Source of the DNA: Candidatus Methanophaga sp. AG-394-G06
Lineage (GTDB): Archaea; Halobacteriota; Syntropharchaeia; Alkanophagales; Methanospirareceae
Assembly: GCA_009903405.1 (NCBI GenBank)
Contig: PRCZ01000002.1
Coordinates: 912-64,911, forward strand
DNA: 64,000 bases
Direction: 5' to 3'
Shown: piece by piece, positions 1 to 64,000 of the stretch
Position numbering within the stretch: position 1 is the first letter of the stretch
How the letters are laid out: each line of letters begins with the position of its first letter
Program-made: the position numbers and the translations under genes
The notes under the pieces: model-generated
What the model saw: only the letters and a program-made list of their open reading frames with translations
Databases searched by the model: none
Told to the model about the DNA's origin: nothing

Positions 1-147
1 GACTACATTGGTAACTTCACCATAGAAAAGAATATGAAGGTGAAAATAAATAAGCCACCAAAGAGTACTCCAGATAATGGGACCTGGTTACCGTGCCCAT
101 TTGGACCTACAGGACTACCCTCGGAATTCTACGAAGGGGATTGCTAG
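1..147 (+). CDS. 3' end of an upstream gene (partial, product unknown)
   Basis: Frame 1 is open from the window edge to a TAG at 145-147. A T-rich tract with hairpin potential follows at about 150-185. Confidence 0.3.
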   Translation, partial: DYIGNFTIEKNMKVKINKPPKSTPDNGTWLPCPFGPTGLPSEFYEGDC

Positions 148-149
148 AC

Positions 150-190
150 GAAGAGTAAAGCCTCTGTCAGGGGCTTTTTTTTACTTTTTT
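150..190 (+). terminator. Putative terminator (GC hairpin followed by T9 tract)
   Basis: The sequence cctctgtcaggggc is followed by ttttttttt. Oligo-T tracts act as archaeal terminators. Confidence 0.35.
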
Positions 191-268
191 GGATAGAGAG
201 AGAAGGGAATAGCAGCGGTATATATAAAGAGGAAAATTTAGAAACTTTTCTAAATAAACGAAAAGGAG

Positions 269-1015
269 GTGATAAGAAAAGAAATGAAGAAACAGAAAGT
301 AATAGTCTTGTTTGCTATTGCGCTCTTATTGGCTGTAGTAATAGGCGGTGTGCAGACAGTAGCAGCGGTGATGGACGTAACTACGTACAAGAATACAATA
401 GAACAGCCGATAGACGTCGGTAAAATCCGATTTGTGAGTAACGCGGTGGATAGCAATTGGGTAAAAGGTACCAAATTCGCAGGGCATCCAATGGAGATTA
501 TGTATTGGGAGAAGAAGACAAAGTATTTGATCGATATACACTTAAATGACTCGGGATACATAGATGACGTGTGTTTCCGGCGGTGGGGCAATGGAATAAC
601 AGAGATTCCTTATGCGCTTGCAAGCCAATCATTAGCGAAATTGCCAGCAGGGCCTCAGCCAGAGCTGATAACCGAAGCGGTGTACAAGGGCATGATAAAT
701 GATCGGGGCCCGGTAGACACCAGTAAAATCAAATACGTGGGCAATGCCAGGCATAACGAATGGGTAATTGGTTCCAAGCCGAAAGCTACAAACTCCATTG
801 GCAGTGGTAAGCCTAGCACAGGGGTAGTCGGTGCACCAGTTGCACACGGTAATACGTTGATATACTGGAACAAGTATACGAAATGGGTAATTATCTTGAA
901 ATTGGATAGCGAGGGCAAAGTGAATTTCGTGGATTTCGGGTTGAACGGTCGTCATAATGTAAAAGTAATTCCACCAAGCTTTGCTAATGAGTCAATAGAT
1001 AAGTTATTCCCGTAA
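269..1015 (+). CDS. Secreted protein with two tandem internal repeats of about 100 aa, function unknown
   Basis: An N-terminal signal-peptide-like hydrophobic segment is present. The block IRFVSNAVDSNWVKGTKF...W.KKTKY recurs as IKYVGNARHNEWVIGSK...WNKYTKW. A GGAGG-like RBS lies upstream. Confidence 0.6.
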   Translation: MIRKEMKKQKVIVLFAIALLLAVVIGGVQTVAAVMDVTTYKNTIEQPIDVGKIRFVSNAVDSNWVKGTKFAGHPMEIMYWEKKTKYLIDIHLNDSGYIDDVCFRRWGNGITEIPYALASQSLAKLPAGPQPELITEAVYKGMINDRGPVDTSKIKYVGNARHNEWVIGSKPKATNSIGSGKPSTGVVGAPVAHGNTLIYWNKYTKWVIILKLDSEGKVNFVDFGLNGRHNVKVIPPSFANESIDKLFP

Positions 1016-1146
1016 GATTAGAGTCCAATTGGAACACTAACAAAAGAGCCTAAAAGCGCACAAACGGTAGCTCCTATAAGGAGCTCTTTTTTTATTTAAT
1101 ATACTGTATAGCATTGTTATTATTATTTATAGGCGTGAAGATAAAG

Positions 1147-1752
1147 ATGAAAGCGAAAAAAGGGAAGGGCGTAAAAAATATTGCTATATTTGTATTAGCA
1201 TTATTGTTTGCCGCGTTCGTGCTGCCGAACATTGCTTCGGCGGGGACCTGCAACTGGTTTACTACGAGTGGGTATGGTGTTGTAGATATAACTAGAAAGT
1301 TTGATAATGACGGTCTTTATTTAATCGGAAGAGTGCAGGGAGAGGGCTATTACTTAGGTAGCCAGCGCGTAGATCTGAATACTAATCCTACCATGCTCTC
1401 TTCAAAAGAGTGGGCTCATATTCAGTCCAAGTCAGGCAACTTTAGTTATGGTAACACAGGTAAGAATTACAAAATAGGCGCGGTAGCTTGTGAAAGTTTC
1501 TCGGATATACAGTATCTGGATACGGATACGAGCTATGCAATGGATAAAAATTCATTCTCCATGTGTACAAACACGTACATGACAGGGAGGGGACATTTTG
1601 GCTTCGCTGCAGTAGACCCGCCAGGGGGTGCAGGTGGCGGTAGCGGTAGCGGTGGAGCAACCGTTTATGGAACTGAGGACTATTGGGGCGACTTCCACAT
1701 TATTCATCATACCGTAATTGGTAGCGGAGGAGACTGGCTGGGGATACCCTAA
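1147..1752 (+). CDS. Secreted hypothetical protein with a Gly-rich segment
   Basis: The start MKAKKGKG is followed by a hydrophobic signal peptide. A GGAGGGSGSGG tract lies near the C-terminus. The start was chosen at the internal Met of the 1114 ORF. Confidence 0.5.
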   Translation: MKAKKGKGVKNIAIFVLALLFAAFVLPNIASAGTCNWFTTSGYGVVDITRKFDNDGLYLIGRVQGEGYYLGSQRVDLNTNPTMLSSKEWAHIQSKSGNFSYGNTGKNYKIGAVACESFSDIQYLDTDTSYAMDKNSFSMCTNTYMTGRGHFGFAAVDPPGGAGGGSGSGGATVYGTEDYWGDFHIIHHTVIGSGGDWLGIP

Positions 1753-1870
1753 GAAATGCAAAAGTTAAAGTTCAATCGATGTCGATTCTGAATTTCGATT
1801 TGCAGTCTGCAGTTTGCAATTAATTGGTCGAAATTTATATGTAGTATCGCCTTCTTTACTATTAGAACGT

Positions 1871-3172
1871 ATGACGCAAAGAGATACCGCCGTAGCGCTA
1901 AAAAAGGTAGTTGTAGTACTTGCACTATGCCTCTACATATCCGCTTTTTCTGTCGTGATGCCTGTTAGTGGTGCGTTATCTTCTGTTGTTATAACCGATG
2001 TAGAGCCAACAGAGTTTCATCCTGGCGAGACAAAGGAAGTTGTTTTGACTGTGAAGAACAATGGAGGGGTAGATGCAAAAGACATAACGTTAGAGTTTGA
2101 TGTTCAAAACACCAAATACGTATCCCTCATAGGACTTACGGTAGTCCAAATAAACACGCTAAATTCATGGTGCTCGAAAGAGGTAAAAATCACCGTTCAC
2201 GCAAAAGAAGGTACTCCTAATGGTGTTTATCCTATGCCCATCGCCTGTACGTGGTATGAATATTCATCTGGTATGGGGGAGGCCTATGCACATATGTATT
2301 TTCTCGATTCAGGAGGGAATCTTGTTCCTGTGTACGAAAAATCAGCGCAATTGGGTATTTCTTTCAACGTAAAAGGAAGTGCGCTAATAAATGTTGGAAA
2401 TGTATATACTGAGCCTACGCATGTAAGGCCCGGAGATGAGGATGTAAAAGTGCTAGTATCCATAGAGAACAGTGGAGAAGCGGATGCAAAGGATGTTGAG
2501 GCAAGATTGATTTGCAATGAACACTTCGAGCCTTCTTGGTCTGGAACAGACCGCGTATATATAGGGCGGTTAAAAACCGGGGGAGAAGGCCGGGTTGGGG
2601 TGAGTTTTCATATTGACATTGCTGATAATGTAGAAGCGGGAACGTATAGCATCCCACTGGTGATAAGATTTAAAGATATTGAGAACCGGGAATACCAAGG
2701 GGTAATGAGTGTTGACATATTAGTGGAGCGAAAGCCCGAGTTAGAAATTGTTTCCTCTTATACCGAGCCCAGGAATATAAGCGCTGGCGATCACATTATA
2801 CTGCATATAAGAGTCCAGAATGTGGGTTCCGAGGAAGCGGAATCTGTTAGCGTTCGAGTAACAGGAGAAGCGGATGTGCCATTTGATTTCGCTGTGAAGA
2901 GCGATCATGTAGGTAATTTAAAGGTGAATGAGACAGGAGATGCGATATTGGAATTTGATGTGGATAAAGATGCCGCGAAGAAGATATATCCTCTGGGTAT
3001 GGAGATACGGTGCGTTGGAGACCGCGACTTAGGCGATGACAAGGTATATATCTTCGATAAGCAGATCCGAGTAGAAGTGACATCAGGCAGTTCTTCTATC
3101 CCCGGGTTTGAGGTTCTATTCATCCTAATCGCCCTTATTCTTGCCTTTATTATGCGAAGGAAGCGAGTCTAA
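1871..3172 (+). CDS. Cell-surface protein with three CARDB/S-layer-type repeat domains and a PGF-CTERM sorting signal
   Basis: A signal peptide is present and three modules of about 100 aa recur (TEPTHVRPGDEDVKV..., TEPRNISAGDHIIL..., VEPTEFHPGETKEV...). The C-terminus reads SSSIPGF, then a TM helix, then RRKR, which is the archaeosortase-type PGF-CTERM pattern. Confidence 0.7.
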   Translation: MTQRDTAVALKKVVVVLALCLYISAFSVVMPVSGALSSVVITDVEPTEFHPGETKEVVLTVKNNGGVDAKDITLEFDVQNTKYVSLIGLTVVQINTLNSWCSKEVKITVHAKEGTPNGVYPMPIACTWYEYSSGMGEAYAHMYFLDSGGNLVPVYEKSAQLGISFNVKGSALINVGNVYTEPTHVRPGDEDVKVLVSIENSGEADAKDVEARLICNEHFEPSWSGTDRVYIGRLKTGGEGRVGVSFHIDIADNVEAGTYSIPLVIRFKDIENREYQGVMSVDILVERKPELEIVSSYTEPRNISAGDHIILHIRVQNVGSEEAESVSVRVTGEADVPFDFAVKSDHVGNLKVNETGDAILEFDVDKDAAKKIYPLGMEIRCVGDRDLGDDKVYIFDKQIRVEVTSGSSSIPGFEVLFILIALILAFIMRRKRV

Positions 3173-3253
3173 ATCATCATGCTCTCCTATCTCCCCTCTC
3201 CCATCTATAATCAAAGATATAAAAAATGGAGAAAAATAAATTATATTATTATA

Positions 3254-3347
3254 GACACAGATTAACGCAGATTAACACAGATGATAAGAATCAACATGGT
3301 TAAATTAAACTAAAATAAATCTGCGTAAATCCGTGTAAATCTGTGTC
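3254..3347. repeat. Imperfect inverted repeat built from tandem ACACAGATTA-like units (arms 3254-3282 and 3319-3347)
   Basis: The left arm is gacacagattaacgcagattaacacagat. The right arm is atctgcgtaaatccgtgtaaatctgtgtc. The spacer is about 36 bp and AT-rich. Confidence 0.6.
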
Positions 3348-3386
3348 TCAAATAGAAGGCAGTTATACATTATCTACAAGGACAAA

Positions 3387-4457
3387 ATGGCACTGCAAGG
3401 AAAGAAGGGTATAGCAAAAGGGTCAAAGAGTTCGTCTCCACCCCAAGGTCCGCAGGGTAAATGGATAATCATAGCAGTGCTGATAATAGCAGTATTCGCA
3501 ATTTCAGGTTACGCTGCGATAGTGCTGCTTTTTCATGGTAACATAGGGGCGCCTGCTTCCGTCTTGCAAGAGCGAGTAGCGAGTAAATTCGGCGGTGAAG
3601 AAACGATATTTATAGCTGTTTGTTTGGACGAGGAAACAAGCGCAAAGAACATTCTTCGTGATATAAGAGCTCCCGCGGTGATACAATCGGTAATTGAGTT
3701 ACACGAACGGCTTGAGAATGAAACAGAGATCGAAAAAGTTCAGTCAGTTGCCACTGCGTTTAAAGATGGTGTTCCAGGCGATTTAGCAGAGGTAGGAGAA
3801 GTTTTGGCTGCCTTTTTCCCGCCGTCAGAAGTAGAAGGATTTGTTAATGACGACTTCAGCATCACGCTGATAAAAGTTAGTCCAATAGCGGGATTAAGTG
3901 AAGCGAAGATGGAAGAAGTAGCAGAAATAATACAGAGGGATATAGCTTCTATTACAAAACCCGCAGGTGTGAAATATATAATATCCGGTGTTGATCCGCA
4001 GACATCAGAACTGATAGCGGATCAATTCCCGGGTAGCCTACGCAAGTTAAACATTGTAGTAGAGCTCGAGCCAAGATTTGCACGATCCGAAGAGATAAGG
4101 GATGTTCGAGACCCAGAGGTATTGAAATATGTTGATTTGCTATCCAAGCGAGCAAAGCTTGTTGATGGTGTTGTGGATGCGCATAGTGCGGCGGAAATCA
4201 TAAAGGAGGCGAATGATGGCAGGATACCAAAAACGTTGAGAAGTGTTGTGTCGCTCTTAGAGGAGAAAGATGAAACGAAAAGACAACAGATATACGATTA
4301 TATTAGCAAAGACTATTCAATGACGCTTGTAAGGTTGAAAATAGATGATGATGCAGAAGCGGCGGAGATAGTGGAAGAGATAAAAGAAGTAATTAATATA
4401 GGGAGACCTGCGGGGACATCTGTGGCTATTGCTGGTGATCTGGTACAGGATGCATGA
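3387..4457 (+). CDS. Membrane-anchored protein, possibly a truncated N-terminal fragment of an RND/MMPL-type exporter
   Basis: A single N-terminal TM is followed by a large soluble domain whose sequence resembles the first periplasmic loop of COG1033 exporters. The ORF stops where TM2 would be expected. Confidence 0.45.
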   Translation: MALQGKKGIAKGSKSSSPPQGPQGKWIIIAVLIIAVFAISGYAAIVLLFHGNIGAPASVLQERVASKFGGEETIFIAVCLDEETSAKNILRDIRAPAVIQSVIELHERLENETEIEKVQSVATAFKDGVPGDLAEVGEVLAAFFPPSEVEGFVNDDFSITLIKVSPIAGLSEAKMEEVAEIIQRDIASITKPAGVKYIISGVDPQTSELIADQFPGSLRKLNIVVELEPRFARSEEIRDVRDPEVLKYVDLLSKRAKLVDGVVDAHSAAEIIKEANDGRIPKTLRSVVSLLEEKDETKRQQIYDYISKDYSMTLVRLKIDDDAEAAEIVEEIKEVINIGRPAGTSVAIAGDLVQDA

Positions 4458-4564
4458 GAGAGGTGATGGGTGATGAGTTTACCCAGTATCAGGCAGCATT
4501 TTCTTATGTGGGGTGGCAGCTTTTTTACCTTCGGTAAAAACATTCACTAAAAACGTTATTTTTG

Positions 4565-4632
4565 TTTTTCTTTTAGCACAGGCTAAATTTTCTTTTTGTA
4601 AAAAAGAAAAAGTGTTGTGTAATCTTGTGGTT
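4565..4632. repeat. Intergenic repeat of about 70 bp with an internal 10-bp hairpin (copy 1 of 2)
   Basis: The sequence TTTTTCTTTTAGCACAGGCTAAATTTTCTTTTTGTAAAAAAGAAAAAGTGTTGTGTAATCTTGTGGTT is nearly identical to 50773-50850. It contains the TTTTCTTTTT/AAAAAGAAAA stem. It lies between two convergent genes. Confidence 0.7.
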
Positions 4633-4646
4633 TGCTAAACAATTAT

Positions 4647-6230
4647 TCATCCTTTTCCCAGAACGGTAATAAAAACAGGCCCTCTTATATCTACCTTCTT
4701 CTTCTTCGAGGTTATAAATCGCATCGCTACGTCTTCTACCTTTATATTTATATCCGCACCGCTCCGCACTATCTTTACTTTTACCTCTTTTTTGTCTATA
4801 TCCTCCGCTTCCTCTATCTGACGAGCGGCGAAAGCGGCAAAAGCATCTAAAAATCTTATGTCCGTTGGTACACCCTCTTCAAATACTGTTTTCCATTCCT
4901 TCTTCCTCGGTATCCCGTATATGGTCCCTTCATGCACGATTATTTCATTCAGATATGCGGGACCGCATAAAAGCGTGTTTTCTTCGGGCTCTGTCACCCA
5001 GACTTCAATATCCCGTCCGAATAGTGGCCCCTGATATGCAAGGAACTCGCAGGGTGATTTCTCTTTTCCTCTCTCTTCGCATACTCGAACGATACTTTTT
5101 GCGATTTCCGCGCCTTCCGCCGTGCTCGGTGTCTCCGCCAGACGGATCATCGCCGCTATTTCCATGTTGCTCAATTCCCAGGGTGCATAAAATTGTGGGT
5201 ATGCTAATGCCCTCATATCCTGTGCATCGTGCAATATCATCGCTAATCGCTCTACGCCCAATCCAAGATTTACTACGGGATAGGGGATCTCGTACTGCGC
5301 CAGTGCAGTGGGCGAATAAATCCCAAAAGTGGCGACTTCCACCCACCCTATCCGCGGATGATAACAGAAAACTTCCGTCTGTGTCTCGGGCATGTAATAT
5401 TTCGACCGTTTCTCGTCCTTTTGGAATCGCATTTTTACAAATCCGAATTGCAGAAGCAGCCCGGTGGCGAGGTCCTTGCCATCGTCTATGCTTACATCCT
5501 CGCTGCAGAAGACACAGGATGCAGAATGGTAATTACGTAGTCGTATTTCGTCCTCTCGCTGCTCCCTTCTGAAGCACCTGTCCACGGAGAAGAATTTTAT
5601 CGGTAATGGCTTTTTATTCCAGACTTCAGCAAGAGTCAAGAACCAGCCGGAGGTCATGTGGCTCCTCAATGTGCTTCTGGAAGGTACAGGCGCGAGGTCT
5701 TTTAGCTCCGGAAAAACCGCCTCAAGCACTTTCGTTACTTCCATATCTGCCACATCCAGACTATTTGCTACTTCATATACTAGATCATCGCCGTCTATTT
5801 CGCCCTTTTTATAGCTGTGCAGTGTATTCTTGAGTGTGTCTATTTCATCATTTGAGAATGGTTTACCGAAGTACGAGTTCATTTGATTCACGCGTTCATC
5901 AGAAATGCCAATGTCCGGGCGAGGCAAGCCAGCGAGATAATAACAGCGATCTAAGACCGCAAGTGCCTCTTTCCCAAATTGCTTCTTCACTTCCGCTTCT
6001 TCTATCGTCACAGGATTCATGACTTCCTCGAATCCGAGCCGCAGATACGCCTCTCTTAGCTTTTGGATCGTTTCAAATACTGGATGTGGCTTACCATAGC
6101 GTAAACGTAGCAAAGACCTTGGATGTCTTTCGTTCACTCGCTTCTCATCTGCATATTTTGTTCCCGCTAGCCATGCGGCTTCAAAATCATTGCTCGTTTC
6201 TTCTCTTATCTGTTTGGGGTTGAATTTCAT
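4647..6230 (-). CDS. sepS: O-phosphoseryl-tRNA(Cys) synthetase (SepRS)
   Basis: The protein is 527 aa with a class II PheS-like core (KPHPVFETIQKLREAYL, FSVDRCFRREQRED, NLGLGVERLAMI). It also carries the SepRS-specific C-terminal anticodon-binding domain of about 190 aa, including YHSASCV, KESPCE and VDIRGPVF. Its length and motifs match archaeal SepRS rather than PheS alpha. Confidence 0.85.
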   Translation of the reverse strand: MKFNPKQIREETSNDFEAAWLAGTKYADEKRVNERHPRSLLRLRYGKPHPVFETIQKLREAYLRLGFEEVMNPVTIEEAEVKKQFGKEALAVLDRCYYLAGLPRPDIGISDERVNQMNSYFGKPFSNDEIDTLKNTLHSYKKGEIDGDDLVYEVANSLDVADMEVTKVLEAVFPELKDLAPVPSRSTLRSHMTSGWFLTLAEVWNKKPLPIKFFSVDRCFRREQREDEIRLRNYHSASCVFCSEDVSIDDGKDLATGLLLQFGFVKMRFQKDEKRSKYYMPETQTEVFCYHPRIGWVEVATFGIYSPTALAQYEIPYPVVNLGLGVERLAMILHDAQDMRALAYPQFYAPWELSNMEIAAMIRLAETPSTAEGAEIAKSIVRVCEERGKEKSPCEFLAYQGPLFGRDIEVWVTEPEENTLLCGPAYLNEIIVHEGTIYGIPRKKEWKTVFEEGVPTDIRFLDAFAAFAARQIEEAEDIDKKEVKVKIVRSGADINIKVEDVAMRFITSKKKKVDIRGPVFITVLGKG

Positions 6231-6351
6231 GTTCCTGATCTCTCCTTAATATATCTCTATGCTATTAATAGAAATCACAGTACCTAACATAAATAGAACC
6301 AAAATCCCAAATTGCTTTTTTATTCTTAATCCAAGAGTTATTATAAAGATT

Positions 6352-6837
6352 ATGACTGTTGATATTGGTATTAACGCGCTATATGAATGTATCACGGTGA
6401 TATTGACGGCGATGACGCCAGTTGGCGAACTCCGTGCTGCTATACCACTTGCAATAGGTTATTATAATATGGGCTATGCTGAAGCTTTTGTCCTTTCCAT
6501 AATAGGGAATATGCTACCTGTAGTGCCGTTACTTCTTTTTCTCGGCCCTGTTTCAAATTGGTTGCGAAGATACGCTATCCTCGACAGGTTCTTTACTTGG
6601 CTTTTCGCACGAACAAGGCGACATAGCAAGAGGATGGAGAAATACGGCTCTCTAGGACTGATACCTTTTGTTGCCATTCCTCTTCCCGTGACGGGAGCAT
6701 GGACGGCTTGTGCAGTCGCGTTCGTCTTCGGCATTCGCTTCCGATACGCATTTGTTGCTATCCTCGCGGGTGTGATAATTGCAGGTATAATAGTGACGCT
6801 ATCTTGTATGGGCGTTTTGGGCGTAATGGATGTTTGA
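6352..6837 (+). CDS. Small multidrug-export-like membrane protein (Sm_multidrug_ex/COG2426-like)
   Basis: There are four to five TM segments and the sequence ELRAAIPLAIGY...AFVLSIIGNMLPVVPLL. The start was set at the internal Met (MTVDIG). Confidence 0.5.
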   Translation: MTVDIGINALYECITVILTAMTPVGELRAAIPLAIGYYNMGYAEAFVLSIIGNMLPVVPLLLFLGPVSNWLRRYAILDRFFTWLFARTRRHSKRMEKYGSLGLIPFVAIPLPVTGAWTACAVAFVFGIRFRYAFVAILAGVIIAGIIVTLSCMGVLGVMDV

Positions 6838-6849
6838 TATTTCAAGATA

Positions 6850-7173
6850 CTACTTCTTTTTCTTAAATAACGATGGCAAATGGATTACATACGAGCCATT
6901 CTCCTTCATCTTCATTACTATCTCCTTCCGCTCTAACAACGCATCCAGATTGAGTTCGTATATGCCTGGGCTCAAAATCTTTAAGCTTTCTATCTTATCC
7001 ACCTCTAGGGGCACCTTATCTTCTACTTTTAGCTGGTCCACCAAGTCCGTTGCACTTGCTTCTTTTCCCTTCTTTATATAGAGAAAAAGATTCCCACCAC
7101 ACACAGGACAGCCATTCAGCATCTCTTCTGTTATCTTTTCGAATTCCTTACCACATTTCAAGCATTTATGCAT
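6850..7173 (-). CDS. Zinc-ribbon protein (DUF2072-like), the last gene of a conserved archaeal three-gene operon
   Basis: The motif MHKCLKCGKEF...CPVCGG is present. The gene is co-directional with the DUF2073 and GTPase genes upstream. The start was set at the second Met to remove the overlap. Confidence 0.55.
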   Translation of the reverse strand: MHKCLKCGKEFEKITEEMLNGCPVCGGNLFLYIKKGKEASATDLVDQLKVEDKVPLEVDKIESLKILSPGIYELNLDALLERKEIVMKMKENGSYVIHLPSLFKKKK

Positions 7174-7189
7174 CTTTATTTCAGGGATC

Positions 7190-7522
7190 TCAGATTGCGG
7201 AAATGATCGCACTTATAAAGTCTTTATCCTTCTTCGTCGTGTGCATCGTCTTCGCGGGTCCTATAACTGTTAGTCTTGTCTTCTTTCTTATATTCAAAAA
7301 TCCCTTTTTAGACGGATATCCACTCATCTCTATGCCAGAAAAATCATCGTCCACCTCCGTCATTGTAAGCTCTATCAGTTTCATCTGCTCCTCTGACGTC
7401 AGACCGCCTTCCAACACTACTATATCCCCCGACTTTACCCCGTCCAGTACAAATCTTAACTTCTCCGTCGAGGTCATCGAATTTATTTTGTCTTCCGAAA
7501 TCAGATTCATTTTTATTTCCAT
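7190..7522 (-). CDS. DUF2073-like protein
   Basis: This 110-aa protein lies between the GTPase and zinc-ribbon genes. That arrangement is typical of euryarchaea. Confidence 0.5.
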   Translation of the reverse strand: MEIKMNLISEDKINSMTSTEKLRFVLDGVKSGDIVVLEGGLTSEEQMKLIELTMTEVDDDFSGIEMSGYPSKKGFLNIRKKTRLTVIGPAKTMHTTKKDKDFISAIISAI

Positions 7523-7534
7523 CGTATAACTCCC

Positions 7535-8257
7535 TCACCGGAATCTCCGCGCCATTTCCTCATATAAGTCCAGCATATTCTCGCCCTTCAGTGCTGATAT
7601 TGGTATGACTGAGTGCTGCGGGAAAGCATTTGCTATCCTTTGTGGCGTGGCATCCACAAGGTCTACCTTATTTGCAGCGATAATAATCGGGATACCCCTT
7701 GCTTCCATGTTCCCGATGATGATAATATTAGTTTGCGTATACGGATCTTCGGTAGAATCCATAAGAAGCACAATGCCGTCAATATCGTCGAGCCATTTTA
7801 TTGCCTCTATAACGCCTTCCGTCGCCTCTTTCGCTCTTTTTTTCGCCTCATCCTCTTCCAAACCATAAGCCAAAAACTCATGAAAATCTATCTTTGTCGC
7901 TAATCCCGGCGTGTCAACCACATCCAGCTTCAGCTTCGCTTTTCCTCGCTTTGGCTTCTCTTTTGACTCGGAATTCAAATCAGGATTTGGATCCTCCAAT
8001 GACTTAGCTTTCAGGTCTATGGTGACTCCCTCTCTCCTGACTGCTCTTCTTGTCTCATGGGGTACCTCTGTGGCTATCCCCACATCTTCGTTCTCATCTA
8101 CAAAAGTATGGATTATTCTATTTGTCAAAGTGGTTTTCCCAGCATTCGGCGGTCCGTAGATGCCAATTTTCGCCGTCCCCTTCCGGAAAGACAAAGCTCT
8201 TCTTAGCCGTGTTAAGATGCTCTTCCACCTTCTCTTCGACTTCATCTCTTCTTCCAT
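7535..8257 (-). CDS. P-loop GTPase (uncharacterised archaeal family)
   Basis: The G1 motif GPPNAGKTTL, the G3 motif DTPG and the G4 motif ANKVD are present. Confidence 0.7.
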   Translation of the reverse strand: MEEEMKSKRRWKSILTRLRRALSFRKGTAKIGIYGPPNAGKTTLTNRIIHTFVDENEDVGIATEVPHETRRAVRREGVTIDLKAKSLEDPNPDLNSESKEKPKRGKAKLKLDVVDTPGLATKIDFHEFLAYGLEEDEAKKRAKEATEGVIEAIKWLDDIDGIVLLMDSTEDPYTQTNIIIIGNMEARGIPIIIAANKVDLVDATPQRIANAFPQHSVIPISALKGENMLDLYEEMARRFR

Positions 8258-8382
8258 CCTCTCTTTTTTATATAATTAAATCCTTCTACTCGAAGATACT
8301 GTCAAATTTGATTTATAATGCATTATGCCTTACTCTTTCATTATACATAGTAAGTTATTATTAAATTTAAATATTTTGCAAG

Positions 8383-8712
8383 GTGGGGCTAGCAGCCGAA
8401 GAGGAGGAAAAATTGTATAAACCTGAAAGTACAGAAGAAGTAATACGTGTGCGTATTCCGGATAAAAGGAGAAGGGAAGTGTTGGCGATAGTAGAGAAGA
8501 TGTTAGGCGGGCGAAGGGTAACCGTGCAGTGCCTAGATGGGAAAGAAAGGATGGCCCGAATCCCGGGCAGATTAAAGAGAAGACATTGGGTAAACGTCGG
8601 AGACGCAGTAATAATAGTTCCCTGGGACTTTCAGGATGAAAAGGCCGACCTTATCTACAGATATAGAAGACCACAAATGGAATGGTTAAGAAGGAAGGGC
8701 TATTTGAAGTAG
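8383..8712 (+). CDS. eif1a: Translation initiation factor aIF-1A
   Basis: An S1-like OB fold is indicated by [51 protein letters not shown] and by [15 protein letters not shown]. The start codon is GTG, and the exact start is uncertain. Confidence 0.85.
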
Positions 8713-9521
8713 AGAAATGGCTAGAAAGGGAAGAGAAGCCATTACCTAAGGGTAAAAGAAAGAATAAGGATTATCGCGATAGAAAAACTGAGCTATCTGT
8801 TCTTGACATTCCCACGTTGGAGACACTGTATAAATTCAGGAAGCGGGGATTATTAAAAGCGTTGGGTGGTCCTATAAGTAGCGGTAAAGAAGCGGTTATA
8901 TTTCATGCTATTGGTGCAAAAGAGGAGGAGTTGGCGATAAAAATGTATAAAGTAAGCACCTCCAACTTCAATGCCATGCTTGACTATATTATTGGCGACC
9001 CGAGGTTTGAAAACATAAAGCGAGACCGAAGAAGTATCGTATCGGCATGGGCACGAAAAGAGCTAAAGAATCTCAAAAGAGCTTTTGACGCCGGAGTTGA
9101 AGTGCCAAAGCCAATAGCTGTTGATAAAAATGTGCTGATAATGGAGTTTATAGGTCGGGACGGGGTAGCAGCACCAAGATTGAGAGATGTTCCTGAGGAC
9201 ATACTCAAAACTGATTTTGAACTTGAAGAGCTCTTTCTTCGCATCATTTCCTATATTCGGATCATGTATGAGAAGGGGCGGATGGTGCATGCAGACCTCA
9301 GCGAGTTTAACATATTGATGAAAGGGTATGTGGAGCGCGAATTTGAAGGTGCTGACGTTGAGATAGAACCGGTAATAATAGATATGGGGCAAGCTACGCT
9401 TTTGCAGCACCCTAATGCCGATGCGTTCCTCCTGCGTGATGTGAGAAATATCGTTACATTCTTTAACAAACTCGGCTTAAATTGTTCATTCAATGAAACA
9501 ATCCGGCTGATAAAGCGATAA
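8682..9521 (+). CDS. rio1: RIO-type serine/threonine protein kinase (Rio1)
   Basis: The sequences [30 protein letters not shown] and IIDMGQA are present. Adjacency of aIF-1A and Rio1 is a conserved archaeal pairing. Confidence 0.8.
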
Positions 9522-9540
9522 GATCATCATTTTTATAGAA

Positions 9541-10860
9541 ATGAACGGTAAAGAGAGAATAATAGAGACGGCGGTATGTCCATTCTGCGCCTGTTTATGT
9601 GATGATGTGGTTATTTCGGTAGACGTAGAGCGAAACAGAATAAAAGAGATAAGAAATGCTTGCACATTCGGCGTTGAAAAGTTCTTATCGGCGGAGAAGG
9701 CCGAGCAAAGGCTAAAGAAGCCAGCAGTAAACGGTAAAGAGACGGATTATGACGATGCAATAGAAAAGGCGGTGGAGATACTAAATGCTGCGAATAAGCC
9801 GCTTATCTATGGGCTTGGCAATAGTGGCTATAACGCTCAGCGGATAGCGTTAGAAATAGCGAAGCTAAAGAAGGGCGTATATGACATCACGGAATCAATC
9901 TGCCATAATCTTCTGTATTTGGAATTAATGAAGAAGGGCCCTTTTTACTATGCTCTGCTAGATGAGATAAGAGACAACGCCCAGGTCGTCATTTACTGGG
10001 GCGCTAATCCCGTTGTGTCGCATCCAAGACACCTTTCCAAGTACTCTGTATATCCAGTTGGAAGGTATGCAATGAAGGGTGTGATGGATAGGGAACTGAT
10101 TACTATTGATGTGGCTGACAGCGAGTTGAAGAAGATCTCAAGATGGTTCTTGCGTGTTAATCCGGGAGAGGATGCGGAAATAGCGGATATTTTGCGGCGG
10201 CTGGTAAAAGGTGAGTTGTTAAAAGAAGAGCTAACGGGCGGGATGGACATTGATACACTAAGGAAAATGGCAGATAGGCTGAAGAAGGCATTTTATGGTG
10301 TTATCTTCGTGGGCCTTGGTATCTTATCAAATAAAAACGGATCAAAGAGCATTGAAGCCATTTTAGCTCTCGTTGATGCGCTAAACAAGGAAGACGTGAA
10401 TTTCGTATTGTTTCCAATGAAGGGGCATTTTAATGTGCTCGGTGCAGTGAATCTCTTGTTACGTGAGACAGGTTATCCATTTGGCGTGGATTTCTCACGT
10501 GACACTATTTTTGAGCCGGGTAAGACGACAGTTTTGGATGTGATAGCTAGGGGAGAGGTAGATGCTGCATTAATCGTTGGTGCAGACCCTTTCTCTTCGT
10601 TCCCAATGGAAATCGCACGGAAATTGCGCGATCTGCCAATAATCTTGATTGACCCTTTTGAAACACCGACTACGCAGTTCGCATCTGTTGCAATCCCCAC
10701 TGCAATTACGGGTGTCGAGACGGAAGAGATAGCGTATCGGATGGATGGCCTCCCATTGAAGCTCGAAAAAATCGTTGATTGCGAATATCTCGCGGATAAG
10801 GATATTTTGGAGCAGATACTTAAAGGGGTGAATGAATCACAAATACCAAATCGGAAATAA
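9541..10860 (+). CDS. fwdB: Formylmethanofuran dehydrogenase subunit B (molybdopterin oxidoreductase)
   Basis: The N-terminus carries the CPFCACLCDD cluster motif. The length of about 440 aa is typical of FwdB/FmdB. Confidence 0.75.
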   Translation: MNGKERIIETAVCPFCACLCDDVVISVDVERNRIKEIRNACTFGVEKFLSAEKAEQRLKKPAVNGKETDYDDAIEKAVEILNAANKPLIYGLGNSGYNAQRIALEIAKLKKGVYDITESICHNLLYLELMKKGPFYYALLDEIRDNAQVVIYWGANPVVSHPRHLSKYSVYPVGRYAMKGVMDRELITIDVADSELKKISRWFLRVNPGEDAEIADILRRLVKGELLKEELTGGMDIDTLRKMADRLKKAFYGVIFVGLGILSNKNGSKSIEAILALVDALNKEDVNFVLFPMKGHFNVLGAVNLLLRETGYPFGVDFSRDTIFEPGKTTVLDVIARGEVDAALIVGADPFSSFPMEIARKLRDLPIILIDPFETPTTQFASVAIPTAITGVETEEIAYRMDGLPLKLEKIVDCEYLADKDILEQILKGVNESQIPNRK

Positions 10861-10866
10861 AAGTAA

Positions 10867-11967
10867 ATGACCGAACTAACGCTTTCCGGGACAGTTGTAT
10901 ATGGCGATGAATTCGAGGAAATGGCAGGGTATGTGGTAATAGAAGATGGAAAGCTAAAAGAAATCGGTGAGGGGCAGATAGAATCAGCAGTAGAAGGCAT
11001 TATAATTCCGGCTTTCGTCAATGCACATACACACATCGGCGATTCGGTAGCAAAAGAGCCTGATATTATGCCTTTAGAGAACTTAGTGGGTCCCGGAGGG
11101 TATAAACATAAAATATTGGGAGAAACAGCACATGAAACGCTTGTTTCCGCGATGAGCGATGCCATTGCTGACATTTTTGCTACTGGTACACAGATGTTCG
11201 CGGATTTCCGTGAAGGTGGCATTTCGGGTATGCAAGCATTGGAAGAAGCTTTCAATCTGGCTGGAAGGCGCGAGAATTTAAGTATGAAATCATTCGGCAG
11301 AATGACAGAGAAAGCGAAGCGTAGCGATGAAGATATTAACGGGCTTTTTGAAGCTGTGGATGGACTCGGGCTGAGCAGTGTGGCGGACTATCCGCAGGCA
11401 GAGTTGATATTTTTGGCCGATGAGACGAAGAGAAGGGGGAAAATGTTCGCACTTCACGCGGGTGAAAGGAATGCCGATGACATAAGTGGCGCGATAGAAC
11501 TTGAGCCCGACTTCATCGTGCATCTTATACATGCATCACCGCAGGACTTCAAGAGGATGCATGATATGGATATTGATTCTGTCGTCTGTATTCGGTCAAA
11601 TCTGGTGACTGGTATGGGACTGCCGCCTTTGCTTCAAATGCTTGAGTCTGGATTAGCTGTGGGTGTCGGCACAGATAACGTGATGCTCAACTCGCCTAAT
11701 ATGTTCTCCGAGCTGGAATTCATCGCCAAGATTTTTCGGCTCGATGAAAGAGAAGTAATGAAGATGTGCACACTTAATTCCGCAAAGATACTGAATGAGG
11801 AAAAATTCACGGGGTCCATAGAAGAGGGTAAAAAGGCGAATTTGTTGGTGATAAAAAACGACACGCCAAATATGCGAAACGTGAGGAATCCAATAAGAGG
11901 GGTGGTGAGGAGAGCGACACGTGATGATATAGCAGCGATAGTGCATGAAGGGGTGATTGTGCAGTGA
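10867..11967 (+). CDS. Amidohydrolase-superfamily metal-dependent hydrolase
   Basis: The HxH motif (PAFVNAHTHIGDS) is present, and HAGE and GTDN motifs occur downstream. The gene is adjacent to fwdB. Confidence 0.65.
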   Translation: MTELTLSGTVVYGDEFEEMAGYVVIEDGKLKEIGEGQIESAVEGIIIPAFVNAHTHIGDSVAKEPDIMPLENLVGPGGYKHKILGETAHETLVSAMSDAIADIFATGTQMFADFREGGISGMQALEEAFNLAGRRENLSMKSFGRMTEKAKRSDEDINGLFEAVDGLGLSSVADYPQAELIFLADETKRRGKMFALHAGERNADDISGAIELEPDFIVHLIHASPQDFKRMHDMDIDSVVCIRSNLVTGMGLPPLLQMLESGLAVGVGTDNVMLNSPNMFSELEFIAKIFRLDEREVMKMCTLNSAKILNEEKFTGSIEEGKKANLLVIKNDTPNMRNVRNPIRGVVRRATRDDIAAIVHEGVIVQ

Positions 11968-12082
11968 CTTGATAAACAAGAGATATGCAAGTTATTTATA
12001 TTCATCCGGAGGGAAGAAACTAATAAAGATGGAAAAGATAAAGCGCGAAGAAACAGTGGGAAAAGTCTAAAATAATTTTTGA

Positions 12083-12676
12083 TCATTTTAACTTTTGTAA
12101 AATGCTATCGACCATTCGCAAATCATCTCGTGTATTAACATTTATGCCAAGTAAAGGATCATTAAACAAAAAAGGTATCGTATCTTTAGAACTCGTGACC
12201 ACATTGATGCCACAGGAAACGAGTTCTTTACCTTCATGCTCGAACGTGTAGCTTGGTATTACCTTCTTTGGCACTATCTTCCGGGAAACAGCGCCTGTGA
12301 TGCTAGTGCGGTGCGAGGAAAAAGCGTCTAGCATCGCATTAATATGCTCAGTTCTTAAAAACGGGATGTCACATGCAACTGATATGAATTCTGGATAACA
12401 CGAGAGCAGATATTGCAAATCTTCGTGATAACCCGCCCCTGGTGTTGCTACTGTTTTATATCTTACACGTTTGCAATACGCCTCTGTTTCTGGTGTGTTG
12501 TCTGAGATAGCCACGATAAAATCCGATACTCTTGATTTGGAAACGCTCTCGACAACCAAATCTATTAGTCGCTTTCCATCTATCTTTGTAACTGCCTTCT
12601 CACCCCCTCTATGCCACCCCATTCTGCTGCTCTTCCCACCTGCAAGGATTATCGCAATCATTACATTAAACCCCAA
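12083..12676 (-). CDS. Nucleotidyltransferase of the MobA/CobY family (probable adenosylcobinamide-phosphate or molybdopterin guanylyltransferase)
   Basis: The motif ILAGGKSSRMG....K is present and the protein is about 195 aa. The true start may be the internal Met at 12661. Confidence 0.55.
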   Translation of the reverse strand: MGFNVMIAIILAGGKSSRMGWHRGGEKAVTKIDGKRLIDLVVESVSKSRVSDFIVAISDNTPETEAYCKRVRYKTVATPGAGYHEDLQYLLSCYPEFISVACDIPFLRTEHINAMLDAFSSHRTSITGAVSRKIVPKKVIPSYTFEHEGKELVSCGINVVTSSKDTIPFLFNDPLLGINVNTRDDLRMVDSILQKLK

Positions 12677-12737
12677 ATTTTAATTGCTCTCTGAATAGTA
12701 AAATTTATATCTTTATAGCTCAATTATACAATGAGAC

Positions 12738-13226
12738 TTGAAAATGAGGATAAAATCATCGGCTGAAATAGCACAGATACTAAAAGAGAAATGGGATAAG
12801 AGCAAGAATAGGGAAGACTGGAGAGTACTATCCGGACGAAATCCAAAAGGTCGGTATGACATGTTCATCTCCAGCTCTGAGCGTATATGGCAGATAAAAA
12901 TTGAGCATACGGGACGTAATGAAGCGATGGGATTTGGCTGTGAAGTAGGGAAAACCGATGATGAAATAGGAAAGCTTATGGTTACAGGCGCGCCAGTTCC
13001 TTTCGGTTTGATCTCGCCTCAAAAGGCCGATCCTGCCATTATAATGGCCGGTATGCAGCAATATTCCTCTGATTCTGCTAATGCGCTTTCTACGGACTAT
13101 ATATCAGAAAAGCAAGCGAAGCTGGATGAGAAGTTGGACCTGGAGATAGAGCGAATGAATAGTGATCCAATGTTAAGAAGAAGGTATAGAGAGCAGAAAG
13201 AGCGGGAGCGAACCCCTTATTTGTGA
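12738..13226 (+). CDS. Hypothetical protein
   Basis: This is a 162-aa ORF with a plausible coding composition. No motif was recognised. Confidence 0.45.
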   Translation: MKMRIKSSAEIAQILKEKWDKSKNREDWRVLSGRNPKGRYDMFISSSERIWQIKIEHTGRNEAMGFGCEVGKTDDEIGKLMVTGAPVPFGLISPQKADPAIIMAGMQQYSSDSANALSTDYISEKQAKLDEKLDLEIERMNSDPMLRRRYREQKERERTPYL

Positions 13227-13813
13227 TGGTGTTGCATATAAACAAAAAGGGGATAAGAGTACTCGGTATTGCAGAAAGCTTCAAGCGCGGAGAAGAGAAG
13301 TCAGTGCTTGCAGGTGTCGTTATGCGGTCAGATAACATTATAGACGGCGTTGTTTTCGACAGTATAGCCGTAGGCGGAATGGATGCTACCGACGGGATTT
13401 TACGCCTATTCCAATCTCTTCAGCGAGATGATATAAACGTGATGATGCTAAATGGATGTGTCATCAGTTGGTTTAACATCGTGGATATAAAGACGGTATA
13501 CAAAAAGCTGCGTATTCCGCTAATCTGTGTCACTTACGAGGAATCGGAAGGTTTGGAAGAGCATATAACCAAGCATTTTGCAACAAGTGAGTGCGATTTA
13601 CGGATAGCCGCCTATAGAATGCTTGGAAACCGTGTGCCTGTGAAACTGCATGATAATTTTGAGATATTAATACGTTTTCTAGGTATGCAAAAAGCCGAAG
13701 CTGGCGCGCTGCTTAAAAAATTCATCTTACATGGCAAAGTGCCCGAGCCATTAAGGGTTGCGAAGATAGCTGCAAGGGCAATCATCAGAACGAATAAAAC
13801 GTTCTTTTGGTAA
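13223..13813 (+). CDS. DUF99/UPF0215 family protein
   Basis: The motif GIAESF...LAGVVMR.D..IDG is typical of the archaeal UPF0215 family. The gene overlaps the upstream ORF by 4 nt. Confidence 0.6.
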   Translation: MMVLHINKKGIRVLGIAESFKRGEEKSVLAGVVMRSDNIIDGVVFDSIAVGGMDATDGILRLFQSLQRDDINVMMLNGCVISWFNIVDIKTVYKKLRIPLICVTYEESEGLEEHITKHFATSECDLRIAAYRMLGNRVPVKLHDNFEILIRFLGMQKAEAGALLKKFILHGKVPEPLRVAKIAARAIIRTNKTFFW

Positions 13814-13840
13814 ATAAAGCTTTTCTTACAAAGAAAAGGT

Positions 13841-14800
13841 TTATAGCAGCACATCTATATCCAACTGCTCTGATAATTCTTTGTATCTGTTCCGGATCGT
13901 AACTTCTGTCACACCCGTAACATCTGATACTTCTTTCTGTGTGCGATGTTCACCACTTAATATTGCCGCGATATAAATAGCTGCGGCTGCTATGCCTATC
14001 GGCCCTCGCCCATTGGTCAGTTCCGCTTCCGATGCTTTTTTTATTATCTCTACTGCTTTTGACCTTATCTCACCGCTCAGATCGAGTTGGGAGCAGAAAC
14101 GAGGCACGAAGTCTACAGGAGAAGCAGGCGTGACTTTCAGATCTAGCTCACGTAAAAGGAATCGATAGGCTCTACTTATCTCCTTCTGCCCGACCCGAGA
14201 CACATCCCTGACTTCTTCCAGAGTTCGCGGCACACCATACTGCCTACAACAAACATACAAGATCGCAGAGGTTATTCCTTCTATGCTCCGCCCGCGAATT
14301 AGATGCTTCTTCATTGCCTTCCTATATAGCATAGATGCCGCCTCACGGATATTTATCGGTAATCTAAGCGCACTTGCCATCCGATCTATCTCAGAAAGTG
14401 CAAAAATAAAGCTCCGCTCTGTTGTATTCGCAATGTGAGTCCACTGTTGCCTTTTCTTTAGCTTATATTGGCCCTGACCCGGTGAACTCCAGGTGACAAG
14501 TGTGCTAAGGCCCTTGTCATGTATCCGATAAGTCATCGGTGCTCCAACCCTAGCCCTTTTTGACGCCTGCTCGGAATCAAAGGCTCGCCATTCAGGTCCA
14601 AGATCCACGATATTCTCGGCTATTACCAGTCCACAATCAGCACAGAAAAGCTCTGCTTTACCATAATCTCTTACCAAGTTCTTAGAACCACACTCAGGGC
14701 ATTCTTTTAGCTTCTCTTCAGCGTCCGCTTTAGCTTTATCCCCTCTCCGTCTATTTCCATTATACTTCCCCTTTTCCTCAATACTCTCTGGGGACACCAT
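13841..14800 (-). CDS. tfb: Transcription initiation factor IIB (TFB)
   Basis: The N-terminal zinc ribbon CPECGS...CADCG is followed by two cyclin-like repeats. Confidence 0.9.
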
Positions 14801-14812
14801 TTTTTATTTACT

Positions 14813-15445
14813 TTACTCCTTAGGCATATATAAATGAACAGTTTTCCAAGATCGTCTCACGTAAGCGGGAATATTGTCCAGCTCTTTCCCTTTTAGTAGC
14901 CCTTTTAGAAATTGAATGGTTTTCAGGTCCGCAGGGTATCCACTTCCTATCTCTGCTCCTATCTCCGCCTCAATCACTCTTATAGATCTATCTCGGTGTA
15001 CCTTCGCAACTATAGATGCTGCGCTGACAACGGGGTAGTGATCATCCGCTTTCCACTCAGAGGTTATTCCGAGCTCCCCGACCCCCTTGTAGTTCGACCT
15101 AAGATTAGCCGCGAACCGCTCTGGCTTTACATCCGCAGCATCAACAAAAGCCCGGGCCGGCTGAAAATGGTTGATCACTTCGGAAAAGAGGTCGACCGTG
15201 ATTTCATTTAAAGTACGCTCTTCTCTCGCTTTGTCTATCTCGCTTGCAGTTATCGCCACGACATAAACCTCGGTCGCATCTTCTATAATTTTCGCCAGGT
15301 ATTCTCTTCTCGAAGCGCTCAATCGCTTTGAATCTTTTACCCCTAGCTCTTCCAGCCCATCATAATTTAAAACACCGGCAACAAACATAGACCCTATTAC
15401 AGGACCTCTACCCGCTTCGTCAACACCTATCTCTCTTAGTTCCAT
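14813..15445 (-). CDS. rnhB: Ribonuclease HII
   Basis: The sequence GVDEAGRGPVIGSMFVAGV is present and the protein is about 210 aa. Confidence 0.9.
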   Translation of the reverse strand: MELREIGVDEAGRGPVIGSMFVAGVLNYDGLEELGVKDSKRLSASRREYLAKIIEDATEVYVVAITASEIDKAREERTLNEITVDLFSEVINHFQPARAFVDAADVKPERFAANLRSNYKGVGELGITSEWKADDHYPVVSAASIVAKVHRDRSIRVIEAEIGAEIGSGYPADLKTIQFLKGLLKGKELDNIPAYVRRSWKTVHLYMPKE

Positions 15446-15588
15446 CTTTTCAATACTTATATTTTCTCTTCAAGTATTTTTATTATCAGCAATTGATCGC
15501 TGAGACTTTTATGAGGTTGGGATGAGGAAGCAATGAGATATTTTAGACTTGGCGAGAGAGCAAGGATAATCACCTATTCCTCTTTTCG

Positions 15589-16053
15589 TTACGTCAAGCC
15601 TAATTTTTCTTCCATTTCCCTATCTTCCGCTTCTTTCATCCATCTATAAGTGATTCCATATTCTTTTATATATATCTTCAAAATCCCCATTAAATCTTTT
15701 AAAATACCGCCTTCGAGTTCAAGCAAATTTTTGCGTCTTCTTTTAACCTCTGTTTTGCACTCTTTAACCTCTTTTCCTTCTCTGAAACGGAGAAACTCCT
15801 TGCCGTATAAACTCCAGAATTTATGATATGTATAGTGCTCGTTTAACTCTTGCTGATTCTTAACAATTAGCTCTGAAATGAATCCAAAATTTTTGTCGGT
15901 AGCTTCAAAACGGCTTTTTTTCTCAGGTTTTTCACTTTTTCTATATTCTTCAAATCTCTCCGAAACAGTGTTTCTGAAATCCGGCAGTGATTTAATTTCA
16001 TCTGCAAACTCTTTCAAGCTCTCTTTTAACTTTTCCACCACATTATCATGCAC
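15589..16053 (-). CDS. Hypothetical Lys/Glu-rich protein
   Basis: This is a 154-aa ORF in an AT-rich segment. No motif was recognised. Confidence 0.4.
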   Translation of the reverse strand: MHDNVVEKLKESLKEFADEIKSLPDFRNTVSERFEEYRKSEKPEKKSRFEATDKNFGFISELIVKNQQELNEHYTYHKFWSLYGKEFLRFREGKEVKECKTEVKRRRKNLLELEGGILKDLMGILKIYIKEYGITYRWMKEAEDREMEEKLGLT

Positions 16054-16055
16054 TT

Positions 16056-16466
16056 CTATTTTTTAGTGACTTTTGAATAAGCTGTCTTAAAATCATCATA
16101 GATAAGTTTCTTTATGCCCCAAAATGGGAACGTAAGTTCTGTAATATTAGTAACATATCGGATATTCCTTATTTTTTCCCATCCAAAATCCCCCTTCTTC
16201 AAGTAACTTTTCTGGCTCTCCAATCTTTTAACCAGAGGATTAATTACAAAATCAGAGATTTCTTGAATGCGTGGCTTCTTTTTCTCTCTTTGCTGTTCCC
16301 GTAAGAGTAAATAAGTTAAAGTTGCGTAAATTACCGTGGCTGTTGCTATTACCACAGAAGACAACGCATTTGCGTAATATTCCAAATTGTAAATCAAGAT
16401 GATAGCTGGTGGTAAAACAAATATCGCTATCAAGGAAAATATGACTCCGATAGCTTTTTTATCCAT
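16056..16466 (-). CDS. Hypothetical membrane protein
   Basis: This is a 136-aa ORF with two N-terminal TM segments, lying in the same AT-rich island. Confidence 0.4.
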   Translation of the reverse strand: MDKKAIGVIFSLIAIFVLPPAIILIYNLEYYANALSSVVIATATVIYATLTYLLLREQQREKKKPRIQEISDFVINPLVKRLESQKSYLKKGDFGWEKIRNIRYVTNITELTFPFWGIKKLIYDDFKTAYSKVTKK

Positions 16467-16605
16467 TTATATAGGTTCTTCACCCCCTTCGCCTTTCATT
16501 TCTGTTCTGAAAGACTTGCAAGCAGTTCCGCATTGCTTAGTGCTTCTGCACAATACTTCGCTAATCTTTCTCGTGGTCGCCCATCCAGCGGTAAATCCCT
16601 TGTCT

Positions 16606-17066
16606 TCATTTTATCCCCTTTGATTTGTTTTTCCGTAAATCGTCATATGCGGAGGTGGCAGCGATAGCGCCTTCCGCACATGCTACTACTATTTGTCTCA
16701 CGCCACCGGTTATGTCCCCTGCAGCATATACCCGCTCGAGGTTCGTTCTCTGGCTTTTATCTGTAATTATGTAACCTCTTTTATGCATCTTAATACCCAT
16801 TTGCGTGGCTAACCCATTTACGTGGCTAACCCATTTACGGGCTCTTCGCCTTTTGTGAGATATGAGTCCTTTTTCGTGATTATTGTCATCTCTTCCGCCT
16901 TGGACTCTACCTTTTTAACTTCTTCCAGCTCGTTTGATAATCCGTCGCATATCCCCTTATCAAGCACTAGTGTCTCCAATCCGCTTCTTACGGCATACAT
17001 CCCCGTGGTTATTCCTACGGGACCCGTTCTGACAACAATCAAATCTTTTTTCATAATCTCAACCAC
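16606..17066 (-). pseudogene. trxB: Thioredoxin-disulfide reductase (trxB) remnant; the N-terminal and C-terminal fragments are present but the central NADPH/CxxC domain is missing
   Basis: The 82-aa N-terminal fragment (DLIVVRTGPVGITTGMYAVRSGLETLVLDKG) matches the FAD-binding fold with a degenerate GxGxxG. The 64-aa C-terminal fragment (RGYIITD...[32 protein letters not shown]) matches the TrxB C-terminus. The two fragments are only 18 bp apart, at a 17-bp tandem repeat. Confidence 0.6.
16796..16842. repeat. Tandem 17-bp repeat (about 2.7 units) at the trxB deletion junction
   Basis: The units read cccatttgcgtggctaa, cccatttacgtggctaa and cccatttacgggc. Confidence 0.8.
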
Positions 17067-17081
17067 AGGAAAATACGATTA

Positions 17082-17089
17082 TTTTATAA
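17082..17089 (+). promoter_or_regulatory. Candidate TATA box for tRNA-Val
   Basis: TTTTATAA is centred about 30 bp upstream of the mature tRNA 5' end. A purine-rich BRE-like stretch precedes it. Confidence 0.35.
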
Positions 17090-17115
17090 GCACGTACTTA
17101 TTATAAATGCTCATA

Positions 17116-17188
17116 GGGCCCGTGGTCTAGTTGGAATGACGTCGCCTTGACATGGCGGAGGTCATGCGTTCAAATCGCATCGGGCCCA
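17116..17188 (+). tRNA. tRNA-Val (anticodon GAC)
   Basis: A manual cloverleaf fits: a 7-bp acceptor stem GGGCCCG/CGGGCCC, a D-arm, anticodon stem TCGCC/GGCGG with loop TTGACAT, and T-arm ATGCG-TTCAAAT-CGCAT. The discriminator is A and no CCA is encoded. Confidence 0.85.
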
Positions 17189-17348
17189 TAGAATCTCCCC
17201 AAAAAGCGGGAAATTTTTGTGCCTGCCGATAATGCAAAATGAAAAGAGCAAAAGTCAAAGTACAACAGATGGCGACAATAAGTGTTTTTGTGGCTGTCTC
17301 ACAATTGATTTTGAATTGTTGGAGAGCCCCTCAAAATCAGTAACAAAA

Positions 17349-17648
17349 TTATGTCCCTCCTTTTTGCGGGCTCAAATGTTCAGCGCGTATAAATAAATCC
17401 TTCTTCCGCTTCGAATCCGCTATCTCAACGATGTAAGCTCTCCCTCGCGTCCCTTTCACCTCGCCCGTCAAGCCGTGGAATCTATGATGTGGCATACCCT
17501 TATGAATGCTGGGGTCTATACGAATGTGCACTTTCTCTCCTAGTTCAAAGCTTTGGATGGCTCTACTTATAGGGGACAATCCTCGCTCTCTCTTCCTTTT
17601 GCTCAACTTCTTCCTTGTTCTTTTCCTCTCTCCATGTGAACGTGGCAT
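17349..17648 (-). CDS. rpl21e: 50S ribosomal protein L21e
   Basis: The sequence [17 protein letters not shown]...[14 protein letters not shown]...[11 protein letters not shown] is present and the protein is about 99 aa. Confidence 0.9.
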
Positions 17649-17727
17649 TTCTTCTACCTCAGCAAATAAATGGTTATTCTTCTATATATATTTGTGTTTT
17701 TTATACGAAAAGACCTAAATTTTTATT

Positions 17728-19020
17728 ATGAGAAAGATGAGAACATCGCGAATATCTGGTTTTTATAAGCTAAGAGTAGAAGAGCGATTAGAGAAGCTAA
17801 GCGATTTTGCAGATCTAACAGAAGAGGAGCTAAAAGTACTTGGCAATACCGGGGCACTTGGAGAGATAGCGGACAGAATGATAGAGAACGTTGTTGGCAC
17901 CATGCCATTGCCAGTAGGAATTGCCGTGAATTTCGTTATCAATGGCAAAGATCATCTGATACCAATGGCAATAGAAGAGCCGTCTGTGGTCGCAGCAGCA
18001 AGCAATGCGGCAAAAATCGCACGGCAAAAGGGTGGGTTTCAGGCAGGTTCCACAGACCCTATAATGATCGGACAGATACAGGTGACGGAGGTTTCCGATC
18101 CGGCATCTGCGAAATTCAGCATTCTCACACATAAGCAAGAGATTTTAGACAGTGCGAATGAAAATGACCCTGTGCTTGTGAGCCTTGGCGGTGGTGCGAA
18201 AGACCTCGAGGTAGAGGTCATTGATACGCTTGCAGGACCCATGGTGATAGTCCATCTTTTAGTCAACGTTAAGGATGCGATGGGTGCGAATGCGGTAAAT
18301 ACTATGGCTGAAGCGGTTGCACCATTTATTGAGCAACTCACGAATGGCAAAGTGAATCTGCGCATCATCTCTAATCTCGCAACGCACAGGTTAGCGTTTG
18401 CACGTGCGGTTTTTGCAAAAGACGATATCGGTGGCGAGGATGTTGTTGATGGTGTCATCAGCGCGTACCTGCTTGCAAAGTCCGATCCGTACAGATGTGC
18501 AACCCATAACAAGGGTATAATGAATGGTATAGACCCGGTTGTAATAGCCACAGGTAACGATTTCCGCGCGATTGAGGCGGGCGCACATTCGTACGCCAGT
18601 ATTACCGGGCAATATCTACCATTAACCAAATGGGAAAAGGATAAGAACCATGATCTGGTTGGTACTATTGAACTGCCCATTGCGGTCGGCCTTGTTGGTG
18701 GTGCCACAACGGTTCATCCGACAGCGAAGATAAATGTCAAGATACTTGGTGTGAAGACGGCAAACGAGCTTGCGGAAATCATCGCCGCTGTGGGTCTAGC
18801 GCAGAATTTCGCGGCACTTCGCGCTTTAGCAACTGAAGGCATTCAACGTGGGCATATGTCCCTACATGCAAGGAATGTCGCCATATCAGCCGGTGCGAAG
18901 GGTGAAATGATAGACAAGGTGGTGGAAGTCATGGTGAGGGAGAAGAAGGTGAGAATCGATAGGGCGAAGGAAGTGCTGGCTGATTTTTTTACATCCACTG
19001 GAGATAATGTTCACGTATGA
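17728..19020 (+). CDS. hmgA: HMG-CoA reductase
   Basis: The sequences [42 protein letters not shown] and GATTVHP are present. The EEPSVVAA motif resembles class II enzymes. Confidence 0.9.
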
Positions 19021-19642
19021 AATCGTAATTCCTTTTGACGTTACTCCGCCCTTTTAGTATCGCCCCATGTCCGGGCAGCAGAAGCTCGGTATCCAGCGTC
19101 GAAATCGTATTAATAGAGTTTATCAGCTCTTCATTGTTACCAAACGGCAAATCTGTTCGCCCTATGCCTTTATCAAATACCAAATCGCCCGAAATCAGTG
19201 TCTTCTTATCCACAGCGTAAAAGCAAATGCTCTCTGGGGAATGCCCGGGTGTATGCTGTATCCTCAACTCGGTGTGCTCTAAACTATCCTCAAACACAAA
19301 ATCCACCTCAAATTTCTTTGCTTCTATGCCTAAAACACGCGATGCTTCCTCTAATAGTATGTCACGATATTCCCATTGTGACACATGTACCGCAACTTTA
19401 GCACAGGAAACATCTTTAAGTGCTGCTGTTGCATCACAATGGTCAGGATGGAGATGCGTAATTGCTATAACATCTACTTCTTTTGGGGCTATGCCATCTT
19501 CCTGCATCTCTTTGAGTAGTAGTCCAAGGTAATTCCCCAGTCCCGGGTCTATAAGGACTGTTTGTTCTCCCCTTATCACGTACGTGTTTGCATCAAGCAC
19601 GCCCTTCTCTCTGTACATGTACACGCCATCTTGAAGTTTCAT
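18989..19642 (-). CDS. MBL-fold metallo-hydrolase
   Basis: The HxHxDH motif ([10 protein letters not shown]) and downstream His/Asp ligands are present. The gene overlaps the hmgA 3' end by 32 nt. Confidence 0.75.
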
Positions 19643-19809
19643 GTTCTTACTTTAAAAATATAAGTGGCTAATATAGCTAATATAAGAGGGGTGCAATAGA
19701 GAGAAGAAATGCTCTGGCGGGAAGAACATCTGCTCGCAATCCTCAAAGTCGGGGAATTAAGCACTTCCGAAGTGGTTGTACGAGCGGATATGAGCAAAGC
19801 AACCAAATT

Positions 19810-20010
19810 GAATTTGAATATGGAACAGGTACCTTGGAAATAATAGGTTCTGGAGTGGCGGGATTAGATGAAGTCCTTGGTGGCGCGTTCGTATCCCCAT
19901 CCATCATACTTATAGGTAGTAACGTTGGCACAGGTAAGACTACACTCGCACTACAAAGCCTGTTTATTGAGCAGATAAAGATAAAAGAGAAAATTGGGTT
20001 ATCAATATAA
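19810..20010 (+). pseudogene. KaiC/RecA-superfamily ATPase remnant (N-terminal residues with Walker A only; frameshifted and truncated)
   Basis: The sequence LEIIGSGVAGLDEVLGGAFVSPSIILIGSNVGTGKTTLALQSLFIEQ is followed by a stop. The ATG at 19810 is in a different frame, with a stop after 8 codons. Confidence 0.5.
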
Positions 20011-20023
20011 TTGTGTTAATTTT

Positions 20024-20039
20024 GTAAAATCTCGTGGTT
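20024..20039. repeat. Partial copy of the GT(G/A)TAATC(T/C)(T/C)GTGGTT motif
   Basis: The sequence gtaaaatctcgtggtt matches the 3' ends of the repeats at 4617-4632, 35100-35115 and 50835-50850. Confidence 0.4.
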
Positions 20040-20145
20040 TTTTGCCCTCGCTGTACAAATACACACAAGAAAATGACACACTTGGAAGAAACGATACCTA
20101 TTAGAAGCATACCCTAATTATATATGTAAAAGCTTATTTGTGTTT

Positions 20146-20316
20146 ATGGAGCTAAAGATGTTGGGTAAGCCGATAGAGACTTTGTTGGTGGAAGACAACC
20201 CGGGTGAGGTGTGTCTGACGCAAGAAGCACTCAGGGACGGTAAGATGCAAAACAACAGTCCAGACATCATCCTGCTCGATTTGAACCTACCGAAAATTTC
20301 TGGTTTACTATTGTGA
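20146..20316 (+). pseudogene. Response-regulator receiver domain remnant with an internal deletion
   Basis: The sequence [33 protein letters not shown] is joined directly to [18 protein letters not shown] and followed by a stop. About 35 aa spanning beta2 and alpha2 are missing. Confidence 0.5.
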
Positions 20317-20341
20317 AACTGCCACCAGAGGGAAGAGTGGA

Positions 20342-20512
20342 ATGAAGAAAATGACAGATAAGCAGATCAAAGTTCTACTGATTGAGGATGAGCCTGGAGA
20401 CGCCCGCCTGATACGGGTGATGATGTCGAAAGCAGATGCCCCTACGTTCTCTATAGAGCATGTGGAGCGGCTCTTGACAGGGTTAGAGAGCGCCTCGCAG
20501 CAGGTAGGATAG
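20342..20512 (+). pseudogene. Receiver (REC) domain N-terminus of the downstream histidine kinase, separated from it by a 1-nt frameshift near 20470
   Basis: The sequence MKKMTDKQIKVLLIEDEPGDARLIRVMM...FSIEHVERL is followed by a frame change. The -1 frame continues RERLAAGRIDVILLDLGLPD directly into the 20515 ORF. Confidence 0.6.
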
Positions 20513-20514
20513 AT

Positions 20515-21756
20515 GTGATTCTGTTAGATCTCGGACTGCCGGACAGTTCGGGGTTGGACACCTTCATCAAGGTGCATGCTCACGTACCAGATGTCCCAAT
20601 TATAATGCTCACCGGTCTCGAGGATGCTACACTTGCAATTAAGGCTGTGCAAGGGGGTGCACAGGACTACCTGTACAAGAACAAACTGGATGGCGAGTTA
20701 CTGGTACGTGCCATACACTATGCCATTGAGCGCAAGAAGATGGAGGAAGCACTGCGAGAGAGCCAGGAGAAATTCCGTGCCCTGGTTGAGACAACCAGCG
20801 ACTGGATATGGGAAGTGGACCAAAAAAGCAGCTATACCTATGTCAGTCCGAGGGTCAAGGACCTGCTGGGATATGCACCTGAGGAAGTGCTCGGCAAGAC
20901 GCCTTTTGACCTGATGCCTTTCGATGAGGCGGAGCGCGTGTCCGGGTTATTCCAAGATATTGTTGATTCCGGAAAGCCTTATTTTAGTTTTGAGAACACC
21001 AACCAGCACAAGAACGGCCGATCTGTATTGCTTGAGACACGCGGAGTGCCTTTCTTTGATGCTGGCGGTGCGATTATGGGCTATCGGGGCATTGACCGCG
21101 ACATCACCAACCGCAAGCGAGCGGAAAACCAAATAAAGAAATCGCTAAAAGAAAAGGAGGTGTTGTTGCGAGAGATACATCATCGCGTGACGAACAACCT
21201 TCAAGTTGTTTCGAGCCTGCTCAATATGCAAGCACGAGCTGCTAAAGATAAAAACGTAAAGGATATACTCTTGGAATCCCGGAACCGGGTAAATAGTATG
21301 GCTCTTATCCATAGTCAATTATATGAAAGCGAAAGCTTATCAGAGATAGATATGAAGGACTTTATAAATAAATTGTTGGTGCAATTGTTCCAGAGTTATC
21401 CCGTTTCCGATACGAAAATCACTCCGATCGTTTATGTAGGGGATTATCCACTTCCAATATCTCTTGCAGTACCGGTGGGATTAATTGTGAATGAACTTTT
21501 GGCAAACGCATTTGAACATGCTTTTGTTAACAGGAAGGAAGGTAAGATAGAGGTTAGTCTCCGTAGATCGGAAAATGGCGTGCTTGATCTGACAGTCAGC
21601 GATGATGGCGTTGGATTACCTGAAGGATTTGATATCGATGCAAATGAAACACTTGGTTTGCGCGTGGTAAAAATCCTGGCTGAAGGTCAGTTAGATGGGC
21701 ATCTGGAGGTCATCAGTAAAGACGGGACAACATTTAAGATAGAATTTAAAATATAA
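20515..21756 (+). CDS. Sensor histidine kinase (PAS, HisKA_2 and HATPase_c domains); probably a hybrid kinase whose N-terminal REC domain is frameshifted upstream
   Basis: The PAS region includes DWIWEVDQKSSYTYVSPRVKDLLGY. The HisKA_2 H-box is EIHHRVTNNLQVVSSLL. G1 and G2 boxes are present in the C-terminal ATPase domain. Confidence 0.75.
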   Translation: MILLDLGLPDSSGLDTFIKVHAHVPDVPIIMLTGLEDATLAIKAVQGGAQDYLYKNKLDGELLVRAIHYAIERKKMEEALRESQEKFRALVETTSDWIWEVDQKSSYTYVSPRVKDLLGYAPEEVLGKTPFDLMPFDEAERVSGLFQDIVDSGKPYFSFENTNQHKNGRSVLLETRGVPFFDAGGAIMGYRGIDRDITNRKRAENQIKKSLKEKEVLLREIHHRVTNNLQVVSSLLNMQARAAKDKNVKDILLESRNRVNSMALIHSQLYESESLSEIDMKDFINKLLVQLFQSYPVSDTKITPIVYVGDYPLPISLAVPVGLIVNELLANAFEHAFVNRKEGKIEVSLRRSENGVLDLTVSDDGVGLPEGFDIDANETLGLRVVKILAEGQLDGHLEVISKDGTTFKIEFKI

Positions 21757-21976
21757 AATGAAAAGCAATGGTGAGTTCAAGTATAGATTATTCGATATAT
21801 TTTGACGCTTATATCAACACCACCGGACCAATAAGGAATGAGACATGCTCATTTACAGAAGCGATAGCGATGATACTAGCACCATAGCGACAACACCATA
21901 ACAAGTCTTTAGGCATAAATAAGAGCAAGAAAAAAATAAATAAAAAAGAAAGAAAGAGGAAAAAAACAAACCTCTT

Positions 21977-22897
21977 CTATTCCATTAGTTTCTTAAGTGG
22001 TGGTATTATCCGGGGATACCCAACAGCCATCATGTGACATCCGGCAGCCGGTGTACCTTTCAGATGCTCCAGGAACCCGGTAAAGAATTCTATGTTTACC
22101 CTATCAACCTCTTCCTTCTTCTTCTCCTTGTCCTTTATCGCTTTCGTCGCCCTCATAGCCTCCAGATAATCCGGTGGCACATCCACACCCGCAACATATT
22201 TATCGAAGAAATCCGCCTGTCCGAAAGTCCTTGCCGGAAATATCCCCACCAGAATCGGGACATCTACTTTACCCAACTCGTCAAAGAACTTATCTAAGAC
22301 ATCAGTGTAGTAAACGACCTGCGTTTGTAGGTATTCCACGCCGGCATTGATCTTCCTCTTCACTTTTCCCACTTCCGCCTTCAAGTGTGCTGCTCCTGGT
22401 GCCGCGGCACCGCCCACATGCAGTTTCGGTGGGTTATGTATCTCATTGCCACCAAGGTCTTTGCCATCATCTACCATCGACCGTATCAGCTTTATAAGCG
22501 TGGTTGAGTCCAGGTCGAATACCGGCTTTGCATCTGGTGTATCTCCCAATGAAACGTGGTCGCCCGCTAACGCTAAGATATTCTTCAATCCTAAGGCACC
22601 TGCGCCAAGCACGTCTGATAGAAGCGCCATACGATTCCTGTCCGAACACCTCAACTGGTAAACGCATTCCATACCCGTCTCTTTCTGGATTAGATATGAC
22701 GCTGCCATACTGTTAACATAAGCGAAACTCTGTGGATTGTCCGTCACGTTACAGGCTACCACCATACCCACCAACTCTCTTGCCATCTCGATCGGCTCGT
22801 TGACGTCACCCGCTTTTTCCGGCTCTAACTCGCCTGTGAAGACGTACTCCCCCTCTTTCAACTCTCTCATCAAATCACTATACACTTCGTCACCCAT
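21977..22897 (-). CDS. metF: 5,10-methylenetetrahydrofolate reductase-like protein (MetF, archaeal/acetogen type)
   Basis: The MTHFR TIM-barrel fold is indicated by GAGALGLKNILALAGDH and an FAD-binding region. The gene is paired with a metV-like gene. Confidence 0.8.
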   Translation of the reverse strand: MGDEVYSDLMRELKEGEYVFTGELEPEKAGDVNEPIEMARELVGMVVACNVTDNPQSFAYVNSMAASYLIQKETGMECVYQLRCSDRNRMALLSDVLGAGALGLKNILALAGDHVSLGDTPDAKPVFDLDSTTLIKLIRSMVDDGKDLGGNEIHNPPKLHVGGAAAPGAAHLKAEVGKVKRKINAGVEYLQTQVVYYTDVLDKFFDELGKVDVPILVGIFPARTFGQADFFDKYVAGVDVPPDYLEAMRATKAIKDKEKKKEEVDRVNIEFFTGFLEHLKGTPAAGCHMMAVGYPRIIPPLKKLME

Positions 22898-22914
22898 TTT
22901 TTTATTCTCCTCCT

Positions 22915-23673
22915 TTATTCATCAAGCTTTGGCTTCGGGCCGAATGTAACAGCCATCATTCCCTTCATAGCACCTATACCGGCAGCCACATCAATCTTTA
23001 CTGGCTTTTCCATCTCGAACAGACGTGGTCTCTTCGTTTTACTCCATTCGTGTGGGTCTCGTATACTTGTGAATTTGTCGAGCTCATCAAGTTTCTCCAT
23101 TCGCTCATATATCTTCACCCAGGCGCAGTCCTTAGTCTCGTCTATTTCACATTTATTACCCTCTCGCACACCACCGCAAGGACCGTTCATCAATCCCTTT
23201 CCGCACGCGGTCAAAGGACAGATACCCGCTGTTTTGCCTAATTCGCACATTCCGCAGGACTGACATGTCTCCTTGAGATGGATAGGTCCACCACCTACAA
23301 GCCCTATTGCATCGTTTGCCGGTATTACTGACTTTGCAATCCCCATTTTCTCGTCCATGTAGTCGGCCACTACTTGCACACCACTACCACAACTCATCAC
23401 TAAAACAGCATCGCGATTCTCAAGCTCTTTTCGGTTCTTTTCCAGAAATACCCCACACTTCTCAATTTCACAAGCTTGAATACTGAACGGCAGGGGGATT
23501 TTGAAGACATCCTTCCCTTCTTTCGTAAGATTCTCGGCCAGCTCATTTACCGCTTTTGTGTCACCCGTACGATAGAATGTAGCACAGCCACCACAACCCA
23601 TTACTACTACCTTCTGTTTACCTTCGAGATAACCCAAAATCTCTTCCATAGGCTTCTGCTCTTGCGCAATCAT
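22915..23673 (-). CDS. metV: MetV-like Cys-rich partner of MetF (methylene-THF reductase C-terminal domain protein)
   Basis: Multiple Cys clusters are present (CGGCATF, CQSCGMC...CPLTACGKGLMNGPCGG, CEI...KDCAW). Confidence 0.7.
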   Translation of the reverse strand: MIAQEQKPMEEILGYLEGKQKVVVMGCGGCATFYRTGDTKAVNELAENLTKEGKDVFKIPLPFSIQACEIEKCGVFLEKNRKELENRDAVLVMSCGSGVQVVADYMDEKMGIAKSVIPANDAIGLVGGGPIHLKETCQSCGMCELGKTAGICPLTACGKGLMNGPCGGVREGNKCEIDETKDCAWVKIYERMEKLDELDKFTSIRDPHEWSKTKRPRLFEMEKPVKIDVAAGIGAMKGMMAVTFGPKPKLDE

Positions 23674-23741
23674 TTTTATACCTCCATTAATTATCTGGAG
23701 AACAGGAAGCTATATAAAAGTTTCTATTTTTACGTCCTAGC

Positions 23742-24392
23742 CTACAAATTTGGATTCATGAACAAAAGCATGTACAGCCCTATCAGCACCAGTATGACTC
23801 CCGAAATCCTTTTAATAATCACACTGTACTTATTAAGCGGTTTTAATGTGAATTGAGAGATATATGCAAGTGCAAGTAGCGGTATCCCCAACCCAAGCGA
23901 ATAGATAGCTAAAAGAATGGCTCCATAGAGTATGTTGCCCTCCACAGCCACAATCGCAAGTATCGCTCCTAGTATTGGACCGACACAGGGAATCCAGATA
24001 ATGCCCAGCGAAAAACCGAACATAAGACCTCCCGCGGTACTTCCCGCGTTTGTCATAGAGAATTTCGGGCTTAGCCCTGTACGTGGTATGATCCTGCGGA
24101 TATTTTGCTCTATTACATCAAAGAGCATACAGAGCCCCAAAAGTATGATTACTACCCCCCCTATTGTATAAAGCATAGTTTGATATTGTTGAAATACCGA
24201 TCCAAAGGCAGAAGCAAGCACCCCCATCAGAGTAAAAGAAGCGGATAGTCCGATAACGATTGTAATGGGTATATATTTGCCCGATTTGGTCGAATATGCC
24301 GCGATTAGCGGGATTACAGGAAGTATGCAAGGCGAAAAAACGCTTAATACGCCAAATGCGAAAGCGATAAGTGGTGACGGTGCACCCATCAT
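23742..24392 (-). CDS. ccdA: Cytochrome c-type biogenesis/thiol-disulfide transporter CcdA (DsbD family)
   Basis: Six TM segments are predicted, with Cys residues in LSVFSPCILPVIPL and WIPCVGP. The ATGA overlap with the upstream gene stop supports a start at 24392. Confidence 0.8.
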   Translation of the reverse strand: MMGAPSPLIAFAFGVLSVFSPCILPVIPLIAAYSTKSGKYIPITIVIGLSASFTLMGVLASAFGSVFQQYQTMLYTIGGVVIILLGLCMLFDVIEQNIRRIIPRTGLSPKFSMTNAGSTAGGLMFGFSLGIIWIPCVGPILGAILAIVAVEGNILYGAILLAIYSLGLGIPLLALAYISQFTLKPLNKYSVIIKRISGVILVLIGLYMLLFMNPNL

Positions 24393-24925
24393 TTCACATG
24401 TCTCCTCCGGGCCCAAAGCCCGCAGATAAAGAGCGAGATCAGTGCGGTCACCACACCAAATCCGGGCGTCTGCTTTTGTGTTGTTTGCGGTGAATCTGAT
24501 GATTCAACTGCCTTCTGCATCTCTTGCACCAGCGTATCGGCATCGCGGTAGCCAACTGTACGATATACCTCTTCTCCCTGTGAGTTCGTGAATACAATTG
24601 CTGGGATGTAGCGAATACCATATTGTCTATCAAGCCCTCTTGAGCCGACAACAGGAACGAAATTTTTCGACATGTTAATCACCCGTGTATCGACAAGTTC
24701 ATCCGCCAGCATCGCGCACGCAGGGCATCCATCGCTAGAGAAGAGTATCATTGCTGGTTTGTTTTGGGACATTGCAATTTGCATACCTTCTTGATCATCA
24801 TGCCATGCTATTTCCGATTGTGCATTTACGCCCGCAGCAGCTAACATTACTATGATCAGTGCGGCGAAAACGAGTGCGGTTATATCTCTTCTCATTATTT
24901 CTATTACCCTCTTTAGTAACTGCAT
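24389..24925 (-). CDS. Thioredoxin-fold thiol-disulfide oxidoreductase (TlpA/ResA-like) with a PGF-CTERM anchor
   Basis: A signal peptide and a CPAC active site (ILFSSDGCPACAM) are present. The C-terminus reads TPGF, then a TM helix, then RRRHVK. Confidence 0.7.
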   Translation of the reverse strand: MQLLKRVIEIMRRDITALVFAALIIVMLAAAGVNAQSEIAWHDDQEGMQIAMSQNKPAMILFSSDGCPACAMLADELVDTRVINMSKNFVPVVGSRGLDRQYGIRYIPAIVFTNSQGEEVYRTVGYRDADTLVQEMQKAVESSDSPQTTQKQTPGFGVVTALISLFICGLWARRRHVK

Positions 24926-24985
24926 CTTTTTGTTTATCGGTGTAGTATATATAAGATAAGTTTAACAAGGTTAATGGTATAGAAA

Positions 24986-25960
24986 GTGATAAAGACCATG
25001 ACACTACCCCTGCCGGATGTGCAAGCGAGCAGTCCAGACATAAAGATAAACTTGACGCGGGTGGGCGTAAATAACGTAAAGAAATTGGTAGAGGTAGCGA
25101 GGCCAAACGGTAAAAGACCGGTAATCCTCATATCCGAGTTCTACATCTATGTGGACCTTCCAAGCGATATAAAAGGTGCAAACCTGTCAAGAAATTTCGA
25201 GGCAATGTACGAAGTGCTGGAAGAAGCGCTTAACATGCCGATATATGAGGTGGAAGAGTTATGTAGTGAAGTAGCGAGGAGAGTACTCCAGCTCCACGAA
25301 TACGCTTCTACCGCCGAAGTAGGTATGAAATGTGAATATATGCTAAAAAGAAGAACGCCTGTAATGAAGATTTCCTGTCAGGAGCCTGCAACTATCTTCG
25401 CAGAGGCAAAAGCTTTTCGCACCGATAACAACGACGTGAGAATAAAGAAAACTATAGGCGCCGAGATTGTTGGGATAACCACCTGTCCATGTGCACAGGA
25501 ACTAATGAGGGATAAAGCCACGGAAGAGTTAACGAAGAGAGGGGTGGCCAAAGAGGATCTGGTCACTTTTTTGGATGCTGTGCCTTTAGCAACACATAAC
25601 CAGAGAGGTAGAGGTATATTATCCCTGGAAGTGAAAGATGATATAAAACTACCTCTGGGGCGGATAATAAGTATAATAGAGCAATCAATGAGTGCAAAAA
25701 CATACGAAATCTTGAAACGGCCAGATGAAGCGGAAGTCGTTGCAACTGCGCATAAAAAGCCCATGTTTGTTGAAGATTGTGTTAGGGCGATGGCGAAGCG
25801 AGTAGTAGAATCGTTTAATGAGCTTCCTGATGACTCTATCGTCTCCATAAAGCAGATAAACGAGGAGAGTATTCATCAGCATGACGCCGTTGCGGAGCGA
25901 ATTGCTTCTATCGGCGATCTGCGCAGGGAGCTAAAAGAAAGCGATGCCGGGGTGGCCTAG
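24986..25960 (+). CDS. mptA: GTP cyclohydrolase MptA (FolE2/COG1469 family)
   Basis: The N-terminal INLTRVGV and the GITTCPCAQE Cys motif are typical of the FolE2/MptA family. The protein is about 320 aa. Confidence 0.65.
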   Translation: MIKTMTLPLPDVQASSPDIKINLTRVGVNNVKKLVEVARPNGKRPVILISEFYIYVDLPSDIKGANLSRNFEAMYEVLEEALNMPIYEVEELCSEVARRVLQLHEYASTAEVGMKCEYMLKRRTPVMKISCQEPATIFAEAKAFRTDNNDVRIKKTIGAEIVGITTCPCAQELMRDKATEELTKRGVAKEDLVTFLDAVPLATHNQRGRGILSLEVKDDIKLPLGRIISIIEQSMSAKTYEILKRPDEAEVVATAHKKPMFVEDCVRAMAKRVVESFNELPDDSIVSIKQINEESIHQHDAVAERIASIGDLRRELKESDAGVA

Positions 25961-26019
25961 TTGGTTAGGGCGCTGAACTCATAATTCAGAGGTCGCGGGT
26001 CCGAACCCCGCCCCCGGCA
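25946..26019 (+). tRNA. tRNA-Met (anticodon CAT, elongator type with G1:C72; could be Ile2)
   Basis: A manual cloverleaf fits: acceptor GCCGGGG/CCCCGGC, anticodon stem CTGAA/TTCAG with loop CTCATAA, and T-arm GCGGG-TCCGAAC-CCCGC. The T-loop is atypical. The tRNA overlaps the last 15 nt of the mptA ORF. Confidence 0.7.
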
Positions 26020-26034
26020 TTATCTTTAATAATG

Positions 26035-27576
26035 CTATTTCTCTTTTTCCTTCACATAAATCGTATCCCCTTCCTTCAGCTTGCTGAGGAAAGACATAGT
26101 TGGTGGCGTGAGTGACGGAAATGAGAGAACCATATTAGCGCCATCGAAGGACTCCCCCGTGGGCCCATACTCTTTGCTGTCATCCAATCGTATACCCATT
26201 ACCCCGCAATTCGCTCTGGACATGTTTGTAACGCCAAGTATGCCCTTTTTAACTGCCCCTTTTGGCAAATTCTCGGGTACTAGTGTCCCGGCTTCATCGG
26301 AACTACCCTTAAATAAAATCAGCATACCAGGAACGCTAAAATGCACATTCAGCTTCCCTATTGGCCTATTAATCAATCCCGTGACCTTTCTGAAATACCA
26401 AAGAGTCCTTGGTGCTTCTTTATGAAATAATTCCACCTCAAGTACCGCCTCACTTTTGACTCCAACTGTCCTTACTGAACCAATATCCATAATATCCATT
26501 GTCAACGCTGGTGACTGGTCTACAACTACCGCATCATCATCAGTATTCCCCTCTCTCACTTGCTCAATGTTTTCACGCTCAAAAAACGCTTCTACTTCCT
26601 TTTGCGTATGCCCCACCATCATCATCCACTTCGGCTCAGTCATGGTGTAAACCGTATCACCCTGCTTTGCATAATCTATCAAGTCCCCGCCCTGGATTAT
26701 CTCGCCAAACACGTTATGGGATGTGTGCGGTAGTCTGTTCCCTTTATATGTATACACTTTCCCCTTCTCTGCGCCTTCATTTCTTACCGTCAGGTAATAT
26801 TTCGACCGATACTGAATATTCTCAATGGGTAAACTAAGCCCTTTTAGTGATTCAGAAGCTAAATAACTAGTCGTATAATCATCTATGTTGAAGGTACCAT
26901 CTCGCGTGAGTGATAAGAAGTGTTCACTTGACATTGGTGCTTCTTGAAGGAGTTTTACTTTTGCATAGGTGAATATCTCCTGCCCTTCTCCTATCTCGGT
27001 ATTCATGTCCGTAGTGACAAAGCCAACTCTCTCCGCCTTTGTCACGATAGGGTTTATCTCCTCTATTTCATCACCTTCGTCCAAATCAGAGATAATACTC
27101 CGTCCCCTCGTTAGTCTTCCAATTACGGCATCTGAGCCTGTACCATAAGCAGCTTCATGCGCTCGCTTACTTATCATTAAGTAGGTCATACCGGGATCAA
27201 AGCCGCCGAATCCAAAGAAGACATCCCACTTCTTGTAGCTATGCTCGCTTTTTTCAACACTTAGATTTGATTTAATGGGCCCAATAGCGGTTATAGCCTC
27301 ACTCTTCCACCCTATCTTGCCGCTTTCACTACACAACCTATTATAGACATCAAGGAAAAAAGAGATAGCTTTTGTTTCTTTTCCGCTAACAATCTTTAGC
27401 CTCGCCTCGCCTTTCGCTGTCTTCAATGAAAATTCATTTTTCAATTCGCTTCGCTCTTTCTCGGAGATAACCCCTATTATGCTGCCTTGTCTGTATGCCC
27501 CATCTAACTCTTCGATAATGTCGCCTAACCTCTTGCTTCTAACTTCTTGTGGCTCGCCATTAAAAGTAATTTTCAT
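26035..27576 (-). CDS. Conserved hypothetical protein of about 513 aa (possibly the methanogenesis marker 3/UPF0288 family, unverified)
   Basis: This is a long ORF with good coding character. No signature could be confirmed by eye. Confidence 0.45.
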   Translation of the reverse strand: MKITFNGEPQEVRSKRLGDIIEELDGAYRQGSIIGVISEKERSELKNEFSLKTAKGEARLKIVSGKETKAISFFLDVYNRLCSESGKIGWKSEAITAIGPIKSNLSVEKSEHSYKKWDVFFGFGGFDPGMTYLMISKRAHEAAYGTGSDAVIGRLTRGRSIISDLDEGDEIEEINPIVTKAERVGFVTTDMNTEIGEGQEIFTYAKVKLLQEAPMSSEHFLSLTRDGTFNIDDYTTSYLASESLKGLSLPIENIQYRSKYYLTVRNEGAEKGKVYTYKGNRLPHTSHNVFGEIIQGGDLIDYAKQGDTVYTMTEPKWMMMVGHTQKEVEAFFERENIEQVREGNTDDDAVVVDQSPALTMDIMDIGSVRTVGVKSEAVLEVELFHKEAPRTLWYFRKVTGLINRPIGKLNVHFSVPGMLILFKGSSDEAGTLVPENLPKGAVKKGILGVTNMSRANCGVMGIRLDDSKEYGPTGESFDGANMVLSFPSLTPPTMSFLSKLKEGDTIYVKEKEK

Positions 27577-27658
27577 AATGTTACATCTATTGTGAACATA
27601 ATTCTTAAACTTTTCCTTTTTGTTTCATAATTTATCTATGGAGAACTCGAAGACACAA

Positions 27659-28102
27659 ATGGCGAAGATAAAGGTCAAAGTAAAGCAAATAGTCAAGAAC
27701 TTCCCCCTACCTGCTTATCAGACTGAAGACGCCTCAGGCTTAGATTTATATGCTGCTATTGGGGTCCCAATACTCATTCAACCCGGTGAGATAAAGCTTA
27801 TACCCACGGGTATAATGCTGTCTATCCCTTCTGGTTATGAGGGTCAAATTAGACCAAGAAGTGGCATAGCCTTAAAGTACGGGATTACCGTCTTAAATAC
27901 CCCCGGGACTATTGATGCGGATTACCGAGGGGAGGTGAATATTATCCTTATCAATATGGGCAAGCAAACCTTTCGGATTAATAGTGGCGATCGCATTGCT
28001 CAGCTTGTCTTCAATCGCGTAATAAAAGCGGAATTTGAGTTAGCGGAAGAGTTGGATGAAACTAGGAGGAATGATGGCGGATTTGGGCATACAGGGAATT
28101 AA
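27659..28102 (+). CDS. dut: dUTP diphosphatase (trimeric dUTPase)
   Basis: The sequences FPLPAYQTEDASGLDLYAA, RSGIALK and GTIDADYRGEV are present. The start was set at the internal Met (MAKIKVKV). Confidence 0.85.
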   Translation: MAKIKVKVKQIVKNFPLPAYQTEDASGLDLYAAIGVPILIQPGEIKLIPTGIMLSIPSGYEGQIRPRSGIALKYGITVLNTPGTIDADYRGEVNIILINMGKQTFRINSGDRIAQLVFNRVIKAEFELAEELDETRRNDGGFGHTGN

Positions 28103-28160
28103 AAATAGTGCATAAAAGCTTTATAATCTATCAAATCTTCACCTAAAGAGGATGCTAGGA

Positions 28161-28199
28161 TAAGATAAAATAAAATAAAATAAAATAAGATAAAATAAA
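28161..28199. repeat. (TAAAA)n pentanucleotide microsatellite (about 8 units) abutting the thyX start codon
   Basis: The tract reads taaaataaaataaaataaaataagataaaataaaa and is followed directly by the ATG at 28200. Confidence 0.8.
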
Positions 28200-28943
28200 A
28201 TGAAAGTGGAATTGCTTAGAGTAACAGAAGGCGGGATAGGTCTGGTTGCCGATGCGTCGAAGGTAAGCGGTGTTTCTTCGACACGCGGCGCAGAAGAGAT
28301 AATAGCGCTAAATGTAGATAACGATTATTCTTCGGTGCTAGAACATATCTATTTCACTTTTGACATATCTGAGATAAGCGTCGCTCTCAGTAGAGAACTA
28401 TTAGAGCACCGGATTGCCAGCCACACTGCGAGAAGCACGAGGTATATAGAAGAAAAGGGGTTTGGCTATTATCTTCCAGAAGAGTTAGAGCGGGAAGGGG
28501 CTGCAGCGGCGATTTACCGTGATGCTATGGCGAGTGCTAATGCGGCATACACAAAGTTGAGAGAGCTCGACATTGCGAGAGAACAGGCGAGATATGTATT
28601 ACCGCTGGCTTTGCATACTCATTATGTGGTAACGATGAATGTTCGCAGCTTGATAAACTTCTTCATGCTTAGGCTATGTGTGAGAGCGGCACCGGAAATC
28701 CGTGCGCTGGCCATGCGCATGTATAAAATATGTATGGAAGAATACCCTCTTATTTTCTCTTCGGTCTGGTGCAGGGGATTCACACTTGGTGTATGCCCCG
28801 AGAATGAAGTCAGACCCAAAGAATGCCCATTCAAAGGTATATTGCCGAAGAAGCGTGAAATAAAGGTTAAATTTGAGCGGCAAGCAAAGAGGATAATAGA
28901 GAAGGAACTGGCCACATACCAAAAAAAAGCTGATACTTTTTAA
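28200..28943 (+). CDS. thyX: Flavin-dependent thymidylate synthase ThyX
   Basis: The ThyX motif RHRIASHTARSTRY is present. The gene is adjacent to dut. Confidence 0.9.
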   Translation: MKVELLRVTEGGIGLVADASKVSGVSSTRGAEEIIALNVDNDYSSVLEHIYFTFDISEISVALSRELLEHRIASHTARSTRYIEEKGFGYYLPEELEREGAAAAIYRDAMASANAAYTKLRELDIAREQARYVLPLALHTHYVVTMNVRSLINFFMLRLCVRAAPEIRALAMRMYKICMEEYPLIFSSVWCRGFTLGVCPENEVRPKECPFKGILPKKREIKVKFERQAKRIIEKELATYQKKADTF

Positions 28944-28969
28944 AGTCATAAAATCATCTTTAAACGAAC

Positions 28970-29719
28970 ATGGGAAAACTCGTGCGAATAGTGGAAGAAG
29001 GGGATGTGGCGTATAATAATCCTATCGTGCTAGAGGGGCTGCCGGATGTGGGGTTGGTGGGCACAATTGCAGCTTCTTACGCTGTGGAGAAGATGGGCTA
29101 TAAGGAGATAGGTTATATCGAATCAGATTTGTTTCCGCCTGTTATGGTAATACACAAGGGCAAATTGAAGAGTCCTTTTAGAATATATGGCAATGAAAGC
29201 GTAGTAATAGTGTTATCAGAAGTTGCGATACCGCCAAATGCTATTTATCCGTTGACTGAGGCTTTGGCCGATTGGTTCAAGGCTATTAACGCTAAACTCG
29301 TTATCTCGATAACCGGGCTGCCCGCGAAGGATAGGATGGATATAGAGAAGCCGGAAGTGTTTGCCATTGGTAACAACGAAGATGCGATGAAGAAGCTGGA
29401 GGCTAAGCAGGTGGATCTACTGGAGGAGGGGTTTATCGCTGGGACTTACGCAATAATGCAACGGGAATGCAGCAAGAAGGATTTGAGTGCTATTTCCTTG
29501 CTTGCTCAGTGCTACCCCGTATATCCCGACCCAGGTGCGGCAGCATCGGTAATAGAAGCCCTTGAGAAATTCTTAGAATTAGGCATAGATGTGGCGGAGT
29601 TAAATGAACGTGCAGAGGAAATAAAACTAAAAGCTCGAGACCTTATGCGTCAAACAGCACTCTCTGCTCCAGAGATGCAAAAGGAGGTGGAGCAGGACAT
29701 ACCCTTCATGTATCAGTAA
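28970..29719 (+). CDS. PAC2-family protein (proteasome assembly chaperone-like, COG1938)
   Basis: The protein is about 250 aa, with EGLPDVGLVGTIAASY near the N-terminus. Confidence 0.55.
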   Translation: MGKLVRIVEEGDVAYNNPIVLEGLPDVGLVGTIAASYAVEKMGYKEIGYIESDLFPPVMVIHKGKLKSPFRIYGNESVVIVLSEVAIPPNAIYPLTEALADWFKAINAKLVISITGLPAKDRMDIEKPEVFAIGNNEDAMKKLEAKQVDLLEEGFIAGTYAIMQRECSKKDLSAISLLAQCYPVYPDPGAAASVIEALEKFLELGIDVAELNERAEEIKLKARDLMRQTALSAPEMQKEVEQDIPFMYQ

Positions 29720-29791
29720 GTAAGTAAGTAATAAAAATTTAGTAACAATAAAACGTTATAATGTTATGGGCGGTGGGAGAAAGGTACAGAC

Positions 29792-30157
29792 ATGGAGATA
29801 GAAAGAGGGGTAATAAAGGCGATGTGGGGATGTGAAGGCAATTTAGAGCCATTATACGATGTAGAAGATAAAGGGTCTGAGATACTTGTTACTTTTGACT
29901 TGCCTCGAGTGAAGAAAGAAGACGTAGAAATAAATACAACAGAGGATACCGTAGAGGTAATAGCGAAGATGAGCAATAGCGTTTGCTGGGAGCGGTGGGG
30001 TGGTATCCAGAAGCGAATAACATTTCAGGCATTCAAGAAGCAGATACGGTTTCCGGTGCACATAGAACCGGAAAAAGCAACTGCTTCGTTCAAAAACGGA
30101 ATACTTAGAATCAATTTACCTAAAATGAGAAGAGCCGTATTGATAGGCATAGATTAA
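29792..30157 (+). CDS. Small heat shock protein (Hsp20/alpha-crystallin family)
   Basis: The alpha-crystallin domain is indicated by EILVTFDLPRVKKEDVEIN...NGILRINLPK. Confidence 0.8.
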   Translation: MEIERGVIKAMWGCEGNLEPLYDVEDKGSEILVTFDLPRVKKEDVEINTTEDTVEVIAKMSNSVCWERWGGIQKRITFQAFKKQIRFPVHIEPEKATASFKNGILRINLPKMRRAVLIGID

Positions 30158-30205
30158 AACTTTTGTGTTGTATAATAACGTACAACTTCCACCTATTTAA
30201 TTTAG

Positions 30206-30251
30206 GACGCAGATTTACACAGATTTAATTTCTTCTGTGTTAATCTGTGTC
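30206..30251. repeat. Inverted repeat of the ACGCAGATTTACACAGATTTAA / TTAATCTGTGTC family
   Basis: The unit is the same as at 3254-3347. It lies between convergent genes. Confidence 0.55.
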
Positions 30252-30309
30252 AATAATTAATTTTGGTTGGCTATTATGCTTTCTTGTGAGTACACCGAAT
30301 AATAGACAG

Positions 30310-31140
30310 CTAAACCACATTCATAGAAAAGCCTAACCACCTCGCAGAATGAGTGATCATGCCAATTGAGATGACGTCAACGCCCGTAGAAGCGAATTCT
30401 TTTATGTTATCCATGTCCATCCCACCAGAAGCCTCCACAATCACCCTATCACGAACTGCTCGCTCATTCAGCAACTTTACGCACGTCCGTACTTCTGCTG
30501 CCGACATGTTATCCAGCATAATTATGTCAACATCCAATTCCGCTACGCTTAGTGCATCCTCTACACTCTCAACCTCCACTTCGATTTTTCTTGTAAAACT
30601 GACCTTCTCTTTTGCCCGTTTTACAGCGCTCTCCATCCCCATCAGCTTTATATGATTGTCTTTTATTATTACCGCTTCGTATAATCCGAATCTATGCGGG
30701 TCGCCGCCGCCGATAGTTATTGCTTTCTTTTCGTATTTTCTGAATCCAGGTGTCGTTTTCCTCGTTCCTGCAACCAAAACACGCTCGTTTACCGCTCTTA
30801 CCTCATTTACACATCTATCCGTTAAAGTTGCAACACCACTCATCCGGCCCAAGAAATTAAGCACTAGTCTTTCCGCCTTCAATATCTTCGCACCCGCGCC
30901 TCTAATAGTCAAAATAATATCGCCACTTTTTACTCTAGCCCCATCTTCAAATTCGGTGGAGTACTGAACACCTAAGTAGTCAAATATCTGTTTCACATCC
31001 TCTAAACCCGCAAGGACACCTTCTTCATTCACCTGTATCTCAGATTTACAAGAGGTATATGGTACTATCTCTTCGTAATCCTCATGCCCTATATCTTCTT
31101 CTAAAAAAGCCTCTATCTCTTTCAGCAGCATTTGTAACAA
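30310..31140 (-). CDS. nadC: Nicotinate-nucleotide pyrophosphorylase (quinolinate PRTase)
   Basis: The type II PRTase fold is indicated by RKTTPGFRK, LDNM and GGMD. Confidence 0.9.
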   Translation of the reverse strand: MLQMLLKEIEAFLEEDIGHEDYEEIVPYTSCKSEIQVNEEGVLAGLEDVKQIFDYLGVQYSTEFEDGARVKSGDIILTIRGAGAKILKAERLVLNFLGRMSGVATLTDRCVNEVRAVNERVLVAGTRKTTPGFRKYEKKAITIGGGDPHRFGLYEAVIIKDNHIKLMGMESAVKRAKEKVSFTRKIEVEVESVEDALSVAELDVDIIMLDNMSAAEVRTCVKLLNERAVRDRVIVEASGGMDMDNIKEFASTGVDVISIGMITHSARWLGFSMNVV

Positions 31141-31208
31141 AAATTTTCCTTCTTTATAAATAAAGAAAGTTACATTTTTAGTAAAGGTTTTCGGTTACAA
31201 AAAAGTTT

Positions 31209-32060
31209 ATGGTGAAAATAAGAGTAGGTGTAGTCGGTTGCGGTTCGATAGGAAGCGAGATATGCAAGGCGATTGACAGCGATGAAGCTAATGGGCTAGA
31301 CTTGGGGATGGAACTGAAATTTTTAATAGATACGAATCAGGCAAATATAGAGCGGTTATGCAAAAGCCTGACGAAGACGCCCGATATACTAAAATATGAT
31401 AACACGGGATTGGATAGCGTTTTAGATACTGTTGACTTAGTAATAGAATGTGCATCGCAGGCTGCGGTTCGTGAATTTATAATCCCTGCATTGAAAAAGG
31501 GTAAAGAAGTGATGCTATTAAGCGTTGGCGCACTGCTATGCGAGCCAGGCCTTTTTGAAGAGATCCAAAGGATAGCAAAGGAGAAGGGATGTAAAGTGTA
31601 TATCCCGTCAGGCGCCGTAGCGGGTATAGATGGGCTAAAATCCGGTGCTATTGGTGGGATACACAAAGTGGAATTGACGACAAAAAAGCCACCATCGGGA
31701 TTTGAAGGCAATAGATATGTGAAGGGGCAGGGAATAGACCTGTCATCAATAAAGAAAGCGGAAACATTGTTCATGGGCCATGCGAAGGAAGCGGTAAAAT
31801 ATTTCCCTGAGAACGTGAACGTAGCAGCTTCTTTGAGTATTGCTGGGATAGGCTCCGAGGCAACGAAAGTGAAAATAGTTGCTGACCCATCTGCGAAGAA
31901 GAATGTGCATGAGATTGTGGTAACGGGCGAATTCGGTAAATTTTTCGTCTGTATAGAGAATGTGCCTTCAATTGCAAATCCAAAGACGAGCTATTTAGCT
32001 GCTCTTTCTGCTATTGCTACTCTTAAGAGCATATCCTATCCAATAAGGGTTGGGACATAA
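31209..32060 (+). CDS. nadX: L-aspartate dehydrogenase
   Basis: The Rossmann N-terminus reads MVKIRVGVVGCGSIGSEICKAI. The gene is adjacent to nadC. Confidence 0.8.
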   Translation: MVKIRVGVVGCGSIGSEICKAIDSDEANGLDLGMELKFLIDTNQANIERLCKSLTKTPDILKYDNTGLDSVLDTVDLVIECASQAAVREFIIPALKKGKEVMLLSVGALLCEPGLFEEIQRIAKEKGCKVYIPSGAVAGIDGLKSGAIGGIHKVELTTKKPPSGFEGNRYVKGQGIDLSSIKKAETLFMGHAKEAVKYFPENVNVAASLSIAGIGSEATKVKIVADPSAKKNVHEIVVTGEFGKFFVCIENVPSIANPKTSYLAALSAIATLKSISYPIRVGT

Positions 32061-32062
32061 AA

Positions 32063-33346
32063 ATGAATCAGAAGGAACTGATGAAGAGATTTTTGGACTT
32101 AGAAGACGAGGAAGAAGTGATAGTCGAAGCATGGTCTCTTTTTATCGCGGTACAAAAGGTGTTTAGAGACGCAGAAGCGGGTATTATAAGCAAAAGGGAA
32201 CGCGATAAAGTGCAGAGGGATTTTATCAAGCATATGCGAAAGAATAAGCTGGGGATGCAGGACGAGGAGGATAAGCTGAAAGCACATGAGGTGGCCATAA
32301 TCAAAGAAGGCATGGCTAAAAACGAGATAACACCTTTAAGCATCTTCGACATCTGGCTTATAGCGGATTTTAAAGATGTCTGCGCTGCGTATGTGGCAGA
32401 CGATCTGAGTAGCGTAGAAGGCGTTCCTGATAGGATGATAGAGTTCTTGGAAGATCCTTCTGTTGATGGACGAATGAAGGAGCGATTGATAGAAAAAGAC
32501 ATAGCGAAGGGTGAAAAACTTCTGAAAACGGTTATTGACGATATCCCTACGGATGTGAACGCCCATTTATTACTCGTTGAGCTTTACGATAGGGAAGAGC
32601 GACATGTAGAAGCAGAAGCGGAATACAAACGATTTCTAAGTGAGACAGACGATGAAGTCGTGTGGGCGAATTATGGTCACTTCCTGGAGAAGAGAGAGAG
32701 ATATGATGAATCTCTTGATGCGTTCAAAAATAGTTTGGCAGGTTGCGAGCGTGCAGGGAAAGAAGAGTACCGTGGGTTTTTGGATGCGGTGAAGGACTCT
32801 ATAGATCGAGTGGAGCGAGTGAAGAACTTAGAGGGCGAGGCAGCGATAAAAGCGCGAGAATATCACGAGGCAGAGTGGTTGATAGAGGATATAAGAGAAT
32901 TCACAGAGAAAAGATTTGAAAAAGAGTTAGCAAAAGCGGAGGCAGAATACAAAGAGGAGCGGGATCTGAAAGCGATTATGCTAGAAGATGCTTTCGATTT
33001 CATAAACTGGTTTGTGTTCAACAGAAAGCTTAAGGATGGTAAGACCCCGGGACTGGTATATGCAGAGGAGAACGGGCTTAGCAGTGACATAATGGCACGG
33101 ATAGAAGGGCTTGGTAACACCGTAGCAGGCAATTTTGAGGTTGTCGGTGTGGATCGTGCAGCCTTTAAACTTATGGTTAAAAACATGACAACAGACGTGG
33201 AATACACGTTGATGGGCAATGTTCCCGAGCTAATAGAGGGGCAAACGTTTGTTGGTAAGATATATCCCTGGGTGGATTTCTATCTTACCGGCGGTGGTTT
33301 GAAGGTACAAGATGAAGAATCAAGTCAGAGTATAAATAAAGAATAA
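32063..33346 (+). CDS. Hypothetical protein (427 aa, acidic, helical)
   Basis: This is a long ORF with good coding character. No catalytic motif was recognised. Confidence 0.5.
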   Translation: MNQKELMKRFLDLEDEEEVIVEAWSLFIAVQKVFRDAEAGIISKRERDKVQRDFIKHMRKNKLGMQDEEDKLKAHEVAIIKEGMAKNEITPLSIFDIWLIADFKDVCAAYVADDLSSVEGVPDRMIEFLEDPSVDGRMKERLIEKDIAKGEKLLKTVIDDIPTDVNAHLLLVELYDREERHVEAEAEYKRFLSETDDEVVWANYGHFLEKRERYDESLDAFKNSLAGCERAGKEEYRGFLDAVKDSIDRVERVKNLEGEAAIKAREYHEAEWLIEDIREFTEKRFEKELAKAEAEYKEERDLKAIMLEDAFDFINWFVFNRKLKDGKTPGLVYAEENGLSSDIMARIEGLGNTVAGNFEVVGVDRAAFKLMVKNMTTDVEYTLMGNVPELIEGQTFVGKIYPWVDFYLTGGGLKVQDEESSQSINKE

Positions 33347-33369
33347 TATACAGAACCTTCTGTAAGGAC

Positions 33370-34983
33370 ATGCCAGTAATAAAACTATATAATGCGGATT
33401 TGGAAAATCTGACCGGAGTGAGCATAGAACGGATAAAGGAGCGGCTGCCGTTACTGTGCGCAGACGTAGAGCGAATAGAGTCTGATAGTCTGGACGTGGA
33501 GTTCTTTCCAAATAGACCTGATCTGTTCAGTGTAGAGGGTGTCGCCCGTACTATGAAACAATTTCTGGACATCAAACCGGGCTTGGCAACGTATAATGTG
33601 GATAAATCGGGAATAGAAATGGTCGTGGAGACTTCCGTGCTGGAAGTGCGACCGTATATTGTTTGCGGAGTAGTCAGGGACTTGCATTTCAATTCGAGTA
33701 CAATAGAATCGTTAATGCTCTTACAAGAGCATTTACATCGCGGTATAGGCAGAAACAGGGCTAAAGTTTCGGTGGGGGTGCATGACCTGGGGAAGGTGAA
33801 ACCACCGTTTCGGTATCTTGCCGTTGACCCAGGGTTCTCTTTCGTTCCGCTCGACTACGAGGAAGAGATGAGCATGGCCGAGATTTTAGAGCGGCATCCA
33901 AAAGGAGTTGCATATAAGTATATTCTCGAAGATAAGACAAATTATCCCTTGATTCTGGATTCCCGAGGTGGTGTTATCTCTTTTCCTCCTATTATCAATG
34001 CAGAGCGGACGAGGGTAACCGAATCCACAACGGATATATTTTTAGATGTTACCGGCTTGGACGACAATGTTTCAGTAGCACTTAATATAATCGCCTGTGC
34101 GCTTGCAGAGCGAGGCGGGCAGTTACAATCGGTGGTTCTTCGTTATCCTGATGCTGAAATAGAGACGCCTTCTTTAGCACCAAAAACGATGGAGACCTCT
34201 GTGGCAGATGTCAATTCGCTTACAGGTTTAGAGTTAAGTGCAGAGGACTGCAAGAAGTGCTGCGAGCGGATGGGACTCAGTGCGAAGCTAAAACCGGATG
34301 GTCTGTTAGATGTGATAATACCTGCTTATCGGTCTGATGTACTCCATCCATGGGACGTAATCGAGGACATCGCTATCGGTTATGGCTATGACAGGATAAA
34401 GCCAGAGATTCCCGGCACGATGGTTATAGGGGAAGTGCACCCAATAGAGGATAAGAAGCGACAGGTAAGGGAAATAATGACTGGCTTGGGCTATTTTGAG
34501 GTGCTAACGTTCACGCTGACCTCAGAGCGGAAACAATTTGAGCTGATGCGACGAAAGAGGCATGAAGAAGAAGTAAAGGTAGCATCGCCGATAAGCACAG
34601 AGCATACAATGCTTAGAAGTACAATTATGCCGAATTTGCTCGATATACTTGCGCTAAACCAGCATCGTGATTTGCCACAGCGTATTTTTGAGGTTGGACC
34701 GGTGGTATTAAACATAAAGGAAAAGTACCGGCTTGCTGCTGTTTCAACACATACAAATGCAAACTTCGCTGAGGTTAGATCGGTAGTGGATTCCGTGCTC
34801 AAGGAGATGTATATGGACGAAGTGGAATTGTCGGAGTCGGAGGATGGTGCTTTTTTAGCGGGTAGAAGGGCAGATATAAAAGTGGACGGCAAGCCTATAG
34901 GCGTTTTTGGCGAACTGCATCCCGCAGTAATCCTTAATTTTGGACTTGATCATCCAGTGGTGGGGTTTGAAGTGGGGGTGTGA
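33370..34983 (+). CDS. pheT: Phenylalanine--tRNA ligase beta subunit (archaeal PheT)
   Basis: The protein is 537 aa. The N-terminal B3/B4-type domains are indicated by FFPNRPDLFSVEGVAR, and the class II-like C-terminal core by GLELSAEDCKKCCERMGL. Confidence 0.9.
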   Translation: MPVIKLYNADLENLTGVSIERIKERLPLLCADVERIESDSLDVEFFPNRPDLFSVEGVARTMKQFLDIKPGLATYNVDKSGIEMVVETSVLEVRPYIVCGVVRDLHFNSSTIESLMLLQEHLHRGIGRNRAKVSVGVHDLGKVKPPFRYLAVDPGFSFVPLDYEEEMSMAEILERHPKGVAYKYILEDKTNYPLILDSRGGVISFPPIINAERTRVTESTTDIFLDVTGLDDNVSVALNIIACALAERGGQLQSVVLRYPDAEIETPSLAPKTMETSVADVNSLTGLELSAEDCKKCCERMGLSAKLKPDGLLDVIIPAYRSDVLHPWDVIEDIAIGYGYDRIKPEIPGTMVIGEVHPIEDKKRQVREIMTGLGYFEVLTFTLTSERKQFELMRRKRHEEEVKVASPISTEHTMLRSTIMPNLLDILALNQHRDLPQRIFEVGPVVLNIKEKYRLAAVSTHTNANFAEVRSVVDSVLKEMYMDEVELSESEDGAFLAGRRADIKVDGKPIGVFGELHPAVILNFGLDHPVVGFEVGV

Positions 34984-34992
34984 GAGACAAGG

Positions 34993-35017
34993 CAAAATGC
35001 AAAATGCAAAATGCAAA
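34993..35017. repeat. (AAAATGC)n heptanucleotide tandem repeat (3.5 units)
   Basis: The sequence is caaaatgcaaaatgcaaaatgcaaag. The reverse complement, ctttgcattttgcattg, recurs at 37431-37447. Confidence 0.7.
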
Positions 35018-35093
35018 GTTCAACGGATTGTGATAACGAGTCTTTTAAAATCAAATAGGCGCTACTCCCTTCTTATTTTATATTTTGCATTCT

Positions 35094-35115
35094 AAATCTG
35101 TGTAATCCTGTGGTT
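35094..35115. repeat. AAATCTGTGTAATCCTGTGGTT motif immediately upstream of the ATG at 35120
   Basis: It joins the two intergenic motif families (ATCTGTGT and GTGTAATC..GTGGTT). Confidence 0.5.
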
Positions 35116-35119
35116 AGAA

Positions 35120-36508
35120 ATGGCGATACAGATAAGAAATGGGACGGTTTACGACCCTGCGAATGGGATAGAAGGCGAAAAGATGGATATTTTCGTTGAT
35201 GATGGCAAGATCGTAGACGAAATAAAGCCGGATGTGATAATAGATGCTACGGACAAAACGGTAATGGCAAGCGGGATAGATGTGCACAGTCATGTGGCAA
35301 CTTATGGCTTGAACTTAGCGCGATTTACGTTTGGCTTTCCCACTGTGGGTGAGATAGGGGATGCATATGCCCTGATGGGGTATACGCATGTGAACGAGCC
35401 GTTAATGACCTTGAATACCGCGAGTTACGTGCATCACGAACTCAGCAGTATACCCTTGGTGGACACATCAGCACTCATTGTTCTAAGCTTGTATGATATA
35501 GATAAAGAGATAAGAGAAGGAGATAAGGCAAGTGTGAAAAGAGCCCTGCCACTTCTTTTGGACCTCACTAAGTCCATAGGCATAAAAATATACGATGTAC
35601 GGGTTCGATATGCAAAGAAAGGGTTCTTTTATCGTGATATAGACGTTACGAAATGCTTGAAATTCTTTTATGAGCTAGTCGAGGAGCCGAAGATTCTGTT
35701 GAGGACATATCCGGAGTTGTTGGACGAAGATACGAGTGTTTTACGTGGCTTCTGCATGGCTCATATCGGCTCGGGCATAGAAGATGACGCGCGATACGAA
35801 GCGGCGATAGAGATATTAAATAAGGGTGGCGCTGTTGATCTCGGCATTGTTAGTCCGTATCAGGATGAAGCTGTAAATATGCGGATTGGCTATAGGGCAG
35901 CAACAGAAAAGTTCGTGAGCATGGATATCGGGTTAGAGCAGCCGTTGATAATTTCTGAAGTAGACGAGAAGAGAGAAGGGAATAATAAGTCACTGAGATT
36001 TGCATTGGACGCATTAGAATATCTACCGTCTTCCAACATCTCCTTTTCTACCGATAGCCCCAGCGGGTGTTTGTTTTCTTCGTATCCTAAGCTATTCGCG
36101 TGGCTGCTGAGTCGCGGTAATAGAAAAGAGCAGATGCCAGATGTTGAGTATTCGTTATACGAACTTGCCGAGATAACGAGGACTAATCCGGCACGGCAGC
36201 TTGGGTTAGAGAATAAAGGGCATTTGGGTATTGGTGCGGATGCGGATATTGCGATATATGACATGGATGAAAATACAGATGGAAGAGAGTTAGAGAAGCG
36301 GCTGGGTAATTGCTCGTTCCTTTTGAAAGATGGAGAAGCGATAATAAGAGAAGGGAAGTTGAATAAAGAAAGAGCGAGAAAAGAGACGTTTTTTTTTGTG
36401 CCGGAAGTAAAAGAAAAGGCATACAAAAGTGAACTGATAGAGCGTATATGCAATAGGAGGTCGTTTAGGGCTGAGCATCTAAGGGTGGATGAATGTTTTT
36501 TGCACTAA
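35120..36508 (+). CDS. FwdA-like amidohydrolase (formylmethanofuran dehydrogenase subunit A family)
   Basis: The N-terminal IRNGTVYDPANGIEGEKMDIFVDDGKIV, HSH, the TDSPSG..SSYPKLFAWLLS region and GIGADADIAIYD resemble FwdA. At 462 aa it is shorter than canonical FwdA. Confidence 0.55.
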   Translation: MAIQIRNGTVYDPANGIEGEKMDIFVDDGKIVDEIKPDVIIDATDKTVMASGIDVHSHVATYGLNLARFTFGFPTVGEIGDAYALMGYTHVNEPLMTLNTASYVHHELSSIPLVDTSALIVLSLYDIDKEIREGDKASVKRALPLLLDLTKSIGIKIYDVRVRYAKKGFFYRDIDVTKCLKFFYELVEEPKILLRTYPELLDEDTSVLRGFCMAHIGSGIEDDARYEAAIEILNKGGAVDLGIVSPYQDEAVNMRIGYRAATEKFVSMDIGLEQPLIISEVDEKREGNNKSLRFALDALEYLPSSNISFSTDSPSGCLFSSYPKLFAWLLSRGNRKEQMPDVEYSLYELAEITRTNPARQLGLENKGHLGIGADADIAIYDMDENTDGRELEKRLGNCSFLLKDGEAIIREGKLNKERARKETFFFVPEVKEKAYKSELIERICNRRSFRAEHLRVDECFLH

Positions 36509-36547
36509 AGCACGACGATTATATGATTTGAGCAGTTCCTTACTAAT

Positions 36548-37390
36548 ATGTCTAAAATCATGACTGAAAATTTAATCTCCAATCAGGACCAGGATTTTGA
36601 AGTTCTAAAATGCCAGATACTTAAAGATAAAGGATTTGATTGCAACCAATACAGGGATACGTATATAAAAAGAAGACTTGCCATTCGGTTAAGAGCGAAC
36701 AACTTGCATTCATACAGGGATTATGCAGAGCTTCTGAATAGTGACCCTATGGAATACAATGAACTGATGGCAGCATTCACGATAACCGTTTCCGAGTTCT
36801 TTCGCGACACTTCGGTTTTTGACTATTTCAGAAAAAACGTTATACCCTCACTTATAGAGGACAAGCGGAAGAAGAAGCAGAAGATAATACGGATTTGGAG
36901 TGCCGGGTGTGCATCTGGAGAGGAAACGTATTCTATCGCAATTTTGATGTACGATTTTTTAGGTGCAACCCCCGAAAACTTCATTATTTCTATTCATGGC
37001 ACGGATATTAACGGTGATAGCATAGCAAAAGCGAAGAAAGGCGAATATACTTTTGAAGAGGTCAAGAATGTTGGGGCAGATTCTTTGTCACAGTATTTCG
37101 TTTTTGATCAGGGGAAATATAGGGTCAGTGATAAGATAAAAGAGCTTGTGAAATTTGAAAAGCATGATTTGATTTCCGGTAAGCCACTTGCGCATTTTGA
37201 TGTAATCTTTTGTAGGAACGTGTCCATATTTTTTTCAAATGCTATGCATGAAAGGCTGCACATGGAGTTCTGCAATGCTTTGAATAATGATGGCTTTTTC
37301 GTTTTGGGAAAGACAGAGATGCTATATGGTACTGCAAGGAAATTGTTTAAGCATGTCAATGCGAAGGAGGGAATATATCAGAAAATGTAA
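36548..37390 (+). CDS. cheR: Chemotaxis protein methyltransferase CheR
   Basis: The sequences TEFFRD, RIWSAGCASGEE.YS and DVIFCRNV are present. Confidence 0.85.
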   Translation: MSKIMTENLISNQDQDFEVLKCQILKDKGFDCNQYRDTYIKRRLAIRLRANNLHSYRDYAELLNSDPMEYNELMAAFTITVSEFFRDTSVFDYFRKNVIPSLIEDKRKKKQKIIRIWSAGCASGEETYSIAILMYDFLGATPENFIISIHGTDINGDSIAKAKKGEYTFEEVKNVGADSLSQYFVFDQGKYRVSDKIKELVKFEKHDLISGKPLAHFDVIFCRNVSIFFSNAMHERLHMEFCNALNNDGFFVLGKTEMLYGTARKLFKHVNAKEGIYQKM

Positions 37391-37450
37391 AAACGCAAGA
37401 TATACGATAGGGATATTGAACTTTGACTTTTGCTCTTTGCATTTTGCATT

Positions 37451-37483
37451 GTCTGCTTAAAAATAGGTGGATTTTTAAGCAGA
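37451..37483. terminator. Perfect 12-bp stem hairpin between the convergent cheR and cheA genes (candidate bidirectional terminator)
   Basis: The sequence is gtctgcttaaaa-ataggtgga-ttttaagcagac. Confidence 0.5.
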
Positions 37484-39049
37484 CACCAACCCACCCACAT
37501 CCAAGATGAGTGCAACCGTGCCATCACCGAGTATTGTAGCACCAGCAAACTCTGTCCTACCTTTGAATCTTAATGGCTTGACTACTATCTCCTGTTGACC
37601 TATGAGTCTACCAACCATAAGCCCAAAGAATTTTTCGGCTCTTTCCACTACCACCACAGGACCTATACGATCTTTGTCCCCTGGTACGTCCAAGAGGTTT
37701 TTCAGTCTCAAGAGTGGCAGAACCCGTTCTCTATACCTAAATATCTCTTTTCCTTCAACACTTTTCAAATCCGTTTCACCAACTGCTACTATTTCACGGA
37801 TTGAATCTAATGGGATGGCATATCTTTCGTCTTCCACACCAACGAGTAATGCTTTAATAATAGCGATAGTCAAAGGCAGATGCAATTCAACGTTTGTACC
37901 TCTGCCTTTTTCTGATTTTATTCTTACGCTTCCACCCAGTGATTTGACCTTTGATGTAACAACATCAAAACCGACACCTCTGCCTGAAATATCAGTGATT
38001 TCTCTCGCCGTGCTCAGCCCGGGCTCACTCAGAAGTTCATAAACATCTGCGTCATTCATGCTCGATGCCTCCTCCTGGGTTATGATTTTCCTTTCCACTG
38101 CTATCTTTTTGAGTTCTTCTATAACTATTCCTCTGCCATCATCTTCAACGGATACAACAACATGGTTCCCTTCTCTTATTGCACTCAATATAACCTTTCC
38201 TTTATCCGTCTTACCAGCCTTCTTTCTATCTTCTGGTTTCTCTATCCCATGATCTACCGCATTACGCAACAGATGCAGTACTGCATCATTTATCTCATCA
38301 AGCACAAGACGATCAAGTTCTATCTCCTTACCAGATACAATAAAATCCAGTTCCTTTCCTGTTTTCTTGCTTAAATCTCGTACTGCTCTTGGAAACTTGT
38401 CAAATAGGTATCCAACAGGGAACATGCGCATCTGCATTACCCGGTCCTGCAATTCTGATGTGCGCCGGTCTATTGTGGCAGTTATCTCATTGAGTTCATG
38501 GCTGGCATATTTTGATGCGATCTGTAGTAGGCTCATCTTTGCTATCGCTAATTCCTCTACAAGATTCTGCAATGCCTGTATCTTTTCTATACTTATCCGT
38601 ATTGATGGACTAACTCTCCCGGCAACCACTCCTTCCGCTGTAACGGTTGGTCGTTCAACATCTTCTTTCTTCTCCGCTGGAATATTTTTCAGTTTTTTAT
38701 GCAATGCAGTAAAATCAAGTTTTACCGTTTTCCCGGTTGCCACACTTTCGACAAGTGTCTCAAGCCCGTCAAGGGATTCGAGCAGAAGATCAACTGTTCC
38801 TTCTTCTGGTTCTCCCCCTTTCCTCAGGACATCAAGCACATTCTCCATCTCATGCGATAGCTCTTCCATATCGGGAAATCCCATTGTGGCTGCCATGCTT
38901 TTCAGTGTGTGTACCGCCCGGAACGTTTCATTTAATGCGTCTGTGTTATCTGATTCTTTCTCCAACGTTAGCAGATTTCTACTTATGCATTGCAGATGCT
39001 CTCTTGACTCGTCTACGAACAGTTCCTTATATTGTGATACGTCAACCAT
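37475..39049 (-). CDS. cheA: Chemotaxis histidine kinase CheA
   Basis: The HPt site is HTLKSMAATMGF. A dimerisation domain, the HATPase (LLRNAVDHGIE, DDGRGI, GRGVGFD) and a CheW-like C-terminus are present. Confidence 0.9.
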   Translation of the reverse strand: MVDVSQYKELFVDESREHLQCISRNLLTLEKESDNTDALNETFRAVHTLKSMAATMGFPDMEELSHEMENVLDVLRKGGEPEEGTVDLLLESLDGLETLVESVATGKTVKLDFTALHKKLKNIPAEKKEDVERPTVTAEGVVAGRVSPSIRISIEKIQALQNLVEELAIAKMSLLQIASKYASHELNEITATIDRRTSELQDRVMQMRMFPVGYLFDKFPRAVRDLSKKTGKELDFIVSGKEIELDRLVLDEINDAVLHLLRNAVDHGIEKPEDRKKAGKTDKGKVILSAIREGNHVVVSVEDDGRGIVIEELKKIAVERKIITQEEASSMNDADVYELLSEPGLSTAREITDISGRGVGFDVVTSKVKSLGGSVRIKSEKGRGTNVELHLPLTIAIIKALLVGVEDERYAIPLDSIREIVAVGETDLKSVEGKEIFRYRERVLPLLRLKNLLDVPGDKDRIGPVVVVERAEKFFGLMVGRLIGQQEIVVKPLRFKGRTEFAGATILGDGTVALILDVGGLVSA

Positions 39050-39111
39050 TAATTTATTGTAATCATCATTTAATTTATTCTTTTCCCGCTTTTTATTATC
39101 TCATTTTGTCC

Positions 39112-39264
39112 TCATTTCATTGCGCATTTCTTCGGCTGAGACGCTATTACATCATCCAGATAGCAATCCTCACACAGCTTAAGACCTCCGAACTCGTAAA
39201 CATCTCCGGATATTGGCTTGCCACATTTCTCGCATTTTATGTTTGTCTTAACGCTCTTTTCCAT
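39112..39264 (-). CDS. Zinc-finger miniprotein (50 aa)
   Basis: The sequence MEKSVKTNIKCEKCGKPISGDVYEFGGLKLCEDCYLDDV is below the ORF-track cutoff. It is co-directional with the downstream LC module. Confidence 0.4.
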   Translation of the reverse strand: MEKSVKTNIKCEKCGKPISGDVYEFGGLKLCEDCYLDDVIASQPKKCAMK

Positions 39265-39435
39265 TTTTAACGTTTAGTTATGGAACTATTCCAATCGCTC
39301 CTCGCGGGCAAGTCATCATGCAGTTAGTGCAACAGATGCCTGCCAGGCTAATAATGGCGATGATTGTTGCATAGCGCTCTAAACTAAAAAATAAAAAAAG
39401 GACAGAGTTATCTCCTCCTTTTCCTCTACCTACTT

Positions 39436-39603
39436 CTACTTGCAAAAGGCACAACTGTCATCGGAAGCGCCGATACTGCAGCTCATGCGGTTTTCAGCGT
39501 ATAGTTTTGACCCGCACTTCTGACAAACCATAATGCGTCCAAGTTCTTTGTGGTCCGCTTCCATTCTACTCCCTTCATTTCCACACAATTCGCATTTACC
39601 CAT
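39436..39603 (-). CDS. Double CxxC zinc-ribbon miniprotein (55 aa)
   Basis: The sequence reads MGKCELCGNEGS...VCQKCGSK...CAFCK. A truncated paralogue lies at 52966-53004. Confidence 0.45.
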   Translation of the reverse strand: MGKCELCGNEGSRMEADHKELGRIMVCQKCGSKLYAENRMSCSIGASDDSCAFCK

Positions 39604-39642
39604 TTTGTTCTCTTCCTGCTTCTAATTAACCCTCTCTACTCT

Positions 39643-39960
39643 TTACTTTCTCAGTTCTTCCAGTCTCTTCTTTATCTGCTCTAACTGGTCCCCAAGCATC
39701 TGTGCCTGCGATTCGAGCATAGAAATCTCCTGCTCTTTCGGCACTGCTGCCATGCCCATTGGTGCAACCGGTGCAACTGCTGGTGCTTGCTGCTGTATCC
39801 AAGAAGCAAACTGCGGCATCTGTCCTGTCTGTGTGAGATACTGTGCACCCGGCGGCATTCCCGTTGGGCTTCTTCCTACCCAACCCGGAGAGTATCCAAA
39901 TCGCATCCAGCCGGGTAAACCAGTCAGATAATACATGTTTCTCCTTCCATATCCACCCAT
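39643..39960 (-). CDS. Low-complexity Gly/Tyr/Trp/Pro/Met-rich protein (105 aa) with a C-terminal coiled-coil tail (copy A)
   Basis: The N-terminus reads MGGYGRRNMYYLTGLPGWMRFGYSPGW and the C-terminus reads EQEISMLESQAQMLGDQLEQIKKRLEELRK. Positions 39640-39942 are 100% identical to 53040-53342. Confidence 0.55.
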   Translation of the reverse strand: MGGYGRRNMYYLTGLPGWMRFGYSPGWVGRSPTGMPPGAQYLTQTGQMPQFASWIQQQAPAVAPVAPMGMAAVPKEQEISMLESQAQMLGDQLEQIKKRLEELRK

Positions 39961-39987
39961 TTTTTTCTTATTGCCTCCTAAATTCTT

Positions 39988-40191
39988 TTACGGTCTTGTC
40001 ATTTTAGATCCGCATTTTGGGCAGGTCTGCTGATAGCATGGTACCCCCGTTGGATGCGGCATTGTATAGCCACAATTTGGGCATCGACATTCTCCGCTGG
40101 GGCCCAATCCGCTGCCACCCATTCTCCCTCGCCCTTGACCTCCTCGTCCTACTCCTTGACCCCTTCCGCCTCCTCTACCCATACCACTCAT
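39988..40191 (-). CDS. RGG-box plus zinc-ribbon miniprotein (67 aa, copy A)
   Basis: The N-terminal box MSGMGRGGGRGQGVGRGGQGRGRMGG is followed by CRCPNCG...CPKCGSK. Confidence 0.55.
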   Translation of the reverse strand: MSGMGRGGGRGQGVGRGGQGRGRMGGSGLGPSGECRCPNCGYTMPHPTGVPCYQQTCPKCGSKMTRP

Positions 40192-40192
40192 C

Positions 40193-40417
40193 TTATCTTA
40201 TCCCCCTCCCATAAGAATAGGGATAGCCATAATATGGCATTGGGTATATCCCTGGAGCTGGAGCTATTGCTCCATACATTCCTGTCCACCACCTTCTGGG
40301 AAGCCACGGGAAATTCCTGCAGCATGGATAAGGGTTGCCCATTCCCATACCTCTTCCTGGTCCAAAACCAGACCAAAAACCTCTTCCAAATCCTCTTCCT
40401 CTTGCCATTTTTTTCAC
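40193..40417 (-). CDS. Arg/Gly/aromatic-rich low-complexity protein (74 aa; present only in copy A)
   Basis: The sequence MKKMARGRGFGRGFWSGFGPGRGMGMGNPYPCC...YPMPYYGYPYSYGRG is wedged between the NifX-like gene and the 67-aa gene. Confidence 0.4.
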   Translation of the reverse strand: MKKMARGRGFGRGFWSGFGPGRGMGMGNPYPCCRNFPWLPRRWWTGMYGAIAPAPGIYPMPYYGYPYSYGRGIR

Positions 40418-41028
40418 CCCCTTTTAAGTTCTTCCATTCTCTTCTTCACTTCTTCCAAATCTTTCGCCAGTCTATTTGCCATGTTCGATAGTTCTTCGAT
40501 TTCTTCTTCTTTCGTTCGAGGCGTTATTGGTGCCTGCGGCGCTTGTGGTTGTGGTTGCGAAGGCACCGTTTGCTGCATGCCAAGTCCCATGCCTCTGCCC
40601 ATGCCTTGCCCTCTACCGCCGCCTCGTCCTCCACCCATGCCAAATCCGCCACCTGGAGCAATAGCACCCATACCTGCATGAGCAGAAACTGTCGAACCCT
40701 CCGTCTCGTTAAGTCCACCGGTTTTATACATTTCAACAGCTTCTTGAACCGTGCCATAGGCGCCAGTTGCAATTTTCACACCCGCCGTGGAAAGCACCTG
40801 AAAGGCATTGGGGCCTATATTCCCTGATATAACTACATTCACCCCTTTATTCACAACGGCTTGTGCTGCTTGAATCCCTGCTCCTCCCGGTGCGGTAATG
40901 GCTTCGTTTGCCATCGCTTCGAACGCCATCGTATCTGAATCAACGAACACAAAGTATTGGCACCTTCCAAACCTCGGGTCTACCTGCGCATTCCGGTCTC
41001 CCGCTGTTGCGGTTACGCATATCTTCAT
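40414..41028 (-). CDS. NifX/NafY-family (dinitrogenase FeMo-cofactor-binding fold) domain protein with a Met/Gly/Arg-rich linker and a coiled-coil tail (copy A)
   Basis: The domain is indicated by MKICVTATAG..VDPRFGRCQYFVFVD...AITAPGGAGIQAAQAVVNKGVNVVISGNIGPNAF. The linker reads GMGGGRGGGRGQGMGRGMGLGM and the tail reads KEEEIEELSNMANRLAKDLEEVKKRMEELKRG. Confidence 0.8.
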   Translation of the reverse strand: MKICVTATAGDRNAQVDPRFGRCQYFVFVDSDTMAFEAMANEAITAPGGAGIQAAQAVVNKGVNVVISGNIGPNAFQVLSTAGVKIATGAYGTVQEAVEMYKTGGLNETEGSTVSAHAGMGAIAPGGGFGMGGGRGGGRGQGMGRGMGLGMQQTVPSQPQPQAPQAPITPRTKEEEIEELSNMANRLAKDLEEVKKRMEELKRG

Positions 41029-41067
41029 CTTTCATCTTCTCCCTTTTTGTTTTTTTTCTTCCACATG

Positions 41068-41081
41068 TGAATATATATTCA
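41068..41081. promoter_or_regulatory. Perfect palindrome TGAATATATATTCA upstream of NifX-like operon A (candidate operator and TATA-overlapping site)
   Basis: The identical 14-mer recurs at 54298-54311 and 54738-54751. Confidence 0.5.
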
Positions 41082-41097
41082 TATGAGTATGTAAATG

Positions 41098-41946
41098 TTA
41101 CTTCTTCTCTTCTTTACCTTCCACAAATGCCTGCACATTTTCCACTATCTGCCCAAATGCGTCTTTTACTTTCGATTCCTTTTGCATGACAAATGGCGTT
41201 CCGCTATCCGCAGCTTCTACCATCTGCGGGTCTAACGGCACTCTTCCAAGAAAAGGCACTCCTAACTCCGCCGCTGCCCTTTCTCCGCCTCCATATTTGA
41301 AGATATTTGTCGCTTTCCCACAGTATGGACACACAAACCCACTCATGTTCTCTATTATCCCTATAACCGGCACCTTCAGCACCCCTGAGAAGTTTACTGC
41401 CTTTCTTGAATCTAACAATGCTAAATCCTGCGGTGTTGTAACAATTATCGCGCCATCTACATTCTTTATCAACTGCGCAACACTGAGTGGCTCGTCGCCC
41501 GTCCCCGGCGGAAGGTCAACAATCATATAGTCCAGCTCACCCCAATCAACATCTGAAAGGAATTGCCTTATCGCATTCATCTTCATCGGTCCTCGCCAGA
41601 TGATCGGGGAATCTCTATCTGGTAACAGAAAACCTATGGACATCGCTTTTAGCCGTGGTGTGACTAAAATAGGCGACATTTTCCCCCCTGATGTCTCTGG
41701 CCGCTTGTCCTCTATCCCCAATATCTTTGGAATATCCGGCCCGTGTATATCAGCATCCATCAAACCCACGTCTAAACCGCTCATAGCGAGAGCAAAAGCA
41801 AGATTTGCTGCTACCGTTGTTTTCCCTACACCCCCTTTTCCACTCATCACCATTACCTTATGCTTTACCTTTCTCATGCTTGTATCAACTGCTTCCGCTT
41901 CTTCTTTCATCCCTCTTTTCCTTTCTTCCTCTTCTCCTTCATCCAT
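41098..41946 (-). CDS. apbC: Mrp/ApbC/NBP35-family Fe-S cluster carrier ATPase
   Basis: The P-loop is [10 protein letters not shown], and the C-terminal CPYCG motif is present. Confidence 0.85.
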
Positions 41947-42056
41947 ATTTTATTTATCACCCCTAACAAACCATAAACTCATAAAATTACCGCTTTCTAG
42001 CCTTATAGCTTTCCGTTCAACAAAAGCTTCCGCTATATATTCACACTATTTAGTGA

Positions 42057-42581
42057 TTAATATTCTATCCCTGAAGTTGTGCCACCTATTTTATCCCAAT
42101 AATGCTTGACCTTCTCCATGTGAGTTGCTATATCTGCCATTTCTATTATTCTATCCGCTGGCTCTCTTCCGCTAAGAATGATGTCAGTATGACCTCTTTT
42201 CTTTAACAACTCTAAGACCGCCTCTTCTGTTAAAAGCTCGAATTTTACTGCGTATAATATCTCGTCCAGAACCAAAAGGTCGGTCTCTTTTTCATCTAGC
42301 ACTCTATGAGCGAGTTCCAACCCCTCTTTAGCCTTTTTGAGATGTCTTTTTCGCGATTCTTCGTCCTTTAAAAAACCTGGAGTCCCGCAAAGATGTATCT
42401 GAAGGTTGTCAACACTTTTTAGAAACTGATATTCTCCGGTAGTTGGCCTTCCTTTCATAAACTGCAATATCACTACTCTTTTGTTATGACCCAACGTCCT
42501 TATGGCATGACCGATAGAGGCGGTTGTCTTTCCCTCGCCCTTTCCATAATAGACAATAATTTTTCCCTCAACTGAGTTCAT
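42057..42581 (-). CDS. cobO: Cob(I)yrinic acid a,c-diamide / cob(I)alamin adenosyltransferase (CobO/BtuR family)
   Basis: The P-loop is YGKGEGKTTA and the protein is about 174 aa. Confidence 0.8.
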   Translation of the reverse strand: MNSVEGKIIVYYGKGEGKTTASIGHAIRTLGHNKRVVILQFMKGRPTTGEYQFLKSVDNLQIHLCGTPGFLKDEESRKRHLKKAKEGLELAHRVLDEKETDLLVLDEILYAVKFELLTEEAVLELLKKRGHTDIILSGREPADRIIEMADIATHMEKVKHYWDKIGGTTSGIEY

Positions 42582-42687
42582 AATTATTATTTAAAATCAC
42601 GCTTTATAATTATTGAACAGAACTTTCAGGTCAGTGATAAGTGATTTTAAAAAATAGAAAAGGAGAAATTAAAAAGAAATCTCCTAC

Positions 42688-42933
42688 TTACATTTCCCGT
42701 TCAAAGGCAACCCAGGTTTCCGTTGTTGAGACCTCTCTGCTCTGGTGGAGGAAATCTATTATTACTTCTGAGTCTTCCGCCTCGTAAATCCATACCGCGT
42801 CATACCTGCCCAGTGTATGATACACTTGCAGGAACTTGACGCCGGTGGGCGGATTTTTAAGTAGCTCGTCGCCGAATTTCTTTGCATCTTCCACCATGCC
42901 TGAATTAACCCTCACGCACGTTATAAACAACAT
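42688..42933 (-). CDS. GYD-domain-like small protein
   Basis: The protein is 81 aa and contains HTLGRYDAVWIYEA, matching the conserved G-Y-D signature. Confidence 0.4.
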   Translation of the reverse strand: MLFITCVRVNSGMVEDAKKFGDELLKNPPTGVKFLQVYHTLGRYDAVWIYEAEDSEVIIDFLHQSREVSTTETWVAFEREM

Positions 42934-43211
42934 CTTTTTTTTCGACCTCCCTATATATATCTAACGATTGAAGTATAATAAAGATATGTTCATTTCTACT
43001 TTTTTAATTCTGAAATTGGGATTTGGGATTTTTCAAGACGGAATTTTTGTTTTTAATGAGACAGAATTTCCAAGCTTTGCACCTATCATTGAATCAATGA
43101 GCGCAAAAATTGCCGGCAACCAGATTATATCACTCCGAGACCAAAATATTTTATATCTTTTTAATCTTTTATAAATCAACCATCACATAAATCGAAAGGA
43201 GAGATATTAAA

Positions 43212-44222
43212 ATGAAAGAGGCGATGTTCTATGAGAAGCTGGAAGGGAACGCTGTTAGATGTCACCTATGCCCACATCATTGCAAGATAAACGAATCGAG
43301 GCGAGGGATATGTGGGGTTAGAGAAAACAGGGGTGGTATTCTCTACAGCCTGGTTTATGGAAAGGTAGTTGCGAGAGGGATTGATCCAATAGAGAAGAAG
43401 CCGTTCTTCCATTTCTATCCCGGCTCTGAGGCATACTCGGTTGCTACGGTTGGATGCAATTTCAGATGTAAAAACTGCCAGAACTTCGAAATTTCTCAGA
43501 TGCCTAAAGAAGACAAGAGGCAGATAGTAGGGGAAGATGTATCTCCTGAAGAGATTGTTGCGACAGCTAAGCAATATGGTTGTAGAAGCATCGCATACAC
43601 GTATACCGAACCGACCATCTTTTTCGAGTTTGCTTATGATACTGCCAGACTGGCGCATAAAGAAGGAATATGCAACACCTTTATCTCGAACGGGCATATT
43701 ACAGAGGAGGCTATACGCACTCTCGCCCCTTATTTAGATGCGGTAAATGTAGACCTGAAGGGGCTATCGGAAGACATGTATCGAAAAATTTGCGGTGGGC
43801 ACTTGAAACCTGTCCAGGATGCGATAAAGCTATACAAAAGCCTGGGTGTTTGGGTTGAGGTAACCACGCTGGTTATACCAACGTTGAACGATTCCGAGGA
43901 AGATTTCAGAGGGATTGCCGAATTCATCAAAAGTGTAGGCGTGGACATACCCTGGCATGTCTCACAGTTCTATCCCATGTATAAGCTAACTCATCTCCCT
44001 CCAACACCGGTTAGTACCTTACGTGAAGCGAGGGAAATTGGGCTGGAGGTAGGGTTGAGATACGTGTATGAGGGCAATGTTCCGGGTGAGGGAGGAGAGA
44101 ATACCTACTGCTACCAATGCGGAGAGTTGCTAATCCGGCGCTATGGATTTCAAATCAGGGAGAATAAAATACTAGATTCAAGATGTCCAAGTTGTGGTAC
44201 CAAGATAGATGGGAGATTGTAA
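43212..44222 (+). CDS. amrS: AmmeMemoRadiSam-system radical SAM enzyme (PFL-activase-like)
   Basis: The N-terminal CHLCPHHC and the radical SAM motif CNFRCKNC are present. The N-terminus has the MKEAMFYEKLE...ICGVREN character of this family. Confidence 0.75.
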   Translation: MKEAMFYEKLEGNAVRCHLCPHHCKINESRRGICGVRENRGGILYSLVYGKVVARGIDPIEKKPFFHFYPGSEAYSVATVGCNFRCKNCQNFEISQMPKEDKRQIVGEDVSPEEIVATAKQYGCRSIAYTYTEPTIFFEFAYDTARLAHKEGICNTFISNGHITEEAIRTLAPYLDAVNVDLKGLSEDMYRKICGGHLKPVQDAIKLYKSLGVWVEVTTLVIPTLNDSEEDFRGIAEFIKSVGVDIPWHVSQFYPMYKLTHLPPTPVSTLREAREIGLEVGLRYVYEGNVPGEGGENTYCYQCGELLIRRYGFQIRENKILDSRCPSCGTKIDGRL

Positions 44223-44278
44223 GTTTACGAGAAATAAAAAGCGAAAAGTATTTATACATGGATTTGTAATCTATTAGC

Positions 44279-44449
44279 ATGGTTAAGTGTCCAAAATGTG
44301 GTAGGGAAATAAAGGGATATGAAGAAGGATGGGATTGTTGCCCCTACTGCGGGGCAAAGTTGTTCGTTGATTGCCCTTTCTGCGACCAAAAACTTGAGGA
44401 GATGTGGAGTTACTGCCCCTACTGTGGGAAACCCACGCCGAAAGATTAA
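44279..44449 (+). CDS. Double zinc-ribbon miniprotein (56 aa)
   Basis: The sequence reads MVKCPKCGREI...CCPYCGAKLFVDCPFCDQ...YCPYCGK. It is not in the ORF track, and I prefer it to the antisense 93-aa ORF. Confidence 0.45.
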   Translation: MVKCPKCGREIKGYEEGWDCCPYCGAKLFVDCPFCDQKLEEMWSYCPYCGKPTPKD

Positions 44450-44762
44450 AGTTTTCCCTTTGGGTGACAAATAGTATTCTGGCACATCCTTTCGTTCCTG
44501 GTAAGGAGATAGCGGAGGCTTTAATGTTCCCATATATATTCTCTAAGGTAATGGTCTGGTACAGTAGCTACAATAAATGCTGTTAACACCAGCAGGGTAA
44601 GGAGTGTTATCCTCTGCCAATTCCATGTCTCCGGTCCCGCTATTCCCATCCCTATTCCCAGCAGTGTGATGAAAAGGAAGAACAAAAGGGCGTATCTGGG
44701 TAAAGAAAGCTTAGGAAATTTCTTTAACAGAAGTTAGTTCCTCCATTTAATACCTCTAATAA

Positions 44763-45341
44763 TTATGAATACTTTACTGTATTTCGTCTTGTTCTGTTTT
44801 CTATTAGTTCAATAATTTCGCCCACAACGAGGGAAGCAATAGCAATATAAGGCAGCAGCACGACCACAAATAATACCCCAAAGTAATAGATCATCAGAGG
44901 TAGCAGTGGTATTTTTATAGCCCTGCTGTACAGAAAAGCAGCAATCAAACCGCTTCTCATCCCCCTGTCTCGAAGATCTTTCAATAAAGGATACCAGACA
45001 TAAATAGGTCCATGGCTAAGTATTCCAGTGGATATAGCTAAGGACCATCCTTTTATTCCGGACCCTTTTCCAACGTACTTTGATACGGTTTTTGGATGTA
45101 AGAAATAATCTAGAAGCGCCATAAAAAGGATAACGAGCAATAACACAGGAATTATCTGAATAATTATGTTTCCGCTCACTTTTAGTGAGTTACATGTACC
45201 TTCCGGGTCAAAGAAAAAGAGAAGGAGATATAGAAAAATAACAGAACCCAAAAAATAGTAATCATAGTGTTTATCCCACTTCCTCTTCGCCGCTTCTCCT
45301 TTGTTTCCTACTTTATTTTCGGTATCTCCCATGACCTTCAT
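44763..45341 (-). CDS. Putative permease, C-terminal half (COG0701/DUF318-like, encoded as two ORFs)
   Basis: The protein is a polytopic membrane protein. It overlaps the upstream half by 4 nt. Confidence 0.45.
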   Translation of the reverse strand: MKVMGDTENKVGNKGEAAKRKWDKHYDYYFLGSVIFLYLLLFFFDPEGTCNSLKVSGNIIIQIIPVLLLVILFMALLDYFLHPKTVSKYVGKGSGIKGWSLAISTGILSHGPIYVWYPLLKDLRDRGMRSGLIAAFLYSRAIKIPLLPLMIYYFGVLFVVVLLPYIAIASLVVGEIIELIENRTRRNTVKYS

Positions 45342-45799
45342 TGGACCACCATCAATGTCGTAACAGTTGCTATGGACACTAAGATAGCGAGAATGAACCC
45401 CAGCGAGTTTCTAATAACTGCGAATCGTTTGCCGAGAAAGGCCGCTTCAGCAGGAAATTGAACTATACTAACCGTTACCCATGTCACTATGAATGCAGTT
45501 ATCGCAAAGAGGCTCACACCCTCTTTCATGAGCTCCCCACCTATTATATAGCTGGTGATAGGATTACCTGCGGCGATACTTCCAATTGCAGAGCCAATTA
45601 CAGTATCACGAAACAATTCCCCTGTAAATACAGATGCAATAAACTGTTTTGATACACATGTTAGGAAAAGTCCCAAAAGCAGGACAACCCCAAGCAACGT
45701 TGGAAGAGCAGCCCCTAAACTTTTGAATGCACGATAAAAAGACCTGACAATACTTTTGGGTTTTTCATTGTCTATACCCGTTGGTTTAGGATTAGTCAT
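45338..45799 (-). CDS. Putative permease, N-terminal half (COG0701/DUF318-like)
   Basis: The sequences GSAIGSIAAGNPITSYIIGGELMKEG and QFPAEAAFLGKRF are present. The gene overlaps the radical SAM start by 8 nt. Confidence 0.45.
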   Translation of the reverse strand: MTNPKPTGIDNEKPKSIVRSFYRAFKSLGAALPTLLGVVLLLGLFLTCVSKQFIASVFTGELFRDTVIGSAIGSIAAGNPITSYIIGGELMKEGVSLFAITAFIVTWVTVSIVQFPAEAAFLGKRFAVIRNSLGFILAILVSIATVTTLMVVQ

Positions 45800-46784
45800 G
45801 CCCTCTCTTTTCCTCCATTGTAAGCCAGAAGACTTTCTCCTGGTATTTCAACTTCTTTATTTTTCCGCTTTTCTCCAGCCGTTTTATACTATCGCGAATA
45901 TTATATTTCTTTGGTAAAGCTTTCTTTTTGAAAGAAAGGTTTCTTAGCGTGTCTATAACCTGCCCCTCTCTCATTGGGTGCCGTCTTATTATTGCTAAAA
46001 TAGCATCTTCTGGGTTTGTGAATCCCTCAGTGGAAAATTCTCCAGTCTCCTCTTCGGTAATATCCACTACATTAGCATCATTAAGAATCGCATGTGCTAA
46101 TGTGATGGCGTCTTTATCAGGCGGTACAGCCCAAGGTTCCGCAGGTGGTCTTATCGGTACATTTATATACGTTCGATTGGGCTCTATCTTCTCAAGCCTG
46201 CTTTTTAGTGCTTTTAATTCTCTTTCTGTGTCATTTAGCCCCTTTACCAGCATGACTTCTACCCATATCTCACCGTTATAATCTCGCCTGAATCGTTCCA
46301 AACCTTCGACAACCGCCTTAAAATCAAGCCCGCGATGCGGCCTGTTTATCTTTCTGTATGTTTCGACAGTGCCGGCATCGAGGGAGGGCATAACAATATC
46401 TGCTTGTGAAAGGTCGTTTCTTACATCTTCTCTGTAAAGCAGGGACCCGTTTGTATCAACAGCTATGGGTATATCTGCTATTTCCTTAGTCTTCCTGATT
46501 AGCCAACCAAGGCTTTTACATAAAGTCGGTTCGCCTTCGCCTACGAAGGTCACAAAATCTATTTCGCGGTGGCTACTTTCTGCTTCTATTACTCTTCTGA
46601 TTTCGTTCAGCAACTCTTCTGGTGGAAAGAAGTCTTTACGCTGATTTGTCATGTGCGTTGTCCTGCCAAGCTGGCAGTAGACACAGGAATAGTTACAGGT
46701 TTTGAATGGGATTGGGTTAACGCCTAAAGAGCGACCAAGACGCCGTGATGGAACTGGTCCATAGACCATTTTCAGTTTATACAT
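45792..46784 (-). CDS. Radical SAM protein (COG0731-like) with a C-terminal extension of about 90 aa
   Basis: The N-terminus is GPVPSRRLGRSLGVN and the Cx3Cx2C motif is CNYSCVYC. Confidence 0.75.
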   Translation of the reverse strand: MYKLKMVYGPVPSRRLGRSLGVNPIPFKTCNYSCVYCQLGRTTHMTNQRKDFFPPEELLNEIRRVIEAESSHREIDFVTFVGEGEPTLCKSLGWLIRKTKEIADIPIAVDTNGSLLYREDVRNDLSQADIVMPSLDAGTVETYRKINRPHRGLDFKAVVEGLERFRRDYNGEIWVEVMLVKGLNDTERELKALKSRLEKIEPNRTYINVPIRPPAEPWAVPPDKDAITLAHAILNDANVVDITEEETGEFSTEGFTNPEDAILAIIRRHPMREGQVIDTLRNLSFKKKALPKKYNIRDSIKRLEKSGKIKKLKYQEKVFWLTMEEKRGHD

Positions 46785-46865
46785 CTATGTACTATTAGAT
46801 GTCACATCATAGTAAACTTTAGCCGCCCTAAAAAAGCAAAATAATCTTATAGAAGCCCCATCCAT

Positions 46866-47349
46866 GTCACGCCCGGAATGAAATAGTGCCAAATGGCCAG
46901 TACTTCAGCATTGGCTGATAAATATAATCAAAACAGAGGTACTGGAAAATGAAAAGGAAGCAGGAAAAAGAGCGATATTATAGACTGCCCTTTAAGACAC
47001 TGGACCGGCAGTTCCAACAAGAAGCGATTGAAGGTTTGAGCTGTTCACCACTGGAGGCAAAAGCACTTACCGAGATTGTTAAAGAAGATTTTTTTAGAGA
47101 AAAAAGATCCGGTACAGGTAGCAAGAGAGACAGATCACAGTCCAGAAGCAGAGGGGAAGTATTGCCAGCAGTTTAATAAAGTGAAGTGGTGTGTGGAAAA
47201 TGAGATGGGTAAGGATGAGATAAGGATTGTTACCGGAATGAAAGCACATTTAATAGATGAATACCTAAAGATTATGGAGGAGCATAAAACAGCCCTTCCT
47301 CCTTAAGGGGTACTGGCCAAATGGCACAACATAAATTCCGGGGCATCCC
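46866..47349. mobile_element. MITE-like element of about 480 bp bounded by imperfect 40-bp inverted repeats
   Basis: The left end reads cccggaatgaaatagtgccaaatggccagtac. The right end reads gtactggccaaatggcacaacataaattccggg. The interior contains a small frameshifted ORF. Confidence 0.4.
46949..47306 (+). pseudogene. Small ORF inside the inverted-repeat element, split across two overlapping frames (46949-47176 and 47076-47306)
   Basis: The T7 and A6 homopolymers at about 47090-47105 are plausible slippage sites. The product is unrecognised. Confidence 0.3.
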
Positions 47350-47370
47350 TTTGTATATGCCCTCGGTTTC

Positions 47371-48129
47371 TTATTTTCTTTCGTTTATTATTTTTGGACA
47401 AACATCTTTAATAGGACATTCATCACACTTTGGATCAGTAGGACGACACCATCCCTTTTCCATTCCTATATCCCATATTGGAAAATCCAATTCACCGGGA
47501 TCCTCGGGATTTAATTCTCTTGCACTTTGAAGTATCGTATTTTTATCATCTGTTTTCGCTAAACCCGTTCTTAAAAAGACCCGTTTAACATGTATATCAA
47601 ATGAAATGTTACTTTCACTTTTATCGCCTACTCCCTTCCTTAAAACACGAATAAGTATATTCGTTGCCATTGATGCTTTTTTCTGCCCGATACCTTTGAA
47701 TAATTCAAATCTCCGTTGCAAATCAGCATATCCAGGGTTACCATTCCAAATGTTTGCTGCGTTTCCCTCATATCTATCTATTAACATTTTACACGCATCT
47801 TTTATATATGCTGCATACTTATTGGGAAATCGGTGCAGTTTTGGTGCTTCATTAAAAATGACTTTTAGTTCATCGTCTTTCATTTCAGAAATCTTTTTAA
47901 CATCGAGATGTCCAAGTCTCTGTTTCAAAATAAAAGGTTTTTCCCACGCCTGTTCCGCAGTTATACTTTGATCAAATATCACACCGAAAAGAAATGCATT
48001 TGGGTCATCTACCAGCAATTTATTTACCTCGGGATTCAGCGTTGGTTCAAATTTTGTCACTTTCAACGTCCGACCGTATTCGAGGATCTTATTTACTACT
48101 TTTTGTTTTTCTTCCATAGTCTGTATCAC
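47371..48129 (-). CDS. HhH-GPD-superfamily DNA glycosylase (endonuclease III-like) with a C-terminal [4Fe-4S] cluster loop
   Basis: The HhH motif is GIGQKKASMATNIL. The Cys loop is WCRPTDPKCDECPIKDVCPK (Cx6Cx2Cx5C). Confidence 0.6.
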   Translation of the reverse strand: MIQTMEEKQKVVNKILEYGRTLKVTKFEPTLNPEVNKLLVDDPNAFLFGVIFDQSITAEQAWEKPFILKQRLGHLDVKKISEMKDDELKVIFNEAPKLHRFPNKYAAYIKDACKMLIDRYEGNAANIWNGNPGYADLQRRFELFKGIGQKKASMATNILIRVLRKGVGDKSESNISFDIHVKRVFLRTGLAKTDDKNTILQSARELNPEDPGELDFPIWDIGMEKGWCRPTDPKCDECPIKDVCPKIINERK

Positions 48130-48135
48130 TAACTA

Positions 48136-48783
48136 TTATTTCCTTGCGTACCATAGGTTCGCTACATAAACCAATAGAGGTATAATGGCAAAATCTACAC
48201 TATATCCCAACAGATTTTCCGCTGTTTTGGAGGTAGTAACTATTCCAATTAGTACGATTAATACCGCTGCAAACCCTATGAAAGCAGAATAAACAATTTT
48301 AGCTCTTTCTGTTAATTTGTACATCCCGTAAAGAGTATAGAAATATGTTACAACCATTATCAAGTATGAAACGACTATTGCACTCATAAAAGAACTGGGA
48401 GACTTTTCACTTCCGACAATACCACCAATTACGAATAAAAGGGCCAAAAATCCAAAGATGCCATTTAGCACCATCAAAACTTTTCGCAATCTGATTTTTG
48501 GCACTAATGTTGACAGATCTGGACTAATCAGTTTGTATCCGGTGTAAATGATAATTATAGATGCGATAATTGCAAGGATAAGTCATATTCCTATATTTGC
48601 CCCTGCTAATGCTCCAAATGGATCTCCTTCAAGTTCACTTTCCATTTGGCGGATAGCATAAGAAACAGCGAGTAAGCTCGTTACACTGAAAATAGCCATA
48701 AGTGCACCAACACCGATTAATCCTTTTGCTTTTGTACTTGGTTTTGACATCCAAGAGATTCCAAATGCCGCTAAAGCCAACAA
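48136..48783 (-). pseudogene. Membrane protein interrupted by a single in-frame TGA (48583-48585)
   Basis: The sequence ...ALAGANIGI is followed by TGA and then LILAIIASIIIIYTGYKLISPDLSTLVPKIRLRK in the same frame. Both halves are TM-rich. Confidence 0.4.
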
Positions 48784-48818
48784 GAAATAAATGGTACCAA
48801 AATAGGTACCACTATAAG

Positions 48819-49106
48819 TTAGCTATAGAACGCATTTATATCTTTTGTAATTCCAAGAATTTGCACTGTCACCCAAGGAAGGAACGATGCTATAATTGCA
48901 AGGGCTGGACCAATGAACAGAGTTATGTCAAATTTCTTCATAACCAATTTCAAATCAGCTTTTTTCTCCTCTTCAAAAAGTTCACACACACAATCTTTAC
49001 AATAATTTTTGCCTTCAATATTCACTCTACACTCAGCGCAGATAGCTTTACCACAATTGGCGCAAACTCCTATCGCCTCGCGTTCGAGATGTTTTTCACA
49101 TTTCAT
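48819..49106 (-). CDS. B-box-like zinc-finger protein with a C-terminal TM segment
   Basis: The Cys/His cluster reads MKCEKHLEREAIGVCANCGKAICAECR...CKDCV and is followed by a hydrophobic helix. Confidence 0.45.
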   Translation of the reverse strand: MKCEKHLEREAIGVCANCGKAICAECRVNIEGKNYCKDCVCELFEEEKKADLKLVMKKFDITLFIGPALAIIASFLPWVTVQILGITKDINAFYS

Positions 49107-49222
49107 TTTTTACAGACGGGCATTTCCTTTTTAAGTCACTATACTTAAGCACGACCGCCGATAACTTAAACTACCCTATTAGCATAGGTATGACCTAGGA
49201 TTATAAAAGCTTTCCGATTTTT

Positions 49223-49760
49223 TTATTTTTGATCTTTCCCTCCAAAAAGTTTGTTATAAAGCGATGTGTACCTGTGCGCTTTAAGTTTCTCCTTTTCTTC
49301 AGCTATCACAGGAGCAGTATCTGTCTTCTCGTAACCCTTCTGCCCCGATATATACCTCTCTACCACTTCCCAGCCATGCCCTACTGAGCCATGATAACAA
49401 GAAGGCGCCCACAGATGACTCGGGCACCACTCCTTAAGCTGCGGGAATCGATCCCTCAACAGCTTACTACTTCTACCCTTTATCCGCTTCGCTATCCAGC
49501 TTACCGAATACTTCGGTGGACTGCGAAGCATTTCTGTGAAACATTTTTGATAAAACTTTTCTTAAATGTTTTGTAAACGCTTTTTCTAAAAGGGTTTTTA
49601 TGAACAAAGGTACATGATCCACATTCATTGCCATGTCTATAATCGCAATATCAAGCTCTTTGCAGGTTTCCCTGAGAATTTCTCCCGCCACCTCTGCAAC
49701 ATCCCCGAGCTATACCTTCCAGCGATATTTCAGTGAAAAACAGGAATTTCATCCCGGTAA
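49223..49760 (-). mobile_element. tnpA: Degraded IS200/IS605-family tnpA (Y1 HuH transposase) with frameshifts
   Basis: The 102-aa ORF reads SPPKYSVSWIAKRIKGRSSKLLRDRFPQLKE...HLWAPSCYHGSVGHGWEVVERYI, which matches the TnpA C-terminal half. The overlapping 72-aa ORF in another frame has DIAIIDMAMNVDHVPLF, corresponding to the HuH region. Confidence 0.6.
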
Positions 49761-49824
49761 AGTTTTCAAACAGAGCAGGGAGCAGGGAGATCAAATACAA
49801 CATTCAATTTGTAATTCATTCATA

Positions 49825-50691
49825 CTAATTTATACCATCCCACACCACCTTTATCGCATCCGATACCACCCCTTCTGCGAATTCAACCACCGGCATACCC
49901 GCAACCATCGCTTCAGTGACCACGGAGTCGTATGGTATGTTGCCAACAACTTGTATTCCTCGCTGTCTGCAAAACTCGGTAATCCTCTTGCTGTTCTCTT
50001 CATTAATGTCGTATTTATTGATGCAGACGGCGGAAGCAATACCGAAATGTCTGGTCACATCCATGATTCGTTCGAGGTCATGCAGTCCGGACATCGTGGG
50101 CTCGGTAACGATGAGCGCAAGGTCCACACCGGCCAATGACGCAATTACAGGGCAGCCGATGCCCGGCGATCCGTCAATCAGAATGAGTTCACAGCCCTCT
50201 TTTTCTGCAACCTGCTGTGCATTGTTTCTAACAACAGTGACCAGTTTTCCTGATGCCTCTTCCGCGATATTGAGCTGCGCATGCACCATTGTGCCATAGT
50301 TAGTCTTTGATATAAATGCATAGCCCGAGACACGTTCTTTCAGCGTAACCGCTTCCTGTGGACACGTAAACACACAAGCGCCACAGCCCTCACAACGTGC
50401 GGGATTGACTGCATAGCCTGATTCTTCGGTCGAAGCAATAGCGTTGAATCGACATGTTTCTTCGCACGTTCCACACTCGGAGCATAGCGTTTTATCTATA
50501 ACGGCAACTTTCACGCCTTTAAACTCCTCCTTCTTTATGATTTCCGGATGTAGCAGCAGATGGAGGTCTGGTGCGTCTACATCGCAGTCTACAATGACTT
50601 TGTTCTCTACAAGGGCCGCGAACGAGCCCACAAGGGTTGTCTTCCCCGTGCCACCTTTTCCACTAATAACCGTTATTTGTTTCATTTGCAT
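49825..50691 (-). CDS. MinD/ParA-family P-loop ATPase with an inserted 2x[4Fe-4S] ferredoxin domain (COG1149, CooC-like)
   Basis: The P-loop is ISGKGGTGKTT. Two CxxCxxCxxxCP clusters are present. Confidence 0.8.
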   Translation of the reverse strand: MQMKQITVISGKGGTGKTTLVGSFAALVENKVIVDCDVDAPDLHLLLHPEIIKKEEFKGVKVAVIDKTLCSECGTCEETCRFNAIASTEESGYAVNPARCEGCGACVFTCPQEAVTLKERVSGYAFISKTNYGTMVHAQLNIAEEASGKLVTVVRNNAQQVAEKEGCELILIDGSPGIGCPVIASLAGVDLALIVTEPTMSGLHDLERIMDVTRHFGIASAVCINKYDINEENSKRITEFCRQRGIQVVGNIPYDSVVTEAMVAGMPVVEFAEGVVSDAIKVVWDGIN

Positions 50692-50772
50692 ATACCTTTT
50701 ATAATCACAAGATTACACACATTTTTACAAAAACCCTTTTCTTAGAAAGAAAAGCTGTACCAAAAGAACTAT

Positions 50773-50850
50773 TTTTTCTTTTAGCACAGGCTAAATTTTC
50801 TTTTTTAAAAAAGAAAAAGTGTTGTGTAAATCTTGTGTAATCTCGTGGTT
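50773..50850. repeat. Intergenic repeat of about 70 bp, copy 2 (see 4565-4632)
   Basis: It is nearly identical to copy 1. It has an extra GTGTAATCT duplication at the 3' end and lies between the two MinD-ferredoxin genes. Confidence 0.7.
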
Positions 50851-51703
50851 ATAATAGAACTTTATCAATTATCCCTGCAAATCGCTCCTTCCACTCCGGC
50901 ATCGCCTTCACAAAGGGCACGCCCTCAGAATAGTAACGTGCAATCCGCGTGTCATGTGGAATCTCAAGCAAAATCGGAATCCCTTCCTTCTCGCAGTACT
51001 CATACACCTTTCGATCCCCAATCCCTGCTTTATTTATAACCATGCCAAAAGGAATCTTAAGCACTCTGAGCACCTCAACTGCAAGCCTCAAATCGTAGAG
51101 CCCAAACGGGGTGGGCTCAGTCACAAGAATGCAGTAATCGCTTCCTTGCACGGCTGCAATCACCGGGCATGCCGTTCCCGGTGATACATCAATAATCACT
51201 GTCTTTTCCGGATCAAGGTCCGCTTTTACCTGGTCGATCAGCGGTGTTGCCATTATCTCCCCGATATTCAACACCCCGTACACGAGGTCAACGTTGCCGT
51301 CACCGCTTTTTCCTGTTTTTATAACGCCGATCTCCCTCGGTTCCTCGCTGATCGCATCCTGCGGGCATACTAAGGAACATAACCCACAGCCGTGGCAAAG
51401 TTCCGGAAACAGCATTACTTCTTTTTGTGGCACCGCAACAAGAGCGTTGTATTCACACGCCGCAGCACACTTACCGCAGTAATCACACAAATCGTAATTG
51501 ACCCTTGGCACCAGCGTATACGCCGGCTTTATCTCCTCGATCACCGGATTAAGGAAGATATGTGAATTTGGCTCTTCTACATCGCAATCCATTAATTGTA
51601 CGTTCGAAAGCGACAGAGCCAGATTAACAGCTACGGTTGTCTTTCCCGTACCGCCTTTGCCGCTTGCTACCGCAATAATCATCGGTTCACCGTTTTGTTG
51701 CAT
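50849..51703 (-). CDS. MinD/ParA-family ATPase with an inserted ferredoxin domain, second paralogue
   Basis: The P-loop is ASGKGGTGKTT and Cys clusters include CDYCGKCAAAC and CHGCGLCSLVCP. The start was set at the internal Met to avoid the overlap. Confidence 0.8.
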   Translation of the reverse strand: MQQNGEPMIIAVASGKGGTGKTTVAVNLALSLSNVQLMDCDVEEPNSHIFLNPVIEEIKPAYTLVPRVNYDLCDYCGKCAAACEYNALVAVPQKEVMLFPELCHGCGLCSLVCPQDAISEEPREIGVIKTGKSGDGNVDLVYGVLNIGEIMATPLIDQVKADLDPEKTVIIDVSPGTACPVIAAVQGSDYCILVTEPTPFGLYDLRLAVEVLRVLKIPFGMVINKAGIGDRKVYEYCEKEGIPILLEIPHDTRIARYYSEGVPFVKAMPEWKERFAGIIDKVLL

Positions 51704-51714
51704 TGTGCGTCCCA

Positions 51715-52074
51715 TTAATGCCGGTGCATTTTGCACGCATTGGCATCACTAGCTTCGTTGAGTCTCCCTGCCTGAAAAGCGCTTATTGCTTCGCTTACCG
51801 TACCACTGGCGCCTACATACACCTCTATCCCCAACTGTTCAAACGCGCTTATTGCACGAGGGCCTAATCCGGAACAGAGCATTATCTCTGCACCCGCACC
51901 TGCTACGAGATCCGGTGTATTGCCTACACCGCCAAAATGTTCACCCGTGTTCTGCACAATTTCCACCTTGTTACTCACCATATCCACAACAGTAAATGTT
52001 GGTGCTCTTCCAAAATGCTCACTTACAAGATCTTCCAATCCTCCATTTCCCAATGAGGGAATGCATAGTTTCAT
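51715..52074 (-). CDS. NifX/NafY-family domain protein (stand-alone, 119 aa)
   Basis: The sequence reads MKLCIPS.........HFGRAPTFTVVD...GVGNTPDLVAGAGAEIMLCSGLGPRAISAF. Confidence 0.75.
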   Translation of the reverse strand: MKLCIPSLGNGGLEDLVSEHFGRAPTFTVVDMVSNKVEIVQNTGEHFGGVGNTPDLVAGAGAEIMLCSGLGPRAISAFEQLGIEVYVGASGTVSEAISAFQAGRLNEASDANACKMHRH

Positions 52075-52078
52075 ATGT

Positions 52079-52570
52079 TCATCTCCTCTCTTTTTTATTC
52101 CTCTTTTTATTCCTATTCTTATTCTTACTCTTATAATCTTCCAGAGCTGCTCTTAGCGTGTCCATTGCAAGCACAGAGCAATGAATGTTTTCTTCCGGTA
52201 AACCACCCAAAACGGATAAAACGTCCTTGCCCTCTACCGTGAGTGCTTCTTCGATTGTCTTACCTTTCACCAGTTCTGTAACCACGCTTCCACATGCCAT
52301 TGAAGCACCACAACCATCGGTTATGAATTTGCAATCTACGATTTTATTCTCTTCAACTTTAATATGCATCTGCAGTGTGTCTCCGCAGGGGCCGGTTACT
52401 CTGGCAGCACCACTGGGGGCTTCCAGTTCACCAACGTTTTTTGGGTTGTATGCCGCCTCAAGTGTCTTCTCAGTGTATATTCCCCTTTCCTCTTCTAATA
52501 TTTCCTCTTCCATCTTCTTGGTTAGTTCATCGAAATCGGAAGTTTCATTTTTTTCGGTTATTTTTTCCAT
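52079..52570 (-). CDS. IscU/NifU-N-like Fe-S scaffold protein with an acidic N-terminus and a polybasic C-terminal tail
   Basis: The conserved ligands are GPCGD, DGCGAS and HCS. The tail reads KSKNKNRNKKRNKKERR. Confidence 0.7.
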   Translation of the reverse strand: MEKITEKNETSDFDELTKKMEEEILEEERGIYTEKTLEAAYNPKNVGELEAPSGAARVTGPCGDTLQMHIKVEENKIVDCKFITDGCGASMACGSVVTELVKGKTIEEALTVEGKDVLSVLGGLPEENIHCSVLAMDTLRAALEDYKSKNKNRNKKRNKKERR

Positions 52571-52619
52571 TTTACCTGCATTTCATCACGCATTTTTTAA
52601 CGTTTAAATATTTACACAC

Positions 52620-52931
52620 TTATAGCTCTTCGATACTTCTTTCCATCTCTTCAACTTTGGACCTTACGACGTTTAATTGCGTTTTTAGCCTCTCTAGTAC
52701 TGGATCTCTCTGCAAAATTGGAGATGAATGTGGGGCTATTTGGATGGCACCCTTTGGACAAGCCCGTACACAAGCAGTGCAGCAGATACACCTGTTAAAA
52801 TCCACTACTGCTTTTTTATCAACAATTCCAATCGCACCGGTACAGCAAACCGCGGTGCACTTTCCACACCCTACGCATAGTTCTTCGTTAACAAAAGCTT
52901 TCCAAGCTAATGATTGTATAGATTGCTGCAT
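52620..52931 (-). CDS. 2x[4Fe-4S] ferredoxin with a C-terminal coiled-coil tail
   Basis: The clusters are [11 protein letters not shown] and [12 protein letters not shown]. The tail reads [25 protein letters not shown]. Confidence 0.75.
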
Positions 52932-52965
52932 AGCACACTAAAAAAGAAAAAGGAGCAAGAAAGAG

Positions 52966-53004
52966 CTATCTTCTCGCTTTTCCACACAGTTCGCATTTAC
53001 CCAT
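52966..53004 (-). pseudogene. Truncated copy of the 55-aa zinc-ribbon gene (12 codons, MGKCELCGKARR-stop) at the edge of duplication B
   Basis: It is homologous to the start of the 39436-39603 gene. Confidence 0.4.
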
Positions 53005-53043
53005 TCCCTTCTCCTCATGTTTCTAATTGGCCCTTTCCACTCT

Positions 53044-53361
53044 TTACTTTCTCAGTTCTTCCAGTCTCTTCTTTATCTGCTCTAACTGGTCCCCAAGCAT
53101 CTGTGCCTGCGATTCGAGCATAGAAATCTCCTGCTCTTTCGGCACTGCTGCCATGCCCATTGGTGCAACCGGTGCAACTGCTGGTGCTTGCTGCTGTATC
53201 CAAGAAGCAAACTGCGGCATCTGTCCTGTCTGTGTGAGATACTGTGCACCCGGCGGCATTCCCGTTGGGCTTCTTCCTACCCAACCCGGAGAGTATCCAA
53301 ATCGCATCCAGCCGGGTAAACCAGTCAGATAATACATGTTTCTGTGTCTATTTCCTCCCAT
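53044..53361 (-). CDS. Low-complexity Gly/Tyr/Trp/Pro/Met-rich protein (105 aa) with a coiled-coil tail (copy B)
   Basis: It differs from copy A only at residues 4-7. Positions 53040-53342 are 100% identical to 39640-39942. Confidence 0.55.
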   Translation of the reverse strand: MGGNRHRNMYYLTGLPGWMRFGYSPGWVGRSPTGMPPGAQYLTQTGQMPQFASWIQQQAPAVAPVAPMGMAAVPKEQEISMLESQAQMLGDQLEQIKKRLEELRK

Positions 53362-53388
53362 TTTTTTCTTATCGCCTCCTAATTTTTT

Positions 53389-53592
53389 TTATGGTCTCGC
53401 CATTTTAGACCCGCATTTTGGGCAGCTCTGCTGATAGCATGGCACCCCCGTTTGATGCGACATTGTATAGCCACAATTCGGGCATCGACAATCTCCGGCA
53501 GGACCCAATCCGCTGCCACCCATTCTCCCTTGCCCTTGACCTCCTCGTCCTATTCCTTGACCTCTTCCTCCTCCTCTACCCATGCCACTCAT
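53389..53592 (-). CDS. RGG-box plus zinc-ribbon miniprotein (67 aa, copy B)
   Basis: The sequence reads MSGMGRGGGRGQGIGRGGQGQGRMGG...CRCPNCG...CPKCGSK. It is identical to copy A at 62 of 67 residues. Confidence 0.55.
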   Translation of the reverse strand: MSGMGRGGGRGQGIGRGGQGQGRMGGSGLGPAGDCRCPNCGYTMSHQTGVPCYQQSCPKCGSKMARP

Positions 53593-53603
53593 CTTATTTT
53601 ACG

Positions 53604-54248
53604 TCACCTCTTTTTAAGTTCTTCTAGCCTCTTCTTCACTTCTTCCAAATCTTTCACCAGTCTATTAGCCATGTTCGATAGGTCTTCGATTTCTTCTTCT
53701 TTCGTTCGAGGCTTTATTGGTGCCTGCGGCGCTTGTGGTTGCGAAGGCAGTGGTTGCTGCATGCCAAGTCCCATACCTCTGCCCATACCTCTGCCCATGC
53801 CTTGCCCTCTACCGCCGCCTCGTCCTCCGCCCATGCCCATACCCATGCTCGTGCCCATGCCAAATCCGCCACCCGGTGCAGTAGCGCCCATACCAGCATG
53901 AGCAGCTACTGTTGAAGTACCTGTCTCACCTAACTTACCGCCTTTATACATCTCAACAGCTTCTTGTACCGTGCCATAAGCGCCTGTTCCAATTTTCACA
54001 CCAGCGGTGGACAACACTTGAAAAGCATTGGGACCTATATTCCCCGAAATGACTACATTCACACCTTTATTCACCATTGTTTGTGCCGCCTGAATTCCCG
54101 CTCCACCCGGTGCGGCAATCGCTTCGTTCGCCATCGCTTCAAATGCCATTGTCTCCGAATCTACGATTACAAAGTATTGGCACCTTCCAAACCTCGGGTC
54201 TACCTGTGCATTCAGGTCTCCTGCCGTTGCGGTTACGCATATCTTCAT
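53604..54248 (-). CDS. NifX/NafY-family domain protein with a Met/Gly/Arg-rich linker and a coiled-coil tail (copy B)
   Basis: The domain is the same as in copy A. The linker is longer (GMGTSMGMGMGGGRGGGRGQGMGRGMGRGMGLGM) and the tail reads KEEEIEDLSNMANRLVKDLEEVKKRLEELKKR. Confidence 0.8.
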   Translation of the reverse strand: MKICVTATAGDLNAQVDPRFGRCQYFVIVDSETMAFEAMANEAIAAPGGAGIQAAQTMVNKGVNVVISGNIGPNAFQVLSTAGVKIGTGAYGTVQEAVEMYKGGKLGETGTSTVAAHAGMGATAPGGGFGMGTSMGMGMGGGRGGGRGQGMGRGMGRGMGLGMQQPLPSQPQAPQAPIKPRTKEEEIEDLSNMANRLVKDLEEVKKRLEELKKR

Positions 54249-54297
54249 CTTTATCTTTCACCTTCTTCCTATAGATTTTGATTTTTTCTTCTTTATG

Positions 54298-54311
54298 TGA
54301 ATATATATTCA
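54298..54311. promoter_or_regulatory. Palindrome TGAATATATATTCA upstream of operon B, with a TATA-like TATATAAA at 54318-54325
   Basis: On the coding strand the order is TTTATATA, 6 nt, palindrome, about 45 nt, ATG. Confidence 0.5.
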
Positions 54312-54332
54312 TATGAGTATATAAATGATAGA

Positions 54333-54734
54333 CTATGATGAAACCAAAGGATCTCCACCACGCCCATGTCTCCCTCTTTTCCAGTCAGGAGACAGTTTCG
54401 AAAGGGGCACATGCGTTTCATTGTTAGCACTCAATATTACATAATTACCGCCTTCTATTCTTATTGCTTTCCCTTCAACAAAAGCTTCTGCTATCTTCCG
54501 ATGTGCTTCGCTTACTATTCGATGGAATGTAGGTTGCGAAACGCCCATTTTTTTCGCTGCTTCTTCCTGACTTAGCCGCTGATAGTCTTTAAGCCTTATG
54601 CTCTCCAGTTCTTCCACTTTCAATATCAATCTTTCATAGACCTCAGGATTAGGCGTTCTTTCACCTCGTCGTGGCTCGAAGAGGAGGAAATTTGGCTTGA
54701 CGCTTACGCACCTGCACAGTCTTCGCCCTGGCAT
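54333..54734 (-). CDS. DUF134 (UPF0251) predicted DNA-binding protein
   Basis: The N-terminus is MPGRRLCRCVSVKP. The sigma-70 region-4-like HTH reads LSQEEAAKKMGVSQPTFHRIV, followed by GKAIRIEGG. The start was set at MPGRR rather than the upstream ATG that lies inside the palindrome. Confidence 0.75.
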   Translation of the reverse strand: MPGRRLCRCVSVKPNFLLFEPRRGERTPNPEVYERLILKVEELESIRLKDYQRLSQEEAAKKMGVSQPTFHRIVSEAHRKIAEAFVEGKAIRIEGGNYVILSANNETHVPLSKLSPDWKRGRHGRGGDPLVSS

Positions 54735-54737
54735 ATA

Positions 54738-54751
54738 TGAATATATATTCA
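54738..54751. promoter_or_regulatory. Third copy of the palindrome TGAATATATATTCA, 3 nt upstream of the DUF134 start codon
   Basis: The site is seen directly in the sequence. Autoregulation is inference. Confidence 0.5.
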
Positions 54752-54852
54752 CAATACACGTTAAAGTTTCACACTTTAATTTTTTCGAGATGTTGCAATC
54801 TTGAGAATACTAGCAGTACAACATGAAAAAGTCGGATCTTCAGCAGAGTGTC

Positions 54853-56037
54853 TTAACCCCCCTTCTTACCCTTATACCCCTTATATACCTCACGTTGTAT
54901 AATAAACCGCATTATCTCATTTGTGCCCGCGGGAATCATAGACAACCTCGCCATCCGGAACGCCCATTCCGCGGGATATTCGTCTGCGAGTCCCCGGCCA
55001 CCCAATATCTGTACAGTGTTATGCGCAACTTCGTAAAACGCCTCAGAAGCAAGAAGCTTTGCCATCGCCGATTCCTGCTCTGCTTCGAACCCCCCATCAA
55101 TCAGCCTAACGGTATGATAGACCATCAACTTAGCAGCTTCTAACTTCGTCACCATGTCCGCGATTTTGAAACTTATTGCCTCGAATCGGCTTATCGCGGT
55201 CCCGAACTGCTCCCTATCCATTGAATATTCGACCGCGAGTTCTAGTATTGGTCTCGCCTCGCCAACTAACATCGCGGCATATAACACTCGCTCAATAGAT
55301 AACTCATCGAACATTACCCTTGCCCCTTCGTTCTCGCCGCCGAGCATATTTTTCCCCGGTACTCGCACATCATCAAACCTGAGATAAGAATTTACCGTGC
55401 CTGGAAACCCGCCCAGTAGCTTATAATCACGCTTCACCTCAAACCCCTTAGTGTCTGATTCCACAATGAACACGCTTATTCCCTTTGCCGGATCAACCAC
55501 AGGATTTGTTATCGCCCATACTAAGAGGACATCCGCTTTACTACCATTTGTTATGTTCCTCTTCTCTCCACAGATCAGATACTCATCGCCTTTTCGCTCT
55601 GCGCTTGTCTTGATACGCATAACGTCACTTCCCGCTTCGGGCTCAGTTATCGCAATTGCACCGATCTTAGCACCGCTTTTCATTGCAGGCAAATAGATAC
55701 TCTTCTGCTCCTCGTTACCATACCGTGCAATCGTTGCGTATGCATAAGAGGAGGTGGAATGTATCCATGCGAGCGGCACGCAAGCAGCACCAAGTTCCTC
55801 TGCCAATATCGCTTCATATACCAATTTCCCCCTGCCACCATATTCTTCGGGCAATACAGGCGCTAAGAAGCAGGCATCGCCTAGTTTAGCGTAGAGTGCT
55901 CGCGGATAAAAATCCCGTTCATATATCTCACGCTCTATCTTCTTCGCATCCACGCCCTCAAGGAACGCTCTCAGCGATTCTCTGAATTCGCTCTCAGCCG
56001 CAGAGAAAAGGATCTCTTCTTTATTTTGCATCTTCAT
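54853..56037 (-). CDS. Acyl-CoA dehydrogenase family protein
   Basis: The ACAD fold is indicated by an N-terminal helical region, a middle beta domain and the C-terminal FGGYG-like region. Confidence 0.8.
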   Translation of the reverse strand: MKMQNKEEILFSAAESEFRESLRAFLEGVDAKKIEREIYERDFYPRALYAKLGDACFLAPVLPEEYGGRGKLVYEAILAEELGAACVPLAWIHSTSSYAYATIARYGNEEQKSIYLPAMKSGAKIGAIAITEPEAGSDVMRIKTSAERKGDEYLICGEKRNITNGSKADVLLVWAITNPVVDPAKGISVFIVESDTKGFEVKRDYKLLGGFPGTVNSYLRFDDVRVPGKNMLGGENEGARVMFDELSIERVLYAAMLVGEARPILELAVEYSMDREQFGTAISRFEAISFKIADMVTKLEAAKLMVYHTVRLIDGGFEAEQESAMAKLLASEAFYEVAHNTVQILGGRGLADEYPAEWAFRMARLSMIPAGTNEIMRFIIQREVYKGYKGKKGG

Positions 56038-56040
56038 TTC

Positions 56041-56946
56041 TCACGCGAATTTAGCAACAAGTTCGCCCCTTCTCACTCCTATATCATCCGCTATTGGTTC
56101 GCATTTCGCTCTGAAGAGGTATATTAACCGGCCGTTCAGATCTAACTTCGATTCAAACTCGGATATTGATTCGTAGTTCCCCATCCCCTTCGCTATCACC
56201 AGATACCTATCATCGCTGAACACGTCCATGAACTCCCCCTCCGCTTCTTCTAATGATACACCTATGTATGCGCCACTCGGAATTATCTTACACCCCGCTT
56301 CGGAAGAAGAGATACCCGCTTCCTTTAGATCTTCTATCGTTGCATCGTTTATAACAGGTGCGCTCTTCGGCGACACAATCACCTCTTTACCCATTTTTAT
56401 CAACTCCCTTATCACAAACACATCGAAAAATACCTCGCCTGCATTGTCCGTTAGATATATCAACCGCTCTCGGCTATTTATCGCGGCTAAAATCACGCTC
56501 CTATCCCAATTAAGTTTCTCGTTTAAAGTCCGCAAGAAATCACGTCTAAAAATTTCATCGCTGTATGAATACCCTTTTACGCCATATTCCATTGAATTCG
56601 CCGCTGCCGCTATCCGTATCAACGCTTCTAGTTTATCTCTTGCCGCATTGTAAAAGGTATACGCTTCTAAAAGCAACCCTTTTGCTACTTTGTTACTTCG
56701 CCGTTTTACCAATTCGTGAGGATCTTCCGCGCCACTTCGCCTCTTTAATATTCTCTCCCTCTCGGTGCCAAAAAAAACAGGCGCGTTCAGTTCACCTTCG
56801 AGATGTTCAAAAAGGAAAGCAATAAAATCCCTCAGCACAAGTATCTTTTCTTTATCATCCTCAAATAGAATATCACACTCATATTTCGTCCTTTCTACCA
56901 AGCAAGGGATACAGTCGGATTTAAGCTTCATTTCCTGTTTGTTCAA
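56041..56946 (-). CDS. DUF89/ARMT1-like metal-dependent phosphatase
   Basis: The N-terminal CIPCLV, the DNAGE motif and the KGMGNYE motif are present. Confidence 0.6.
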   Translation of the reverse strand: MNKQEMKLKSDCIPCLVERTKYECDILFEDDKEKILVLRDFIAFLFEHLEGELNAPVFFGTERERILKRRSGAEDPHELVKRRSNKVAKGLLLEAYTFYNAARDKLEALIRIAAAANSMEYGVKGYSYSDEIFRRDFLRTLNEKLNWDRSVILAAINSRERLIYLTDNAGEVFFDVFVIRELIKMGKEVIVSPKSAPVINDATIEDLKEAGISSSEAGCKIIPSGAYIGVSLEEAEGEFMDVFSDDRYLVIAKGMGNYESISEFESKLDLNGRLIYLFRAKCEPIADDIGVRRGELVAKFA

Positions 56947-57094
56947 ACTTTAGAATGTGCCATCACAAATTTGAATACCTCATACAATAATAAATAAGAT
57001 AGAAATAAACATTTAAGCTATAGTAAAAGAGGATAAAAGAGAGGTAGCTTATAGGTTACAGATTAGAAGAAGAAGAAGGAGGAAAAAGGAAAAG

Positions 57095-58360
57095 ATGGTA
57101 GAGAAAGAGCATATGAATCTGGCAATGATTGGGCATATTGACCACGGCAAGTCAACGCTGTTGGGTCGGTTGCTAACAGAGGCAGGAGCGATAGATCCTC
57201 ATATAATAGAAGAGTACAGGAAAAAGGCAGCAGAGATAGGAAAAGCGACTTTTGAATATGCCTGGGTGATGGATACTTTGGCGGATGAAAGGGAGAGGGG
57301 AATAACAATAGATGTTGCCCACCAAAGGTTTGATACTAACAAGTATTATTATACGATTGTGGATTGCCCTGGACACAGGGATTTCGTAAAGAACATGATC
57401 ACCGGGACATCACAGGCTGATGCAGCGGTGTTGGTAGTAGATGCTAAGGACGGTATAATGGCTCAGACGAAGGAGCACGTATTCTTATCCAGAACTTTGG
57501 GTGTGACTCAGTTGATCATAGCTATAAATAAAATGGACCGTGTTAATTACGATCAGAAGCGCTATGAGGAGTTAAAAAAGGAGCTGCTAGCACTTCTGGG
57601 GTTGGTGGGCTACAAGGAGGAGCACGTCGTCTTTATTCCCGTTTCCGCACTTGATGGTGTGAATATAACAAAGAAAAGTGATAAAGAGTCCTGGTTCGAC
57701 GGGCCTACGCTTTTAGAAGCGTTAGACCTTATGAAAGTGCCGGATAAGCCAGTTAATCTTCCGCTTAGAATACCCGTGCAAGATGTATATACAATAACCG
57801 GTGTAGGGACCGTGCCTGTAGGGCGAGTGGAGACAGGGAAGATGAAGAAAGGAGACACCGTGATTTTCAACCCTCCTGCTGTGAAAGGAGAGGTGAAAAC
57901 AATAGAGATGCACCATGAGGAGATCGAAGAAGCTATCCCCGGTGATAACATCGGCTGGAATGTTCGTGGAATAAGCAGGACAGAGATAAGGCGAGGTGAT
58001 GTTTGTGGGCCTGTGGATAACCCGCCAACGATTGTTGATGAGTTCACGGCACAGATAGTTGTACTCCAGCATCCAAGTGCAATTACCGCTGGATATACCC
58101 CGGTTTTCCATACCCACACTGCGCAGGTCGCTGCTACGATACTGGAAATTACTAAGAAGATGGACCCTAAGACAGGAGCGACAGTGGAAGAAAACCCGGA
58201 CTTTATAAAAGCGGGCGATGCCGCTATCATAAAAGTAAAACCGACAAGACCTTTAGTCATCGAGCGTGTAAAGGAGATACCACAGCTCGGCCGGTTTGCA
58301 GTCCGGGACATGGGGCAAACAGTTGCTGCTGGTATGGTAATAGACCTAAAGGAGAAATAA
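57095..58360 (+). CDS. tuf: Translation elongation factor EF-1 alpha
   Basis: The sequences [17 protein letters not shown] and NKMD are present. The protein is 421 aa. Confidence 0.95.
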
Positions 58361-58388
58361 AGCAAGGCTAGCAGGAAGAGGGAACGAA

Positions 58389-58700
58389 ATGCATCAAAAA
58401 GCACGGATAAAACTATCGAGTATAGACCATATGAAATTGGATGAGATATGCCATCAAGTAAAAAAGATCGTTGAGACCACTGGTGTTAGAATGTCAGGCC
58501 CCATTCCTCTTCCCACAAAGAAGCTGATGGTTCCGTGTAGAAAAAGCCCGGATGGTGAAGGGTCCCCTACATGGGATCATTGGGAAATGCGCATACATAA
58601 GCGGCTGATAGACCTAGAAGCCGATGAGAGAGCTCTGCGGCAACTTATGCGCATACCCATACCCAAAGATGTCCATATAGAGATCGTATTGAAAGGCTAA
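58389..58700 (+). CDS. rps10: 30S ribosomal protein S10
   Basis: The protein is 103 aa and lies immediately downstream of tuf, as in the archaeal str-like cluster. Confidence 0.9.
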
Positions 58701-58771
58701 AAATAGAAAGATATAAATGCTGGCAGTATCATATCTTGCATTTATAACATAAATGGAGGTAGTAATGTAAA

Positions 58772-58996
58772 ATGGGCGTAGTACCAGAAGAGGAAATAAA
58801 GGAGAAGGATGAAGAAATAGCTGCATTGGTAAAGGATATAGGCGATTTAGTAACTGAATTTAAAAGTGCAGCGGAAGAGGATCAGAGGACAGACCTGATA
58901 AATAAAATAACGGAAAAGGAGAAGGACTTGCGTGCCGTAAGACAGAAAAAAGGACAATTTAAAGCAGTGCTAGCTAAACCCACAAAACTCTGGTAA
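58772..58996 (+). CDS. Hypothetical small acidic protein
   Basis: This is a 74-aa ORF with no recognised motif. Confidence 0.35.
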   Translation: MGVVPEEEIKEKDEEIAALVKDIGDLVTEFKSAAEEDQRTDLINKITEKEKDLRAVRQKKGQFKAVLAKPTKLW

Positions 58997-59064
58997 ATTC
59001 ATTCTTAACTCTCTTAAACAAAACAAAAAGAAGAAAAAAAATATTTTTTCTTTTCTATTTTATA

Positions 59065-59955
59065 TTATTTTAGTAATTTCTCTGGCATTGTTGTTGTTTG
59101 CGCGTCCAATCCCACTTCTTTTTCACTGAGTCCCATTGCGAGCCCGAGGAACTGCGTGGCGAATAGTATGGGGAAATCAAAGGATGTGCCGAAAGCCTTG
59201 TTCATCTCCGCTTGACCTCTGTCAAGCTGCAAATGGCAGAAAGCACAGGGATGAACCATACAATCACAGCCTACTTCCATCGCACTCACCAGCTTCTGAC
59301 GCATCCATTCCAGAGATTGAACAGAGTCAGCAGTTCGGTTTCCGCCACCAGCGCCACAGCACATCAATTTATCCTTATAATCTACGTCTTTTGCACCGGT
59401 TACCTTTACAAGATCCTCCAGGATATAGGGTGTTTCCGAAGACCCGTGTCCACGCACCTCTCGTGGTTTGAGGAAATGGCAGCCGTAATGCACCGCTACA
59501 TTCACATCGTTCATCGGTTTCGTTATACGCTCCTTTAGCTTCTCCAAACCAATAAAGTCGTGAAGAACCACAATTGAATGGTTCACCTTTGTAGTGCCTT
59601 TGTATTCCCTGCCAAATTTACCTAATATCTTATTGGTCTTCTCTTTTAACTTTGGATTCTCCCGCAGTAAATGGTCTGCTTCCTGAAGTGACCCGTAACA
59701 GCCATTACACGTTACATATATTTCGAGATCCATCTCTTCCGCAATAGCGAGATTACGCGCTGCGACAGGAAGCCACGTATGCATGTCAAAAGAGCCAAAG
59801 ACTCCCGGCGCTGGACAGCACGAAGCACCCACCATCTCCTTCGTCTCTATCCCAAACTCCGTAAATATCTTCTTCGTTGCTGCTTCTATCCCCGGATACC
59901 TGTTCGGCGTGATACAACCGAGGAAATAAGCATATTCCGTTGGATGTTCCGTCAT
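59065..59955 (-). CDS. hdrB: CoB-CoM heterodisulfide reductase subunit B-like (two CCG domains)
   Basis: The motifs ASCCPAPG and MCCGAGGG, plus further Cys clusters, are present. The protein is 296 aa. Confidence 0.8.
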   Translation of the reverse strand: MTEHPTEYAYFLGCITPNRYPGIEAATKKIFTEFGIETKEMVGASCCPAPGVFGSFDMHTWLPVAARNLAIAEEMDLEIYVTCNGCYGSLQEADHLLRENPKLKEKTNKILGKFGREYKGTTKVNHSIVVLHDFIGLEKLKERITKPMNDVNVAVHYGCHFLKPREVRGHGSSETPYILEDLVKVTGAKDVDYKDKLMCCGAGGGNRTADSVQSLEWMRQKLVSAMEVGCDCMVHPCAFCHLQLDRGQAEMNKAFGTSFDFPILFATQFLGLAMGLSEKEVGLDAQTTTMPEKLLK

Positions 59956-60515
59956 TTCTTACCCCCTTTATCCATCCCTTTTAAGTTCATCGTGTCCCAA
60001 TCAAAATCAATCATCGCGTCATAGCCCGTCGTCTTGAATATTGTCTGCACCTGCTCCAGTTGGTCTTTGTTTTGAGGATGTTGCGCAGTCGGCGGCTGCG
60101 ACTCGAGACCTACCGCTTCCCTCAGTTCCATCTGAGCAGGACCGATCGGCACTGCATGACCTGTTTTCATCACATAAACGCCAATCATCCTGTGTGGAAC
60201 AGACATGTGCCCTTCCTTCGCCGCCAAGTTCCTTATCGTTCTTATTATATCTGTCACTTTTACACCCTTTGGACATCTTTCATAACAGGTGTAACAAGTT
60301 GAGCAGAACCACAATTCGGGGGCGTTAAAAATCTCCTCACGCATATCCACCAGAGCCATCTGCATTAGCTTTCTCGTCCTGAAGGCCGTGTTCCTCCCAG
60401 AGGGACAGCCGCCAGTACACTTACCGCATTGCACGCACTCCCTGAGCGTTTCTAAATGCTCCTTGCCAAAAACCTCTCCACCATAATCAATTATGTCTTC
60501 ATATAACGTTCCCAT
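59952..60515 (-). CDS. hdrC: Heterodisulfide reductase subunit C-like (2x[4Fe-4S])
   Basis: The clusters are CVQCGKCTGGCP and CSTCYTCYERCP. The gene overlaps the hdrB start by 4 nt. Confidence 0.8.
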   Translation of the reverse strand: MGTLYEDIIDYGGEVFGKEHLETLRECVQCGKCTGGCPSGRNTAFRTRKLMQMALVDMREEIFNAPELWFCSTCYTCYERCPKGVKVTDIIRTIRNLAAKEGHMSVPHRMIGVYVMKTGHAVPIGPAQMELREAVGLESQPPTAQHPQNKDQLEQVQTIFKTTGYDAMIDFDWDTMNLKGMDKGGKK

Positions 60516-60608
60516 TTGAGTATTCCTCCTTACATATTATTTACTAATCTTCCTTTTTATATGGGTTTGAGTTATCATTATAAATAATTTGCGCTTTTTT
60601 CATGATTT

Positions 60609-60931
60609 TTACACTTGCACTATCTTCGCCTCATCCTTCTCTAAATCGAGTATGGCAAACGTACTCCTTCTCGTGAGGCGCCCGCAGCATTCTCCGGGAT
60701 TTATCATCAACGCTTTATCCTCTTTCTTCTCTATCTCCGCTTTATGTGTATGCCCATATATCACCACATCATAAGCGCCCGATACCGCCAACGCCCCCAC
60801 TATCTTTGGTTTATGCGTCATAATTAGCTTCTTCGCGGCGAGTGCAAATACAGAAGGGTCTTTCATATAGCACCCCTACCGCTTTTTCTATTGCTTCGAG
60901 ATTATCATGCGTATCTGCGATTATTCCCAGT
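60609..60931 (-). pseudogene. YfcE/MJ0936-family metallophosphoesterase remnant (frameshift plus an internal deletion of about 70 aa)
   Basis: The N-terminus MKLGIIADTHDNLEAIEKAVGVL is in one frame. The C-terminus YDVVIYGHTHKAEI...LMINPGECCG...AILDLEKDEAKIVQV is in another frame. Only about 30 aa lie between them. Confidence 0.55.
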
Positions 60932-61015
60932 TTCATTCATTCCTCTCCCATCTCTACCATAAATAAGTAATTAAAATTATATTTGTGTAGTAATCTGATT
61001 TTAAAAAATAAGCAG

Positions 61016-62236
61016 ATGGCATACTCATCCATAAAACGAAGCTACACCATCGTTGGCATAGATCCCGGTACCACGATAGGAGTTGCCATGCTCGACCTTG
61101 ACGGGAGACCAATAGACGTATTCAGCTCAAAGAATTATTCGGTCTCCGACGTAGTAGCACGGATAATATCGCTTGGAAAGCCTTTGATAGTCGCTTCTGA
61201 TGTCACACCCACCCCTTCAATGGTAAAAAGGATAAGCAGCATCTTCTCCTCTCTTGTCCCAGAACTAGACGAATCCCTCTCACTGGAGGAGAAGATTGCA
61301 CTGACGAAGGGAGCGGGCTACGGATATAAAAACGCACATGAAAGGGATGCTTTAGCTGCTTCTGTCACTGCATTCAAGCGCTATAGGAAGAAATTCTCGC
61401 AGGTACAGAAGAAGACGCCGGCAGGTGTGGACGTGGAAGAGGTGAAGGCGCAGGTGGTTAAAGGTGTCTCTATAAGTGCAGCAATAGACAAATTAATTAG
61501 TCTGAAATGGGAGAATAAAGAAGTTATAAGAGTGGAGCGGCCAGAAGAGAAAAAGAGCAATGACGAAAGCGAAAATATTCTCAGATTACGCGGAATTATA
61601 AAGGGTAAAGACAAAAAGATAGCGATGCTGGAAGAGCTCACGACCGCTTTAAAGACTGTGGACGCTGAAAAAGAGCTCAAAATAAGTCGTTTGAACCACA
61701 AACTCGATTCTATACGGTCTGAAGGGAGAAGGGAGATGGCAGTAATAGAAGAGATACGGCGGAGAGACAATAAGATAGTGCGGCTGAGAGAGGAATTAAA
61801 AGAACAGGACGAGCTGAATGCTGATTTAAGGACGATCATAGAAGAACGGAAAGGAAAAAGAGGGGTAAAGGGCGGGAAAAGGATAAAGCTGATAAAAGCT
61901 TTCTCTCATGATGCAATATTAGATGCACATCGGCGGTATGGGCTAAAAAAAGGAGACGTCATATTCCTCGAGGACAGTAGTGGGGGCGGGGCAAGCACAG
62001 CGGAACTGTTAGCGAAGAAGGGTATTAGTGCTGTAATATATGGTAAAGAGTTATCGCATTTCGCCACTAATACGTTTCTTGTGTTTCGCATTCCCACTTT
62101 TTCTATTGATGAGATACCTTTACTGCTAAAGGAAGAAAATGGCGATTTCGCCTTTGTGGACCAGCATTTGCTGAACGAGAAGATGAAGGAGTGGAAGGCA
62201 GGAAAGAAGAGAAAAGAGGTGATACTGTTCAGATAG
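61016..62236 (+). CDS. DUF460 family protein (RNase H-like N-terminal domain plus coiled coil)
   Basis: The N-terminus is YTIVGIDPGTTIGVAMLDLDG. The start was set at the internal Met (MAYSS). Confidence 0.6.
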   Translation: MAYSSIKRSYTIVGIDPGTTIGVAMLDLDGRPIDVFSSKNYSVSDVVARIISLGKPLIVASDVTPTPSMVKRISSIFSSLVPELDESLSLEEKIALTKGAGYGYKNAHERDALAASVTAFKRYRKKFSQVQKKTPAGVDVEEVKAQVVKGVSISAAIDKLISLKWENKEVIRVERPEEKKSNDESENILRLRGIIKGKDKKIAMLEELTTALKTVDAEKELKISRLNHKLDSIRSEGRREMAVIEEIRRRDNKIVRLREELKEQDELNADLRTIIEERKGKRGVKGGKRIKLIKAFSHDAILDAHRRYGLKKGDVIFLEDSSGGGASTAELLAKKGISAVIYGKELSHFATNTFLVFRIPTFSIDEIPLLLKEENGDFAFVDQHLLNEKMKEWKAGKKRKEVILFR

Positions 62237-62334
62237 ACCCCTAATGTTTTTTGGTCTTTTACACGATTTTTGACAAAACCAGATCATTATAATAAATAGA
62301 GGTGCATGGTATGTAATAGGTGTGGTGGAAAAGA

Positions 62335-63300
62335 ATGATGATAAGCGTGAATGAATATGGATTGGATGTATTTGAAGAGATGATGGACAACGCGGATGAG
62401 CTGCGGGTGGGCATAGACGAGTTGGCTAACGGGACAACGATAATAGATGCCGGGGTGGAAGAAGAAGGGGGACTAGAAGCAGGGTTATACTTATCTCGGA
62501 TATGCATGGCAGACCTTGCAGATCTCAAATTCAGCAGCTTTGATCTCGGTGAAATGGTCGTGCCTGCGATAGAGATTACTACGGACCATCCGGTAATCGC
62601 CTGTATGGCATCGCAATTTGCGGGATGGCGGATAAGTGTGAATAAATTCTTCGGTATGGGTTCTGGACCCGCAAGAGCACTTTCACTCAATCCGAAAGAG
62701 TTATATAAGAAGATAGGGTATGAAGACGATGCAAGTGAGGCCGTGTTGGTTTTAGAATGTGGCAGTATGCCAGATGAAGAAGTGACGGAAGAAATAGCGA
62801 AGGCATGCAGGGTAGAACCAGAAGACCTTTATATCGTGGTGGCACCGACAGCATCCATTGCGGGCTCTGTACAGATTTCTGCCAGAGGCGTGGAAACAGG
62901 CGTTCACAAGCTCGAGTCTTTAGGTTTTGATATAAACCGCATAGAACACGCTCATGGTATCATACCAATCTCACCTATTGTTGGTGATGATGTGAAGTGC
63001 ATGGGTTCGACCAATGATTGTATCATATACGGTAGTCACATTTATTACGTGATAAAATACGATGATGTGGAAGATTTGAAGGGATACCTGAAGAAAGTGC
63101 CTTCGCAGATCTCAAAGGACTATGGGAAACCGTTCTACACAACATTTAAAAATGCGGGTTTCGACTTCTACAAGGTAGATGCAGCCATGTTTGCACCTGC
63201 GCAGATCACGGTAAATGAACTGAACAGCGGAAAGACATTTACAAGTGGGAAGATAAATAAAGAGGTGTTGCGGGAGTCTTTTGGTATTGAGTCACTATAA
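62335..63300 (+). CDS. mch: Methenyltetrahydromethanopterin cyclohydrolase
   Basis: The N-terminus is MISVNE and the protein is about 320 aa with overall Mch-like sequence character. Confidence 0.75.
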
Positions 63301-63317
63301 AATAAAATCCCGGCAAT

Positions 63318-63992
63318 TTAGCCCAGTACCCACACAACCTTCCCCCTTTCTTCTTTACTTTTTATCTTACCGTGATATTCCATATTTACTAATACCTCAT
63401 TTAGGAGGTGATATGGCACGTAAAAGTCAAATTCTTCTTTCATAGCAGCTCTTATTTCTTCTATGCTCAGCCCGCCATTAGCAATCACCCGCCCCATTAA
63501 GTCCATCAAATCCTCATGAATGCTCCAGATATATACCACCCATTTCCATTCTTTCATGAGCTCGCCATAGAAATCGGGAATGAAGGAGGAGGAAGTTTTA
63601 TGCTGTAATGTTGCAGTTCTTACCTCTTTTGCGCCCATAGATTTAATATATTCAACAACAAGATTTATGCTGTCACCGGTGTCCGTTATATCATCTGCTA
63701 TTAATACTTGCTTATCCTTTAGTTTCGCCTGTGCCGCATCGTCAAGCCCATATTTCAGTTCCGCGGTACCGGTAATTGTGGCCGTTACACCCCAGTGTTC
63801 CATCTTCAAGCTGAGCAGATCCTTAAGCAAGAAGAAATCGCAAAGTACACGAGCTAAGTACCAGCCACCCCTTGCCACGCCAACTATAACCTCCGGCTTG
63901 AATCCCGCTTCCTTTATCTCGTCTCTTACATCCTTGCAAAGATCATACGCATAGTTCCAGTCAACCAGAATACAGCTAAATTTGTCTTGCAT
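63318..63992 (-). CDS. Type I phosphoribosyltransferase (purine PRTase-like) with a C-terminal extension
   Basis: The PRPP-binding motif is VLIADDITDTGDSI. Confidence 0.75.
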   Translation of the reverse strand: MQDKFSCILVDWNYAYDLCKDVRDEIKEAGFKPEVIVGVARGGWYLARVLCDFFLLKDLLSLKMEHWGVTATITGTAELKYGLDDAAQAKLKDKQVLIADDITDTGDSINLVVEYIKSMGAKEVRTATLQHKTSSSFIPDFYGELMKEWKWVVYIWSIHEDLMDLMGRVIANGGLSIEEIRAAMKEEFDFYVPYHLLNEVLVNMEYHGKIKSKEERGKVVWVLG

Positions 63993-64000
63993 CTATATAT

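Follow-up and report, generated by a model that had tools for sequence, protein, structure and literature searches.

Probable recent gene conversion between two old paralogous DUF5320/NifX-type modules in an uncultured ANME-1 archaeon

Ectopic gene conversion and concerted evolution have precedents in prokaryotes, among them the mtrA duplicates of methanogens (PMC4632066) and the cases gathered in a survey of long-lasting concerted evolution (PMC6053082). The locus described here resembles the known prokaryotic cases of ectopic conversion, since an old duplication contains a short tract of much lower divergence that clusters with the donor lineage, the donor has kept its sequence, and the process recurs in relatives. 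In contrast with the mtrA and survey cases, the genes involved are uncharacterised DUF5320 and NifX-type genes of uncultured ANME-1, the copies have been homogenised recently and in patches instead of over long periods, and converted and unconverted haplotypes were both captured in near-identical strains. Regarding the gene products, two described iron-sulfur systems come closest. One is the Orange-protein (ORP) complex cluster with MrpORP and the ATPases Orp3 and Orp4, known from Desulfovibrio (PMC6345978); the other is IssA (PF2025), an iron-sulfur (thioferrate) storage protein of Pyrococcus furiosus, for which MTH1175 served as the IssA-type structural template and whose tail of 70 residues holds 15 Gly, 14 aromatic, 7 cationic and 11 Pro residues, with a pI of 10.7 (PMC5524996).

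The stretch of DNA analysed (64,000 nucleotides, hereafter the window) comes from an uncultured methane-oxidising ANME-1 (Methanophagales) archaeon, and carries two paralogous copies of a gene module, both on the minus strand, in direct orientation and 13.4 kb apart. An earlier note on this DNA had proposed that positions 39579-41100 and 52980-54335 are paralogous, and BLASTN bore this out with limits of 39578-41097 (copy A) and 52979-54327 (copy B). The alignment consists of a segment without gaps (39578-40200 versus 52979-53601, 93.6% over 623 nt) and a more diverged one (40414-41097 versus 53604-54327, 81.9%, 17 gap openings). A 74-aa reading frame had been noted in copy A only, and indeed 2 nt take the place of this region (40201-40413) in copy B; orthologues of orf74 are present in B-type loci of relatives (L004, L006, L089-L092 and L095), and therefore copy B lost this gene by deletion. 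Nucleotide-level homology stops at 52979 on the copy-B side, within a truncated zinc-ribbon gene, as had been recognised. On the other hand, the limits given for the paralogy proved too narrow, because relics of a DUF134 gene and of a ferredoxin gene lie beyond them in copy A and carry the paralogy past the aligned segments. The DUF134 relic shares 88% nucleotide identity with 54443-54494 and is joined directly to half a palindrome; the ferredoxin relic corresponds to residues 1-14 and 49-67 of the ferredoxin in copy B. The duplicated unit was initially larger than the alignment limits, and complementary genes were then lost from the copies: DUF134 and the ferredoxin from copy A, where the relics persist, and Mrp, orf74 and most of zn55 from copy B. 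The module, complete or in part, occurs at many ANME-1 loci and at some from other archaea, and its order is operator, DUF134, Mrp, operator, NifX::DUF5320, orf74, zn67, d105 (DUF5320), zn55, ferredoxin, zn50, NifU, NifX and two MinD-type ATPases with 4Fe-4S domains. In many ANME-1 loci zn55 is kept downstream of d105, and in the window the NifU/IscU-type scaffold and the stand-alone NifX (51715..52570) continue the copy-B operon. The features are collected in the table.

Table. Features of the two modules, with positions in the window
Feature	Position	Strand	Evidence or remarks
Ferredoxin relic, copy A	39281..39372	-	tblastn 63% identity, E=4e-4
zn55, 55-aa zinc ribbon, intact in copy A	39436..39603	-	sequence
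Donor side of block, copy A	39638..39942	-	305-bp identity to 53039-53343
d105A, 105-aa DUF5320-type	39643..39960	-	PF17253 25.8 bits vs cutoff 27
zn67A, 67 aa	39988..40191	-	Gly/Arg-rich N-terminus and C4 zinc ribbon
orf74, 74 aa, copy A only	40193..40417	-	cationic, aromatic, Gly/Pro-rich, no acidic residues
NifXA	40414..41028	-	IPR003731/PF02579 (NifX/ORP/IssA-type) E=7e-25; PF17253 33.9 bits
Palindrome TGAATATATATTCA upstream of NifXA	41068..41081	.	candidate operator, overlaps TATA-like element
Mrp/NBP35 Fe-S carrier ATPase, copy A only	41098..41946	-	CPYC motif; PF10609 E=5e-101
DUF134 3'-part relic, copy A (IAEAFVERKAIRLESGNF...)	41974..42036	-	tblastn E=1e-4
CbiA/MinD-type ATPases, two	49825-50691, 50849-51736	-	CbiA/ParA and inserted Fer4 (2x[4Fe-4S]) domains
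Second stand-alone NifX/ORP-type protein	51715-52074	-	PF02579
NifU/IscU-type scaffold	52079-52570	-	TIGR03419 E=6e-38
fer103, 2x[4Fe-4S] ferredoxin	52620..52931	-	Pfam Fer4 families
Truncated zn55, copy B	52966..53004	-	ATGGGTAAATGCGAACTGTGTGGAAAAGCGAGAAGATAG reads MGKCELCGKARR-stop, at 53004-52966
Probable converted tract, recipient copy B	53039..53343	-	maximum extent
d105B, paralogue of d105A	53044..53361	-	PF17253 26.9 bits vs cutoff 27
zn67B, paralogue of zn67A	53389..53592	-	88% aa identity, dS 0.25
NifXB, paralogue of NifXA	53604..54248	-	PF02579 E=4e-25; PF17253 32.5 bits; dS 0.44
Palindrome TGAATATATATTCA upstream of NifXB	54298..54311	.	sequence
DUF134 (UPF0251) HTH, intact only in copy B	54333..54752	-	PF02001 E=5e-26 and Sigma70_r4/HTH matches
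Palindrome TGAATATATATTCA at DUF134	54738..54751	.	ends 4 nt upstream of ATG 54734

In the product of d105A a conserved N-terminal motif of aromatic, Gly and Pro residues is combined with a Pro/Ala linker and, at the C-terminus, a leucine-zipper helix that AF2 predicted from 38 homologues at residues 75-104 with a low pLDDT of 61. Its homologues fall in 716 clusters, some of which are named DUF5320, and many homologues have a precomputed PF17253 match; the name given to homologues by NCBI is 'DUF5320 domain-containing protein'. The likeness to DUF5320 lies in the C-terminal helices, which match the PF17253 profile over positions 44-99 only in d105A and d105B and over 20-99 in the NifX fusions, whose tails score above the gathering threshold of 27 bits; unlike DUF5320, the N-terminal half of d105 (RNMYYLTGLPGWMRFGYSPGW...) has no match to the N-terminal part of the profile. 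No significant match to d105 came from a sequence search of the PDB, and NCBIfam has no model for d105, zn67, orf74 or zn50. In NifXA the PF02579 domain is fused to a Gly/Arg/Met-rich tract followed by a DUF5320 C-terminal zipper, and the two NifX-like proteins, of 204 and 214 aa, are 89.1% identical, which fits the difference of 10-15% reported before. The spacing read from the sequence puts the C-terminal zipper of fer103 in the same heptad register as those of d105 and NifX.

Another feature of the two modules is a block of complete identity. A base-by-base comparison at an offset of 13401 gave an exact run of 305 bp (39638-39942 and 53039-53343); the earlier note had reported 303 identical base pairs, and the identity stood while the length had to be corrected and the copy-B coordinates were off by one. 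The run spans codons 7-105 of the 105-aa gene, i.e., almost all of it as had been claimed, the stop codon and five nucleotides more, and the d105A and d105B proteins differ at residues 4-6 alone (YGR versus NRH). Pairwise comparison of the two intervals placed this run between diverged flanks, which are 82-89% identical between the copies, with mismatches at 29 of 258 nt upstream and 11 of 60 nt downstream, that is, 40 differences in 318 flanking base pairs versus none in 305. When 40 differences were placed at random 200,000 times, the longest run had a mean of 63 and a maximum of 196 and in no case reached 305, and by this permutation the uninterrupted run is significantly poorer in differences than the sequence on either side. 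At the paralog divergence of unconverted relatives (16-18 differences per 305), the probability of finding zero differences is about 1e-8. The orthologous loci of relatives were compared as well, and there the A and B copies of d105 have diverged, at 21 of 318 nt in MAG172 and 28 of 318 nt in GLR107, mostly at third codon positions; most of these differences are synonymous, and the dS between d105 paralogs is 0.02 in the window versus 0.20 in MAG172 and 0.34 in GLR107.

From the sequences it is very probable that a recent event of non-reciprocal homologous recombination copied the d105 tract of copy A onto the d105 gene of copy B, on top of an older duplication. Recent gene conversion over an older duplication had been one of the two explanations offered at the outset, and it agrees with the diverged d105 pairs of orthologous loci, with an unconverted allele in the assembly L094 (DAOWOQ010000065.1) and with a NifX dS of 0.44-0.47. 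The direction points to A as the donor and B as the recipient, because the near-identical L094 keeps a B-type block and because the block of the window equals the A-locus alleles found elsewhere. The block of the window has 0/305 differences from the A loci L081-L085 and 15-23/305 from B loci. The donor appears unchanged, given that copy A has no B-type sites and its block is that of L081-L085, while in copy B a row of seven A-type diagnostic sites is bordered by 19 B-type sites on one side and 18 on the other; tract and flanks are thus phylogenetically incongruent, the former falling with the donor lineage and the latter with that of the recipient. L094 differs from the window at 23 positions over 47715-53354, 18 of which lie inside 53095-53323, which corresponds to 18 differences in the 305 bp of the block versus five across the other 5.3 kb of the B flank; on its upstream side only 11 nt separate the allele from the end of the contig, and it is at such ends that metagenome assemblies are least reliable. 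Its block is B-type, with five differences from the B orthologue of MAG172, and the five differences outside the block are SNPs common to L087 or L088. Taking L094 as the pre-conversion allele, the minimum extent of the converted tract is 53095-53323, and the length of the tract lies between 229 and 305 bp. Ectopic conversion would have wiped out about 18 differences between A and B, and the ends of the tract would fall in dense local divergence, at codons 4-6 on one side and in the spacer directly past the stop codon on the other. The event probably took place within one genome, and it may be polymorphic in the population.

The same A=B block was found in two other assemblies of closely related strains: in NCBI PRCY01000001.1 both copies (L082, L088) are on one 101-kb contig, and in ENA ERZ23497743 the copies (L081, L087) are on separate scaffolds. 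It is therefore unlikely that the block is a one-off artefact of assembly. The flanks in these independent assemblies are 0.16-0.7% off the window, and overlapping samples or read sets may underlie some of the supporting assemblies. A further locus, L085 from Logan SRR6663356, is 100% identical to copy A. A lookup of the exact d105B product gave no match, and gene callers use internal methionines as its start (products of 97 or 71 aa); for these reasons the B loci were reached via the neighbouring NifX119 and ferredoxin genes. A metagenome scan with a B-specific 27-mer at the start of d105B recovered no extra haplotypes of the window lineage, its single match (L097) being a more divergent unconverted B locus.

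Other explanations of the block have to be weighed against conversion. An assembler or consensus polishing could have made identical two paralogues that truly differ, as a 305-bp exact repeat exceeds typical short-read k-mers and the re-assembly L094 has a different sequence at the block. This is very improbable, since the identical block appears in three different assemblies with different flank SNPs, in one of them with unique flanks on both sides of each scaffolded copy, its boundaries are sharp, and it matches exactly the A haplotype at the A loci of other samples (L083, L084). Besides, repeat collapse usually breaks contigs and does not rewrite one copy. It is hardly credible, on the other hand, that no conversion occurred and that extreme purifying selection at the nucleotide level, imposed for instance by codon constraint or by an RNA element that overlaps the gene, has acted since the duplication. 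The d105 protein is strongly conserved (dN/dS about 0.1-0.2), and its paralogues are less diverged than their neighbours in other genomes too; nevertheless, the third-position differences of the MAG172 and GLR107 pairs and the 18 differences of the near-identical L094 contradict such a constraint. The strong purifying selection that had been proposed as the other explanation is thus rejected as sole cause by the synonymous paralog differences of the relatives, with their d105 dS of 0.20-0.34. The idea that the block is unusually conserved among A loci (0/305 in L083 and L084) was also rejected, because the whole 1-kb region 39000-39999 is near-identical and the conservation is not specific to the block; the divergence of L083 and L084 is concentrated in zn67A and orf74.

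The remaining alternatives retain conversion or recombination and differ in its history. The ancestor could already have had A=B, with L094 having regained a B-type block from a different ANME-1 strain. In seep metagenomes, ANME-1 populations whose B alleles have diverged are found together, and in the flanks of L094 SNPs are combined that are otherwise split between L087 and L088, pointing to recombination among members of the population. L094 lacks the variants at 53006 and 52965 found in other B lineages, and therefore any switch to the sequence of another strain must lie within 53007-53094; the import would have to end there and near 53343, nearly at the exact limits of the A/B identity. 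An earlier conversion would still be required for A=B, and only the timing would change, so that this less parsimonious history is quite improbable. A somewhat less remote chance, although still small, is given to recombination of the B locus with A-locus DNA from another cell of the same population, as the donor sequence is common to the A loci of several strains; against it, the resident A copy, 13.4 kb away in direct orientation and with 0/305 differences, is the simplest donor, and both routes yield the same product. Conversion from the resident copy A remains the preferred reading.

The sequences indicate that the duplication is old, and older than the split of several ANME-1 species, because the NifX paralog dS is 0.44 in the window versus an ortholog dS of 0.03-0.10 between the window and MAG172, and because both locus types occur across ANME-1. 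The NifX paralog dS is 0.47 in MAG172, that of zn67 is 0.25-0.35, and ortholog dS overall is 0.03-0.17; A- and B-type loci were found in both MAG172 (L009/L001) and GLR107 (L012/L005). By the same kind of comparison, conversion is repeated in the clade, with independent events in other lineages: the NifX gene of the GLR107 A locus is B-type over approximately 600 bp, and the B locus L007 has an A-type patch over the start of d105. Other ANME-1 genomes contain two to three modules with 73-90% identity, and no exact run between these exceeds 128 nt. The event of the window would then be one of several patchy conversions between these ANME-1 modules.

Concerning function, the module resembles iron-sulfur trafficking or storage clusters such as those of ORP and IssA. 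As in the ORP cluster, an ORP-type PF02579 protein is present, with 2WFB (ORP) as the best PDB match of NifXA, together with an Mrp/NBP35 Fe-S carrier closest to MrpORP. A pair of MinD/CbiA ATPases carries 2x[4Fe-4S] motifs, as in Orp3 and Orp4; a PF02579 (Orp8-type) protein and two ATPases of the Orp3/Orp4 type thus share one cluster. Unlike MrpORP, the Mrp protein has no fused Di-Nase domain, which is encoded by the separate NifX genes, and it scores 376 bits against NF041136 (cutoff 450) over model positions 1-256 only, below the MrpORP equivalog level. The Desulfovibrio cluster also differs in its sigma-54 control, as no sigma-54 activator was found in this archaeal cluster and a DUF134 HTH protein with a palindrome is found instead; the host is an archaeon, and DUF5320, zinc-ribbon, ferredoxin and NifU genes are added. 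The likeness to IssA lies in the IPR003731/PF02579 globular domain of NifXA and NifXB followed by a long Gly-rich cationic tract, and in MTH1175 being among the best PDB matches of NifXA (1EO1, E=6e-18). In contrast with the IssA tail, the NifX tails are rich in Gly, Arg and Met and poor in aromatic residues, and they finish with an acidic/basic leucine zipper (DUF5320); the tract 110-160 of NifXA holds 19 Gly and one aromatic residue, with a pI of 11.7, and the zipper comes next. A composition nearly that of the IssA tail is found in orf74 (74 aa with 16 Gly, 16 aromatic, 11 cationic, 10 Pro and no acidic residues, pI 10.5), although on a separate protein, and unlike in IssA such tail-like compositions sit on separate small proteins.

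The DUF134 protein is likely to be the regulator of the module. The palindrome TGAATATATATTCA is strongly enriched, with three copies in the window versus 0.01 expected, its position upstream of NifX is kept in 59 of 96 related loci, and the ATG at 54734, next to its third copy, is the DUF134 start used by gene callers. Literature searches on DUF5320 and on DUF134/UPF0251 found no functional studies; the apparent matches for DUF134 turned out to be DUF134x numbers and were discarded. It is tentatively suggested, as a possibility of less than even weight, that the products of the module form an assembly of the ORP/IssA kind for the trafficking or storage of iron-sulfur. The shared C-terminal leucine zipper would gather the NifX-type domains, the ferredoxin and d105, the cationic Gly/aromatic-rich peptides (orf74 and the N-termini of zn67 and d105) would bind anionic Fe-S species, and the sole remaining DUF134 protein would act in trans on the conserved palindrome and so control the two modules. 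A more far-reaching and rather doubtful proposal is that in ANME-1 and further anaerobic archaea the module encodes an undescribed assembly of several proteins for the storage or delivery of Fe-S, with conversion driven by co-assembly. Here the DUF5320 zipper would again join the ORP/IssA-type NifX domain, the ferredoxin and d105, the same three peptides, free-standing and similar to the IssA tail, would coat anionic Fe-S polymers, and DUF134 would be a dedicated repressor acting on a widely conserved TGAATA-N2-TATTCA operator; if this were true, repeated conversion of d105 and NifX would be favoured because parts of both modules must co-assemble.

The event in the window is a clean and ordinary new instance of a known process, gene conversion. 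For work on metagenomes, exact repeats of approximately 305 bp can break or confuse assemblies, and mosaic gene trees are to be expected for the DUF5320 and NifX/IssA-like families of these genomes. For the organisms, the case shows homologous recombination at work between paralogues of uncultured ANME-1, and the comparison revealed a widely conserved, uncharacterised Fe-S-related gene cluster with a candidate DUF134 operator.

All genes discussed here lie on the minus strand. The two modules, copy A (window 39578-41097) and copy B (52979-54327), align by BLASTN in two segments: 39578-40200 matches 52979-53601 with 93.6% identity over 623 nt without gaps, and 40414-41097 matches 53604-54327 with 81.9% identity and indels; ORF listing and repeat finding agree on the paralogy. 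Base-by-base comparison at an offset of 13401 revealed a single exact run of 305 bp (39638-39942 = 53039-53343), while the second-longest between the copies is 27 bp. This block spans codons 7-105 of d105, a DUF5320-type gene of 105 codons, its stop codon and 5 nt; the two d105 proteins differ only at residues 4-6. The earlier note had recognised both paralogous intervals, and its identical core stands, although it was given as 303 bp and its copy-B coordinates were 1-2 nt off. When 40 differences were permuted 200,000 times over 623 nt, a gap of 305 nt was never reached (maximum 196), and at the paralog divergence of unconverted relatives the probability of finding no difference in the block is about 1e-8. 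Outside the block, the NifX-like proteins NifXA and NifXB are 89% identical, in agreement with the 10-15% difference first estimated; likewise, the 74-aa ORF (orf74) is indeed present only in copy A, its region (40201-40413) corresponding to 2 nt in copy B, and copy B does end in a truncated zinc-ribbon gene.

The same loci were reached in other assemblies through exact-product lookups. Both copies are found together on one 101-kb contig of PRCY01000001.1 from NCBI (loci L082 and L088), and on separate scaffolds of ENA ERZ23497743, with unique sequence on either side of each (L081 and L087); copy A of the window also has a 100% identical match in a Logan contig (L085). The same 305-bp block is shared by A and B in these assemblies despite flanks that differ by 0.16-0.7% from the window, which makes a one-off assembly or polishing artefact unlikely.

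The origin of the block is revealed by comparison with related strains. It shows 0/305 differences with the A loci of several strains (L081-L085) versus 15-23/305 with B loci. Painting of 123 A/B diagnostic sites showed that copy B of the window and L087 are B-type, except that the block holds an unbroken series of seven A-type sites and four more occur singly elsewhere. The simplest history is a recent, non-reciprocal conversion from A to B, with a tract of 229 bp at minimum and 305 bp at maximum; the reading preferred in the earlier note, recent gene conversion on an older duplication, is supported by the strain and ortholog comparisons. Divergence is dense at both tract ends: codons 4-6 carry six differences within 13 nt, and the 60 nt past the stop codon carry 11, as might be expected of homology-dependent strand exchange.

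A near-identical strain, L094 (DAOWOQ010000065.1), aligns to 47715-53354 with 23 mismatches, 18 of them inside 53095-53323; the remaining five are SNPs also found in L087 or L088. Its block is B-type, with 5 differences from the B orthologue of the ANME-1 genome MAG172 and 18 from the window, suggesting that the converted state is still polymorphic between near-identical strains. In L094 the block sits at the end of its contig, where just 11 nt of flank remain upstream. L094 lacks the variants at 53006 and 52965 that all other B lineages have, so any switch to foreign sequence is confined to 53007-53094; this interval is shorter than the k=141 suggested by the contig names (k141) in the sibling CSMAG assemblies, and this speaks against a simple chimeric path. 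Along 50451-51706, the unconverted strain (L094/L100) holds the union of the flank SNPs private to the converted L087 and L088, and this hints at recombination among strains in the population.

Synonymous divergence places the duplication itself much earlier than the block. NifX paralogs show a dS of 0.44 in the window and 0.47 in MAG172, the closest other species (L009 as A, L001 as B), versus 0.03-0.10 for NifX orthologs between both genomes; for zn67 paralogs it is 0.25-0.35. For d105 paralogs, dS is 0.20 in MAG172 (21/318 nt differ) and 0.34 in GLR107, another related ANME-1 genome (28/318), versus 0.02 in the window. Fifteen within-genome module pairs from twelve other ANME-1 genomes show 73-95% identity by aligned segment, and their longest exact runs do not exceed 128 nt.

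Other conversions were detected in the clade. In the A locus of GLR107 (L012), NifX is B-type for approx. 600 bp (L012 ~782-1309; window equivalent 41035-40435) between A-type flanks, and the NifX paralog dS of this genome is 0.08, versus 0.44-0.47 elsewhere; this conversion is independent and ran the other way, from B to A. In the B locus L007, painting revealed A-type sequence that reaches from the end of zn67 (3') into the 5' part of d105 (window A equivalent 39999-39871), which explains the A-type N-terminus MGGYGRR of its d105 in a B-type context, and is another independent event. From these two cases, patchy conversion between modules would be a continuing trait of the clade. L083 and L084 are nearly identical to the window over 39000-41000, but 26-27 differences are packed in 40000-40400 (zn67A/orf74); a possible explanation is hypervariability of the Gly/Arg-coding sequence here, or one more patch of recombination. 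Gene conversion between paralogues, like concerted evolution, is well described for bacteria and archaea, e.g., in the mtrA duplicates of methanogens (PMC4632066), and has been surveyed across prokaryotes (PMC6053082); the window adds a new, well-resolved case of this known process rather than a process of a new kind.

A scan of the genome collection with the 105-aa protein gave 80 loci, nearly all from ANME-1/Methanophagales and related archaea, with a top match of 96% protein identity; many MAGs have two or three module copies. According to tblastn with the window proteins as queries, the gene order is DUF134, Mrp, NifX::DUF5320, orf74, zn67, d105, zn55, ferredoxin, zn50, NifU, NifX and Fer4-containing MinD-type ATPases. 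This order holds for many loci of ANME-1 and for a small number from other lineages, several loci being partial.

Module features in the window
Feature	Position	Strand	Description
Copy A gene order		minus	DUF134 relic, Mrp, NifXA, orf74, zn67A, d105A, zn55, ferredoxin relic, zn50
Copy B gene order		minus	DUF134, NifXB, zn67B, d105B, truncated zn55, ferredoxin, NifU, NifX
DUF134 relic, copy A	41974-42036	minus	encodes IAEAFVERKAIRLESGNF; 88% nt identity to codons 87-103 of intact DUF134
Ferredoxin relic, copy A	39281-39372	minus	inside 58-aa ORF 39278-39454; copy-B ferredoxin residues 1-14 + 49-67
Truncated zinc-ribbon start, copy B	53004-52966	minus	MGKCELCGKARR-stop
NifU/IscU-type scaffold	52079-52570	minus	family match
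2x[4Fe-4S] ferredoxin	52620-52931	minus	domain match
CbiA/MinD ATPases with Fer4 inserts	49825-50691; 50849-51736	minus	domain match
Palindrome TGAATATATATTCA	41068-41081; 54298-54311		~40-50 nt upstream of NifXA / NifXB
Palindrome TGAATATATATTCA	54738-54751		ends 4 nt before DUF134 ATG

The DUF134 relic is fused to half of the palindrome upstream of DUF134 (GTGTGAATATATA), indicating an internal deletion of approx. 260 nt, and the ferredoxin relic has lost one of two cluster motifs. Both relics show directly that the duplication took in more than the earlier note described; the part described there holds but its limits do not. Since relatives have orf74 in their B-type loci (L004, L006, L089-L092 and L095), copy B lost it through deletion, and the two copies have decayed in a complementary fashion. 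Between the modules lies a Y1 (IS200/IS605-type) transposase (49223-49691), apparently split into ORFs of 72 and 102 aa; related strains L089, L091 and L092 have tetrapyrrole genes (TP_methylase, HEM4) in its place. A 46-nt direct repeat (91% identity; 4565-4610 and 50773-50818) has one copy between the two MinD-Fer4 genes, and a 41-nt inverted repeat (90% complementary; 17225-17265 and 37416-37456) has arms 20 kb apart.

NifXA and NifXB contain PF02579 (Nitro_FeMo-Co) and DUF5320, and among solved structures NifXA is closest to 2WFB, the orange protein of Desulfovibrio, and to 1EO1 (MTH1175). Mrp belongs to the NUBPL/Mrp-type P-loop ATPases and carries a CPYC motif; its nearest NCBIfam model is MrpORP, under the cutoff (376 of 450 bits). 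The gene set parallels that of the ORP cluster, where MrpORP hands Fe-S clusters to Orp3 and Orp4 (PMC6345978), and also IssA of P. furiosus, a thioferrate-storing protein in which an IPR003731 domain is followed by a cationic tail rich in Gly and aromatic residues (PMC5524996). The published composition of this thioferrate-binding tail closely matches that of orf74 (40193-40417): 70 versus 74 aa, 15 versus 16 Gly, 14 versus 16 aromatic, 7 versus 11 cationic and 11 versus 10 Pro residues, and a pI of 10.7 versus 10.5 (IssA: PMC5524996). orf74 has no acidic residues, and none occur in the zn67 N-terminus or in the first half of d105, both of which are cationic too. An alignment of 38 homologues revealed that d105 has a strongly conserved N-terminal motif (invariant Y10, T13, P16, W18, R20, G22, S24, G26, W27, G34, P36 and Y41), a variable Pro/Ala linker and a conserved C-terminal helix (75-104 in the AF2 model, pLDDT 61). 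By sequence reading, hydrophobic residues of d105 (I79, L82, A86, L89, L93, I96, L100, L103), NifXA (I177, L180, A184, L187, L191, V194, M198, L201) and the ferredoxin (L79, L82, L86, V89, V93, M96, I100, L103) share a C-terminal 3-4-3-4-3-4-3 heptad pattern in a helix of ~25 residues (39643-39735, 40414-40506 and 52620-52712), from which we infer a common leucine zipper that may act as an assembly tag joining the three proteins. As a tentative model, possible though rather doubtful, the module could serve in Fe-S trafficking or storage, with its cationic peptides binding anionic Fe-S species.

Another aspect of the module is its putative regulation. The palindrome TGAATATATATTCA, 14 nt long and overlapping a TATA-like element, has three copies in the window versus 0.01 expected. 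Exact copies are present in 59 of 96 related loci (the observation spans L001-L057 and L081-L096), where they precede the NifX-like gene and in many cases DUF134 as well, at corresponding positions in those checked against tblastn gene coordinates (e.g., L001, L004, L009, L010, L013); loci of more distant archaea (Syntrophoarchaeum, Argoarchaeum, ANME-2, Hadarchaeota) have TGAATA-N2-TATTCA variants. It is a good operator candidate for DUF134, a helix-turn-helix protein. If so, copy A might do without a DUF134 of its own and yet stay regulated. The uncharacterised module and its candidate operator are more promising leads than the conversion.

What the first reader, a model, noticed from the sequence alone, without database searches (positions are those of the whole stretch)
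54298..54751. The 14-bp perfect palindrome TGAATATATATTCA at both NifX-like operon promoters and at the DUF134 regulator gene
The 14-mer occurs exactly three times in 64 kb: at 41068, 54298 and 54738. Each copy sits 3-50 bp upstream of a start codon on the minus strand. At operons A and B it lies just downstream of a TATA-like element, which is the classic archaeal repressor position. At the third site it abuts the ATG of the DUF134 gene, a predicted HTH DNA-binding protein. This fits an autoregulated DUF134 operator controlling the metallocluster module.
Basis: partly seen in the sequence, partly recalled or inferred. Interest (0 to 1): 0.6.

Follow-up and report, generated by a model that had tools for sequence, protein, structure and literature searches.

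The report
Conserved operator of the DUF134 regulator
The 14-base palindrome is real and is most likely the DNA site bound by the uncharacterised DUF134 regulator to control its own gene and a neighbouring metal-cluster gene set, a pairing conserved across many archaeal lineages and, in altered form, in bacteria.

Summary
TGAATATATATTCA occurs exactly three times in the window (0 expected), and no 1- or 2-mismatch copies occur elsewhere. Each copy lies 6 nt downstream of a TATA-like octamer and 3-49 nt upstream of a minus-strand start codon. Two copies (41068, 54298) belong to a ~1.5 kb duplication, so there are two independent contexts, not three.

- In 32 of 36 loci whose DUF134 recognition helix reads SQPTFHR-like, the same palindrome lies near DUF134. 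These loci span ANME-1, Syntrophoarchaeum, Methanosarcinales, Woese-, Aenigm-, Alti- and Hadarchaeota.
- A motif-first metagenome scan, not seeded with DUF134, gave 94 distinct first downstream ORFs. Of these, 59 are DUF5320, DUF134 or NifX-like.
- Where the helix reads SRPTF(T/Q)R, in bacteria and in a DPANN-like archaeal subclade, the palindrome becomes TGAACATATGTTCA. This is a symmetric change at positions 5 and 10.
- DUF134 Gln67 aligns with Arg34 of B. subtilis DeoR. In the DeoR-operator crystal structure, Arg34 touches position 10 of a TGAA-N6-TTCA operator.

The most likely mechanism is that a DUF134 dimer binds between TATA box and transcription start, repressing itself and the NifX/DUF5320 operons. 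Binding, the sign of regulation and the effector are inferred. I found no prior description.

The parts
54738..54751 (-). Operator copy 1 (TGAATATATATTCA) in the DUF134 promoter. It ends 3 nt before the DUF134 ATG.
   Evidence: The same arrangement occurs in orthologous loci L001-L020.
54758..54765 (-). TATA-like octamer TTTAACGT, 6 nt upstream of operator copy 1. It begins 31 nt before the ATG, so the DUF134 mRNA is probably leaderless (inference).
   Evidence: Sequence. Conserved as cTTTAAcg in L001-L006, L009 and L010.
54333..54734 (-). DUF134 (UPF0251) HTH protein of 133 aa, the proposed cognate regulator. Its recognition helix begins at S66-Q67-P68-T69-F70-H71-R72.
   Evidence: Pfam PF02001, E = 4.5e-26. 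S66, Q67, T69, F70 and R72 are invariant in alignment A1. The model places H2 at 56-63 and H3 at 67-87.
54298..54311 (-). Operator copy 2, in the 84-nt gap between DUF134 and the NifX-like/DUF5320 gene (locus B), 49 nt before that gene's ATG.
   Evidence: Orthologous sites occur in L001-L006.
54318..54325 (-). TATA box TTTATATA, 6 nt upstream of operator copy 2.
49825..54248 (-). Locus B target operon. Genes: NifX-like+DUF5320 fusion (53604-54248), Zn-ribbon protein (53389-53592), DUF5320 (53044-53361), ferredoxin (52620-52931), NifU_N (52079-52570), NifX-like (51715-52074) and two MinD-type ATPases with ferredoxin inserts (50849-51736, 49825-50691).
   Evidence: The same gene order occurs in L001-L014.
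41068..41081 (-). Operator copy 3 (locus A), in the 69-nt gap between the Mrp/NBP35 gene and the second NifX-like/DUF5320 gene, 39 nt before its ATG. It is a paralogue of copy 2.
   Evidence: The Mrp-[palindrome]-NifX arrangement is the common one in L009-L014.
41088..41095 (-). TATA-like octamer TTTACATA, 6 nt upstream of operator copy 3.
39643..41028 (-). Locus A target genes: NifX-like+DUF5320 (40414-41028), a 74-aa Gly/Arg/aromatic-rich protein (40193-40417), Zn-ribbon protein (39988-40191) and DUF5320 (39643-39960).
41098..41946 (-). Mrp/NBP35-type Fe-S carrier ATPase gene immediately upstream of operator copy 3.
   Evidence: Pfam PF10609, E = 4.9e-101.

Best explanation
TGAATATATATTCA is the operator of the DUF134 (UPF0251, PF02001) helix-turn-helix protein encoded at 54333-54734. 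I propose that a DUF134 dimer binds the palindrome with one recognition helix per TGAAT half-site. In this model the invariant Arg72 reads the outer TG and Gln67 reads the T:A/A:T pair at positions 5 and 10.

In each promoter the 14-mer starts 6 nt after the TATA octamer. That places it at about -17 to -4 relative to the predicted transcription start. A bound dimer there would let TBP and TFB bind but would block RNA polymerase recruitment or promoter opening.

The window therefore holds three regulated promoters:
- the DUF134 gene itself (negative autoregulation, probably a leaderless mRNA);
- two paralogous promoters driving NifX-like/DUF5320/Zn-ribbon genes, one of which continues into ferredoxin, NifU, NifX and MinD-ferredoxin ATPase genes.

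What is shown: the sites, their geometry, their conservation, and their covariation with the DUF134 helix. What is inferred: physical binding, dimer stoichiometry, repression rather than activation, and the transcription starts. The effector is unknown. Candidates are a metal or Fe-S species sensed directly, or sensing through NifX-like or DUF5320 partners.
For: 1. Specificity in the window. There are three exact copies, 0 expected, and no near-copies elsewhere.

2. Conservation. The core GAATATATATTC (up to 1 mismatch) occurs 54 times in 750 kb of loci fetched through DUF134. Almost all copies are in archaeal loci, 5-54 nt before DUF134, NifX-DUF5320, Zn-ribbon or Mrp starts, or at the head of DUF5320-DUF134 operons. 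The lineages include ANME-1, Syntrophoarchaeum, Methanosarcinales, Woese-, Aenigmat-, Alti- and Hadarchaeota. The consensus of 46 sites is aA..TTTa.ata.t.tTaT-GAATATATATTC-ATA, so the TATA box is at a fixed offset.

3. Motif-first census. A metagenome scan with TTTAW-N10-GAATATATATTCA, not seeded with DUF134, gave 120 loci. Of 94 distinct first downstream ORFs, 47 are DUF5320, 9 DUF134 and 3 NifX-like. In 10 of 19 DUF5320-led operons with at least 1.5 kb of downstream sequence, DUF134 is in the same operon.

4. Protein-DNA covariation.
- Q-type helix (SQPTFHR): 32 of 36 loci have TGAATATATATTCA within 2 kb, and none has TGAACATATGTTCA.
- R-type helix (SRPTFTR or SRxTFQR): 0 of 39 have type A and 12 of 39 have type B.
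- In the R-type loci there are 19 type-B sites against 0.1 expected.
- The switch recurs inside archaeal BRE/TATA promoters for a DPANN-like SRPTFQR subclade. L038, L202-204, L205, L206, L209 and L212 all carry type B and none carries type A.

5. Structural analogy. The confident core of the model (residues 34-97) is an HTH whose third helix starts at S66-Q67. The best structural and sequence matches include the B. subtilis DeoR DNA-binding domain on its operator (7bhy: rmsd 0.6-0.7 A over 40 residues, 30% identity; HMM E = 0.0015). The DeoR operator ATTGAACAAAATTTCAAT is also TGAA-N6-TTCA. In that complex Arg39 contacts the G of TGAA, and Arg34 (the R of ISRPTVSR) contacts T12, which is position 10 of the 14-mer (PMC11229326). 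DUF134 Gln67 aligns with Arg34 and Arg72 with Arg39. Gln with A:T and Arg with G:C are the usual pairings (general knowledge).

6. Selection within the duplication. Between the two window paralogues the TATA+operator block is 32/33 identical, while the 5' UTR just downstream has diverged with indels.
Against: - No binding, footprint, transcription-start or expression data exist for this or any DUF134 protein that I could find.
- Q-type loci are nearly all archaeal and R-type loci mostly bacterial, and many loci are close relatives. The Fisher p-values are therefore not phylogenetically corrected. The within-archaea SRPTFQR subclade is the main control, and it may represent only one or a few evolutionary events.
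- Only 12 of 39 R-type loci showed a type-B site at up to 1 mismatch, so many bacterial DUF134 genes use other sites or none nearby.
- About half of the DUF5320-led operons found by motif carry no DUF134 in the sequenced stretch.
- The same 14-mer fits the bacterial ARG-box consensus and ArsR-type operators (L089, L125), so other HTH families can read such sequences.
- The structural model is poor outside residues 34-97 (mean pLDDT 61). Dimerisation was not modelled.
Confidence: 0.82

Rival explanations
1. DUF134 binds the palindrome but acts as an activator or dual regulator, not a repressor.
For: Nothing in the data fixes the sign of regulation. In Bacteroidota the type-B palindrome lies just upstream of the -7 TAnnTTTG element, over the -33 region. 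In principle that position could allow contact with the sigma factor.
Against: In every archaeal promoter examined the site lies between the TATA box and the predicted start, not upstream of BRE. Characterised archaeal activators usually bind upstream of BRE (general knowledge). At the DUF134 gene the site ends 3 nt from the ATG. Thirteen of 60 DPANN-type promoters carry a second site 23-25 bp further downstream, over the transcribed leader, which is typical of repressors.
Confidence: 0.1
2. A different transcription factor encoded elsewhere, for example an ArsR/SmtB-type metal sensor or an ArgR-like protein, binds the palindrome. DUF134 would then merely be one of its target genes.
For: The motif-first scan also hit a bacterial argR promoter (L089), two arsR genes (L125, L148) and a heavy-metal-associated gene (L099). 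TGAATATATATTCA fits the ARG-box consensus TNTGAATWWWWATTCANW (recalled from memory).
Against: No ArgR or ArsR homologue was found in the window by tblastn (best E = 0.83), although 64 kb cannot exclude one elsewhere. The target genes are not arginine genes. The palindrome covaries with the DUF134 recognition helix, not with any other protein. DUF134 is the only DNA-binding protein consistently encoded in these operons across phyla.
Confidence: 0.05
3. The palindrome has no protein-specific role. It would be an AT-rich core-promoter sequence (a second TATA-like or easily melted region) or a relic of the duplication.
For: Two of the three window copies are explained by the duplication. The centre, ATATATAT, resembles a TATA box.
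Against: A generic AT-rich element would not keep 12-14 identical bases across archaeal phyla. It would not be confined to one gene neighbourhood, and it would not switch symmetrically to TGAACATATGTTCA with a change in the protein. The third window copy has unrelated flanks.
Confidence: 0.02
4. The element acts at the RNA level, as a hairpin that serves as a processing, terminator or translational signal in the DUF134-NifX transcript.
For: It is a perfect inverted repeat lying in short intergenic gaps.
Against: The predicted hairpins are weak and no better than shuffles at the two NifX sites (-1.3 and -4.2 kcal/mol, z = 0.13 and -0.29). No Rfam family matches. Sequence, not pairing, is conserved, because the loop bases are invariant too. 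At the DUF134 gene the element precedes the probable start of the mRNA.
Confidence: 0.01

Closest known systems
B. subtilis DeoR (SorC family, HTH subclass) DNA-binding domain on its operator (PDB 7bhy, 8r7y; PMC11229326)
   Same: - It is the closest solved relative of the DUF134 HTH by sequence (E = 0.0015) and among the best by fold (rmsd 0.6-0.7 A, 30% identity).
- Its recognition-helix motif ISRPTVSR compares with VSQPTFHR or ISRPTFTR in DUF134.
- Its operator half is TGAA-N6-TTCA (ATTGAACAAAATTTCAAT), with the same outer half-sites and spacing. A dimer binds one palindrome.
- Arg39 contacts the G of TGAA, and Arg34 contacts position 10.
   Different: - DeoR is a 313-aa protein with a C-terminal sugar-phosphate effector domain and works as a tetramer on a 39-bp bipartite operator.
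- DUF134 is about 100-135 aa. It has a conserved N-terminal MPRPRxCRRV...FKP segment and a C-terminal GKAIRIEGGNY motif, and no SorC effector domain.
- DeoR controls nucleoside catabolism in Firmicutes from a sigma-70 promoter.
Archaeal repressors that bind between the TATA box and the transcription start (for example MDR1 of Archaeoglobus, NrpR of Methanococcus, LrpA and Phr of Pyrococcus; recalled from general knowledge)
   Same: A palindromic operator lies just downstream of BRE/TATA and overlaps the start region. The regulator's own gene is autoregulated. The likely mechanism is a block of RNA polymerase recruitment.
   Different: The protein families are unrelated (DtxR, NrpR, Lrp, wHTH) and the operators differ. 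None of them has an operator known to be conserved almost base for base from DPANN lineages to Halobacteriota.
Desulfovibrio vulgaris ORP (orange protein) gene cluster and its regulator OrpR (PMC8359166, PMC3897727, PMC6345978)
   Same: The gene content of the regulated module is similar: a NifX-like (ORP-type) protein, MinD-type ATPases with ferredoxin inserts, and an Mrp/NBP35 Fe-S carrier, in an anaerobe-specific cluster. The NifX-like domain here gives a partial hit to the MrpORP model.
   Different: The D. vulgaris operons are driven by sigma-54 with the enhancer-binding protein OrpR and IHF. None of these exists in archaea. Here control is proposed to come from a small HTH repressor at a TATA promoter. 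I recall, but could not verify, that the first orp1 gene (DVU2107) is itself a DUF134 protein.
Bacterial ARG box / ArgR, and ArsR/SmtB-type operators
   Same: The 14-mer fits the ARG-box core TGAAT-WWWW-ATTCA. One scan hit is an argR promoter (L089), and others precede arsR genes.
   Different: The window has no ArgR or ArsR gene and no arginine or metal-efflux target genes. It has single, not tandem, boxes. The covariation is with DUF134, not with these families.

Membership tests
Pfam PF02001 DUF134 / UPF0251 (the protein at 54333-54734) | Match to the family HMM above the gathering score | tested here: met
   91.7 bits against a cut-off of 27, E = 4.5e-26, profile positions 8-97 of 98.
Pfam PF02001 DUF134 / UPF0251 (the protein at 54333-54734) | Conserved N-terminal MP(G/R)RR.CR.V...P....F.P segment, HTH with the SQPTFHR helix, and C-terminal GKAIRIEGG motif | tested here: met
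   Alignment A1 of 46 sequences. Invariant residues are P14 F19 P21 E42 E44 R47 L48 K49 D50 Q56 A59 A60 S66 Q67 T69 F70 R72 K80 A82 A84 G88 R92 G95 G96.
Cis-regulatory operator of a dimeric HTH repressor | Dyad-symmetric sequence that is statistically unexpected and confined to promoter regions | tested here: met
   (window). (46 sites at a fixed offset from the TATA box).
Cis-regulatory operator of a dimeric HTH repressor | Conserved in front of orthologous genes in distant genomes, and linked to one regulator gene | tested here: met
   Motif-first census of 59/94.
Cis-regulatory operator of a dimeric HTH repressor | Covariation between operator bases and recognition-helix residues | tested here: met
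   SQP with TGAATA and SRP with TGAACA, replicated in archaeal promoters. Not phylogenetically corrected.
Cis-regulatory operator of a dimeric HTH repressor | Physical, sequence-specific binding by the regulator and an effect on transcription | not testable with these tools
   Needs EMSA or footprinting, in vitro transcription, or ChIP/DAP-seq.
SorC/DeoR family regulator | N-terminal HTH DNA-binding domain of the DeoR type | tested here: inconclusive
   Weak but consistent similarity: HMM E = 0.0015 to the DeoR DNA-binding domain and Foldseek rmsd 0.6-0.7 A over 40 residues. ECF sigma region 4 scores equally well.
SorC/DeoR family regulator | C-terminal sugar-phosphate-binding effector domain (NagB-like), giving a protein of about 310 aa | tested here: not met
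   The protein is 133 aa. Only PF02001 and HTH families match. Residues 98-133 are predicted disordered.
ARG box (ArgR regulon) | 18-bp imperfect palindrome TNTGAATWWWWATTCANW (consensus recalled from memory) | tested here: met
   All three window sites fit the core.
ARG box (ArgR regulon) | Tandem boxes, an ArgR gene in the genome, and arginine metabolism genes downstream | tested here: not met
   The boxes are single. There is no ArgR homologue in the window (the rest of the genome was not available). The downstream genes are DUF134, NifX-like and DUF5320.
ORP-type (orange protein) anaerobe-specific metallocluster module | Co-located NifX-like/ORP protein, MinD-type ATPases with ferredoxin inserts, and an Mrp/NBP35 ATPase | tested here: met
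   Pfam hits Nitro_FeMo-Co, CbiA+Fer4 (two genes) and ParA/NUBPL. The gene order is conserved in L001-L014.
ORP-type (orange protein) anaerobe-specific metallocluster module | Formation of a physical ORP complex, and sigma-54/OrpR control | not testable with these tools
   Complex formation needs biochemistry. Sigma-54 and OrpR are bacterial and do not apply to an archaeon.

The most novel reading that the evidence does not exclude
DUF134 could be an ancient, widely distributed master repressor of an anaerobe-specific metal/Fe-S-cluster handling module. That module comprises DUF5320, NifX-like carriers, MinD-ferredoxin and Mrp ATPases, EncFtn-like proteins and ArsP-type permeases. Its operator would have been kept almost base for base from DPANN archaea to ANME-1, and retuned by a single Gln-to-Arg change in bacteria and one archaeal subclade. 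Its activity might be set by the cluster-loading state of its NifX-like or DUF5320 partners. In some lineages these domains are fused to DUF134.
Probability: 0.3. Interest if true: 0.75.

Novelty: new member of a known kind. Interest (0 to 1): 0.6.

Why it matters
DUF134 (UPF0251), DUF5320 and the NifX-like/MinD-ferredoxin clusters are common in anaerobic archaea and bacteria but have no assigned function. Pfam and NCBIfam still call DUF134 unknown or hypothetical. No structure is solved. I found no paper on its function or on this motif.

A defined operator, a predicted base-reading residue and a list of target gene families turn this into a directly testable regulon. It is also an unusually clean natural example of a Gln/Arg to A:T/G:C specificity switch. 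For uncultured ANME-1 methane oxidisers it identifies a likely control point for a metallocluster module. The kind of system, an HTH autorepressor with a palindromic operator over the core promoter, is itself ordinary.

Tried and rejected
- RNA-level role. Hairpins at the three sites are weak and no better than shuffles at two of them. No Rfam family matches in 40800-55000. Rejected.
- ArgR or ArsR as the binder. tblastn with the ArgR and ArsR proteins found next to chance-like scan hits gave nothing in the window (best E = 0.83). Made unlikely, but not excluded genome-wide.
- Extra weak sites in the window. The loosened patterns GAAT-N4-ATTC and TGAA-N6-TTCA gave only one extra hit at background level (28821). 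The 3-mismatch hits are at chance frequency. The permease pair, the radical SAM genes, the Mrp gene and the DUF89/acyl-CoA dehydrogenase genes in the window have no detectable site.
- Literature. Searches for DUF134, UPF0251, COG1342, DUF5320, PF02001 and both palindromes returned nothing relevant. Fievet et al. 2011 and Soltysova et al. 2021 are not held. The identity of DVU2107 and the high-resolution DeoR contacts could therefore not be checked at source.
- Solved structures. No DUF134 structure exists in the PDB by sequence.
- The sigma-70 promoter/terminator scanner was not used because the organism is an archaeon.
Full report
**1. The observation**

TGAATATATATTCA occurs exactly at 41068-41081, 54298-54311 and 54738-54751 and nowhere else in the 64 kb. 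Dinucleotide-preserving shuffles give 0.00 expected. Relaxing to 3 mismatches adds only five 3-mismatch hits, which is the chance level (8 found, 5.87 expected). There are no 1- or 2-mismatch copies. TGAA-N6-TTCA occurs only at these three sites.

Read on the minus strand, each copy has a TATA-like octamer exactly 6 nt upstream: TTTAACGT, TTTATATA and TTTACATA. Each is followed by a start codon after 3, 49 and 39 nt.

- 54333-54734 is a DUF134/PF02001 HTH protein.
- 53604-54248 and 40414-41028 are NifX-like (Nitro_FeMo-Co) domains fused to DUF5320.
- Downstream come a Zn-ribbon protein, DUF5320, ferredoxin, NifU_N, a second NifX-like protein and two MinD-type ATPases with ferredoxin inserts.
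- An Mrp/NBP35 ATPase gene (41098-41946) precedes the copy at 41068.

The window comes from an ANME-1 (Methanophagales)-like archaeon. The DUF134 protein is 85-96% identical to proteins encoded in Methanophagales/ANME-1 and related archaeal MAGs.

**2. Two contexts, not three**

An alignment of 53000-54345 with 39600-41110 shows a ~1.5 kb duplication at 87% identity, including about 300 nt of perfect identity in the DUF5320 genes. Homology begins exactly at CATTTAYATACTCATATGAATATATATTCACAT (32 of 33 identical). The 5' UTR just after it has diverged with indels, and the coding region resumes at about 88%.

The copies at 41068 and 54298 are therefore paralogues. The promoter/operator block is the best-kept part of the intergenic DNA. 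The copy at 54738 has unrelated flanks and is the independent occurrence.

**3. Conservation elsewhere**

I fetched 80 genome loci by DUF134 similarity. The palindrome sits directly before the DUF134 start in ANME-1, Syntrophoarchaeum, Methanosarcinales and other Halobacteriota at 60-96% protein identity. A second copy usually lies before the NifX-DUF5320 gene. The usual order in relatives is DUF134-Mrp-[palindrome]-NifX/DUF5320-Zn-ribbon-DUF5320-Fd-NifU-NifX-MinD-MinD (L009-L014). The window has this module split into two loci.

In Woese-, Aenigmat-, Alti- and Hadarchaeota the same 12-14 bases follow a canonical BRE/TATA (cgaaa-TTTAAATA-N7-GAATATATATTC-AT). There they head operons that begin with a DUF5320 gene and continue with DUF134, NifX-like, MinD-ferredoxin, EncFtn-like and permease genes.

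In total the core (up to 1 mismatch) occurs 54 times in 750 kb of these loci, almost always in such positions. The consensus of 46 sites places the TATA box at a fixed offset.

**4. A motif-first test**

The loci above were chosen through DUF134. I therefore scanned the metagenome collection with TTTAW-N10-GAATATATATTCA, which contains no information about DUF134.

Of 94 distinct first ORFs downstream of the motif, Pfam assigns 47 to DUF5320, 9 to DUF134 and 3 to Nitro_FeMo-Co. Most of the rest have no ORF or no family, lack the BRE/TATA consensus, and look like chance hits. In 10 of 19 DUF5320-led operons with enough downstream sequence, DUF134 follows in the same operon.

In this sample the palindrome in a promoter-like context is found mainly at this gene neighbourhood, not at unrelated loci. 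One caveat is that the TTTAW anchor biases the scan toward archaeal promoters.

**5. Who binds it**

Bacterial DUF134 loci lack the palindrome. Many carry TGAACATATGTTCA instead, in front of DUF134, DUF5320, NifX-like and DUF89 genes. The difference is symmetric: T to C at position 5 and A to G at position 10.

It tracks the DUF134 recognition helix.
- Q-type loci (SQPTFHR or SQPTFNR) have type A in 32 of 36 cases and type B in none.
- R-type loci (SRPTFTR or SRxTFQR) have type A in 0 of 39 and type B in 12 of 39.
- The R-type loci hold 19 type-B sites against 0.1 expected.

Domain of life confounds this comparison, so I looked for R-type proteins in archaeal contexts. L038 (Methanosarcinales, SRSTFQR) has TTTATAAA-N6-TGAACATATGCTCA before an EncFtn-DUF134 operon. 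A search seeded with that protein found a DPANN-like subclade with SRPTFQR, 75-90% identical to Q-type neighbours. Every contig with upstream sequence (L202-204, L205, L206, L209, L212) has TGAACATATGTTCA, or a 1-mismatch variant, behind an archaeal BRE/TATA. None has type A.

DUF134 is also the only DNA-binding protein consistently present in these operons.

**6. Structural rationale**

The AlphaFold model is confident only for residues 34-97. It shows a short strand, helices 40-51, 56-63 and 67-87, and a second short strand. This is an HTH whose third helix starts at S66-Q67-P68.

Foldseek finds ECF sigma region 4 and the B. subtilis DeoR DNA-binding domain bound to its operator (7bhy: rmsd 0.6-0.7 A over 40 residues, 30% identity). 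A profile search of PDB sequences puts DeoR first (E = 0.0015), aligning VSQPTFHR with ISRPTVSR.

The DeoR left half-operator is ATTGAACAAAATTTCAAT, which is TGAA-N6-TTCA, the geometry of the DUF134 palindromes. In the DeoR-OL18 crystal structure R39 contacts G4 and T14, and R34 contacts T12 (PMC11229326). In the numbering of the 14-mer, G4 is position 2, T14 is position 12 and T12 is position 10.

By the alignment, DeoR R34 corresponds to DUF134 residue 67 (Gln in type-A lineages, Arg in type-B). DeoR R39 corresponds to the invariant Arg72. The residue that varies is thus predicted to touch the base pair that varies, and the invariant Arg the invariant TG. Gln with adenine and Arg with guanine are the usual pairings (general knowledge). 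This mapping is by homology, not a model of the complex.

**7. Mechanism**

With the TATA octamer at about -31 to -24, the 14-mer covers about -17 to -4. In characterised archaeal systems, repressors bound there allow TBP and TFB to bind but block RNA polymerase (general knowledge: MDR1, NrpR, LrpA, Phr).

For the DUF134 gene the TATA octamer begins 31 nt before the ATG. The mRNA is therefore probably leaderless and the gene autorepressed.

Thirteen of 60 DPANN-type promoters have a second GAAT-N4-ATTC exactly 23-25 bp downstream. This suggests cooperative binding of two dimers. The window's promoters have single sites.

In Bacteroidota the type-B site lies about 10 nt upstream of the -7 TAnnTTTG element, over the -33 region. 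That position is also compatible with occlusion of the promoter.

The sign of regulation, the stoichiometry and the effector are inferences. Fusions of DUF134 to Zn-ribbon or NifX-like domains in some lineages, and the nature of the target genes, hint at a metal or Fe-S-cluster signal.

**8. Rivals**

- An RNA hairpin is unlikely. The predicted stabilities are weak and shuffle-like, no Rfam family matches, and the loop bases are invariant.
- A generic AT-rich promoter element cannot explain the gene-family specificity or the covariation.
- The 14-mer fits the ARG-box consensus and ArsR-type operators, and a few scan hits are such bacterial sites (L089, L125). The window has no ArgR or ArsR homologue, the targets are unrelated, and the covariation points to DUF134.
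- An activator role for DUF134 remains possible at about 10%.

**9. Comparison with known systems and novelty**

The protein is a member of PF02001. It is not a SorC/DeoR family member because it lacks the effector domain, but it probably shares that family's mode of DNA reading.

The regulated module resembles the Desulfovibrio ORP cluster, which is controlled quite differently, by sigma-54, OrpR and IHF (PMC8359166, PMC3897727).

I found no description of a DUF134 function, operator or regulon in Pfam, NCBIfam, the PDB or the searchable literature. Subscription literature is largely not covered.

The finding is therefore a new member of a familiar kind: an HTH autorepressor with a palindromic operator. 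It is notable for how strictly the operator is conserved across archaeal phyla and for the clean specificity switch.

Noticed in passing
window 39643-39960 versus 53044-53361 (and 39600-41110 versus 53000-54345 overall): The two DUF5320 paralogues share about 300 nt of perfect identity inside a duplication that is otherwise about 87% identical. This suggests recent gene conversion between the two loci. Locus A also has a 74-aa gene (40193-40417) that locus B lacks.
   Followed up: partly
window 53604-54248, 53389-53592, 53044-53361, 40193-40417, and the C-terminus of 54333-54734: Nearly every small protein of the module carries Gly/Arg-rich repeats (GRGxGRG, RGG). This includes the NifX-DUF5320 fusions, the Zn-ribbon proteins, the 74-aa protein and the disordered tail of DUF134 (GRHGRGG). 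The shared low-complexity motif is unexplained. It might be a common interaction or targeting signal.
   Followed up: no
L027, L041, L077, L093, L101, L108, L124, L132, L138, L142, L156, L170, L193, L198 and others: Many DPANN-type promoters have a second, weaker palindrome (TGAATAnnnATTCA) 23-25 bp downstream of the first. It is present in 13 of 60 promoters, all at offsets of 23-25. This suggests tandem operators. The ANME-1 window promoters have single sites.
   Followed up: partly
window 44763-45341 and 45338-45799: This pair of membrane proteins is clearly homologous by eye to the permease pair inside DPANN DUF5320/DUF134 operons (L027, L043, L077; a Pfam ArsP_1 hit in L201). In the window they lie 9 kb away behind a radical SAM gene and have no detectable palindrome.
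   Followed up: partly
window 56041-56946 and 54853-56037; L059 6795: A DUF89-like gene and an acyl-CoA dehydrogenase-like gene lie directly upstream of DUF134, in the same order in L003 and L004. In the cultured bacterium Prolixibacter denitrificans a type-B palindrome precedes a DUF89 homologue. DUF89 may therefore belong to the regulon in some lineages.
   Followed up: no
L026, L027, L038, L155, L167, L210: EncFtn-like (encapsulated-ferritin-like) genes sit inside the motif-controlled DUF5320/DUF134 operons of several DPANN-like archaea. This points to iron handling.
   Followed up: no
L089 4227-4254; L125 2992-3019; L099; L148: The same 14-mer occurs at a bacterial argR promoter (an ARG box), before arsR genes and before a heavy-metal-associated gene. 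Unrelated HTH families use near-identical palindromes, which is a caution for motif-only regulon predictions.
   Followed up: partly
L027, L029, L033, L077, L158, L166; proteins P0122, P0126, P0131, P0212: In several lineages DUF134 is fused at its C-terminus to a Cys4 Zn-ribbon, like the separate Zn-ribbon gene of the window, or to a NifX-like domain. The separate window genes may therefore act together with DUF134.
   Followed up: no
L040, L051, L057, L061, L069, L079, L080 and other Bacteroidota loci: Only about a third of bacterial R-type DUF134 loci show TGAACATATGTTCA at up to 1 mismatch. Helix variants SRATFGR and SRQTFGR (Ignavibacteria, Zixibacteria, Spirochaetes) show neither type and may have a third, unidentified operator.
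   Followed up: no
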